Shown here piece after piece: positions 1-32,000 of a stretch of 32,000 nucleotides of DNA. Source of the stretch: Candidatus Saccharimonadota bacterium (lineage in GTDB: Bacteria > Patescibacteriota > Saccharimonadia > Saccharimonadales > Saccharimonadaceae); contig NZ_CP045921.1 in the NCBI RefSeq assembly GCF_025273655.1, forward strand, positions 900,001 to 932,000, read 5' to 3'. How positions within the stretch are numbered: position 1 is the stretch's first letter; the number at the start of each line of letters is the position of its first letter. The position numbers and the translations under genes are program-made. Under the pieces are notes generated by a model. It did not search any database and had not been told where the DNA came from. It saw only the letters and a list, made by a program, of their open reading frames with translations.

Positions 1-829
1 AACCCGTAATACCGACAAATGCCACAATGAGTGTGCCGCTCGCCAGCACCGCCATATAGCGCGACACTCGTTCAAAGAGGCGCCGACTCACACGTACCAA
101 TATTGTAAGATTGTAGCCGCTTGCGACCACCACGTGCGTCAGACCGACAGTCAGCAGCGCCGCTTCAAAATCAGCAGGCAGCGCTCGCTTCTGCCCCAAT
201 ATATAGCCGATCCCGAGCGACGCTTGCGGATCGGGCAACGCAGTGCGAATCATGTCAGCAAAGTAGTTGCGTACTTCGAGCATCGGGTCAAACCGTACGT
301 GTTTTTGCAGTTCCACCAGCCCAACGCGAAACATCGTGGCCGCAAACGTACCGAAGCCTTCGTCGAGCGTACCGCGTACCGTCACCCGGTCACTGCGCTC
401 AATAGCCTTCGCTCCGCTGCCACTCACGCTCACCCAGTACACGCCGCCGTAGCGTACACCATTGATCTGCACACTATCGAGCCGCAAGCGCACCTCACTG
501 CCGCTACCGCTTGCTGGATCTTCACGCACAGTTCCGCTCATCGTGACCGTGCGGCCGGTATAGTGCGACAAATCTACCCACGACGCCAGCTCATATGCGC
601 CGCGACCATAGCCTATTGTCGCGCCAACCATGCATAACACAATCAGTGTCCAGCGCCGCGCCTTCCAGAAGCACAGAGCGAGCCAAAACAGCCAGACCAC
701 CCACCACGATGCAGCCGTGAACCACTGGCTCGGGAAGTAATATGACAATAGCACCCCGGCCAGCACACCGCACGACAGGCCAGATATCAGAAAGACAGAG
801 TGGATACGACGAGAGAGCCAGGAAAACAT
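1..829 (-). CDS. ComEC/Rec2-like competence membrane protein, N-terminal part (continues beyond left edge)
   Basis: Absent from the ORF track because it has no stop in the window. My minus-strand translation from the ATG (complement of 827-829) is open to base 1. It reads MFSWLSRRIHSVFLISGLSCGVLAGV..., with TM helices, a soluble insert, then GLTHVVVASGYNLTILV, which resembles the ComEC competence-domain motif GLxHLLAISGLH. Confidence 0.6.
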   Translation of the reverse strand, partial: MFSWLSRRIHSVFLISGLSCGVLAGVLLSYYFPSQWFTAASWWVVWLFWLALCFWKARRWTLIVLCMVGATIGYGRGAYELASWVDLSHYTGRTVTMSGTVREDPASGSGSEVRLRLDSVQINGVRYGGVYWVSVSGSGAKAIERSDRVTVRGTLDEGFGTFAATMFRVGLVELQKHVRFDPMLEVRNYFADMIRTALPDPQASLGIGYILGQKRALPADFEAALLTVGLTHVVVASGYNLTILVRVSRRLFERVSRYMAVLASGTLIVAFVGITG

Positions 830-897
830 AGCTTAAGTTTAGCATAGAGATATTGCCTTGCGATTCGCTGGAAGCCCGCGGATACGCTGAAGTTTCT

Positions 898-940
898 CCA
901 TAGAAAAAGACTCATCACGGAGATGAGTCTTTTTCTATGG
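898..940 (-). terminator. Perfect 19-bp stem-loop downstream of tRNA-Lys
   Basis: CCATAGAAAAAGACTCATC (898-916) pairs perfectly with GATGAGTCTTTTTCTATGG (922-940) around a 5-nt loop. The T-run lies inside the stem. The 3' arm overlaps the encoded CCA end of the tRNA. Confidence 0.5.
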
Positions 941-1014
941 AGGGACCACTGGGGCTTGAACCCAGGACACCCTGCTTAAAAGGCAGGTGCTCTAACCAGC
1001 TGAGCTATGGTCCC
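938..1014 (-). tRNA. tRNA-Lys (anticodon UUU), CCA encoded
   Basis: The reverse complement folds as a cloverleaf: GGGACCA/TGGTCCC acceptor, GCTC/GAGC D stem, CCTGC-CTTTTAA-GCAGG anticodon arm (TTT), CTGGG-TTCAAGC-CCCAG T arm, discriminator T, then CCA. Confidence 0.93.
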
Positions 1015-1085
1015 AAATTGTTAATTCATGAAAGCTATATTCAGCTTTTCGCTCCGTACATATTAGCATGCACCTCTGATATTTG

Positions 1086-1577
1086 TCAATGTTTTGCGTG
1101 ATGCTCGTCTTTTTTGCCGCCACTCGATCGGGCATGCATGATATCTACTACCGCCCCAGCTAGTGCTCCCGTGAGGATAATCTGCTGATACTGCACGAGA
1201 AAGTCAAAGACTTGCTTGCCCGGACCCATCAACACTAGCGTATATTGCAGTGCATCGAGGCTGAATACTACCGCCAGCACAGCATAGAGGAGCGATCCAA
1301 TCAATCGCCCGCGCTTCGTCTTGTACGTCGGCCCACCAAATAGCAGTACCACCGACGGCAACAAAATCACCGCCAGTGTTGCAAGTGTCACAGGCGACAC
1401 CATCTCTAGCTCAATACCGCTATTACTCACGAGATCAGCGATGCTCGTTTCCCATAGCTTGCTCAGTACATACCCAGCTGCCAACGCCAGACCTAGTACA
1501 CCAAAGCGCCGCTTCGTCATGTAGGCAAATACAAATAGCAGTAGTACAATTGCGCCGACAATCACCGCCACTTCCAT
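1086..1577 (-). CDS. Hypothetical integral membrane protein (about 4-5 TM helices)
   Basis: 163-aa ORF made of hydrophobic helices. Its start lies 2 nt after the stop of the upstream DUF192 gene, which suggests an operon. Confidence 0.75.
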   Translation of the reverse strand: MEVAVIVGAIVLLLFVFAYMTKRRFGVLGLALAAGYVLSKLWETSIADLVSNSGIELEMVSPVTLATLAVILLPSVVLLFGGPTYKTKRGRLIGSLLYAVLAVVFSLDALQYTLVLMGPGKQVFDFLVQYQQIILTGALAGAVVDIMHARSSGGKKDEHHAKH

Positions 1578-1578
1578 G

Positions 1579-2055
1579 CTAGCCGCCGTACTCGAAATTA
1601 ACTATCTTACCGGGCGAGATATTGTATTTTGTCACCGCTCCAGCAGGTAGAATCAGCACATAGCGAGACTTGCCGCCGGGCTTGTACGTGCTTGTCGACG
1701 AAGGACGTGCGTCTTTGGCTACATACGCTACTTTTTTGCCTTCCGAAATCCATGCGATATCGACAGAGAACTTATTGCCTTGTGTGCGAATCGGCCACTC
1801 ACCACTATAATCGTAGACCATCAATAGCGCCTGATCATCCGACATTGTACCAAGACCCGTCACACCAGCACTACGCCGATCTTCGGTATCCGCTACGTCA
1901 GCACGAAACGTCTTAGCTCCCACCGACACATCCGTCGCACCGAGTGACTCGGGCCAAAACTTCCAGGCAACAAACAATACTAGCGCGCCTACGACAAGCA
2001 TGACGCCGACCCAGACGAGATTATGCTCAGCATGACTGCGCGCACCGTATTCCAT
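1579..2055 (-). CDS. DUF192 family protein with N-terminal membrane anchor
   Basis: The pattern GLG..S..QALLMVYD....PIRTQGNKFSVDIAWIS..GKVAYV...YVLILPAGAV...ISPGKIV matches the DUF192 consensus (GLM..GMLF..W.MKNT..PLDI.F.D...YVLE..aG). Confidence 0.8.
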   Translation of the reverse strand: MEYGARSHAEHNLVWVGVMLVVGALVLFVAWKFWPESLGATDVSVGAKTFRADVADTEDRRSAGVTGLGTMSDDQALLMVYDYSGEWPIRTQGNKFSVDIAWISEGKKVAYVAKDARPSSTSTYKPGGKSRYVLILPAGAVTKYNISPGKIVNFEYGG

Positions 2056-2087
2056 ACGCTTAGTATACCCGAGTCGCTAGAGATACG

Positions 2088-2993
2088 CTATGCGCCGACT
2101 TTGTCTTTTTTCGGTCGACGCTTGGCGTTGCGTTCGACATATTCAATGATCTTAGTTGCTACGTCCCGACTGGTGACTGCCTCTGGTGTCTTGAGGCTAG
2201 CAGATGAATTTACTTCAAGCACTAGGGGGCCCCGACCACTACGCATCATATCGACTCCACACACAGGAAGCCCCATAGCCTTAGCGGCTTTGATGGCCGT
2301 CTTCTTTTCTTCATCTGTCAGCTTGACCGGCACTCCTACGCCACCTTGGTGCGTATTGCTACGAAAATCGTCGTCGAGAGACTGACGTTTGATACTAGCA
2401 ACCACACGACCACCCACCACTAGTGCACGGATATCTTCACCCGCAGATTCTTTAACAAATTCTTGGACCAAGAAGTTCACGCCCTCCACATAAAATGCCT
2501 GCATTACTGCTTTGGCTGCCTTGGTCGTCTCTGCGAGCACTACGCCGTTACCATGTGTGCCACGTGCCACTTTGATGATCAGCGGTGTGCCGCCCGCAAG
2601 TGAGACCACGTCATCGAAATTGGCTGTCTCGCGCGCAAACACCGTCTTTGGTATTCCTACGCCAGCGCGTGCCATGATCTGATATGCACGCAACTTGTCC
2701 CGTGAACGTACGATGGCGATTGAGCTGGCCGTAGTAAATGCGCCCTGATGCTCAAACTGACGCACAATTGCGGTTCCATACTTGGTATAGCTTTGCGCAA
2801 TACGTGGAATAATTGCATCGAAATGATCCAGTGAACGGCCCTTGTAACGCACAACTGGCTGATTCTTTTCAATCGCCACATAACACTTAGCGTAATTAAT
2901 CACTTCTACCTCATGTCCACGGGCTACTGCGACCTCTTTGAGGCGTTTTGTGGAGTAATTTGCGCCGCCTTTCGACAGAATCGCTATCTTCAT
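2088..2993 (-). CDS. rimK: RimK-type ATP-grasp alpha-L-glutamate ligase
   Basis: 301 aa with typical RimK features end to end: MKIAILS..., IPRI, SRDKLRAYQ, PLIIKV.RGTHGNGVVL, FLVQEF, GEDIRALVVGGRVVA, FRSNTHQGG, CGVDM...GPLVLEVNSS. Coupled to the upstream gene by an ATGA overlap (2990-2993). Confidence 0.92.
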   Translation of the reverse strand: MKIAILSKGGANYSTKRLKEVAVARGHEVEVINYAKCYVAIEKNQPVVRYKGRSLDHFDAIIPRIAQSYTKYGTAIVRQFEHQGAFTTASSIAIVRSRDKLRAYQIMARAGVGIPKTVFARETANFDDVVSLAGGTPLIIKVARGTHGNGVVLAETTKAAKAVMQAFYVEGVNFLVQEFVKESAGEDIRALVVGGRVVASIKRQSLDDDFRSNTHQGGVGVPVKLTDEEKKTAIKAAKAMGLPVCGVDMMRSGRGPLVLEVNSSASLKTPEAVTSRDVATKIIEYVERNAKRRPKKDKVGA

Positions 2994-3487
2994 GAATCCC
3001 GCCCTTCTTCTTCATCGTTTGGAAAGTCTATATTGTACTGCTGTTTTAATTCTATTCGGTTGAGACTTGTTTCAGCCGAATCTACAAGAAACCGGTGATT
3101 GAGTAATTTGCGACCAAGTAGTACCGGGTAGATTTTTTTCGAGCGATCGGCCAGTGTGAATCTCGCATGGAACACCTTTGGCCCCAGCTTTACTTTGAGC
3201 TTTACCTCATAGCGCTGCTCCCGGTGCCCAAAAGAGTTGGATACCCATACAGTCGCGAACTCTTCGGCGGTGACCCGATATGCCATCGTACCACACACAG
3301 GATGTCCACCCAAGAGGTCGAAACTCAAAACGCCGTCGTCATTTAATACGATATTGTCAGCATGCACAGCAGACCGATACGCACCTGTATCGGTTTTTGC
3401 GGGTATCTTCACTGGCGCCGTACCGACAAAAGTCAGTAGTTCGGACCGGCCGATGATAACTTTGTGAAAATCATGCTTGGTAGCCAT
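2990..3487 (-). CDS. RimB-like putative ATP-dependent zinc protease (DUF785, retropepsin-like)
   Basis: IPAKTDTGAYRSAVHA matches the AKIDTGA.tSslHA motif of PF05618. The gene sits immediately upstream of rimK and is translationally coupled to it, as in rimABK-type operons. Confidence 0.8.
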   Translation of the reverse strand: MATKHDFHKVIIGRSELLTFVGTAPVKIPAKTDTGAYRSAVHADNIVLNDDGVLSFDLLGGHPVCGTMAYRVTAEEFATVWVSNSFGHREQRYEVKLKVKLGPKVFHARFTLADRSKKIYPVLLGRKLLNHRFLVDSAETSLNRIELKQQYNIDFPNDEEEGRDS

Positions 3488-3494
3488 ACACTGT

Positions 3495-3523
3495 ATTATG
3501 AATAAGATATTTTAATTAGACAA
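3495..3523 (-). promoter_or_regulatory. Sigma70-like promoter for the rimB-like/rimK operon, apparently leaderless
   Basis: Minus strand reads TTGTCT, 17 nt, CATAAT, 7 nt, ATG(3487). No SD sequence is present. Confidence 0.5.
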
Positions 3524-3524
3524 C

Positions 3525-3553
3525 TTGAATATATTAACATAATTTTGTATAAT
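3525..3553 (+). promoter_or_regulatory. Near-consensus sigma70 promoter for the ATP-grasp gene at 3561, apparently leaderless
   Basis: TTGAAT (3525-3530), exact 17-nt spacer, TATAAT (3548-3553), 7 nt, ATG(3561). No SD sequence is present. Confidence 0.6.
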
Positions 3554-3560
3554 TATCAAT

Positions 3561-4790
3561 ATGACACACGTGCTCGTTGTAGGTAAGAAATTCTCCGCTC
3601 TCGCAGACTATCTTGTCGCTCACGAGTACACATATACCGTGCTTCAGGATCGGCAAGCTACTAAGTTTCCAGACAAACGATTCAAGCACCGAGTTGTAGC
3701 AGATTTCTCGTCACTTGAATCACTTTTTGCTACTGTTGATACGCTCCAGACCACGCCAAATCTTGTACTTGCTACCTATGAAAACTACATACTACCTGCT
3801 GCACATATCGCCGCGCACCTTGGCTTACCAGGTATACCAGCAACCGCAGCCGAGGCCTGTACCGACAAGTTCCTGATGCGCTCACTTTTTGCCCAGGCTC
3901 CCGAAAAAATCAGTCCCGACTTTGCTATCGTCCGCACCGAAGACGACCTGCGTGCGTTTGCTGCGAACCACACGTTTCCTCTCATCCTCAAACCCGCCAA
4001 TCTTGCCAAAAGCCTTCTGGTCACAAAAAGCAACTCGCTTGATGAATTGCTTGCAAACTATCATATAGCGACTCGGCTACTAAATTCGACCTACGCTAAA
4101 TACGCGCCAAATCGTACTCCATCACTTATCGTTGAAGAATTCCTGGCAGGGAGCGTGCATTCCGTCGATGCCTTTGTTGACGGCACAGGCACGCCGCACA
4201 TCCTCGATGCAGTCGTTGACTATCAGACGGGCTACGACATCGGCTATGACGATAATTTTCACTACAGCCGCCTGTTGCCGAGTGCACTTTCGACAAAAGA
4301 TCAAACGGCGCTGCGGCGCTGCGCTGACATCGGCATTCGTGCGCTTGGCATGAAGCACACTCCCGCCCACGTAGAAATCATTATGACAGCCGACGGACCG
4401 CGCATCGTTGAGATTGGTGCGCGCAACGGCGGCTACCGCGAACGCATGCACCGGCTCGCTAATGGCATCGATATTACTGGAGCAGCCTTGCAGACTGCCG
4501 CGGGTGGAATCCCAACGGTTGCATCGTCTTATACATATAGCTGTGCCGTTCTTGAATTATTTCCACACTCAGAAGGATCATTTGTTGGAATCACACATCT
4601 CGAAGAGCTACAACAACTCCCATCACTCAATTACCTGAGTATTAAAACTCAGCCTGGAGATACCGTCGGCAAAGCTTCAGGCGGACATAAAGCTGTTGCG
4701 GTTATCATACTATCACATGAAAATCCTGCACAATTTGCCGCTGACAAGCACTTCGTTGATACACACTGCGCCATACAGACAGAAGGCTAA
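3561..4790 (+). CDS. ATP-grasp domain protein (L-amino-acid ligase / carboxylate-amine ligase-like)
   Basis: 409 aa with ATP-grasp hallmarks: PLILKPANLAKS, IVEEFLAGSVHSVD, HVEIIMTADGPRIVEIGARNGG. Confidence 0.8.
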   Translation: MTHVLVVGKKFSALADYLVAHEYTYTVLQDRQATKFPDKRFKHRVVADFSSLESLFATVDTLQTTPNLVLATYENYILPAAHIAAHLGLPGIPATAAEACTDKFLMRSLFAQAPEKISPDFAIVRTEDDLRAFAANHTFPLILKPANLAKSLLVTKSNSLDELLANYHIATRLLNSTYAKYAPNRTPSLIVEEFLAGSVHSVDAFVDGTGTPHILDAVVDYQTGYDIGYDDNFHYSRLLPSALSTKDQTALRRCADIGIRALGMKHTPAHVEIIMTADGPRIVEIGARNGGYRERMHRLANGIDITGAALQTAAGGIPTVASSYTYSCAVLELFPHSEGSFVGITHLEELQQLPSLNYLSIKTQPGDTVGKASGGHKAVAVIILSHENPAQFAADKHFVDTHCAIQTEG

Positions 4791-5809
4791 GTTATGACAA
4801 TAGTAGCAAGATAGTCAACATACGCAGCCACAGCCCCCCTAGGCTCGCCCTGCGTAGGAAGATCGTGAATCGCAAGCGAAGGACATTTGTTAATCTCGAT
4901 AATAACTGCGTCTAGTTCATCTCGGGTCATCTCGGGTGTTGGTACTTTGGCTGTCATGTAGTCGACGCCACTTACATATAGCTCCGCAGTCATCGATACT
5001 GTTTCCGCCTCTTTGATCATCCATTTCGGTAGGTCATCCGTCACGTCCACCAGCTCACCACCCGCACCGTAATTTGCTACACCAAGTACTGTCACCTCTT
5101 GGCCACCTTCTGGAGTAGTCTCGTAGATATTACCGAGAAATTGAGCGGCTCGGTCCACATCTATGCGAGCCAAAGGTGCATAGTAGGGTTCGCCACGCCT
5201 AGGAGAGGCATTTTCAATTTCTACCAGCTCACGCACAGTATGCGTGCCATCACCCCACACTCTTGCGGGTACACGCCATATAGCCGCCTGATACTTGCCA
5301 TCGATACATGCAATACGTATATCATATGATGTTTCATGCCGATACTGCGCTTGAACAATTACCCGTTGAGCTGATTTTGTAAATGTCACAGCGTACGTTA
5401 TAGCGTCGTCTAATTGCTGCTCGGTCGTAACACCCACCGTAATACCCTTGCCGTGCCCACCATCAAATGGCTTCACTACAACACTCCCCACTTGGCTCAG
5501 AAGCTGCTGTGCTTCACCTTTCCCGTATTTATTGCTTACAGATACCGACGCCAATTGTCGCACGCCTATAGAGTCAAGCAGTGCATATGTCGCAAGCTTG
5601 TCATTTGCGACATATGCCGCTGCATACGAAGTCGTGGGTGGGGTGGTACTAAAAATCCGCAACCGTTTATTGTCGCCTCTGTCGATGTAACAGATGGGTG
5701 AACCCTGATACGCAAGCCATGCGCGCCAGCCTCGACGCTTGAATTCTCTCTGCAGCAACAACATCCCCCTGTTCAGCTCGCTCTCTTTGATAGTTTGTAG
5801 ATCAATCAT
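4787..5809 (-). CDS. ATP-grasp ligase resembling the N-terminal domain of cyanophycin synthetase
   Basis: 340 aa with VVVKPFDGGHGKGITVGV, a YDIRI... segment, ANYGAGGE, IIEINKCPSL and a tail PTQGEPRGAVAAYVDYL like the P..G.pR.v...i.d.LF seen in CphA-type enzymes. ATGA overlap with the upstream RimK-like gene (5806-5809). Confidence 0.7.
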   Translation of the reverse strand: MIDLQTIKESELNRGMLLLQREFKRRGWRAWLAYQGSPICYIDRGDNKRLRIFSTTPPTTSYAAAYVANDKLATYALLDSIGVRQLASVSVSNKYGKGEAQQLLSQVGSVVVKPFDGGHGKGITVGVTTEQQLDDAITYAVTFTKSAQRVIVQAQYRHETSYDIRIACIDGKYQAAIWRVPARVWGDGTHTVRELVEIENASPRRGEPYYAPLARIDVDRAAQFLGNIYETTPEGGQEVTVLGVANYGAGGELVDVTDDLPKWMIKEAETVSMTAELYVSGVDYMTAKVPTPEMTRDELDAVIIEINKCPSLAIHDLPTQGEPRGAVAAYVDYLATIVIT

Positions 5810-6633
5810 GCATTCGCCTCGTTCATGATATGTTCAATTATTTCTTTTGCGATATCGACTCCAGTAATCTCACTGATAGCATATCCGGGAGACGGGTTCA
5901 CCTCTAATACCAAAGGGCCTTCATCGCTATCGATAATATCCACTCCGGCATACGGTAATTCAAGCGCATCAACCGCAGCGATAGCTATCTCTTTTTCTTG
6001 TGAGCTTGGTTCATACGTACTCGCTGCCGCACCTAGGTGAATATTTGCACGAAATTCCCCTGGTTGAGCGATCCGGCGCATAGCAGCCACGCACCGGGAT
6101 CCGCAGACAATAACACGCTTATCCGCACCCCTTGACTCCTCTATGTATTCTTGATACAAGCATTCATTTTCTGCATCCAAGCACTTTGCAACAGCTGTAT
6201 TGTACTCATCTATTGTTTTGACAAGGGTCACACCCAACCCCTTATTCCCTACAGCAGCTTTCACTACCCCTGGAAGCCATGGTGGAGGCAATACTTTTGT
6301 CACGATTTCCGACTTAGGCATTGGCACGTGAGCCCGTGACAGTATAGTATAGGAATCACATTTGCTAAACGATTCTAGACTCCGTAGCAAAGACTGTTTA
6401 TGGGACCGGTTGGTAAGATGCATCGCAATATTTTTATATAATTCTACCGTTTTAGGGCTGCGGCGGTAGATAACAGCATCAGCGGCATCAATTATACTGG
6501 CCGCGTTTTTGTCATCAGCAAGGCATACGAGAGGCTCATAGCCCAAACGCCGTGCTGTAGTTGCGAGTAAGTTTGACCCCGTGCTGGCGGCATTGGCAGT
6601 GACAATTGCGAGTTTTTTTGTGTTTTGAGTCAT
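5806..6633 (-). CDS. RimK-family ATP-grasp ligase (second copy)
   Basis: 275 aa with GADKRVIVCGSRCVAAMRR....GEFRANIHLGA, AGVDIIDSDEGPLVLEVNPSPG. Confidence 0.8.
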   Translation of the reverse strand: MTQNTKKLAIVTANAASTGSNLLATTARRLGYEPLVCLADDKNAASIIDAADAVIYRRSPKTVELYKNIAMHLTNRSHKQSLLRSLESFSKCDSYTILSRAHVPMPKSEIVTKVLPPPWLPGVVKAAVGNKGLGVTLVKTIDEYNTAVAKCLDAENECLYQEYIEESRGADKRVIVCGSRCVAAMRRIAQPGEFRANIHLGAAASTYEPSSQEKEIAIAAVDALELPYAGVDIIDSDEGPLVLEVNPSPGYAISEITGVDIAKEIIEHIMNEANA

Positions 6634-6640
6634 ATGTATT

Positions 6641-6669
6641 ATTATACTATATTTTAGTCATATTATCAA
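6641..6669 (-). promoter_or_regulatory. Consensus-like promoter for the 6633-4787 ATP-grasp operon, apparently leaderless
   Basis: Minus strand reads TTGATA, 17 nt, TATAAT, 7 nt, ATG(6633). No SD sequence is present. Confidence 0.6.
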
Positions 6670-6678
6670 TATTATCCG

Positions 6679-6707
6679 TTGACCCCTCCCCCTTAGGGTG
6701 CTACTAT
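6679..6707 (+). promoter_or_regulatory. Promoter for the GNAT gene, very short leader
   Basis: TTGACC (6679-6684), 17 nt, TACTAT (6702-6707), 9 nt, ATG(6717). Confidence 0.5.
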
Positions 6708-6716
6708 ACGAGCACC

Positions 6717-7202
6717 ATGGACATGGCATCCCGTTTCAGAACACTTGCGCATACAGACTTAGAAGAACTTGTGCAAAATTTTCCTCAACCCCAGCCAGAT
6801 GCGCATGCTAAGCGACTTGCCCATCAAGATGCGGGCGACTACTCATATTTCTGCACAGAACAAGATGGAATAATCGCCGCCATTCAGCTTGTGCGCTGGA
6901 TTGGACCTCGTAAGCAGGAAGACCGAATACTCTCCCAGCTACCAGAGATAGGGAGCTTGTATGTGCGGCCGGAATATCGCGGCAAAGGCCTTGGTGGTGC
7001 ACTTATCGCTCATTCCGAAGATACTGTATACAAGCAGGGCTACACCGGCGTCGGAGCAATCATCAAAGACTCAAATGCTATTTCTACACACATGCATCTT
7101 AGGCGCGGCTACCGGCCCATTGGCGTCGCTACTCGCACAGATCAAGACCCCGATGAGCCTCGAACTTACTACATCAAGCAATTTCCTCAAACAGATTTTT
7201 GA
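6717..7202 (+). CDS. GNAT family N-acetyltransferase
   Basis: LYVRPEYRGKGLGGALI is the acetyl-CoA binding Q/RxxGxG/A motif and RRGYRP lies at the C-terminus. I chose the ATG at 6717 (MDMASRF...). The track start at 6606 would run through both promoters and the neighbouring start codon. Confidence 0.85.
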   Translation: MDMASRFRTLAHTDLEELVQNFPQPQPDAHAKRLAHQDAGDYSYFCTEQDGIIAAIQLVRWIGPRKQEDRILSQLPEIGSLYVRPEYRGKGLGGALIAHSEDTVYKQGYTGVGAIIKDSNAISTHMHLRRGYRPIGVATRTDQDPDEPRTYYIKQFPQTDF

Positions 7203-8502
7203 GCTTTTGTGGCATAGGGCTATGCCGCTCTACATGTTCGCGCTCCCCTGCTACAAATGGATTAAACTTCGCACTCATCACCCAGCTCAATGATTCGTCG
7301 ACGATATCGTGTGCTGAGATATAGTTGAGAAAGCGCCAGGCTTCGTTGAGCCCATAGAAGTAGTCGATGTCTTTGCGATGCGATATACCTTCGTCTACGT
7401 CCACCATACCAGCAAAATCACGACGCAAAAATGACACCGCTGTCGCATAGGCTTTCTCTTCGGGCTCTTCTTTCTTTTCAGCGACATTTTTGAGAAACGA
7501 CATCTGGAAGAATAATTTGAAAATCTCGTCTTTTGGTACATTTTCCGTACTGGCAAGCCCGGCAGCTAGGTAATGTTCAAGTCCACGAGTGGGTGTATGT
7601 TCTCCCGTGAGACATTGCTCAAACGCAATCATCAATGCTTCTTCGAACCGCGCATATGCTGCGGTACCGTATTGGCCAAGCTCATCGCCATTCTCTTCGG
7701 CAAGTGCTGAACGAAGTGCGTGACCACCTTCATGGATCATGAGTCCCTGCAGCGTATCTTTCGAAGAGCGTCGTTGCGACGAGACAACAATTTGTTTGTC
7801 CGTTGCACGGGTTGTGACTGAAGATTTTTTACGTTGCACTACGTGTGCACGCCATCCAGATTTGTGAAGTGTAGGCGTTGAGCCTATTAATTTCTGAAAA
7901 TATTCCACGATCTGCTGAGCATCGTATTGAGACTCATGGCCATCGTTTTCAATTTCATCTACTATGTCACCGAAGTTATCTTGTAGCCAATCACCGACCA
8001 TCTCGAATGTCGCATGAGTCGGTTGTGCGAGTGTATCGCTTGAGACATCTGCACCCCATGCATCAAGTTTTGCAACAACCTCGCTGCGTTGAATCTGCCA
8101 TTCTGGTGGTAGTGTGAGTTCAGCGAGCTGCGTCCGCTTGAGGCTTACCGCTGCACGAAATAGCTCAGGATCATAGTATCCATATAGCTCTTCTTGAAGT
8201 TCTGCGATTTCATCGCTCACATCTTCCTCGTATAGCATTTGCTCGGCGATACATGACGCCAGCGTAATCTCGGCCATATGCCTCCTGGCAATTAGCCGTT
8301 CTTGTTCGTTCAAGCTTGTATCTTGATATAGTAAATCCCACTGCTCTCGAGCGGCTGTCGCATCTGCGGCGATCTGCTCCAAAGCACTGTCTGTCAGGGT
8401 AATGTCGACCGAGCCATCCTGCGCGATGAACACATCGCTATCAAGCCGCCTACCTGGCGCAAAGCTATACTCTGCTCTCGCTGTATATAAATTCTTGTTC
8501 AT
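7174..8502 (-). CDS. HExxH zinc metallopeptidase, divergent DUF1704/MATCAP-like
   Basis: 442 aa. Contains GLMIHEGGHALRS (HExxH), then G..YARFEEALMIAFEQ and RKDIDYFYGLNEAWRF. These are collinear by eye with the HEIGSH...GYEKGNEGRAFLREQ...LKDTVYLEGNVRCW blocks of the 15581 gene. Confidence 0.6.
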   Translation of the reverse strand: MNKNLYTARAEYSFAPGRRLDSDVFIAQDGSVDITLTDSALEQIAADATAAREQWDLLYQDTSLNEQERLIARRHMAEITLASCIAEQMLYEEDVSDEIAELQEELYGYYDPELFRAAVSLKRTQLAELTLPPEWQIQRSEVVAKLDAWGADVSSDTLAQPTHATFEMVGDWLQDNFGDIVDEIENDGHESQYDAQQIVEYFQKLIGSTPTLHKSGWRAHVVQRKKSSVTTRATDKQIVVSSQRRSSKDTLQGLMIHEGGHALRSALAEENGDELGQYGTAAYARFEEALMIAFEQCLTGEHTPTRGLEHYLAAGLASTENVPKDEIFKLFFQMSFLKNVAEKKEEPEEKAYATAVSFLRRDFAGMVDVDEGISHRKDIDYFYGLNEAWRFLNYISAHDIVDESLSWVMSAKFNPFVAGEREHVERHSPMPQKLKNLFEEIA

Positions 8503-8524
8503 AGATTTTCAAAATGTTCGTGCG

Positions 8525-8567
8525 GTCACACCCCTTGCCCGCGCTTACGCGCAGGAAGGGGTGTGAC
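8525..8567 (-). terminator. GC-rich stem-loop between the 8578 stop and the 8502 start
   Basis: GTCACACCCCTT (8525-8536) pairs with AAGGGGTGTGAC (8556-8567). An inner CGCG/CGCG pairing is also possible. The T-run is weak on the minus strand; TTT follows on the plus strand. Confidence 0.45.
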
Positions 8568-8577
8568 TTTGGGATAA

Positions 8578-9171
8578 TCACGATGGGTTGGCCGGAGGAT
8601 TCTGCGGCGACACCTGTGCGGCAGCCGCCTTTCGCTTCGCCTCCTCGGCTTCGCGCTTCTGAATCTTATTCGACTCGGGAAGCAGGTCCTTCGCTCCGCT
8701 ACGACGTGCCCGAAAATCAGTTGGCGTACCGCTTTCCTCGTCGCGCTTCTTCTTGGCCTCTGCGTCCTTACGCTTGCGCTCCGCTTCTAGGTCGGCCTTG
8801 GCAGCTTGCTCTCGGCCATCCTGCTCACGCCAGCGTGTAGCGGTAGCGCGCATGTCACCATCGGTCATCGACAGCGGCCGCTGCTCTACCTCGAGTCGGC
8901 CACTCAGTGTGGCCGTGTGCCGAGCAGCTCGACCGTCAGCCGAACCCCTGACCCACCAGGTCAGCAACATCATGACAATCACAGCGATGAGCCCCGCCAG
9001 CATCAGCCAGAAGAAAAACCCAACCCACATGCACGCAACACACAGAATAGCTATCACCACGAAAATGGCGATCAGCCCCATGCCGATGTTGTCAATCTCC
9101 CGGTCAATCCACCGGGGCGGCTTATCCTCTGCCGACGAGTATTCGTGTCCCAATTCTTTGCCGTGACTCAT
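8578..9171 (-). CDS. Hypothetical membrane protein with two TM helices and a K/E/A/R-rich tail
   Basis: 197-aa ORF with a strong SD (AAGGAGGTG) and a TATAAT box upstream in 9172-9238. Hydrophobic core IAIFVVIAILCVACMWVGFFFWLMLAGLIAVIVMMLL. Confidence 0.7.
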   Translation of the reverse strand: MSHGKELGHEYSSAEDKPPRWIDREIDNIGMGLIAIFVVIAILCVACMWVGFFFWLMLAGLIAVIVMMLLTWWVRGSADGRAARHTATLSGRLEVEQRPLSMTDGDMRATATRWREQDGREQAAKADLEAERKRKDAEAKKKRDEESGTPTDFRARRSGAKDLLPESNKIQKREAEEAKRKAAAAQVSPQNPPANPS

Positions 9172-9238
9172 TGCCCACCTCCTTATTTTGAGTGAGTACG
9201 GTTAATTATATTATACCATTATTATGGTACTTAGTCTA

Positions 9239-11896
9239 CTACCGAATCGAGTTGAAGTTTTTGATCGCGCCAAGTCGTTCAGCATTAACATCAGAAATTG
9301 TCGCACCAATCTGAGGATCGGATAGTGTTGCCTCGGCCGCTTCGATAAGTTTTTCGATCTGCCTACCGAGCAGACCCCTATCGAAATCGCCCGCACCCGC
9401 TGGTATAGCACCTGCATGATACGCCTGCATAAGTCCAAGCATATCCTCTAGCGCCACAGAGTCAGCAGTAGCAAGCGCTTGCCTGCTAAACTTACCTTTG
9501 TTGATGTAATCAATAATCATGCGCTCATAGCCGCCGGCACTAGTTGCATGGCCCTGATCAATACGATCCAATGCCTGCCCCGACAAGAATGGCGCCTTCG
9601 AAGCGTGCGACGCGATCACGGCATCCTTGATTGTGCCATGCAGGCCACGCCATGCCTCGCGGTCGTCTGACGCGGCGCGCAAAATATCCGACGCACCTTC
9701 GTAGTTCGTCTCTTTGAGGAACTTCGATACGGCCGCTTCGTGCAACTCACTACCGATATTGCCATTCACTTCGAACCTATAAGAGCGTCCTTGTGAGTCT
9801 TTACCCTCTGCAAAACCACCGAGCGCCAATGTCTTCAGTGAGGCATTGTCCAGGCCATCGCTAAAGTGCTTGAGAAGTTCGGTCTGAGCTGCAATACCCT
9901 TGCCGAAGTCTTCGCGAATTGTCTGCGTAGCACGTGCGGTCGCGAGCTTTTCGGCAGCCTCACCACCAATACCCGCTGCAGCTCGCTGCAGCGCTTGGCT
10001 ATCAACCATACTGTTCGCAAACTCAACACGATGTGTTGCCTCGGCAAATGACTTGCGCGAATCCTGAACCATATGATCCTGTGCAAGACTATGTACATCG
10101 TTGCCGAGCGTAGCAGCCACGTTATCCCCATTGCGAGCGTGCATTGTACTGCCCTTGTTCGATTCAAGTTCTTTCATGTAGTTCTCGAAGCGAGCTTTCT
10201 GGTTGTGTAATGACATCTCAGCCATCTGATGTTGCACGGCTTCACGCCTCGCAGACGCATTGGTAATTTTACTTGCCTCATACGCCGCATCGTTGCGCAG
10301 ATTTGCTGTTGCTTCGCGCGCTTCGGCTCGCTTCTGATCAATAGCGAGCTGCTCGCTCTGCATGGCATAGGTGGCATTGCGCTGCGCTTGGTAGGTCTTG
10401 CGTTTCGTCTCACGGTCACGCTTACCCTTGTCGAGCTTCTTCATGAGCGCTACGCCCGGGTTACCACGAGTTGGCTCAGCCAATCGTCGATCTTTCGCGA
10501 GGTCAAGGCGTTCTTTGCTCCAGTTTTTTGCACGATCGCCCACACCCTTGGCTGGATCGTTGACCATACCGGCAACCTTACCGAGAAGATTACCACTGAA
10601 ACGTATGAGAAAAGGAGTGATTACGAGCGGAACAACTTGTATAAACATCGCGAGCATTACCGTAATAACGCTTGTCGCGTTCTGTGCTATTAGCATTGCC
10701 GCTAATTGCGAGCCTCCAAAAAGTACCGAGAACATGGGATACACGAGCAGCATGGTCATGAAAAGACCGCGCCACTTATCGAAGTACTTTTGCGTACTTG
10801 GTAAAATAAAAGCAGCAAATGCAATTGGCGCTATCACAATAAGCACCGTAATGATTGCCTGACGAGCTGCCAGTACCACCACCGCAACTATGACAGCGAT
10901 CCCAGCACTCACGAGCATCGGTGTGAGCAGGTGGAGTGCCGCCGGTCCTAACGCCAACGCCGTCATTCCCCCTGCCGCTATAGTACCGCCCGACAGGACA
11001 AGCGTAGCAATATTTGCCCAAGTCTGAGTGGACTGGCTTGTCGCCTGATTACCGCTTAGCTCATTACGAACCCCGTTCAGCACATCCTGCAAATTAGCTC
11101 CGACAATGTTGGATGCATCAACTGCAGCAGCGCAAATGTAATAAGAGATGTTGATCAGCACTGCGGCGACGATAAGCCGCGGTATAATCGTGCGAAGATC
11201 GTACTGCTTGACACCTTGTCCGGTCAGATAGGAGTAGATGATTATCAAAAAGCCAATCACGAACAGCACATTGGCAATCGTGAGCATCATCGCCCAGGCT
11301 TTATACAAGCCCCCTTCACGATTAGTGGACAGCGGTTGAACGCTAAGAAAGGTCTTCAACACATCGTAGACTTTGTCCATCGCTTCGGCGAGAAACTTCA
11401 TCACTGGGCAGACAACAAATCCGATACCTCCAACCACACACGAGGTCTGCTCTTTTTTATCTGCAGCATCAGCCGGCTGCTTATCGATTGAGATACCTCG
11501 TTGATTGGTTGGATTGGAATACTTCTGAGTCGCGCCCTGGTCGTAGTCGTACTGGGCGTATTTCGCATTAGTTGTATTCTTTAGATCGGCATCTTTTTCA
11601 AAATAGACAATGTTTGCCTTTGGGCTGCCACCAGAGTTGCTAAGATTTTGATAGTAGACTGCGCCACTTGGCACTCCGGGGGGTGTCGTACCATCGGCCG
11701 TCTGAGGGCCCTGGAAGTCGAGGTTAGCGTAGCGAATGGAACCATTACTCGTGTTCCAGGTGGCCTCGGCAGCATGCGTCACTGGAGAAGTCAGGGTTGT
11801 CCACAACAAAGCCGCGATTATCACGACCAAAAAATTTAGAGCATATCGCCATAGCGACACGCCCTCCAAATGTGGTCTCCAGGTATTCACCCACAT
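9239..11896 (-). CDS. Large polytopic membrane protein, possibly VirB6/TrbL-like
   Basis: 885 aa. Signal/TM segment, then about 140 aa of N/Q/Y-rich exposed region, then at least 7 TM helices, then about 440 aa of charged, coiled-coil-like region. The family call rests on architecture only. Confidence 0.35.
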   Translation of the reverse strand: MWVNTWRPHLEGVSLWRYALNFLVVIIAALLWTTLTSPVTHAAEATWNTSNGSIRYANLDFQGPQTADGTTPPGVPSGAVYYQNLSNSGGSPKANIVYFEKDADLKNTTNAKYAQYDYDQGATQKYSNPTNQRGISIDKQPADAADKKEQTSCVVGGIGFVVCPVMKFLAEAMDKVYDVLKTFLSVQPLSTNREGGLYKAWAMMLTIANVLFVIGFLIIIYSYLTGQGVKQYDLRTIIPRLIVAAVLINISYYICAAAVDASNIVGANLQDVLNGVRNELSGNQATSQSTQTWANIATLVLSGGTIAAGGMTALALGPAALHLLTPMLVSAGIAVIVAVVVLAARQAIITVLIVIAPIAFAAFILPSTQKYFDKWRGLFMTMLLVYPMFSVLFGGSQLAAMLIAQNATSVITVMLAMFIQVVPLVITPFLIRFSGNLLGKVAGMVNDPAKGVGDRAKNWSKERLDLAKDRRLAEPTRGNPGVALMKKLDKGKRDRETKRKTYQAQRNATYAMQSEQLAIDQKRAEAREATANLRNDAAYEASKITNASARREAVQHQMAEMSLHNQKARFENYMKELESNKGSTMHARNGDNVAATLGNDVHSLAQDHMVQDSRKSFAEATHRVEFANSMVDSQALQRAAAGIGGEAAEKLATARATQTIREDFGKGIAAQTELLKHFSDGLDNASLKTLALGGFAEGKDSQGRSYRFEVNGNIGSELHEAAVSKFLKETNYEGASDILRAASDDREAWRGLHGTIKDAVIASHASKAPFLSGQALDRIDQGHATSAGGYERMIIDYINKGKFSRQALATADSVALEDMLGLMQAYHAGAIPAGAGDFDRGLLGRQIEKLIEAAEATLSDPQIGATISDVNAERLGAIKNFNSIR

Positions 11897-11905
11897 ATTG
11901 ATTCT

Positions 11906-11934
11906 ATACTATCACTTTTTAGTAGATTCGTCAA
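11906..11934 (-). promoter_or_regulatory. Promoter of the 885-aa membrane protein gene
   Basis: Minus strand reads TTGACG, 17 nt, TAGTAT, 9 nt, ATG(11896). No SD sequence is present. Confidence 0.5.
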
Positions 11935-12010
11935 GCTTATGACCTCTTGACGAGAACAAAACTAACTATACTCTCATTTTGCGTAAAAGCCAAGTATATT
12001 TGGGGAGAAA

Positions 12011-13108
12011 TTAGGAGAAAATGGAGCGCTTTTTACTGGATTTGAACTGCTCGAGCAGCTCCCGTTGCTTTTTGCTCAGTTTGGCCGGAGTGTCTACTAC
12101 TACACTGACAATTTGTGCGCCTCGGTGAGCGCCACGCGGCACACCATGTCCACTCAGCTTGAAATCGGTGCCGCTCTGCGTACCTGCCGGCACTTTCATG
12201 CGTACCATGCCGTCGACAGTTGGCACGTCCACCTCCGTACCAAGCGCAGCATCGACCATGTCGATATGTGTCTCACTGAGAATGAGGTCACCTTCACGCG
12301 TAAATTCCTTGTGTGCTTTGACACGAATATGTATATAGAGATCGCCACGTGAGCCACCAGCAATCGCCTCACCATGCTCGCGCAAACGTATCGTCGCACC
12401 ATCATCAATACCAGCAGGAATTTTGAAGGCAAGCTCCTGCGTACGACGTTCGGTGCCACGGCCCTTGCAGACAGCACATACTTTTTCAGGTACCTTGCCG
12501 CGGCCTTCACAGGTACTACAAACCACAGCCTGCTGAATCTGACCAAACATTGTATTCATTACCTTGGCAATCTGCCCAGAGCCTTTGCAGGTCTCACACG
12601 TTTTCATACCATAGCCAGGTTCGGCACGCTCACCGTGACAGTGACTACATTCATCTTGCATATCGAGCTTGAGTGTCTTCTCGACACCAAATACCGCTTC
12701 TTCAAACTCTAGCGTTACACTCGTTTCAACATCGTTGCCGCGCCGAGCCCTGCCGCGGCCAGTCTGTTGCCCACCGCCAAAGAATTGACCAAAAATATCG
12801 CCTAGGCCTCCATCGCCAAAATCAAAATGGATATTCTGGCCGTCGAAGCCCTCAAATGGATTGCCGCCACCTGAGCCACCGCTAGCCGCACCGCCTACGC
12901 CCGCATGGCCAAACTGGTCGTAGCGCTGTCGTTTTTGCTGGTCTTTCAGCACTTCGTAGGCTTCATTCACCTCCTTAAACCTTGTCTCGTCACCACCTTC
13001 TTTATCAGGGTGGTGTTTCACGGCAGCCTTACGAAACGCCTTTTTGATTTCGTCAGCGCTCGCGTCTTTGGTAACCCCTAGTACTTCGTAATAATCTCGC
13101 TTACTCAT
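12011..13108 (-). CDS. dnaJ: Molecular chaperone DnaJ (type I, Hsp40)
   Basis: J domain DYYEVLGV...HPD, G/F-rich linker and four CxxCxGxG zinc-finger repeats. Start set at MSKRDYYEVLGV (13108) rather than the track start at 13126. Confidence 0.95.
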   Translation of the reverse strand: MSKRDYYEVLGVTKDASADEIKKAFRKAAVKHHPDKEGGDETRFKEVNEAYEVLKDQQKRQRYDQFGHAGVGGAASGGSGGGNPFEGFDGQNIHFDFGDGGLGDIFGQFFGGGQQTGRGRARRGNDVETSVTLEFEEAVFGVEKTLKLDMQDECSHCHGERAEPGYGMKTCETCKGSGQIAKVMNTMFGQIQQAVVCSTCEGRGKVPEKVCAVCKGRGTERRTQELAFKIPAGIDDGATIRLREHGEAIAGGSRGDLYIHIRVKAHKEFTREGDLILSETHIDMVDAALGTEVDVPTVDGMVRMKVPAGTQSGTDFKLSGHGVPRGAHRGAQIVSVVVDTPAKLSKKQRELLEQFKSSKKRSIFS

Positions 13109-13127
13109 TACTTTTAGTATACACAAG

Positions 13128-13154
13128 CTAGCACTCTCATGTAAAGAGTGCTAG
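13128..13154. promoter_or_regulatory. CIRCE operator (HrcA-binding inverted repeat) over the dnaJ promoter
   Basis: CTAGCACTC-N9-GAGTGCTAG compared with the consensus TTAGCACTC-N9-GAGTGCTAA. It overlaps a putative -35 (TTACAT) and the spacer of a TATACT box (13116-13121) that sits 7 nt before the ATG. Confidence 0.85.
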
Positions 13155-13170
13155 TAGGGGAATATTTGAA

Positions 13171-13794
13171 TTATTTGACTTCGCTAAGATTAGCTTTTTT
13201 GGCAATCTCTAGCAGAATTGCCTTGGCCTCATCGGTGCCGTAGATAATCTTGTCTGAGCTCTGGACGATAGCAAATTTATACGATGTCTTATCTTTAGTG
13301 GTGAGCAGTGCTACTTGTTGATCGTTGAGCATTTCCTGACCATATGGCACCAAATAATGTGCCTCGCTGGATAAGCCAGTCACCTTGGCTTGCTCGGCCC
13401 CAGTGAAGGGCCCAGCAGCGTTCAAGTCTTCTGCCGATGGATATGTACGCACATCAACCTCAAACGACACGTCTCCCTTGGTTGTCTTGACTGCAAATGT
13501 CGCCGTCTCACCCTTTACATCGCCAAGGTGCAGCGTACCCGACTCTTCTGGCTTACTCACTGTCGCATCGCCACCAAATCCAGCGTTCACTTGATCTTTC
13601 GTGAGTACTTTCACCGTACCAAGATGCTCGTTTGGATTAACACTTGCACCATAGCCATCGGCCCCGACACCGTACTGCGCACCCGGATTATTGACTCCAT
13701 TTTTGTCGTGAGCGATTACATACGCCAGCACACCCGCACCAGCCAGGACGACTAAAACGAGTGCCACTATTACTATTAACCGTTTTTTGTTCAT
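13171..13794 (-). CDS. Hypothetical membrane-anchored/secreted protein
   Basis: 207 aa with an N-terminal signal-anchor MNKKRLIVIVALVLVVLAGAGVLAYVIA and a soluble beta-rich remainder. No family recognised. Confidence 0.7.
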   Translation of the reverse strand: MNKKRLIVIVALVLVVLAGAGVLAYVIAHDKNGVNNPGAQYGVGADGYGASVNPNEHLGTVKVLTKDQVNAGFGGDATVSKPEESGTLHLGDVKGETATFAVKTTKGDVSFEVDVRTYPSAEDLNAAGPFTGAEQAKVTGLSSEAHYLVPYGQEMLNDQQVALLTTKDKTSYKFAIVQSSDKIIYGTDEAKAILLEIAKKANLSEVK

Positions 13795-13859
13795 AACTAT
13801 CTGTCTTTATCCTTATGCTTTATGGGGATAGTATACATGACCCGCCGTACACTGTAAAT

Positions 13860-15518
13860 CTAGAAGTGTTCGCGGATATGCCCAAAGCTGAAATCCCAAT
13901 CAGCATCGGTTTTCTTCTTGGGATTGAAGATATTTTGGGGATCGAAGAGCTGTTTAACTTCGCGCATGTAGCCAAGTACAGTTGGGCCGTACATTTGCTC
14001 AAGCCAAGGGCCGCGAACCATGCCGTCGTTGTGTTCACCACTGATGCTGCCACCATATTTGAGCACTAATTCGTTGACTTCTTTTTGTGACGGTTCTAGT
14101 TTTGCTCGTTCGGCTGGGTCTTCGATTTTCATGAGAGGTATCACATGGAAGTTGCCATCACCCATATGACCCGCGATTGTCGCGAATAATTTATATTTTT
14201 TGATGATCTGCTGTAGCTGAGGCAGAAACTCTGGCAGATGCTCTGGCGGAACGATAAAATCATCAATGTATGGGGCTGTATGTTTGTCTTTTACCTTGCT
14301 GCGCAGGAGTTGAAAGCTGTAACGGCGCATAATCCAAAACTTCTCACTCGAACCTTCGGTCGGATCTTCTTCGAAGCCGTTGATTTCATAACGAGCACGA
14401 TGCTTACCGAGACTCTTGTGAAGATCTTTTACCTTTGCGCGCACTTCCGCCTCACTATCCCCGTTGAACTCAACCATAAGAATAAGTTTTGGAATACCAC
14501 GAAGCAACTGGAATCCTTCTGGGATGAGCGTGATAAGTAAATGAATAAATCGTACTGGGCCAAGTAGTTTGAGGAAACTTGGCATGAATTTGATGCTCAG
14601 CCACAGTGTTTGGTCATCAAAGCTCTCAAATGTAGCTGGGTTGCTTTCGAGTACTTTTGGAATCAGCTCACCAAGTTCCTTCGTGCTACGCAGGAACAGT
14701 ACGAGCAGGCCGCTATGGGCGCGACGCTTCACTAGCTTGAATTTGATATCTGTCACAATACCGAGTGTGCCCTGAGCGCCAACGAAGAGCTTGGTTAGGT
14801 CAAAGATACCCGTGTCGCGGTTCCAGACATTCCAGAGATGGTAGCCGGTCGAATCCTTAGACACTCTTGGCTTGGCAGCCTGGATTTCATCGTAGTGTGC
14901 TTCGAGCAGCTCAAACGTGCGCGCGTAGAGCTGACCTTCGAAATCATCCTGAGCCATCTTGGCATTGAGTTCATCTCTAGTAAGCGGCTTGACTGTATAC
15001 TCGTTGCCATCGCTGAGTACTACTTGGAGCTCAGTCACGTAATTATCTGTTTTGCCGTACTCAAGCGACTTCTCACCGCCAGAGTTGTTGTTGACCATGC
15101 CACCGACACTGGCAAGATCACGACTGGCCGGATAACTTGGCAGCAAGCTGTCTTTTGCCACGGTTGCCTCGTCGAACTCGCGGAACAGCATACCCGGCTG
15201 TACATGTGCAGTTGTCTCGGTCACTTCGCGCAGGTTGTTCATATATTTGGAGATATCGAGCACAATTGACCGGCCTATCGCACCACCGGACATGTCCGTA
15301 CCGCGAGAACGCGGCGTGATGCTCAGCTCGGGATGTTCAGCTTTGTGTTCGTTAACAAATTTGACGACGTTTTTGATGTCTTCTGCGTCTTTTGGAAAGC
15401 CCACCACTTCCGGCTTGAGTTCAAACAAGCTGGCGTCGTGCGAGTAAAATTCGCGCGACTCATCCGAAGTATCGAGCTCGCCTTTGAAGATTTTTGCGAG
15501 TTCCTCTTGTAGATTCAT
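13860..15518 (-). CDS. FAD-binding oxidoreductase (GlcD / D-lactate dehydrogenase family, FAD_binding_4)
   Basis: N-terminus typical of FAD-linked oxidases (FP.dAEDIKNVVKF, ITPRSRGTDMSGGAIG) and a C-terminal GGSISGEHNDG motif. Start set at MNLQEELA (15518). Confidence 0.88.
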   Translation of the reverse strand: MNLQEELAKIFKGELDTSDESREFYSHDASLFELKPEVVGFPKDAEDIKNVVKFVNEHKAEHPELSITPRSRGTDMSGGAIGRSIVLDISKYMNNLREVTETTAHVQPGMLFREFDEATVAKDSLLPSYPASRDLASVGGMVNNNSGGEKSLEYGKTDNYVTELQVVLSDGNEYTVKPLTRDELNAKMAQDDFEGQLYARTFELLEAHYDEIQAAKPRVSKDSTGYHLWNVWNRDTGIFDLTKLFVGAQGTLGIVTDIKFKLVKRRAHSGLLVLFLRSTKELGELIPKVLESNPATFESFDDQTLWLSIKFMPSFLKLLGPVRFIHLLITLIPEGFQLLRGIPKLILMVEFNGDSEAEVRAKVKDLHKSLGKHRARYEINGFEEDPTEGSSEKFWIMRRYSFQLLRSKVKDKHTAPYIDDFIVPPEHLPEFLPQLQQIIKKYKLFATIAGHMGDGNFHVIPLMKIEDPAERAKLEPSQKEVNELVLKYGGSISGEHNDGMVRGPWLEQMYGPTVLGYMREVKQLFDPQNIFNPKKKTDADWDFSFGHIREHF

Positions 15519-15580
15519 AGTACCACTGTAGCACAAGCGTAAACGTTTTGGTGGTATTTTTGGCAGAGTATACTAGCTAT

Positions 15581-16909
15581 ATGAAGAAGCTTGATGCCAC
15601 CTGGTTTCCGACATACGCCCATCTCCTCCATATTGTTGGTGAGACATACGATCTATTGGATCCCTCGCCATCAATTTTGGCAACACAACGTGCCAAATTC
15701 GAAGCATCTCATTACACTATAAGCCCAGACTTAGTCGCTGATAAACCCCACATCTCGACACTCAAAACGGCCCGAGAAGACGCTGAGCAGTTGCGCTCGC
15801 GCATTATGACAGAAGAGACGATTACACTCGTGCGCGATGCCTACATACCGGCGCTCGACTCGCTACTCCTCAATATTCAGCTCATCATGGCTGGCGCAAC
15901 TGGGGATATGGAGTCATACCGTAGTGCTAGCGAGCAACTTTATGGCCAGCCGAACCGCACCATCTTCGACGCAGCATGCGCTTGGATTCGCGACGATGCA
16001 CTCGCTACCGCCATGGGTCACTCACCACTACTTACAAAGTTGAGAGATGATGTGCTTGAGGCAATTCCTCACATTACTGCAGACCATCATATACTCGTCC
16101 CCTCCGAAGCTACTTTTGCCGCCGTTAAACAAAGTCATGCCGACTACTACATGAAGTTGTTTGGCTCAGACGGCATACCGAACGAACCATATATAGACGA
16201 AGATACGGGTAACGAGATCTGCCGCCGTGTCTTAGCTAACATCGGCTCAGACTATACACTTGCGCCGTCCGACAACAATCTCTGGGCTATCTTGCCAAGC
16301 CACAAGCAAGTTGTCTACCCTACAGGTTACCGACTCGACCGCGATGAGTTCGTCGGCATCGTCTGCCATGAGATCGGCAGTCACGTGCTCGAATCGGTCA
16401 ACGGCAGCAACTCCCCGCTCCAACTCCTGAGTTCCGGACTCGCCGGGTACGAAAAAGGCAATGAAGGCCGAGCATTTCTACGCGAACAGATTGTCTACCC
16501 GCATGAATGCACGTTTCTCCGCCAATTCTCGTGGGAATATATCGTATTGTTGCATATATCCGTGAGCTTTGCTGCCGGTCTCAACGGGCAGCCATACGAT
16601 TTCGCTCGTCTGTACGACGTGTTATATAAACTCTATTATTTCTGGCGCGAACGCCGCGAGCCCAGGGCAACCAACAACGAAGCCTTTGCGCGCCAAGAAG
16701 CCTGGTACCAGGCCGTGCGTATCCTCAAAGGAACACTAGGAAATGGTTCGGCCGCGTATTTGAAAGATACTGTATACCTGGAGGGTAACGTTCGCTGCTG
16801 GCAGCTAGCTACCGATGACCCTTCCGTAATTTTACTGGGCGATCTGGGTAAATTCGACCTTACCAACCAGTTTCATCGCGCATTCGCTCTTAGCCTTGCC
16901 CCATATTAG
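15581..16909 (+). CDS. DUF1704 family (QEGLA-motif / MATCAP-like) putative metallocarboxypeptidase
   Basis: VCHEIGSHVLESVNG....GLAGYEKGNEGRAFLREQ...LKDTVYLEG matches the DUF1704 pattern HEIgtH..NG...GL.gY..tQEGLA. Start set at the ATG at 15581, which has TATACT 6 nt upstream. Confidence 0.75.
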   Translation: MKKLDATWFPTYAHLLHIVGETYDLLDPSPSILATQRAKFEASHYTISPDLVADKPHISTLKTAREDAEQLRSRIMTEETITLVRDAYIPALDSLLLNIQLIMAGATGDMESYRSASEQLYGQPNRTIFDAACAWIRDDALATAMGHSPLLTKLRDDVLEAIPHITADHHILVPSEATFAAVKQSHADYYMKLFGSDGIPNEPYIDEDTGNEICRRVLANIGSDYTLAPSDNNLWAILPSHKQVVYPTGYRLDRDEFVGIVCHEIGSHVLESVNGSNSPLQLLSSGLAGYEKGNEGRAFLREQIVYPHECTFLRQFSWEYIVLLHISVSFAAGLNGQPYDFARLYDVLYKLYYFWRERREPRATNNEAFARQEAWYQAVRILKGTLGNGSAAYLKDTVYLEGNVRCWQLATDDPSVILLGDLGKFDLTNQFHRAFALSLAPY

Positions 16910-17447
16910 CTTCGGCTCGAGCGGTGCTTTCTTTCATGTATTCGGACACACCATAGTCGTCACCAAATCGATACAATACAAGTTGCTCTGCCGCACGCAC
17001 AAGGTGTTCGTTCACTTTTTTGCCCGTCACACGCTCAGTTAGGAGTAGCGTTTCATCGTAGAACGGTATTTTGTGCTCTTTTGGCCGATCGAATCTATTG
17101 TGTGCAGTATCACATTGTTTTACACGCGCTGCTCGTGCATTTTGTAATATACCCATGCGCGCAACCGCATCCGGCACTTCGGGTGTGTATGAAAGTAAAC
17201 CAAGTGGTGTCACCACCTCTTGCACATCAAAACCCATGTGTATAAACCGCTCCAGTGGCCACGCCTTATTGTCTTCGACGATGTCATGACATAATGCGAC
17301 AATTTGGTCAGACTCGTCACCCCCGATGAGTTCCACCATCGTCATGACAGTAAGAGGATGAGAGATATATGGTTTACCGTCGCGTCGCCATTTGCTGTCA
17401 TACGCTTCATGGGCAATAGTTGTCGCGAGCTCTAAATTTGCTTTCAT
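16890..17447 (-). CDS. HD-domain protein, RelA/SpoT-type (p)ppGpp hydrolase-like (small alarmone hydrolase-like)
   Basis: AHEAY....RRDGKPYISHPLTV...........ALCHDIVED matches the HD hydrolase-domain consensus. Strong SD (GAAGGAGG) upstream. Confidence 0.65.
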   Translation of the reverse strand: MKANLELATTIAHEAYDSKWRRDGKPYISHPLTVMTMVELIGGDESDQIVALCHDIVEDNKAWPLERFIHMGFDVQEVVTPLGLLSYTPEVPDAVARMGILQNARAARVKQCDTAHNRFDRPKEHKIPFYDETLLLTERVTGKKVNEHLVRAAEQLVLYRFGDDYGVSEYMKESTARAEANMGQG

Positions 17448-17631
17448 GTCTTCCTCCTTCTAGATGTCGAAAGTGGAGAAATAAAAACACGGCTCTCCAC
17501 CATACGACATGTCTTAATGACTTTTTTTATATGTCGTGTGGCGAAGCAACCGCGTGGACGGATTCTGGAGAATCCCGCTGAACCTACTTCTAGTCTCAAT
17601 ATAGCATCCTTATTCGTAGGCTGCAACTCAT

Positions 17632-17889
17632 CTATTTCTTTCTGCCAGTCAGCGCCTTCCAGATGAACAGCACGATCACCGCGCCAACAACAGCAACAAA
17701 AAAGCTCCAGAGGTTAAACCCCGTAATACCTGTGCCCCCGGCTAGATCGAACACCCAGCCTCCGACGACTCCACCGATAACACCAGCCAAGATATTACCT
17801 AAGATCCCCTGGCCTTTATCTGTACCGACAAATTTTGATGCGATCCAGCCCGCAAGCCCACCGATGATAATCCAACCAAGAATATTCAT
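17632..17889 (-). CDS. GlsB/YeaQ/YmgE family stress-response membrane protein
   Basis: 85 aa with the glycine-zipper helices typical of this family: GWIIIGGLAGWIA, ILGNILAGVIGGVVGGW. SD AAGGAGG upstream. Confidence 0.88.
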   Translation of the reverse strand: MNILGWIIIGGLAGWIASKFVGTDKGQGILGNILAGVIGGVVGGWVFDLAGGTGITGFNLWSFFVAVVGAVIVLFIWKALTGRKK

Positions 17890-18003
17890 CCTACAATCCT
17901 CCTTTGATTATGTAGTTATTATATGTCTCTTCACGTTAAAATACGAGACGCACTATACCTCGGCCACAACACAGCACGAGGCATAGCAGTCCGTAAAAAG
18001 TGA

Positions 18004-19902
18004 TTATTTGCTCTCGTCAACGACTTCGCCCTCTACAGGCTCATCCTTGTCCGATTTTTTATCGCCATCTTCAGAAGCAGGTGCATCTTCTTTGGCAGCT
18101 TGTTCGTACATTTTGGCGCCGATTGGCATGACCTTGTCATTCAGTGCTTTCACTGCTGCTTCGAGCGCTTCTTTGTCAGCTTGCTCGTCGTCTTTCACCT
18201 TCTTGGCTTCTTCCGCAGCTTCTTTGAGTACTTTCACATCGTCTTCAGAGATCTTGTCTTTGTACTCATCGGGCATTTTCTCGGCTTGGTAGATAGCGTT
18301 TTCGAGCTGATTGCGGATGTCGACAGTTTCGCGCTTCTTTTTATCCTCGTCGGCGTGTGCTTCGGCCTCTTTTTGCGCTTTTTCGATGTCTTCTTTGCTC
18401 ATGTTGCCACTGTCCTGGATGGTGACTGAGTTTTCTTTGCCGGTGCCCTTGTCTTTGGCGGTCACGTTCAGGATACCGTTGGCATCGAGGCTAAACGTCA
18501 CTTCGATCTGTGGTACGCCGCGTGGAGCCGGCGCGATACCATCGAGGATGAAGCGACCGAGCGACTTGTTGTCGTTGGCAAATTCACGTTCACCCTGGAG
18601 CACGTGGATTTCTACCTGCGGCTGGTTGTCAGCAGCCGTAGAAAATGTTTCGCTTTTACTCGTAGGAATTGTGCTGTTACGCTCGATGAGCTTTGTCGTC
18701 ACACCGCCCATCGTCTCGATACCGAGGCTCAGTGGCGTCACGTCGAGTAGGAGCACGTCTTTGACATCGCCTTGTAGCACGCCGCCCTGGATCGCTGCGC
18801 CCACGGCTACGACTTCGTCTGGGTTCACACCCTGGAGTGGATCTTTGCCAAAGATACCCTTTACCTTTTCGACGACCGCTGGCATACGAGTCATACCACC
18901 GACGAGGACGATCTCATCAATGTCACTTGCCTTCATATCAGCGTCTTTAAGCGCCTTTTCTACAGGCCCAGCCAGACGATCAATCAGATCTTTTACGAGA
19001 TCTTCGAGCTTAGAGCGAGTCAATGTATATTCGAAGTGCTTCGGACCATCAGCATCGGCTGTGATAAACGGCAGGTTTACCTCGTAGCTATTGGTACTCG
19101 AAAGCTCTTTCTTGGCTTTTTCAGCTTCGTCTTTGAGGCGTTGCATAGCGGCTTTGTCATTTTTAAGATCAACACCTTCTTCTTTCTGGAAGACATCGAT
19201 GAAGTGATTAACAATACGATTGTCGAAATCTTCGCCGCCGAGGTGAGTATCGCCGTTTGTCGAGCGAACTTCGAATACGCCGTCGCCAAGTTCGAGTACT
19301 GACACGTCAAAGGTACCACCACCGAGGTCGAATACAACGATGTTCTCATCTTTTTTGCCTTCAAGACCATAGGCTAGTGCAGCTGCTGTCGGCTCGTTAA
19401 TGATGCGCTTGACTTCGAGACCAGCAATCTTGCCAGCATCTTTCGTTGCCTGACGCTGTGAATCATCGAAATAAGCAGGTACAGTGATCACTGCTTCCGT
19501 AACCTTTTCACCGAGGAACGCCTCGGCATCCGCCTTAATTTTCGACAGAATCATGGCCGAGACTTCTTCTGGAGTATATTCTTTATCGCCCATCTTGACT
19601 GCCACACCGCTTGAGTGTTTGACAATCTCATACGGCATGATGTCAAGATCTTTCTGAACCTCAGTGTCAGTGAACTTACGACCAATAAGACGCTTCACGC
19701 CATAAATAGTATTTTTTGCATTTGTCACACGCTGGCGCTGTGCAACTTGGCCGACCAGCCGGTCACCTTTTTTGTTGATAGCCACCACAGATGGTGTCGT
19801 ACGATTACCCTCCGCGTTGGCAATGACCTCAGGCTTACCCGCTACCATGTAGGCAAACGCGCTGTTAGTTGTACCGAGATCGATTCCGATGATTTTACCC
19901 AT
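18004..19902 (-). CDS. dnaK: Molecular chaperone DnaK (Hsp70)
   Basis: 632 aa with [27 protein letters not shown] and an acidic C-terminal tail. SD AGGAGA 7 nt upstream. Confidence 0.98.
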
Positions 19903-19952
19903 AGTTATATCTCCTATTCGTTAGTTTTCATAGCAAATTGTATATTCATATA

Positions 19953-19979
19953 TTAGCACTCTCATGCATAGATTGCCAA
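19953..19979. promoter_or_regulatory. CIRCE-like element, proximal, with a degenerate right half-site
   Basis: TTAGCACTC-N9-GATTGCCAA. The left half is perfect; the right half has 2 mismatches to GAGTGCTAA. Confidence 0.6.
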
Positions 19980-19998
19980 TACTTTCATTGTAGCGAAA

Positions 19999-20025
19999 TT
20001 AGCACTCCTATGTCAAGAGTGCCAA
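19999..20025. promoter_or_regulatory. CIRCE operator, distal, upstream of dnaK
   Basis: TTAGCACTC-N9-GAGTGCCAA, one mismatch to the consensus. Confidence 0.85.
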
Positions 20026-20089
20026 GTTTTCATATGACACCCACTGCAAACCAGGCTCGGCACAGGGTTATAAATGCTATACTAGCACT

Positions 20090-20965
20090 ATGAAGCGAGG
20101 GGTTATCACGACATGTTGCTTAGCTCTAGGACTAAGCTTTCTTGTGAGTGTGCCAGCTCATGCCGACACGAGTGGTCTGTGGATGTCTTCGTCTCGCCAG
20201 AATCTCACAAGCAAAGCAGGTGTCGGTACAAGCGCACATATTAAAATAGCGAACAAGACAGACGCCCCAATGGACGTCCAGCTCTCCGTAAAATCTTTTA
20301 ACGTTGACTCTCAGACGCGCGCCATTACCTTCGTCGATCCTCGCGAAGATTGGATTACTCCAGATGTCCCCCGGCTAGAGTTAGCTCCCACAGAAGAACA
20401 GGATATCAACTACCGCATTGCTATTCCTGTGACCGCCGACGAAAAAGAGTACCATTTCGCACTCATAGCCAGCACAGTTGTTGGTAGTGATCAAAACGCC
20501 AAGACACTTCGCGTTGCCTCACTTCTGTACCTTTCTGTAGATGGAGGACATTTGACTCGCGCGGGTGATATCACCTCGGCACACGTGCCCTCGTTTGCGT
20601 TTGGTACTACTATCCCCTATACATTTGCTATCAAAAACACCGGAGATATCCATCTGGAGCTCCAGTCGAACGTCCAACTTCAGGGCCAAGCCTGGAACTC
20701 ATTAACAACCGCCCGGCCAGCGGTCGTACTACCTGGCGAATCGCGCACCATAAGTGATGCCGTGACCTCACCCTCCCTACCGGGCATCTATACGCTGCGC
20801 TATGGCTACACAGACGACACAACTGGAGCCAAAACACTCGAAGTCGTCCCCGTTATATATCTTCCTATATGGGCCGTAGGCGTACTTGCGAGCCTACTGC
20901 TTGCCAGCGTCTGGCTTTGGCAAAGACGCCGCTCAGGTAAGATTAGCGCTACGTCCGACCAATAG
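20090..20965 (+). CDS. Cell-surface protein, DUF916/DUF3324-like, with signal peptide and C-terminal TM anchor
   Basis: Signal peptide ending VPAHA, two beta-sandwich-like halves, then a C-terminal IWAVGVLASLLLASVWLW-QRRR anchor. This architecture matches the partners of WxL proteins in Gram-positive bacteria. The call is by pattern only. Confidence 0.45.
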   Translation: MKRGVITTCCLALGLSFLVSVPAHADTSGLWMSSSRQNLTSKAGVGTSAHIKIANKTDAPMDVQLSVKSFNVDSQTRAITFVDPREDWITPDVPRLELAPTEEQDINYRIAIPVTADEKEYHFALIASTVVGSDQNAKTLRVASLLYLSVDGGHLTRAGDITSAHVPSFAFGTTIPYTFAIKNTGDIHLELQSNVQLQGQAWNSLTTARPAVVLPGESRTISDAVTSPSLPGIYTLRYGYTDDTTGAKTLEVVPVIYLPIWAVGVLASLLLASVWLWQRRRSGKISATSDQ

Positions 20966-21509
20966 CAGTGTAAGTTACCCCGACACTATACGTACCCGAG
21001 CTCTTGGTGATGTCAATTAGCGCACCATAAGTCATTGCTGTCGGGCTACCGTTTTTAAAAGGCCCGGTACCGCTTGCAATAAGCTGCTGACTCGTCGTCA
21101 TACCGATAAAGTTCGTGGTAGAGCCGGTCGTATTGAATCCCCATGTGTTAGTGCTCAGGGCCCCGGCTGTCGTATTGCTACTCGCCGGTATGGTGTCGGT
21201 GCCATTACTCATATTTGCCGTCGTCGTGCCATTTGCATAGAGGTCGTACCCAACAACATCAAGTGACGTTACAGTAATAGTATGGCCGCCCGTACCACTA
21301 AACGTGCCTCCGCTAGGCGTCATAGCGATATCGGCACTACTATTACTCAATCCGATTGAGATGCTTGTCTGACTGCCAAATGGCACATCTGCCCCAAACT
21401 TGCCCACGCCAAACGGCTGTGCTACCGCTACCTGCTGCCACAATGCAGCGCCGATCGTCAACGCGACCGCTACGGTGAGATGACTGAGCGTGACCCTCGG
21501 TATTTTCAT
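20949..21509 (-). CDS. Secreted beta-rich surface protein (WxL-like / pilin-like)
   Basis: 186 aa with a signal peptide ending VAVAQP and a G/T/S/N-rich beta-strand pattern ending GTYSVGVTYTAIG. Convergent with the DUF916-like gene, with a 17-nt overlap. Confidence 0.4.
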   Translation of the reverse strand: MKIPRVTLSHLTVAVALTIGAALWQQVAVAQPFGVGKFGADVPFGSQTSISIGLSNSSADIAMTPSGGTFSGTGGHTITVTSLDVVGYDLYANGTTTANMSNGTDTIPASSNTTAGALSTNTWGFNTTGSTTNFIGMTTSQQLIASGTGPFKNGSPTAMTYGALIDITKSSGTYSVGVTYTAIGRT

Positions 21510-21592
21510 ATATTACTTAGTATAACAAAGTACGGGTTGTGCTCATGCTTTGGGTTTTGTATACTGTGTGCAGACAGAGGGAGAAATAAACA

Positions 21593-21793
21593 TTGAAAGT
21601 ATTCGATGAGTTGTTGCAGCGCGAAGTGACGCGTGGTGAGTTTCTAAAAATGATTGGTATCGCAGCAGTAAGTGCATTTGGTGTGACAAATTTTATCGCT
21701 AAGCTCTCGCATACATCTAAAGTTATCGAGCAAGGTTCACAACCACATCGTATTGCCAGCCATGGGTTTGGCAGTCGTAAGTTTGGTGAATAA
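21593..21793 (+). CDS. Small hypothetical protein with a Tat-like but RR-less signal (TRGEFLKMIGIAAVSAFG)
   Basis: 66-aa ORF with a TTG start, SD GAGGGAG 9 nt upstream, TATACT box at 21560-21565 and a terminator downstream. It competes with a non-protein-like antisense ORF. Confidence 0.45.
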   Translation: MKVFDELLQREVTRGEFLKMIGIAAVSAFGVTNFIAKLSHTSKVIEQGSQPHRIASHGFGSRKFGE

Positions 21794-21862
21794 CACCATG
21801 CTTTTGTGGTGGCGTCAAAATAGCCTATACTGAGAAGCATATGCTTCACCACAAAGCATCCC

Positions 21863-21885
21863 AGGCAACCACTTGCCTACTTTTT
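21863..21885 (+). terminator. Rho-independent terminator candidate
   Basis: AGGCAA-CCAC-TTGCCT stem-loop followed by ACTTTTT. Confidence 0.5.
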
Positions 21886-21941
21886 GCGCACGACGCGATG
21901 GGTAGTCTGTTTGCTAATGCGCATGAGGGGAGCTCCCTCTA

Positions 21942-24071
21942 GTGGCAGACCAGCGCCTCCCAATAGTAAATAGTGACGATGGCACCTGGGGTGATCTGTT
22001 ACGTCAATACCTGAAAAAGGAACACTTCGACGACGGCACGAATAATGCAGCCAACGGTGGCCACCAAAACGTGACTATCCGCGGCGGCACGGCAGGAGCC
22101 GGTGGTGCACCGCTAAAGTTCAGTTCCGGCACACTTCTCACTACACCCGAGGTAGGCGCGGTTGAATTCGCTGGTGACAACTTATATGTCACACAGACAT
22201 CTGGCACAACTCGCAAAAAAGTAGCGCTCTACGACGATTCGAGCGGTGTAACTGGCGATCTCTATTATCGCAATAGCGGTGGCTACTTCACACGCCTCGG
22301 CATCGGTACTAGCAACCAGATACTTGCTGTGTCTGGTGGCCTTCCGAGCTGGCAGACACCGACCGCGCAGTCAACCACTTTCAGTGACACTGCGTTTACA
22401 TTGCAAGATGACGGTGATGCAACCAAACAAGCCAAGTTCGAGCTGAGCGGCATCAGTGCTAGCACAACTCGCACGTATACACTTCCAAACGCCAATACTA
22501 CAGTAGTCGGCACAGACACAACACAGACATTGACCAACAAGACGCTCACAAGCCCCACGCTCACCACTCCACGTTTTGCTTCGGGTGGCTATATTGCAGA
22601 CAACAATGGCAACGAACAGATTGTGTTCACAACTACGGCTTCCGCGGTCAACGAGCTCAATGTCAGCAACGCCGCTACAGGCGGGTCGCCCCAGATTGCC
22701 GCCCAAGGTGGAGACACAAATGTCAATCTTAATCTCGTGTCGAAAGGTACTGGCCGTATACAAGCAAACGGAGTAAATATCCCGACAGCAAGCTCGACTG
22801 ACACATTAACCAATAAATCTATAGATGGTAGCACAAATACACTCTCGAACATCTCCTGGGCAGCAGTTACAAAGCCAACTTACATAGCCGCCGGCACCAC
22901 AGTCAAAAATGCATTGAGCGCCGTCAATATGTATCCTTTAGTCGGCTCAGCTGATGTGGGTAATGGTCAGATGTTTGGCGCGTTTGCAGCCAATGCACTA
23001 TATAGTCATCCGGAGTCCGAATGGTTTGTGCCGATACCGCACGCCTACAACGACATTGCGTATAACAACAACCGTGGCGGTACGGTTAAAGTCCTCCTGA
23101 ACGGCTCTACTTATGCTGCCGATGGCAACAATGCTTCCCCATTCTTTACCCCAGATGCCACCTATGAAACAGTCACTGCCTACTCGTCTACAAGTGATAC
23201 TGTCTCCTATGAAATCTCTCTTTACAGAACATTTTACTGGGGTATTAGGTTTGGTATTCAACAAACTGACTGGTGTCGTGGACAAAACGTAATGTTTGAA
23301 GCATACAACGGTACATCATGGTCAACCATACTAAACACCACGAATCAGACTACCGGACTCACTTGGAGCTCGGGCGATGCTGGGTCTACCGGTATCACTA
23401 AGCTACGCGTGTCGCTCACAAACTTTAACGTATCATCTTCTGTTGGTGCGCGTATCTCTCAGGTGTTTTTGCTTGGGTTTGACTCGCAACTTCTATCGAG
23501 CACTTTTCTTCCCAGAGGCGGCGGCCAACTCTTTGGCGAACTAGGTACGCCGGCCATATGGACTGATCGCATAAAGGATCGCACAACGGGTACGGGGATC
23601 ATAGATTTTTACAGTAATGCATCCGCCGTCAACTACCTTCAAATTCAGAATCGCGCCACAGGAGCAGGGCCAAGTATATATGCACAGGGTTCCGACACAA
23701 ATATTGACATAAATCTCATGCCAAAAGGTACGGGCAATGTACTTGTAAATGGCTCCGGTCTTCTCACCGCGAACTCTACTGCGACGCTTACCAATAAAAC
23801 TATTGATGCAACCGCTAACACTATTACAAATATAGGCACCTCGTCCCTATCCGACAGCTCGGTGACATCTGCAAAGATAGCAGACAACAGCATTGTGAAT
23901 GCAGATATCAACGCGTCAGCCGCCATCGCACTCTCCAAACTTGCCGCTGGCTACGTACAGGGATCAGTCAACGGCACTTCAACAACTACGACTGTCTGGC
24001 GCGGCACGCAGGCACAGTACGATGCGATTGGCACAAAAGACAACAATACCCTCTATTTTATATCAGGATAA
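21942..24071 (+). CDS. Phage-tail-fibre-like modular protein 1 (709 aa) with an inserted discoidin/CBM-like domain
   Basis: GTG start and no signal peptide. Recurrent TLTNKT(L/I) spacers. Duplicated shaft module ASAVN..N.ATG..P.I.AQG.DTN..LNL..KGTG. C-terminal VWRGTQAQYDAIGTKDNNTLYFI, typical of phage fibre proteins. Confidence 0.8.
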   Translation: MADQRLPIVNSDDGTWGDLLRQYLKKEHFDDGTNNAANGGHQNVTIRGGTAGAGGAPLKFSSGTLLTTPEVGAVEFAGDNLYVTQTSGTTRKKVALYDDSSGVTGDLYYRNSGGYFTRLGIGTSNQILAVSGGLPSWQTPTAQSTTFSDTAFTLQDDGDATKQAKFELSGISASTTRTYTLPNANTTVVGTDTTQTLTNKTLTSPTLTTPRFASGGYIADNNGNEQIVFTTTASAVNELNVSNAATGGSPQIAAQGGDTNVNLNLVSKGTGRIQANGVNIPTASSTDTLTNKSIDGSTNTLSNISWAAVTKPTYIAAGTTVKNALSAVNMYPLVGSADVGNGQMFGAFAANALYSHPESEWFVPIPHAYNDIAYNNNRGGTVKVLLNGSTYAADGNNASPFFTPDATYETVTAYSSTSDTVSYEISLYRTFYWGIRFGIQQTDWCRGQNVMFEAYNGTSWSTILNTTNQTTGLTWSSGDAGSTGITKLRVSLTNFNVSSSVGARISQVFLLGFDSQLLSSTFLPRGGGQLFGELGTPAIWTDRIKDRTTGTGIIDFYSNASAVNYLQIQNRATGAGPSIYAQGSDTNIDINLMPKGTGNVLVNGSGLLTANSTATLTNKTIDATANTITNIGTSSLSDSSVTSAKIADNSIVNADINASAAIALSKLAAGYVQGSVNGTSTTTTVWRGTQAQYDAIGTKDNNTLYFISG

Positions 24072-24081
24072 GGAGTCCTAG

Positions 24082-24768
24082 ATGTCGATTAAACTTGGTA
24101 CAAATGATATCTCGCAGGTCTCCCCAGGCTCAATTCGTCTCGGGGCAAGCTCCTTAGACCGGGTATACAACGGAACAAAGCTTGTGTGGGAGCGAGGCAC
24201 ACAGACAATCGACACACTTGATTCGCTTGGATCTTTCACCCAGACATCAACCGGCAGTGGAATTGGCGCGTCTGGCGGCGAGGCGCTTTGGAATGGCACA
24301 ACCGATGGTACAGCCACTGCCCTGTACAACACTTCAGCTTTAACAAACAATCAATATGTAGCCGGAATCGCAGGGAGCTACATGAACGCTAGCCGCGCAT
24401 CGGGACTAATTTTCCACTGTGATGCCTCCTTAACGAGTTGGTATGGAGTATTATTCGAAAGTGACCGTATAGCATTGGTTTCAAATACCGGTCGCTGGTT
24501 GCAAAACATAGGTGGCTCTCAGGATGTGAGTTATGCCGAGTGGAGTGGCACCGTCTCAAGTGGCGATACGCTCTCGGCATGGAATATAGGCGAAAATTTT
24601 TATGTTGCCCAAAACGGGACTATTCGTATATCAACAACAATTAGTGGAGCAAATATAGGCGCCACTAAACGTCGCCAAGGCATTGGCCTATACCGCACGT
24701 CATTTGCATCATCATGTCGTATATCTCAGTGGTGGGGTGGCGACGCGGGTGCGTGGGGTAAAATCTAA
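24082..24768 (+). CDS. Jelly-roll (ConA/LamG-like) fibre-associated protein, paralog of 30039-30632
   Basis: SD AGGAG 6 nt upstream. Shares TNQY..., G(L/I)I(F/L)HCD.S, SGD....WNIG(E)NF..A(Q/V)NGT, QGIGLYR.SF and W(W/R)GGDAGA(W/Y)GK(I/L) with the 30039 product. Confidence 0.75.
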   Translation: MSIKLGTNDISQVSPGSIRLGASSLDRVYNGTKLVWERGTQTIDTLDSLGSFTQTSTGSGIGASGGEALWNGTTDGTATALYNTSALTNNQYVAGIAGSYMNASRASGLIFHCDASLTSWYGVLFESDRIALVSNTGRWLQNIGGSQDVSYAEWSGTVSSGDTLSAWNIGENFYVAQNGTIRISTTISGANIGATKRRQGIGLYRTSFASSCRISQWWGGDAGAWGKI

Positions 24769-24943
24769 GCCCATAGGCTCTCAGATACCCTCAAGCCTAC
24801 CTATTTTTCGCAATAGAGCTTATACTATAAGAGCCTATGCTACAGTACAGCAGAGCAAATACCACTAGTGTAGTGGCAATCTTTGCCCGTGTCATCATAT
24901 ATGGGGGTGTATTACGTAGTATCTTCAGAGGAGAATTCTCCTA

Positions 24944-26209
24944 GTGGCCGATCAACGCCTACCGATTGTCAATAGTGACGATGGCACTTGGGGTGACATC
25001 CTGCGGCAATATCTGCAAAAAGAACACTACGATAGTGGTACAAATAGTTCAGAAAACGGTGGCCACAAAAACGTCACAATCCGTGGCGGCACAGCCGGCA
25101 CAGGTGGCGCACCACTCAAATTCACTTCTGGCACTCTACTCACAACGCCCGAAATCGGAGCGATGGAGTTCGCCGGCGATAATCTCTATCTTACACAGAC
25201 GTCAAGCACAACTCGCAAAAAAGTTGCCCTATACAACGATGCCAGTGGTGCAACAGGCGACACATACTACCGCGACGCCAGCGGTTATTTCACTCGTCTG
25301 GGAATCGGCAGCAGTAGCCAAGTATTGACTGTGTCGGGCGGGTTGCCGACATGGCAAACACCAGGCACTGCCAGCACCTTTAGTGATAGTACGTTTACTC
25401 TGCAAGACAATGGCGACACGACCAAACAGGCCAGGTTTGAACTTTCAGGTATTAGCGCATCAAACACACGCACTATCACTCTGCCAGACGCCGACCTGAC
25501 TCTGGTAGGTACCACTACGTCTCAGACACTTATTAATAAACGTATCAACCCGCGCGTTGTCACTGTCACCCAAAGTGCCACGCCGGTCATCAACACCGAC
25601 AACGGCGACGTATTTATCGTCACTGGACTTGCCCAAGCCATCACTAGTATGACATCCGGGCTGACAGGTACACCTGTCGACGGGCAACGTATACGCATCT
25701 CTATTACTGGTACAGCCGCGCGCGCCATTACCTGGGGTACGTCATTTGAAGCCTCAACCAAACCACTGCCAACCACTACAGTCAGCACCAACCGCCTAGA
25801 TACCGACTTTATCTGGAACGCCGCTACTAGCAAATGGCGTGTGGCCGACGAAATACCCGCGACAGTATTGACAAGCAGCGCTGCAGTTACAGTAGCACAA
25901 GGTGGTACAGGGCGAACAACCTCGACAACCGCCTACGGAATTATCGCGGCCGGCACTACTGCAACAGGTGCACACCAGACGATTGCACCTGGTACATCGG
26001 GACAGTTTCTCAAATCTGCCGGTACATCGGCACTAGGTGCTTTCGCCAGTATCACTGCCGCCGATATCACCGGTACAACTGCACAGTTCAATACAGCATT
26101 GAGCGACGGTGACTTCGCCACGCTAGCGGGCAGCGAAACACTAAACAAACAAAACGCTTACCACTCCGCGGCTCACTTCAGGCGGCTCTATAGCCGACAA
26201 CAACGGTAA
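24944..26209 (+). CDS. Phage-tail-fibre-like modular protein 2, upstream fragment (frame interrupted near 26141-26146)
   Basis: GTG start. The first ~200 aa are collinear with fibre 1 and mostly identical by eye. After ...AGSETL the frame decays into NKQNAYHSAAHFRRLYSRQQR-stop, while the homologous sequence continues in another frame. Confidence 0.8.
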   Translation: MADQRLPIVNSDDGTWGDILRQYLQKEHYDSGTNSSENGGHKNVTIRGGTAGTGGAPLKFTSGTLLTTPEIGAMEFAGDNLYLTQTSSTTRKKVALYNDASGATGDTYYRDASGYFTRLGIGSSSQVLTVSGGLPTWQTPGTASTFSDSTFTLQDNGDTTKQARFELSGISASNTRTITLPDADLTLVGTTTSQTLINKRINPRVVTVTQSATPVINTDNGDVFIVTGLAQAITSMTSGLTGTPVDGQRIRISITGTAARAITWGTSFEASTKPLPTTTVSTNRLDTDFIWNAATSKWRVADEIPATVLTSSAAVTVAQGGTGRTTSTTAYGIIAAGTTATGAHQTIAPGTSGQFLKSAGTSALGAFASITAADITGTTAQFNTALSDGDFATLAGSETLNKQNAYHSAAHFRRLYSRQQR

Positions 26210-27476
26210 CGAGCAGATCGTTTTTACTACCACTACATCTGCAGTAAACGAAATCGGTATCACAAATGCCGCCACAGGGACAGCTCCGCAAATCGCCGCG
26301 CGAGGTGACGACACGAATATTGACTTGAATCTAGTATCAAAAGGTACTGGAACCGTAAAAATCAATGGCAACACCGCCGCTACAGATGCAAGCGTTGTCA
26401 AACTAATGGGAATCGTAACCAAAAGTGATTATAGCGGTACTGGCGGCACGATATATTTCAAAATAGCCACCCTGCCCATTGACGACAACGGCAATTACGC
26501 AACACTCAAACTGACTGGACGCCTCGGTGGTTGGGTTGGCGTAGAGAGCGTGGCAGACTGGAACATCACCCTCAATAACCGCTCTAGTAGCCTCAACGGT
26601 ACGACAATTACCGCCACCGTCTTTAGTCAGGGGCACGTCACACAGGCGCTCACTAAGATGGATATCGTTGTATACGGCCAGACCGACAAAAGTGCTATTG
26701 TCTACTTTGCGATTCCTAACGACAGCTACTATACCTATGACATGAGGGTCAGCGCGTTTCAGGCTACGATTGACCATACCGGTACCACTACTACACCTAC
26801 GGGTAGCCAGATCTGGCAGTTATCGGCCGACCCTCAGGTTCTTGCACAAGATGGTGCGCTCGTTATCGCAAACAGGGATAGTACTCCCTGGAGTAATGCG
26901 TCATTTCTAGCATTGAGCGCAGGAAATGCGACAGGATTGAAGATTTCTTCCCAGTTCAACGAGGCTCTTGCTCCAATTGGTCATATTGAATTTACAAATG
27001 GTACGGGTACTGGTACTCATGACTTGATGCTATTTAGCACCTCGACTATTAGCATGCAGTCCCATCGCCTCATCAACGTCACAAATCCAACCGACGCCCA
27101 AGACGCCGCTACAAAAGCTTATGTAGATAGCGCTGTAAGTGGCAGCGGTCTGGCATGGACAGAAGTCACTGGCACCAGCCAAACCGCAGCTACTGGGATG
27201 GGCTATATCGCCAGCAATGCTACACTCGTCACCATTACCTTGCCCTCCAGCGCCGCCGTCGGTAAATCTGTACGAATCACAGGCAAAGGTGCAGGCGGTT
27301 GGCGTATCGCGCAAAACGCCAGTCAGGTAATTCACTTTGGCAACACGGATACGACTACCGGCACCGGTGGGCGCCTCGATAGCACCAATCGCTACGATAG
27401 TGTGGAATTAATCTGCATCACCGCCAACACAGACTGGGTGGTCGCCAGTTCAGTGGGAAATATCAACGTCACATAG
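26145..27476 (+). CDS. Phage-tail-fibre-like modular protein 2, downstream fragment (no credible start of its own)
   Basis: The frame is open from 26145 and reads TNKTLTTPRLTSGGSIADNNGNEQIVFTTTTSAVNEIGITNAATGTAPQIAARGDDTNIDLNLVSKGTG. This is the same module as in fibre 1. Later comes INVTNPTDAQDAATKAYVD, a common fibre motif. The first start codon in this frame is the TTG at 26325, inside the module. Confidence 0.75.
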   Translation, partial: TNKTLTTPRLTSGGSIADNNGNEQIVFTTTTSAVNEIGITNAATGTAPQIAARGDDTNIDLNLVSKGTGTVKINGNTAATDASVVKLMGIVTKSDYSGTGGTIYFKIATLPIDDNGNYATLKLTGRLGGWVGVESVADWNITLNNRSSSLNGTTITATVFSQGHVTQALTKMDIVVYGQTDKSAIVYFAIPNDSYYTYDMRVSAFQATIDHTGTTTTPTGSQIWQLSADPQVLAQDGALVIANRDSTPWSNASFLALSAGNATGLKISSQFNEALAPIGHIEFTNGTGTGTHDLMLFSTSTISMQSHRLINVTNPTDAQDAATKAYVDSAVSGSGLAWTEVTGTSQTAATGMGYIASNATLVTITLPSSAAVGKSVRITGKGAGGWRIAQNASQVIHFGNTDTTTGTGGRLDSTNRYDSVELICITANTDWVVASSVGNINVT

Positions 27477-27489
27477 GTCTATAGATAGC

Positions 27490-28242
27490 ATGGCACTCAC
27501 ATACTCTCTTGTCTATAATGGCGCCGAAAGCTCGACCACACTCGGCCGTCACACCTATGATGCAAATTTCGGCACCATCAGTACAGGCACGCTACTAGTA
27601 ATGTGCGTGACCGCAACCAAAAGCCCCAGCGGAGCATCAAATATACTTTCTATTGCCCAACAATCCGGCACCGCAACAATTTCATCTGTGACAACTATCG
27701 ATAATACAACAGCAAGTTCGACAGATCAGGCTGCACTCAGCATATTCTACGCGACGGTGACGGGCGGCGGAACTTTGACGATGCGTGCGTCCGATAACAT
27801 GAATACATACGGCCTCGGTGTCATAGCTATCGGTTTCACCGGCTATGATACATCCACCCCCATACTAGGAGTCGTCAAGAACAACGCGCTAAGTATCGAT
27901 GGTGCTGCGAGCCTAACACTCAGTGCTACACCGACCGTCAACGATTACGTAGTCGGGTTTGTCAACTCAGACACTGACACCGGTAGTGGCAAAGGTGTTG
28001 ACCCTGGCTCCGGATTTACAGAAGTGGCAGAAGTGGGTGGCGCTAGCGACTATATCATGACCGAGGCTCAGGTGCGCACCGGCAGCACCTCAACAAACGT
28101 GCCATGGGCAGACGTACGGACATCTGGCGCTCCAGCAACCTATACAACTATAGGTGGTGCATTTATAGTTAAGGCTACCCCACCAGTCAGTACTATTACC
28201 GCCATCTCAACAGTCTCAGGAATTTCATCAATCACATTATAA
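27490..28242 (+). CDS. Hypothetical beta-rich protein within the fibre array
   Basis: 250-aa ORF, co-oriented, 13 nt after the fibre 2 stop. S/T/G-rich with no recognisable motif and no obvious SD. Confidence 0.6.
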   Translation: MALTYSLVYNGAESSTTLGRHTYDANFGTISTGTLLVMCVTATKSPSGASNILSIAQQSGTATISSVTTIDNTTASSTDQAALSIFYATVTGGGTLTMRASDNMNTYGLGVIAIGFTGYDTSTPILGVVKNNALSIDGAASLTLSATPTVNDYVVGFVNSDTDTGSGKGVDPGSGFTEVAEVGGASDYIMTEAQVRTGSTSTNVPWADVRTSGAPATYTTIGGAFIVKATPPVSTITAISTVSGISSITL

Positions 28243-28255
28243 TGAGGATATAAGC

Positions 28256-29437
28256 ATGGCAACGCAAAACGCAGCAAATCAGAAATTCACCAACAATGCC
28301 GATGGATTTGCACTTGGCGGTGGAACGACACAGCGTGACCTCACTATGAATGGCTCTAACGCTACAATTACCGGCAGCGGAAGCAATGTCCATACCTTCC
28401 CCACTGGCAGTGATACCCTCGTAGGTAGAACAAGTGTCGATACACTCGTGAGTAAGACTCTGACGAATCCAACCATCAGTAATTTTACAGAGGGAGTGGT
28501 GGTGATAGGCACCGTCAGTACGGCAGTTACGCTCAACCTCACAAATGGCACCATACAGATAGCAACACTAACCGCATCGACGGCCTGTACATTCACTATG
28601 CCAACTGCGACAGCAGGCAAATCTTTTACGCTGATGCTCAAACAAGCTGATAGCACGGGAGGCGGCACGGCAACTTTTGCGGGGGTCAAATGGAGTGCGA
28701 CGGGTGCACCCACTATGACGTCATCTCCAGGCTATATGGATATCTTGCATTTCATCGCGGATGGTGCCAACTGGTACGGCTCATATACACAAGGTATTTA
28801 TGCTCGCTCTTACCTACGTTCAATCGGCACACAAGAATACGCCAATACATTTCAAACCGGCACTAGCGGGCGTGATCTTACATCTGATGGGTGGGTAGAC
28901 CACAGCTATTCAACAGGCACATATCTCGTGTCGAGCTACAATAGTACTCAGATACGACTTATCCCGTCTGGCGTCGGCACCTACCGTTCGTATAACTGCT
29001 ACTACTACAACACAGCTATGAGTAATGCCAGCGTCTGGGGCCGCGTGAAGCTCTACCGCGTACCCCAGTCCGCTGATACAAATGGCGGCGGTGGGATTGT
29101 ACTTAGGCACAATGGGACGTCTGGCATCTTTTGCAAAGTCATGACAAGCGGCAACTGGCGTATTTACACTGGCACATCCAACTCCACCACCTCGACAGAC
29201 GCAAATATCCTGACCTCCGGTACTCTACCAGCTACACTCATGGCCGGTGACGAGCTGACTGCGCTAGTGACAAGCGGCAACGTCGTCTATTTCTACCTCA
29301 ACTCGACCCTACTCGGAAGTGCTTCGACGGCATTCAACAGCTCTTCTCAGTATGTGGGCGTACTCATCTCGCAAAATGATGCTGCCGAGCTCTACGACTT
29401 CAGGTGCGGCAATATGGCATCTGACAGTCCTCCGTAG
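28256..29437 (+). CDS. Fibre-like protein, fused form (N-terminal module shared with 29482 plus a C-terminal jelly-roll-like module)
   Basis: The N-terminal ~180 aa are collinear with the 29482 product (NQKF.NNADGF.LGGGTTQR.LT..G.N.T.TGSGSN..TFP...DTLVGR...ANWYGSY). The C-terminal ~210 aa show the GGGIVLRH...SGNW...GDELTA..SGNV.Y.YLN...FRCGN pattern, similar to the 30039 and 24082 products. Confidence 0.75.
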   Translation: MATQNAANQKFTNNADGFALGGGTTQRDLTMNGSNATITGSGSNVHTFPTGSDTLVGRTSVDTLVSKTLTNPTISNFTEGVVVIGTVSTAVTLNLTNGTIQIATLTASTACTFTMPTATAGKSFTLMLKQADSTGGGTATFAGVKWSATGAPTMTSSPGYMDILHFIADGANWYGSYTQGIYARSYLRSIGTQEYANTFQTGTSGRDLTSDGWVDHSYSTGTYLVSSYNSTQIRLIPSGVGTYRSYNCYYYNTAMSNASVWGRVKLYRVPQSADTNGGGGIVLRHNGTSGIFCKVMTSGNWRIYTGTSNSTTSTDANILTSGTLPATLMAGDELTALVTSGNVVYFYLNSTLLGSASTAFNSSSQYVGVLISQNDAAELYDFRCGNMASDSPP

Positions 29438-29481
29438 ATACTACAAGAAATCAATATTTATCAATTCACGCTATAATAAGA

Positions 29482-30039
29482 ATGACTATGCCTGTCCAAA
29501 ATTCATCTAATCAGAAATTCATTAACAATGCCGACGGCTTCACCCTTGGTGGCGGGACGACTCAGCGCAACCTGACACTCAGCGGCGCAAATGTCACACT
29601 GACAGGCAGCGGAAGCAACACCTATACGTTCCCCGCAAATACCGATACACTTGTCGGACGCAGCAGCACCGATACACTTACCAACAAAACGCTCGCTAAC
29701 CCATCCATAAATAACTATACCGAAGGTGTCGTGACGATTGGTACCGTAACAACCACGTCAACAATTAGTCTGACGAGCGGTACAGTGCAGACCGCCACGC
29801 TCACCGCCTCTACGGCATGTGTATTCACTATGCCCGCTGTGGCAGCAGGGAAATCATTTACACTACTACTCAAGCAGGCGACGAGTACCGGCAATGGATC
29901 AGCCACATTCACTGGCGTGCGATGGAATTCCCTCGGGGCCCCTACTATCACGGCTACGGCTGGCAAAATGGATATTCTCAGTTTTTACTCTGATGGTGCA
30001 AACTGGTACGGCTCTTACATACAGGGATATACACCATAA
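29482..30039 (+). CDS. Fibre-like protein, split form, N-terminal module only
   Basis: 185 aa, paralog of the N-terminus of the 28256 product. Its stop overlaps the next start as TAATG. The start could instead be the ATG at 29488. Confidence 0.75.
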   Translation: MTMPVQNSSNQKFINNADGFTLGGGTTQRNLTLSGANVTLTGSGSNTYTFPANTDTLVGRSSTDTLTNKTLANPSINNYTEGVVTIGTVTTTSTISLTSGTVQTATLTASTACVFTMPAVAAGKSFTLLLKQATSTGNGSATFTGVRWNSLGAPTITATAGKMDILSFYSDGANWYGSYIQGYTP

Positions 30040-30632
30040 TGTTCATGCCGCACACCGCCAGCATGACAGTTATCGACCCGCTCAAATTCAACGATACACT
30101 CGACAGTCTCAGCAACTTTACAGCCACAAGCTCTGGGTCGGGGGTCAATATTAGCAGTAGCATCTTGCAATGGGCGGGCACAACCGACGGTCAGGCAATC
30201 ATAAAGTACAATTCACAGCCGCGCACCACCAATCAATATGGTGCCGCCATCACTAGCACTATGACTGGAAATGGCTCGGGCATTATCTTACACTGCGACT
30301 CAAGCAACACCGGCTATTACGGTGCGGTGTTCTATAACAGCACAATCAAACTCGTGCGCACATCCGGGCGTTGGACACAGAACACTATCACGCAACTTGC
30401 CACCTATAGCATTACAATAAATAGTGGTGATCTAATCGAATTCTGGAACATTGGCAATGTATTCAATATTGCAGTCAATGGCACAACCTACATTAGTCAG
30501 TCCATCAGCAGCCCTGTTATAGGGCCGCTAAATATGTTTCAAGGTATAGGGCTTTACCGTTTGTCGTTCACCAACTCTACCTCTATTACTGAGTGGCGTG
30601 GTGGTGACGCAGGTGCTTACGGCAAGCTCTAA
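30039..30632 (+). CDS. Jelly-roll (ConA/LamG-like) fibre-associated protein, paralog of 24082-24768
   Basis: 197 aa, translationally coupled to 29482-30039. Motifs shared with the 24082 product are listed under that feature. Confidence 0.75.
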   Translation: MFMPHTASMTVIDPLKFNDTLDSLSNFTATSSGSGVNISSSILQWAGTTDGQAIIKYNSQPRTTNQYGAAITSTMTGNGSGIILHCDSSNTGYYGAVFYNSTIKLVRTSGRWTQNTITQLATYSITINSGDLIEFWNIGNVFNIAVNGTTYISQSISSPVIGPLNMFQGIGLYRLSFTNSTSITEWRGGDAGAYGKL

Positions 30633-30704
30633 ATGTTGAGCATTTGCAAAACCAGCTGACTCTGCTATGATGAGTAGCATAAGCGTAAAAAACAGAAATA
30701 TATA

Positions 30705-32000
30705 ATGAACAAAAAACTATCTTTTACACAATTATTTTCTCGCACTTCTCTCATCACCTACATCGTCTCCTTCGTATTTATTTCGTCAGTCATAGCAATC
30801 GCACTAGGCAACCAAGCACATGCGGCTGCTGGGGCAGCGTGCAGTTACTCGGCAGACGGCAAGACATACTCTGGCACGACCGTCGAGACAGATGGTGTCA
30901 GCTTTTGTAACGCCACAACATCCGTACTCAATGCCGCAATTGCCGCCACAGCTGCTGCGGGCGGCACCACGTCGACTGCATCAACTACCTGTAAACGCAA
31001 TGCCTCAACAGGCACAGATCTCAATTCTTACATAGATAACTGTGGTGGAAATCAAGAAATTCGTGTCACAAAAACCACAGCCAAACAAGACAAGGGCGCC
31101 AAACCACCCGCTATCATCTTTGTACACGGTGGCGGTTGGTTCAGTGATGACGGCAATTTCAATCCATCGTTTCAAAAACGAGCCGCCAAATGGGGCTTCA
31201 CTTCATTCCGCATTAAATATCGGCTGATGCCGGGCGGTGTCGATGAGCAGCTGCAAGATGTGCTACGCGCCGTCAAACACGTGCGCGACAATGCCGACAA
31301 GTATGGAATCGACAAAAACCGCATCGCTATCTGGGGCGACTCAGCCGGGGGCAGTCTAGCTGTACGCGCTGCCGCAACTGGTAGGTCTGGCGTCAAGGCG
31401 GCTATCGGCTGGTCTGCGCCAACCAATGCATTCCGCGACATCTTCAATTCGTACGATGGTTGGGTAGCCGGCCTATACCACTCGCGCTGCTTCGGCAGCG
31501 AAATCCCTGCCTCCGTTAACGACATCATCAATGCGTTTGTGTCGGGTGACCCGACAGCCCTGGCCCAGAAAGTCGCCTCCGGCCAAGTATTAACACCGGC
31601 AGAAAGTGCCAGACTCCTCAATCTTGCGCTCAATATCGCCCATGTTGGCCTGGTAGATCTACCTACCGCAGCCGGCAAACTCCAGACAGCGTCCAATTCG
31701 CTTGGCTACACTACCACAAGTACCACAGACACCTCGGCTCCTTCCCTCTCGAACGACCAGATCAAATCACAACTTTCAGAGCTTACACCAACCGAACTTG
31801 CCGCTATCGGTGTCGCACTCTATCAGTTCAGTCGCACCGCGCAGGGTATCCCCAACGATGACCCTACAACAACTGATACTGTGAGCATTATCACGTCATC
31901 TGCCAACTTGCTCACACAACTCCAGAAAGAGTCACAACAAGAGAAGGCTGCCAGTGGAACCCAGAGCACAACGAATTCGACCACTTCATCAACAGCCAAT
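30705..32000 (+). CDS. Secreted alpha/beta hydrolase (esterase/lipase, HGGG + GDSAG type), continues beyond right edge
   Basis: Absent from the ORF track because it has no stop in the window. My translation from the ATG at 30705 gives a signal peptide (...ALGNQAHAAA), a Cys-containing segment, FVHGGGW (oxyanion hole), IWGDSAGGSLA (nucleophile elbow), then an S/T/Q-rich tail. The frame is open to base 32000. Confidence 0.75.
   Translation, partial: MNKKLSFTQLFSRTSLITYIVSFVFISSVIAIALGNQAHAAAGAACSYSADGKTYSGTTVETDGVSFCNATTSVLNAAIAATAAAGGTTSTASTTCKRNASTGTDLNSYIDNCGGNQEIRVTKTTAKQDKGAKPPAIIFVHGGGWFSDDGNFNPSFQKRAAKWGFTSFRIKYRLMPGGVDEQLQDVLRAVKHVRDNADKYGIDKNRIAIWGDSAGGSLAVRAAATGRSGVKAAIGWSAPTNAFRDIFNSYDGWVAGLYHSRCFGSEIPASVNDIINAFVSGDPTALAQKVASGQVLTPAESARLLNLALNIAHVGLVDLPTAAGKLQTASNSLGYTTTSTTDTSAPSLSNDQIKSQLSELTPTELAAIGVALYQFSRTAQGIPNDDPTTTDTVSIITSSANLLTQLQKESQQEKAASGTQSTTNSTTSSTAN

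Follow-up and report, generated by a model that had tools for sequence, protein, structure and literature searches.

Amidoligase neighborhoods, in which ATP-grasp ligases stand with peptidases and GNATs and make peptide tags or small peptides, were reportedly predicted by comparative genomics by Iyer, Abhiman, Burroughs, and Aravind in 2009 (Mol Biosyst). We describe here an island sharing this theme, at positions 2088–8502 of the window (the whole stretch of 32,000 nucleotides analyzed), in the tiny genome of a Saccharibacterium (TM7). In this island, ligases that add amino acids to carboxyl ends adjoin peptidases that remove them; with four ATP-grasp ligases, two peptidases, and one GNAT, it is an unusually large form of a lineage-wide island.

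Among the closest known systems is RimABK, which carries out S6 polyglutamylation in Pseudomonas and E. coli. RimB cuts runs of at least six glutamates on RpsF and stimulates RimK, and it also stimulates the synthesis of free poly-alpha-glutamate by RimK (PMC11957791). The window shares with this system a RimK matching at equivalog level and, immediately upstream of rimK and translationally coupled to it, a gene for a DTG retropepsin-type peptidase; RimB–RimK-type hybrid genes in loci related to the window likewise recall rimBK. Unlike RimABK, the island has no RimA (c-di-GMP phosphodiesterase), its RimB-like protein lies far below the RimB cutoff, and its RimB–RimK pair sits with one to three more ATP-grasp ligases and a second class of peptidase. 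The S6 acceptor is putative in Saccharibacteria, by homology, and we found no paper linking RimK to Saccharibacteria in the literature searched. Another ligase, which we label CphG-like (a name coined in this analysis), has an ATP-grasp homologous to those of the CphA1/CphA2 G domain, GshAB (GshF), and Ngg, with invariant catalytic residues. Unlike CphA1 and CphA2, however, it stands alone; the residues that bind the primer Arg and the Asp in CphA1 are replaced, the donor-site residue varying between lineages; and it is RimB, RimK, and MATCAP-like genes, not cyanophycinase, that accompany it genomically.

MATCAP/TMCP enzymes (KIAA0895L) are carboxypeptidases acting on acidic C-terminal tails (PMC10499314). 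Peptidase 1 of the island belongs to the PF08014 superfamily, together with these and the bacterial DUF1704/TIGR02421 "QEGLA" proteins. As in MATCAP, a Glu-Glu ligand motif follows its gluzincin site, and its gene is paired with ATP-grasp ligases genomically as MATCAP is with TTL functionally. It is nevertheless very distant (12%–14% identity, TM-score 0.27–0.42 against MATCAP chains), carries HExxH (HEGGH) instead of the HExxxH of the family, and, unlike the tubulin carboxypeptidases, involves no microtubules. The L-amino-acid-ligase-like (LAL) protein resembles BacD/YwfE, BL00235, and TabS-type ligases in combining an ATP-grasp_4 core with LAL C-terminal domain 2, but is ∼20%–25% identical to them, reaches no equivalog cutoff, and is encoded outside an antibiotic biosynthesis cluster. 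We found no earlier description of a CphG/RimB/RimK core that extends across Saccharibacteria and has MATCAP-like partners.

Gene content of the island

An earlier note on this DNA proposed an amidoligase island of seven genes in five transcription units. All seven ORFs are present and intact at the coordinates it gave (Table 1), gene orientation yields five units, and both ATGA overlaps that it listed, RimB-like/RimK (4 nt) and RimK2/CphG-like, are real. Its family calls for the ligases, the protease, the GNAT, and the peptidase are right. Promoter-like hexamers (consensus matches only) lie upstream of RimK2, LAL, GNAT, and RimB. The RimB–RimK transcript may continue into the DUF192 and 163-aa membrane-protein (mem163) genes, and peptidase 1 (MATCAP1) may be cotranscribed with an upstream membrane-protein gene.

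Table 1. Features of the island and its surroundings (window coordinates)
Feature	Position	Strand	Remarks
163-aa membrane-protein gene (mem163)	1086-1577	-	Conserved downstream of rimK, after DUF192
DUF192 gene	1579-2055	-	PF02643 51.6 bits; directly downstream of rimK
RimK, alpha-L-glutamate ligase, 301 aa	2088-2993	-	NF007764, PF08443, PF18030
RimB-like retropepsin-type aspartic peptidase, 165 aa	2990-3487	-	PF05618; ATGA-coupled to rimK
Divergent promoter-like sites, RimB/LAL gap	3495-3559		Consensus matches only
Promoter-like TTGAAT-17-TATAAT	3525-3553	+	RimB/LAL gap; consensus match only
Three promoter-like sites	within 3559-3495	-	RimB/LAL gap; consensus matches only
L-amino-acid-ligase-like (LAL) ATP-grasp, 409 aa	3561-4790	+	PF13535, LAL_C2
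CphG-like: stand-alone cyanophycin-synthetase G (ATP-grasp) domain homolog, 340 aa	4787-5809	-	TIGR02068, CphA1 structures
RimK2, second RimK-family ATP-grasp ligase, 275 aa	5806-6633	-	PF08443; ATGA-coupled to CphG-like
Divergent promoter-like sites, RimK2/GNAT gap	6641-6707		Consensus matches only
Promoter-like TTGATA-17-TATAAT (11/12)	6669-6641	-	RimK2/GNAT gap; consensus match only
Promoter-like TTGACC-17-TACTAT	6679-6707	+	RimK2/GNAT gap; consensus match only
GNAT acyltransferase, 159 aa as called	6723-7202	+	PF00583
MATCAP/DUF1704-type gluzincin peptidase 1, 442 aa	7174-8502	-	HEGGH + E287/E288
MATCAP/DUF1704-type peptidase 2, 453 aa	15548-16909	+	HEIGSH; beyond 2088-8502

RimK passes the cutoff of the S6-glutamate-ligase NCBIfam equivalog NF007764 (336.3 vs. 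331), matches PF08443 with 181 bits as well as PF18030, and aligns end to end with the Pseudomonas and E. coli RimK structures (E = 6e-91). It is the most conserved gene of the island, with 60%–90% identity to other Saccharibacteria RimK; since this conservation approximates that of DnaK and DnaJ among the Saccharibacteria compared, a macromolecular partner would fit. The RimB-like protein exceeds the PF05618 cutoff (55.5 vs. 27) and falls below the equivalog cutoffs for RimB (45.9 vs. 200) and RloA3; its motif is KTDTGAY, with the DTG at D33, and D[TS]G occurs in 59/59 neighboring RimB-like homologs.

The CphG-like ligase had been called CphA-N-domain-like in the note, a label that we correct: the protein resembles the ATP-grasp G domain of CphA (TeCphA1 residues 162–487), not its structural N domain. 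TIGR02068 is matched at positions 184–470 only (167.7 bits vs. cutoff 850), N and M domains are missing, and the matches to CphA1, CphA2, and GshAB structures range from E = 2e-49 (CphA1) to 4e-31. Of Ngg (TIGR03103), the ATP-grasp half is matched as well, by the protein itself (E = 2e-35, 122 vs. cutoff 569) and by its homolog in locus L053 (E = 7e-43). Its catalytic residues are kept (H119, R165, R179, N246), and TeCphA1 His267, Arg309, Arg323, and Asn394 are retained in 77–80 of 80 CphG-like sequences. Given the ATP-grasp homology and the invariant catalytic His/Arg/Arg/Asn, the enzyme should activate a C-terminal carboxylate and then add an amino acid to it. The equivalents of Glu215 and Arg458 are lost (Y66 and A313); across the 80 sequences, the first position is basic in 36 and the second is hypervariable.

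The LAL-like protein matches PF13535 (58.6) and LAL_C2 (28.2), and its closest PDB matches are L-amino-acid ligases and BacD. RimK2, 30%–35% identical to RimK, matches PF08443 with 138 bits and scores slightly below the TIGR00768 cutoff (137.4 vs. 143.4). The ligases are not housekeeping enzymes: in the profile search, none reached the cutoffs for Ddl, GshB, PurK/PurD, or CarB. The GNAT scores 45.3 with PF00583 (cutoff 20.7); its ORF is open from a TTG at 6606, and gene callers start it at 6723, a call present in loci L001/L002. Peptidase 1 scores 21.5 with PF08014, under the cutoff of 27, as a distant MATCAP/DUF1704 type; H257, E258, H261, E287, and E288 are invariant across 17 homologs. Its AF2 model (pLDDT 88.8) has M3 peptidases and human MATCAP as top Foldseek matches, with probabilities of 0.96–1.00 for MATCAP chains.

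Conservation across Saccharibacteria loci

We compared the island with 71 other Saccharibacteria loci selected by their CphG-like gene; the counts describe such loci, not how common the island is in Saccharibacteria as a whole. The CphG-like, RimB-like, and RimK genes form a core that is adjacent in 57–59 of the 71, with the order of the genes taking at least five forms, often translationally coupled and occasionally fused, and some rearranged loci have no DnaJ or DnaK in the fetched DNA. Overlaps of 4 nt are common among island genes, and members of different island families are fused in three ways, among them CphG with RimB (L049) and a RimK-like domain with RimB (L014, L046). Because the trio is kept through several orders, with such overlaps and fusions, we conclude that the island genes are functionally linked rather than mere neighbors.

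The accessories vary: MATCAP-like genes are found in 26/71 loci, LAL-type ligases in 20, an extra RimK-like ligase in 14, the GNAT in six, and S51 peptidases in five, and the exact architecture of the window recurs in none of the 71. Thus, of the interpretation in the note, the family calls and the functional linkage hold and the co-conservation extends to the core, but the seven genes are not a unit. Several arrangements nevertheless recur. Twelve other loci have a LAL homolog in the position and orientation of the window; RimK2 precedes CphG in seven (median gap −4 nt), MATCAP precedes CphG in 12 (tightly coupled), and RimK–DUF192 (median gap 24 nt) and DUF192–mem163 (mostly overlapping) are each adjacent in 18. 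In another lineage (L053, L034), GNAT, MATCAP, CphG, RimB, and RimK form, in this order, a tight co-directional operon. One locus (L035) has a GNAT ortholog (46% identity) divergent from RimK2 as in the window, and five others have a different GNAT subfamily inside the island. Seven Saccharibacteria loci carry CphG and a co-directional LAL without RimB or RimK in the fetched DNA (up to 10 kb per side where the contig allowed), and a Paceibacterota locus (L066) has three CphG genes, two MATCAP genes, and a RimB fusion without RimK; given these RimK-less loci, CphG-like is not strictly dependent on a RimK product. The S51 proteins, of the cyanophycinase/PepE family, adjoin CphG on the opposite strand and score far below both the cyanophycinase and PepE cutoffs.

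Possible functions of the island

We tentatively suggest, with no more than limited confidence, that short acidic tails of alpha-linked amino acids are written onto C-terminal carboxylates by the ATP-dependent enzymes of the island and erased by its proteases, a reading favored by the S6-ligase equivalog match of RimK and by the precedent of the MATCAP/TMCP tail carboxypeptidases. The analysis establishes gene content, families, intact catalytic motifs, and linkage; we infer the chemistry of each step, the ligase–peptidase pairing, and the acceptor. There would be two writer/eraser pairs, RimK/RimB and CphG-like/MATCAP-like. RimK would add alpha-L-glutamates, and the RimB-like retropepsin would trim oligo-Glu back and probably activate RimK. 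The CphG-like ligase would turn a C-terminal backbone carboxylate into an acyl-phosphate and attach one further amino acid, whose identity may differ between lineages, with the MATCAP-type metallocarboxypeptidase as its likely eraser. To this, the present genome would add RimK2, coupled to CphG-like, and the LAL-type ligase, and its GNAT may block a free amino group. The acceptor would most likely be a protein C terminus, by default ribosomal protein S6 from RimK/RimB homology, in which case the system would tune translation in a cell otherwise poor in regulators. The tail reading is weakened by the usual substrates of LAL-type ligases and S51 peptidases, which are free amino acids and dipeptides, by the free poly-alpha-glutamate that RimK also produces, by the CphG loci that lack RimK, by the distance of the RimB-like protein from the RimB equivalog, and by the absence of rpsF from the window, 76 related loci, and 10 kb past the window's right end.

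The product could, with almost the same likelihood as tails on a protein, be an unattached oligo- or polypeptide, although this is doubtful in itself: an acidic polymer, poly-alpha-glutamate-based or cyanophycin-like, would be made and recycled for reserve or protection. LAL would then supply a dipeptide primer, CphG-like, RimK, and RimK2 would elongate it C-terminally, the GNAT would cap its N terminus, and its mobilization would fall to the RimB-like and MATCAP-like peptidases and, elsewhere than in this genome, to S51 peptidases, giving an amino acid store suited to an epibiont unable to synthesize amino acids. The RimB-stimulated polymerization by RimK (PMC11957791) is consistent with this, as are the polymerases CphA1 and CphA2 (structures 7ta5, 8fxh) as nearest characterized relatives of CphG-like, the LAL-type and S51 genes, and the CphG–LAL pairs lacking RimB and RimK. 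However, the DnaK-like conservation of RimK and its S6-ligase match better fit a protein partner, no gene of the Mur-ligase-like (M-domain) type that could decorate side chains and no evident exporter or granule-associated gene is present, and the S51 proteins are distant and oppositely oriented. It is improbable that the island instead yields a small peptide of two or three residues, acidic and N-acylated, that serves, for example, as osmolyte or signaling metabolite; here the GNAT would acylate an amino acid, to which the next residue(s) would be attached by CphG-like or RimK2. Two models exist: N-acetylglutaminylglutamine amide (Ngg combines a GNAT with a CphA-type ATP-grasp) and N-acetyl-aspartyl-glutamate, made by the GNAT NAT8L and the RimK-like RIMKLA/B. 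The Ngg matches of CphG-like, the independent recruitment of two GNAT subfamilies, and the GNAT divergent from RimK2–CphG in the window and L035 agree with such a route; yet the GNAT is rare, no AsnO-type amidotransferase is present, the Ngg cutoff is far off, and the RimB-like endopeptidase and MATCAP-type peptidase would be left unexplained.

That CphG-like is a genuine cyanophycin synthetase, and the island one of cyanophycin metabolism, is hardly credible, and the domain and residue tests largely refute it. Several homologs are so named by JGI, CphA1 is its top HMM and PDB match, and both cyanophycin synthetase and S51 dipeptidase E are reported from Saccharimonadia MAGs in a preprint (10.64898/2026.09.16.751625). 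Against this, the protein is a G domain only, without the Arg-adding Mur-ligase-like M domain, its TIGR02068 score is far below cutoff, and Glu215, which binds the primer Arg side chain, and Arg458, which binds the Asp substrate, are replaced by Tyr and Ala. Very unlikely, too, is that the genes are unrelated neighbors that have stayed together only because small genomes generally conserve gene order. DnaK, DnaJ, DUF192, and mem163 do keep synteny with the island in numerous loci, but the trio stays adjacent through its rearrangements, some of them in loci without DnaJ or DnaK in the fetched DNA, its genes overlap and fuse, and the variable slots are repeatedly refilled with ATP-grasp ligases, peptidases, and GNATs.

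Peptidase 2, elsewhere in the window, exceeds the PF08014 cutoff (57.5 vs. 27), scores 52 bits with TIGR02421, and, in the region of the active site, shares 25% identity with peptidase 1. It is possibly an unlinked member of the island; in locus L039, its homolog lies directly upstream of CphG.

Gene content and organization of the island

An ORF check confirmed the seven genes that the earlier note had described within window positions 2088-8502, all of them intact and all encoding proteins with intact catalytic motifs (table below). Besides RimK and a RimB-like protein, they encode a second RimK-family ligase (RimK2), a protein resembling L-amino-acid ligases (LAL-like), a stand-alone homolog of the ATP-grasp G domain of cyanophycin synthetase (CphG-like), a GNAT, and a metallopeptidase (peptidase 1). 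Both ATGA overlaps, RimB-like/RimK and RimK2/CphG-like, were confirmed. Promoter-like hexamers lie upstream of RimK2, LAL, GNAT, and RimB, and a terminator scan stayed at background level. An Rfam scan returned one tRNA as its sole match and no riboswitch. The window belongs to a chromosome of Saccharibacteria (TM7, Patescibacteria); contigs identical to it are present in two public assemblies, and homologs of the window genes carry the names Candidatus Saccharibacteria or Saccharimonadales.

Features of the window and of related loci (positions are those of the window unless a fetched locus, L, is named)
Feature	Position	Strand	Basis or remark
tRNA gene	941-1014	-	RF00005, 70 bits
DUF192 protein and 163-aa multi-pass membrane protein	1086-2055	-	N-terminal membrane anchor (DUF192 protein)
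RimK	2088-2993	-	NF007764 equivalog
RimB-like	2990-3487	-	PF05618 retropepsin-type peptidase, KTDTGAY
LAL-like	3561-4790	+	ATP-grasp_4 and putative LAL C-terminal domain
CphG-like, 340 aa	4787-5809	-	CphA G-domain homolog
RimK2	5806-6633	-	30-35% identity to RimK
GNAT	6723-7202	+	PF00583
Peptidase 1	7174-8502	-	HEGGH, sub-threshold PF08014
197-aa membrane protein	8578-9171	-	
TrbL/VirB6-like membrane protein (TrbL_3), 885 aa	9239-11896	-	
Peptidase 2, 453 aa	15548-16909	+	HEIGSH
Co-directional ORF run	20090-30632	+	almost without Pfam matches
709-aa protein, within the ORF run	21942-24071		C-terminal Phage_tail_C domain
RimB-like, L051	10382-10879		acidic C-terminus
AspRS, L038	2034-3923	-	acidic C-terminus
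AspRS, L043	1946-3748	-	acidic C-terminus
RimK-less island variant, L066	4867-13759		Candidatus Paceibacterota MAG

A conserved trio with variable partners

We compared the island with 76 loci from one-genome-per-species collections, fetched with a CphG-like profile. Seventy-one of these belong to Saccharibacteria, and as the CphG-like gene was the basis of selection, the counts describe its neighbors and not the prevalence of the island. RimK was found in 59 of the 71 loci and RimB-like in 57, followed by MATCAP-like peptidases (26), LAL-type ligases (20), a second RimK-like ligase of two subfamilies (14), GNAT (6), Peptidase S51 (5), and ATP-grasp_3 (3). The genes are arranged in 35 architectures, the commonest being CphG>RimB>RimK (10 loci; arrowheads give gene directions), and the architecture of the window (MATCAP> GNAT< RimK2> CphG> LAL< RimB> RimK>) is unique in the sample. 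Of the seven genes taken together in the earlier note, CphG-like, RimB-like, and RimK stand as a linked trio, and only these three form a conserved core. In this CphG-like-selected sample, the ligase/peptidase core is kept in nearly every lineage and the accessories diversify, with variable slots repeatedly refilled by ligases, peptidases, and acyltransferases.

The trio is adjacent in at least five gene orders, and some of the loci in which it is rearranged are without DnaK or DnaJ within the fetched DNA. RimB lies next to RimK (RimB>RimK) in 43 loci, the median gap being -4 nt, the same median as for RimK2>CphG and for tandem CphG>CphG. A GNAT>MATCAP>CphG>RimB>RimK operon with near-zero gaps is present in two loci (L053 and L034). 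Three kinds of fusion were observed: CphG-like/RimB-like (L049), RimB-like/RimK-like ATP-grasp (L014 and L046), and ATPgrasp_ST/RimB-like in a Paceibacterota locus. Rearrangements, fusions, and gene coupling lead us to reject pure synteny as the explanation: The linkage of the island exceeds conserved gene order.

The island variant of L066 belongs to another class of Patescibacteria. It contains an ATPgrasp_ST-RimB fusion, two MATCAP-like genes, and three tandem CphG-like genes with differing donor-site residues, and its RimK-like ATP-grasp matches the tubulin-tyrosine-ligase Pfam family (33.5 bits versus 20.1). In five other loci (L003, L005, L010, L012, and L013), S51 peptidase genes adjoin CphG-like on the opposite strand; the encoded proteins are equidistant from cyanophycinase and the dipeptidase PepE, below both cutoffs.

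RimK and the RimB-like protein

RimK scored 336.3 bits against NF007764 (30S ribosomal protein S6--L-glutamate ligase; cutoff 331), which places it within this equivalog. Its alignment with the solved enzymes of Pseudomonas and E. coli is full-length, residues 1-291 matching residues 1-291 of 7qys (E=6e-91). According to published work (PMC11957791), alpha-glutamates are added to the S6 C-terminus by RimK, which can also synthesize free poly-alpha-Glu; the DTG endopeptidase RimB stimulates RimK and cleaves stretches of six or more Glu. The RimB-like protein passed the Pfam threshold for PF05618 (55.5, cutoff 27) and stayed below those of NCBIfam RimB (NF052261; 45.9, cutoff 200) and RloA3 (57.1, cutoff 210). 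Its gene lies directly upstream of rimK, and its catalytic motif includes D33, the corresponding DTG aspartate of P. fluorescens RimB being D31 (PMC11957791); D[TS]G is present in 59 of 59 homologs. The RimB profile came from a single phmmer round, as the iterated version drifted to 211 matches and was discarded. The C-termini of some RimB-like proteins are themselves acidic (...NDEEEGRDS in the window, ...LDEEDME in L051).

The CphG-like ligase is not a cyanophycin synthetase

Genes of this type are labeled cyanophycin synthetase in JGI annotation and in a 2026 preprint (10.64898/2026.09.16.751625). The CphG-like protein scored 167.7 bits against TIGR02068 (cutoff 850), over profile positions 184-470 only, and its match to 7wac is limited to G-domain residues 197-479. 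It consists of one G domain (TeCphA1 residues 162-487), without N and M domains and hence without the N-G-M three-domain architecture of CphA1, and the label CphA-N-domain-like used previously for it was wrong. Its homology extends to the ATP-grasp modules of GshAB and Ngg. We mapped its residues through a HMMER alignment to 7wac, with roles taken from the cryo-EM study of TeCphA1 (PMC9427784). His267, Arg309, Arg323, and Asn394 of TeCphA1 correspond to H119, R165, R179, and N246, catalytic positions that 77-80 of the 80 family members from related loci retain. The TeCphA1 residues that contact the Arg side chain of the primer (Glu215) and the alpha-carboxylate of the Asp substrate (Arg458; PMC9427784) are replaced by Y66 and A313, so that the residues specific to the CphA1 substrates are absent. 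We therefore reject a genuine cyanophycin synthetase on both domain content and residues, and annotations of this kind on ~340-aa proteins of Saccharibacteria should not imply cyanophycin synthesis.

The G domain of CphA extends a C-terminal backbone carboxylate (PMC9427784). From the residues retained, we infer that the CphG-like ligase attaches an amino acid to a C-terminal carboxylate after activating it. Across the 80 members, the Arg458 equivalent is hypervariable (Y28, G14, R6, A6, S5, T5, and others), and the Glu215 equivalent is basic in 36; the amino acid added would vary with the lineage, and acidic acceptors would tend to be used. A profile search of the full library gave 1189 cluster representatives at E<=1e-30, many of them stand-alone proteins of 310-340 aa, which indicates a sizeable, unnamed family. 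The profile also caught long multi-domain CphA-like proteins of the actinobacterium Brevibacterium senegalense (L070 and L073, one of 864 aa in L073), some copies of which have Arg323 and Asn394 replaced; these are outgroups, outside the system.

MATCAP-like peptidases

Peptidase 1 scored 21.5 against PF08014 (MATCAP/DUF1704), below the cutoff of 27; two of its homologs carry a precomputed match to this family. The threshold was passed by the island peptidases of L053 (50.6) and L068 (32.5) and by peptidase 2 (57.5 bits), all with HExxxH. This motif, together with a downstream Glu ligand (EEG), defines MATCAP/TMCP enzymes, which trim acidic C-terminal tails (PMC10499314). HExxxH is present in 13 of 16 aligned homologs of peptidase 1 and in nearly all MATCAP-like genes of other islands. 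Peptidase 1 itself has the shorter HExxH form (residues 257-261), which arose through a one-residue deletion and is shared with the two nearest relatives of this copy (87-91% identity); a further homologous protein, P0124, reads HEIGH. That close relatives share the shorter motif suggests that the deletion, in the active-site helix, has been kept under selection. H257, E258, H261, and E287/E288 (F-E-E) are invariant among 17 homologs. With the AlphaFold2 model (pLDDT 88.8), the best Foldseek matches were M3 oligopeptidases and human MATCAP; for the MATCAP chains 7z5g and 7z6s, the probability was 0.96-1.00 but the TM-score no higher than 0.27-0.42, and M3 peptidases did equally well. We place peptidase 1 at a distance within the PF08014 superfamily and do not regard it as a MATCAP ortholog. 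Our search for literature on bacterial DUF1704 gave nothing useful.

Peptidase 2 lies 7 kb from the island, flanked by an FAD-linked oxidase gene and an HD-domain gene. It looks like a lineage-specific addition, since no other MATCAP-like gene was detected in the fetched DNA of L014, which is one of the three fetched loci that have the TrbL-like gene next to the island. In L039, a homolog of peptidase 2 is found directly upstream of CphG.

Accessory proteins and the housekeeping alternative

The LAL-like protein passed PF13535 (58.6, cutoff 27) and scored 28.2 for LAL_C2, below 29.4. Its best solved relatives are L-amino-acid ligases and BacD (E=1e-14 to 5e-10 against LALs in the PDB), and it reached no equivalog cutoff. 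The GNAT belongs to PF00583 (45.3, cutoff 20.7), with the acetyl-CoA motif R-x-x-G-x-G read as RGKGLG; island GNATs across loci form two unrelated subfamilies. None of the four ligases reached a curated NCBIfam cutoff for Ddl, GshB, PurD/PurK, or CarB, the best scores being 64 for GshB (cutoff 272-408), ~27 for Ddl (>=243), 29 for PurK (327), and 38 for CPSase-like (218). We accordingly reject housekeeping ATP-grasp ligases.

Possible function and alternative readings

The island is an extended RimK/RimB system, which is not known to have been described in this lineage; our literature search found no paper linking RimK with Saccharibacteria. Compared with the RimK/RimB system, it adds a second ligase/peptidase pair. 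We suggest two pairs of writers and erasers, that is, ligases that would add and peptidases that would remove C-terminal residues: RimK with RimB, and CphG-like with the MATCAP-like peptidase. The accessory ligases and the GNAT would join both pairs, and together they may assemble short acidic tails on a C-terminal carboxylate, cap and uncap them, and trim them back. The previous interpretation as a tagging or peptide-synthesis pathway is supported in part: The genes form a real system with functional linkage and no housekeeping identity, and the seven genes are not one conserved set.

We tentatively favor a protein acceptor, by default S6, because RimK matches its family at the equivalog level and is conserved among these genomes about as well as DnaK and DnaJ. 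A tblastn search with the S6 sequences of E. coli and B. subtilis located no S6 gene (rpsF) in the window, in loci L001-L078, or in L079 and L080, including 10 kb past the right end of the window. A scan of every ORF in the window and the loci, for acidic C-terminal tails or internal stretches of five or more Glu, matched only one RimB-like protein (L051) and the AspRS of L038 and L043, and no candidate acceptor tail emerged among nearby ORFs. The two AspRS, from gut Saccharibacteria, end in ...VIDEEEE or ...IEDEEE, and the distances of their genes to the start of RimB>RimK>CphG are 4.6 and 4.8 kb, which may be coincidence. Nearly as plausible as a protein acceptor is a reserve in the form of a free oligo- or polypeptide, possible if somewhat doubtful; this reading accounts for the LAL ligases and the S51 peptidases as well as for loci that have CphG and LAL but neither RimB nor RimK. 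A small N-acyl peptide of the NAGGN or NAAG kind is possible but improbable. CphG-like scored 122.3 against Ngg (TIGR03103, cutoff 569), over the ATP-grasp half only (positions 281-528), and the fused GNAT and ATP-grasp architecture of Ngg is absent, the window GNAT being a separate gene.

Within the favored reading of a protein acceptor, both pairs could act on the same acidic protein tail, as a bacterial "C-terminal tail code," a proposal that we regard as unlikely. RimK and RimB would set the length of the oligo-glutamate, and the CphG-like ligase would add, and a MATCAP-type carboxypeptidase remove, a terminal cap residue, whose identity may vary between lineages given the hypervariable donor-site residue. 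Such a code would mirror tubulin polyglutamylation and the TTL/MATCAP tyrosination cycle, with which it may share ancestry, and would offer genome-reduced Saccharibacteria a post-translational reprogramming of the ribosome.

Saccharibacteria are episymbiotic, have genomes of ~1 Mb with few regulators, and cannot make amino acids; the present genome spends 6.4 kb on the island. Should S6 or another protein prove to be the acceptor, the island would represent the first C-terminal tailing system of several enzymes known outside eukaryotic tubulin and would add a layer of regulation to episymbiotic bacteria. A free polymer as the product would amount to an unrecognized amino-acid reserve.

Neighboring genes

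The genes for the DUF192 protein and the 163-aa membrane protein lie 3' of rimK (gaps of ~24 nt for rimK/DUF192 and -1 nt between the two), an arrangement seen in 18 related loci, and may be co-transcribed with rimB-rimK; the tRNA gene is just downstream of the 163-aa gene. On the other side, the TrbL_3 and 197-aa membrane-protein genes separate DnaJ from the island, an insertion seen in no lineage or locus but that of the window, L012, and L014; their products are probably type IV secretion components, outside the island. Past the end of the window follow an alpha/beta hydrolase gene and then grpE and hrcA.

Follow-up and report, generated by a model that had tools for sequence, protein, structure and literature searches.

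A chromosomal array of phage-tail-fibre-like genes as a probable host-recognition adhesin set of Candidatus Mycosynbacter amalyticus

The 32,000-nucleotide stretch of DNA analysed here (the window) belongs to the Saccharibacterium (CPR) Candidatus Mycosynbacter amalyticus, strain JR1, and carries an array of phage-tail-fibre-like genes. Their variable modules share homology with the tail-tip proteins of phages infecting the host group of this parasite. We consider this array most likely to be a host-recognition adhesin set, with a probability of roughly 0.6. Its first gene, fibre 1 (F1), encodes a protein that matches GII36_05060 of Ca. M. amalyticus at 100% identity; this species lives as an obligate lytic parasite on Gordonia amarae (PMC11880426). 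The original prediction, made before the source was known, envisaged a small-genome epibiont-like organism, which agrees with the small genome and obligate parasitism of this species (PMC11880426).

Organization of the array

All eight plus-strand ORFs of the original prediction, corresponding to seven genes, were found where it had placed them (Table 1). The fibre-type motifs it listed are likewise all present: TLTNKT spacers, three copies of a shaft module (SAVN...KGTG, at F1 residues 234 and 561 and in fibre 2 across a frameshift), NPTDAQDAATKAYVD, and a C-terminal W.GTQAQYDAI..NTLYFI motif that corresponds to Pfam Phage_tail_C (E 1e-14). The proposed division into two paralogous families holds at blastp identities far above chance, with 67% identity over 247 aa between F1 and the N-terminal part of fibre 2 (F2; E 1e-110) and 69% over 180 aa between fibres 3 and 4 (F3 and F4; E 3e-92); the free-standing proteins S1 and S2 are also paralogous (48% over 185 aa, E 3e-55).

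Table 1. Features of the array and its neighbourhood, in window coordinates.
Feature	Position	Strand	Remarks
Two CIRCE (HrcA operator) elements	19953..20025	.	divergent dnaK/surf291 intergenic region
surf291	20090..20965	+	signal peptide, Ig/Fn3-like domains, C-terminal membrane anchor
surf186	20949..21509	-	small secreted Thr/Ser/Gly-rich protein; always convergent with surf291
Small conserved ORF	21593..21793	+	66 aa; TTG start; T-R-G-E-F-L-K motif
Fibre-like array	21942-30632	+	8 ORFs, 7 genes; fibre 2 split
Fibre 1 (F1; GII36_05060)	21942..24071	+	709 aa; five regions
F1 N-module	aa 1-137, 21942-22352	+	Saccharibacteria-specific
F1 shaft module copy 1	aa 234-271	+	
F1 central domain	aa ~344-542, 22971-23567	+	CBM32/discoidin-like beta-sandwich
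F1 shaft module copy 2	aa 561-598	+	
F1 C-terminal tip	aa 596-709, 23727-24071	+	
S1	24082..24768	+	228 aa; free-standing lectin-type jelly-roll, fibre 1 companion; PHROG 2804
Fibre 2 (F2), split	24944..27476	+	24944-26209 (421 aa), 26325-27476 (383 aa)
X_250	27490..28242	+	250 aa; orphan; kept in L003
Fibre 3 (F3)	28256..29437	+	393 aa; family-two N-terminal part aa 1-180
F3 C-terminal domain	aa 184-393, 28805-29437	+	Gordonia phage minor tail homology
Fibre 4 (F4)	29482..30039	+	185 aa; short fibre and tip domain, family-two module only
S2	30039..30632	+	197 aa; S1 paralogue, fibre 4 companion; PHROG 2804
Alpha/beta-hydrolase esterase	30705..32000	+	584 aa, extends past window; Pfam BD-FAE, Abhydrolase_3; PHROG esterase

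Distal modules shared with phages of mycolic-acid actinobacteria

Tail-tip modules occur in five of the seven array genes, and their matches lie almost only in phages of mycolic-acid actinobacteria. F1 matched Pfam Phage_tail_C together with PHROG minor-tail and tail-fibre families, and its central domain matched 66 phage records, 64 of them from Gordonia (41), Mycobacterium (20), Tsukamurella (2) or Rhodococcus (1) phages. An AlphaFold2 model of the F1 monomer gave this domain a pLDDT of 80-90 and was of low confidence outside it (mean pLDDT 59.6); Foldseek placed the modelled domain among CBM32, CBM61 and discoidin folds, and the top BFVD fold matches were Gordonia phage minor tail proteins. 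The F1 C-terminus resembles the Bxb1 gp4 tail collar fibre (PDB 9D93, E 2.8e-14). Between strains, F1 residues ~187-547 share only ~70% DNA identity with dS of 0.57, whereas the flanks are 99% identical with dS of 0.01-0.05, and the alternative allele of the divergent region matches Gordonia phages too. By these comparisons the central carbohydrate-binding-like domain was swapped recently, by recombination among near-identical strains, a strain-level diversification that is typical of receptor-binding genes.

F2 combines the N-module found in F1 with a single shaft module and with distal domains, in which the NPTDAQDAATKAYVD motif lies. Residues 187-300 matched 204 records of Mycobacterium phages as well as a phage of Methylophilaceae, and residues 40-187 of the second half resemble Gordonia phage MichaelScott gp28. 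The suspected frameshift is real: JR1 carries an extra A at ~26143-26145, within a TLTNKT spacer, and from 26144 onward the second half has an open frame. The gene is also split in the independent Logan assembly L001, which agrees with the window at 100% identity across 11,962 nt, while the orthologue in the close relative L003 is intact (843 aa) and shares 97.5% and 99.5% identity with the two halves. Since F2 is frameshifted in an infective laboratory strain, at least this fibre is dispensable, which counts against an adhesin set.

The C-terminal domain of F3 shares 60% identity (E 7e-77) with the C-terminal end of gp30 from phages Hanem, Gray and Chidiebere, and all 15 of its phage matches are Gordonia phages; its N-terminal part belongs to a widespread family (1304 matches). 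F4, whose 69% identity to F3 spans F3 aa 1-180, resembles PHROG tail-fibre families 9017 and 7760 at aa 78-183 and gave no match in the phage tblastn search. A common 233-aa Saccharibacteria protein consists of the N-module followed by an F4-related C-terminal part; this part falls in the ORF cluster of F4, and the length of the whole equals that of the homologues, likewise 233 aa long, of the F3/F4 N-terminal module. X_250 had no Pfam, PHROG or phage tblastn match, and a relative was detected only in L003 (dN/dS 0.26 in that comparison).

S1 and S2 both match PHROG 2804, annotated as a virion structural protein. In tblastn all 15 phage records matched by S1 are from Gordonia phages (33-51% identity over >90% of its length, the best reaching 51% over 94%), as are all 15 matched by S2, and only 10 relatives of S1 were found among 5.8 billion proteins. 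For the S1 model (AlphaFold2, pLDDT 85.7), Foldseek ranks the Douge central fibre gp20 (E 1.9e-10) and the receptor-binding domain of TM4 gp23 at the top, with CBM66 and L-type lectins next; ligands of the Douge domains are arabinomannan/LAM and alpha-glucan (PMC13033339). In the phages the S1-like gene is the last of the tail module, directly 3' of the gene for the largest minor tail protein (Mollymur, Bantam, Catfish, Dardanus and Nedarya), so that the order of a large fibre gene followed by an S1-like gene is common to the array and these phages. S2 begins with a start codon that shares one base with the F4 stop. Of the three jelly-rolls originally proposed, S1 and S2 hold as lectin-type on the strength of the S1 model, whereas the F3 C-terminus forms a separate family; its kinship with S1 and S2 was rejected at a profile-profile probability of 0.3%.

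Sampling could account for part of this host bias, given that actinobacteriophages are abundant in the cultured-phage collection. Despite that abundance, no matches to Arthrobacter, Microbacterium or Streptomyces phages were obtained. Moreover, the generic shaft parts match unrelated phages, such as those of Rhodobacter and Stenotrophomonas, indicating that the bias is a property of particular modules and not of the database. This homology to the tail tips of the host's own phages goes a step beyond the original prediction.

A chromosomal locus under purifying selection

The array is chromosomal and vertically inherited, and is not a prophage. As originally noted, Pfam and PHROG scans found no virion hallmark gene among the ORFs of the 32-kb window, and the genes called in the next 10 kb beyond its right edge also include no virion genes. 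No integrase, attachment site or adjacent tRNA was found at the array, and its GC content (0.48-0.53) equals that of its flanks, against 0.56-0.67 in the homologous phage regions. It occupies the same dnaK-to-grpE site in five related genomes, with fibre identities of 48-88%, and dN/dS is 0.02-0.26 for every array gene. The frameshift in F2, and the finding that only phage proteins are recognisable as homologues beyond Saccharibacteria, would suit a decaying, now functionless remnant of a prophage tail. Against such decay stand the missing phage genes, the host-like composition, a position kept among relatives down to 48% fibre identity, the low dN/dS, the intact F2 of L003, and an N-module family that is large, cellular and missing from the phage collections searched. 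A remnant is thus highly improbable and already largely refuted, and the early preference for a recognition arsenal is supported by the absence of virion genes, the conserved site and purifying selection.

The N-module and its conserved neighbours

The N-module comprises the N-terminal 137 aa of F1 and F2. A genome scan returned 129 relatives, and the best 80 of these are from Saccharibacteria or unclassified MAGs, save one labelled Nevskiaceae; the module was found in none of 2.9 million IMG/VR viral contigs, and aa 1-100 were unmatched in 50,697 phage genomes. The pattern of a conserved end with a variable tip, first seen within the array, extends across the family, the N-module heading hundreds of proteins of 130-2889 aa with varied distal parts, GDSL lipases among them.

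The left flank contains, as described before, dnaK and two proteins with signal peptides, here called surf291 and surf186. The CIRCE pattern matched three times in the window, against 0.03 expected. A surf291 homologue lies within 10 kb of an N-module gene in 60 of 80 Saccharibacteria loci, and a surf186 homologue is present in 58 of the 80, paired with one of surf291 every time. Members of the surf291 family have a signal-peptide-like N-terminus (130/141) and a C-terminal transmembrane-like stretch (127/141), and show weak, sub-threshold Pfam resemblance to WxLIP_PGBD (19 of 40 members) and fn3_5 (17 of 40); surf186 has neither Pfam nor PDB relatives. The 66-aa ORF encodes a hydrophobic helix and a C-terminal GFGSRKFGE, and homologues of 66-72 aa (tblastn E 1e-14 to 1e-22) lie immediately 5' of the fibre gene in L005, L096, L097 and L098. 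These three neighbours, in a setting that resembles pam-pilus operons, are candidate docking partners for the fibres.

On the right, the secreted hydrolase of the original prediction proved to belong to the alpha/beta hydrolases and to carry a hydrophobic leader at its N-terminus. A LysB-like identity was rejected for it, as it has no actinophage matches. The gene is present in every locus of the clade except L005, where none lies within the 10-kb flanks, and its product is the 35th most abundant protein of JR1 cells (bioRxiv 10.64898/2026.03.03.709456, Table S1); the array proteins are absent from the top-40 list of that proteome (bioRxiv 10.64898/2026.03.03.709456), a point against an adhesin set. 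The constancy and abundance of this esterase, the 892-aa GDSL lipase gene that follows the fibre gene in two relatives, some fusions of the N-module to GDSL domains, and the arabinogalactan-degrading enzymes reported for M. amalyticus (PMC11880426) are consistent with a secreted toolkit of carbohydrate-binding proteins and esterases with which the parasite would feed on the envelope of its host, and in which lectin/CBM modules target enzymes or scavenge glycans and do not serve recognition or host range. We regard this as unlikely: Pfam and PHROG scans detected no catalytic domain in the JR1 array proteins, their closest relatives are virion receptor-binding proteins and not CBMs appended to enzymes, and the strain-level swap of a binding domain better fits recognition.

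Proposed role in host recognition

We hypothesize that the N-module presumably docks F1 and F2 to a structure on the parasite surface, with the shafts acting as generic repeats of what would be trimeric fibres. The distal modules (the CBM32-like domain, the Bxb1 gp4-like tip, the F3 C-domain, S1 and S2) would bind envelope glycans or glycolipids of the mycolic-acid-bearing host, as Gordonia and Mycobacterium phages do; the same envelope ligands are most likely because the modules are homologous to tail-tip proteins of those phages. Such binding would provide specific attachment of the parasite and set its host range. Against this role, earlier studies credit Pam pili or type IV pili with the first contact and map host resistance to mycolic-acid and arabinogalactan synthesis, not to a defined glycan (PMC11880426; bioRxiv 10.64898/2026.03.03.709456).

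This role would entail export and surface display. A simple hydropathy scan revealed no signal-peptide-like stretch in any of the eight ORFs, as first claimed, and no transmembrane-like one either. The array proteins thus have no signal peptide, membrane segment or evident export route, which speaks against an adhesin set, and they differ in lacking a signal peptide from the MAT fibres of Bdellovibrio (PMC10769870). Phage fibres that assemble onto a tail likewise have no signal peptide, and the fibres may instead be parts of a larger phage-tail-like or secretion nanomachine, exported with it and not independent adhesins; they could, for example, make up the 'barb' that tips the lance or tube (9 nm wide, 70 nm) observed by cryo-ET. 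Barb-tipped lance-like tubes appear only after host contact (PMC11880426), a VirB6/TrbL-like gene of 885 aa lies 10 kb upstream, and this family occurs near fibre genes in 14 of the loci that were clustered. However, the link to the lance is purely circumstantial, tube, sheath, baseplate and tape-measure genes are absent from the window, the right-hand 10 kb and five related contexts, and the N-module is unmatched by phage baseplate-attachment domains. A nanomachine is therefore doubtful, if somewhat less so than the feeding toolkit.

The missing signal peptides, and the modules held in common with Gordonia phage receptor-binding proteins, are also consistent with soluble decoys, freed for example by lysis of some cells, that would occupy phage receptors on Gordonia, the parasite thereby competing with Gordonia phages or shielding its host from them. 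Saccharibacteria change host phage susceptibility, as shown for TM7x (PMID 38593079). The conserved N-terminal docking module and its tight linkage to membrane-anchored and secreted partners favour cell attachment, making decoys improbable.

The host-recognition adhesin set is thus the reading we prefer. Lying far from any virus genes, the genes of this array are the foremost candidates for prey recognition by the parasite.

Organization and Integrity of the Fibre Array

The array lies on the plus strand of the chromosome of Candidatus Mycosynbacter amalyticus JR1, a Saccharibacterium (Patescibacteria/CPR) that lives as an obligate lytic parasite of the mycolic-acid actinobacterium Gordonia amarae (PMC11880426). 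The first large fibre protein, F1, is 100% identical to the hypothetical protein GII36_05060 of this organism, whose closed genome measures 1,081,308 bp, and the first half of the second, F2, is GII36_05070. Matching to a published mass-spectrometry table (bioRxiv 10.64898/2026.03.03.709456) identifies dnaK as QHN43186 and the flanking alpha/beta hydrolase as QHN43198, so that the array ORFs correspond to QHN43190-43197.

All eight plus-strand ORFs of the original prediction are present at the coordinates it gave, and the two paralogous families that it had recognized by eye are recovered by blastp, with F1 and the first half of F2 (F2N) aligning at 67% over 247 aa and the fibre genes F3 and F4 at 69% over 180 aa. 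The small genes S1 and S2 are also related to each other (48% over 185 aa, blastp). The SAVN...KGTG shaft module occurs in three copies, the remaining motifs that had been named were likewise found, and the array proteins are indeed free of signal-peptide-like and transmembrane-like segments. The frameshift that had been called in F2 is a single extra A within a TLTNKT spacer. An independent Logan assembly (L001) agrees with the window at every position over 11,962 nt, the split included; in a very close relative (L003, a 596-kb ENA scaffold) the F2 orthologue is intact at 843 aa. The downstream frame is open immediately from the shift, indicating that the lesion is recent.

Features of the fibre locus, its surroundings, and related contigs
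Feature	Coordinates	Strand	Remarks
tRNA	938-1014		sole tRNA, ~20 kb from array
ATP-grasp ligases	2088-6633, 7174-8502, 15548-16909		RimK-type and others, with a Zn-protease-like gene; two MATCAP-like genes nearby
885-aa protein	9239-11896	-	weak TrbL/VirB6 match
CIRCE operator	13128-13154		upstream of dnaJ
CIRCE operators, two copies	19953-19979, 19999-20025		dnaK/surf291 divergent intergenic region
surf291	20090-20965	+	surface-protein gene
surf186	20949-21509	-	surface-protein gene
111-aa ORF	21517-21852	-	overlaps 66-aa ORF; probably spurious
66-aa ORF	21593-21793	+	small, conserved, TTG start; between surf186 and F1
F1	21942-24071	+	fibre gene with N-module
F1 divergent segment	22500-23580		aa ~187-547; L003 10560-11770
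S1	24082-24768	+	small lectin-like gene
F2	24944-27476	+	fibre gene with N-module, split
F2 frameshift	~26143		one extra A
X_250	27490-28242	+	
F3	28256-29437	+	fibre gene
F4	29482-30039	+	fibre gene
S2	30039-30632	+	S1 paralogue
alpha/beta hydrolase	30705-32000	+	584 aa in L001 (10667-12421); N-terminal hydrophobic leader
ORF overlapping hydrolase	31172-31696	-	probably spurious
hrcA/grpE side of split cluster	L001 12492-13700		
892-aa GDSL lipase/esterase	L096 12025-14703; L098 11074-13752		gene after fibre
beta-helix pectate-lyase-like protein	L005 14181-16172		phage phiTE_241 C-terminal domain; just past hrcA
short N-module locus	L039 10001-14330		similar loci: L046, L048, L052, L022, L059, L079

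A Chromosomal Locus Within the Heat-Shock Cluster

Phage-like genes in a bacterial chromosome could be a prophage remnant without function, and the surroundings of the array bear directly on this possibility. Pfam and PHROG scans of the window ORFs returned cellular genes, among them RimK-type ATP-grasp ligases, a VirB6/TrbL-like protein, dnaJ, an FAD oxidase, and dnaK, and no virion hallmark, in agreement with the original prediction; the advised inspection beyond the right edge gave no virion gene in 10 kb. Tape-measure, baseplate, capsid, and terminase genes are absent from the window, from the 10 kb to its right, and from five related loci, and neither an integrase nor sheath, tube, baseplate, or spike genes were detected by Pfam or PHROGs in the window and the called genes of its flanks. 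To the right of the array follow, in order, the hydrolase, grpE, hrcA, tatC, tatA, adk, lepA, murJ, and ftsH, and the gene order on both sides thus places the array between grpE and dnaK, where a 12-kb fibre locus divides the heat-shock cluster into an hrcA-grpE and a dnaK-dnaJ half. In GC and GC3 the array equals its flanks (0.48-0.53), homologous phage regions having 0.56-0.67, and between JR1 and L003 all array genes have a dN/dS within 0.02-0.26. A prophage remnant without function is largely excluded.

The dnaK-grpE placement recurs in all five related genomes examined, whose fibres are 48-88% identical. In these relatives the core locus combines a surf~290 gene with an oppositely oriented surf~185 gene, an ORF of 66-72 aa, a single fibre, and a single variable gene. 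The alpha/beta hydrolase completes it and occurs in every related locus at varying positions except in L005 (none within the flanks). What occupies the variable position differs between genomes: an S1-like lectin, a GDSL lipase of 892 aa, or a Gly_rich_2 protein. In JR1 and L003 the core locus has been enlarged to seven genes. As the GDSL lipases and the pectate-lyase-like protein of L005 show, enzymatic 'tailspike-like' cargo is also carried at this locus.

The hydrolase itself ranks 35th in abundance in the JR1 proteome. In phage Gray the homologous minor tail gene is followed by lysin B, so the hydrolase was considered as a possible mycolyl esterase of the phage LysB type; this was rejected, since no actinophage matched and only generic BD-FAE/Abhydrolase_3 similarity was seen.

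A pattern search found three CIRCE operators in the window against 0.03 expected. With two of them in the divergent dnaK/surf291 region, HrcA might also affect the surf291 promoter. A promoter and terminator scan of the locus gave nothing decisive. Farther to the left, the 885-aa TrbL/VirB6-like protein belongs to a family that recurs 5-8 kb upstream of fibre genes at some further Saccharibacteria loci; of the loci that were clustered, 14 contain a member. Two MATCAP-like genes (tyrosine/glutamate carboxypeptidase-like) near the ATP-grasp ligases could form with them a peptide-tail ligation and trimming system.

The N-Module Is a Saccharibacteria-Specific Conserved End

F1 and F2 begin with a 137-aa N-module that recurs, at 55-76% identity, at the N-termini of many proteins with differing remainders; F3 and F4 do not carry the module. 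A profile search of 1.84 billion representatives returned 9417 proteins at E <= 1e-3, part of the profile signal coming from internal repeats, and 200 at E <= 1e-30, with relatives ranging from 130 to 2889 aa. The ~200 clusters at the stricter threshold are nearly all from Saccharibacteria and bear lineage-specific tips. When one genome per species was searched, 129 relatives were found, and the best 80 of these 129 come from cellular MAGs assigned to Saccharibacteria or unclassified, one being labelled Nevskiaceae. No relative was found in 2.9 million IMG/VR contigs, and aa 1-100 matched nothing in 50,697 phage genomes. The start sites of the family are conserved at M..QRLP, and 70 N-module homologues, like the array proteins, have no signal-peptide-like hydrophobic N-terminus. 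The predicted structure of the module is of low confidence (pLDDT 45-84), and a PDB profile search found no solved structure related by sequence.

In most Saccharibacteria the N-module gene is short, encoding ~233 aa that comprise the N-module and a short C-terminal part, and after it come signal-less genes of ~460, 241, and 200 aa, the latter two with weak glycosyltransferase-like and methyltransferase-like matches. The whole group, N-module gene included, is flanked by secreted proteins, of which some have weak Ig-like matches, and looks like a conserved operon.

The Distal Modules Resemble Tail Proteins of Phages Infecting the Host Group

The remaining parts of the fibres were compared by tblastn with 50,697 phage genomes. 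Overall, the distal modules are 31-60% identical to phage proteins and have PHROG and Pfam matches as well. F1, mainly through aa 344-542, matches 66 phage records (41 Gordonia, 20 Mycobacterium, two Tsukamurella, one Rhodococcus, the rest other), and its C-terminus matches mycobacteriophage Bxb1 gp4, a tail collar fibre (PDB 9D93, E 2.8e-14). The 15 records that S1 matches are all from Gordonia phages, with identity reaching 51% over 94% of the protein, and S2 likewise matches Gordonia phages in 15 of 15 records. Over its C-terminal domain (aa 184-393), F3 has 60% identity (E 7e-77) with the C-terminus of gp30, the minor tail protein of phages Hanem, Gray, and Chidiebere; the 15 phage matches of this domain are again all in Gordonia phages. 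Segments of F2 match Mycobacterium phages and Gordonia phage MichaelScott. Generic shaft segments match unrelated phages, for example of Rhodobacter and Stenotrophomonas, so the host-group bias belongs to particular modules. X_250 and F4 have no match in the same phage genomes, and pattern scans of limited sensitivity found no closer viral relatives of the F3 C-terminal domain and the S1 family in IMG/VR.

Gene order is shared too. In phages Mollymur, Bantam, Catfish, Dardanus, and Nedarya the gene immediately after the F1-like or largest minor tail gene encodes an S1 homologue and usually closes the tail module; the F1-S1 and F4-S2 pairs have this order.

Structure prediction with AlphaFold2 gives S1 an all-beta jelly-roll fold (pLDDT 85.7, pTM 0.83), for which the best PDB matches found by Foldseek are the central fibre gp20 and baseplate of phage Douge and the receptor-binding domain of TM4 gp23, followed by CBM66, L-type lectins, and the CBM of a phage Dit protein. 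The Douge domains bind lipoarabinomannan/arabinomannan and alpha-glucan fragments (PMC13033339). Of the jelly-roll modules in the original prediction, that of S1 is borne out by the model. One claim failed: the C-terminal domain of ORF 28256 (F3) shows no detectable relationship to S1 and S2, and the idea of one was rejected at an hhalign probability of 0.3%. The F1 monomer was modelled poorly overall (mean pLDDT 59.6), as expected of a fibre; the low pLDDT of its shaft regions is expected for an obligate trimer but is no proof of one. The central domain of F1 is confidently predicted and resembles CBM32, CBM61, and discoidin folds, and minor tail proteins of Gordonia phages head the matches among predicted viral structures (BFVD).

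The array shares with the minor tail and receptor-binding proteins of Gordonia and Mycobacterium siphophages (Gray/Hanem/Chidiebere gp30, Mollymur gp41-42, Bantam gp40-41, Bxb1 gp4, Douge gp20, TM4 gp23) distal-module homology, a large-fibre-then-small-lectin order, lectin and CBM folds, and modular shafts with TLTNKT-type spacers. Unlike these phages, it is chromosomal, lies between dnaK and grpE without capsid, terminase, tube, tape-measure, or baseplate genes, has the GC content of the parasite, and begins with an attachment module that is specific to Saccharibacteria and not found in phages. Tailocin and eCIS fibres similarly represent phage receptor-binding modules reused by a cellular genome against other cells; however, they are mounted on particles and encoded with sheath, tube, and baseplate genes, which the window and flanks of the array do not contain.

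A Recent Exchange of the F1 Binding Domain

JR1 and L003 are nearly identical around the array, with flanks of 99% identity and dS of 0.007-0.05. Within F1, a segment comprising shaft and CBM-like domain is only ~70% identical and differs by a 120-nt indel, and dS rises to 0.57 for F1 and 0.24 for S1. The alternative F1 allele of L003 matches Gordonia phages in 40 of 45 records. So divergent a segment between near-identical strains indicates a recent recombinational cassette swap, and such mosaic exchange in F1 is what would be expected of a specificity determinant.

Neighboring Surface Proteins and the Pam Setting

Homologues of surf291 lie within 10 kb of an N-module gene in 60 of 80 loci and homologues of surf186 in 58, and the two always form a convergent pair. 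A signal-peptide-like N-terminus is present in 130 of 141 members of the surf291 family and a C-terminal anchor in 127. The family has weak WxLIP_PGBD and fn3_5 matches, the former sub-threshold in 19 of 40 members (best E 3.6e-5). This architecture matches that of the WxL-interacting protein of WxL/Csc systems (signal peptide, DUF916 Ig-like domain, C-terminal anchor). A WxL domain was looked for in surf186 relatives and none was found, and surf291 has no sequence relative in the PDB.

Troman et al. 2026 (bioRxiv 10.64898/2026.03.03.709456) mention, without analysing it, a 'tail fibre-like protein' as a central conserved neighbour of the pam pilus operons found in CPR bacteria. Typical N-module loci contain several secreted ~340-aa signal-peptide proteins, with weak Ig-like Pfam matches in the two examined, and they share with the descriptions of Pam pilins, PamC, PamD, and PamR both secreted Ig-like proteins and proteins with a signal peptide and C-terminal anchor. 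From these matching descriptions we infer that the N-module neighbours may be Pam homologues. When surf291, surf186, and two of the neighbour families were compared with the PDB by sequence and by profile, no Pam entries were among the matches. Unlike the reported setting, the pam pilus operon of JR1 (QHN43268-43274) is ~70 genes from the array.

The 66-aa ORF has homologues directly upstream of the fibre gene in four relatives. Its product contains T-R-G-E-F-L-K followed by a hydrophobic helix, resembling a twin-arginine signal but with a single Arg, and ends in GFGSRKFGE; the mature N-terminus of surf186 has a similar PFGVGKFG. The tatA and tatC genes lie ~5 kb to the right of the array. As an idea only, the fibres might hitch-hike through Tat by way of the 66-aa protein, whose motif, however, has a single Arg.

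A Model for Host Recognition

Published work on M. amalyticus attachment names pili and the mycolic-acid layer, without a specificity determinant, and maps G. amarae resistance to mycolic-acid and arabinogalactan synthesis (PMC11880426). Our search of the literature on tail fibres in Saccharibacteria or Patescibacteria found no account of the system described here.

By architecture, the closest functional analogue of the array appears to be the mosaic adhesive trimer (MAT) fibres of Bdellovibrio bacteriovorus (Caulton et al. 2024, PMC10769870). Both are multi-gene sets of phage-like fibres in a predatory or parasitic bacterium, and the MAT proteins combine a conserved, beta-rich ~130-aa N-domain common to all members with diverse tips that include lectin folds, to which the N-module of F1, F2, and hundreds of Saccharibacteria proteins would be analogous, F3 and F4 excepted. 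A role in prey recognition has been proposed for MAT fibres, and we propose the same for the array. The two differ in that MAT proteins have Sec signal peptides and, in 13 of 21 cases, an S74 chaperone-protease C-terminus, whereas the array proteins have no signal peptide and, in Pfam searches of every one, no Peptidase_S74; the array tips, unlike those of MAT, are traceable to phages of a specific host.

The best-supported reading is that the array is a chromosomal host-recognition set in which phage-type binding modules, matching those of phages of the host group, are carried on a Saccharibacteria-specific anchor. We hypothesize that receptor-binding modules were captured from phages of the parasite's own host, Gordonia and other mycolic-acid actinobacteria, and grafted onto the lineage-specific N-terminal anchor to build its host-recognition apparatus. 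The signal-less fibres would be exported by an unrecognised route and mounted on a surface system encoded by surf291, surf186, and the 66-aa ORF, in a pam-like setting; candidate docking or exit partners are the surf291/surf186 pair, the 66-aa protein, or the lance-like tube seen by cryo-ET. Swaps of binding domains by recombination, of the kind seen in F1 between near-identical strains, would then re-tune host range. To this complete scenario of chimeric adhesins, with its export route, neighbour-encoded mount, and swap-tuned specificity, we assign slightly less than even odds (roughly 0.45).

Judging from this locus, one pool of receptor-binding modules may serve both a cellular parasite and its host's phages. 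S1, S2, the F3 C-terminal domain, and the F1 central domain are concrete, expressible candidates for determinants of host choice in M. amalyticus, and the array could guide the engineering of M. amalyticus or of phage cocktails against wastewater foaming. If the model is correct, the distal modules of the N-module family could predict the hosts of uncultured Saccharibacteria from sequence alone, and the family could become a genomic marker for host prediction in uncultured CPR bacteria.
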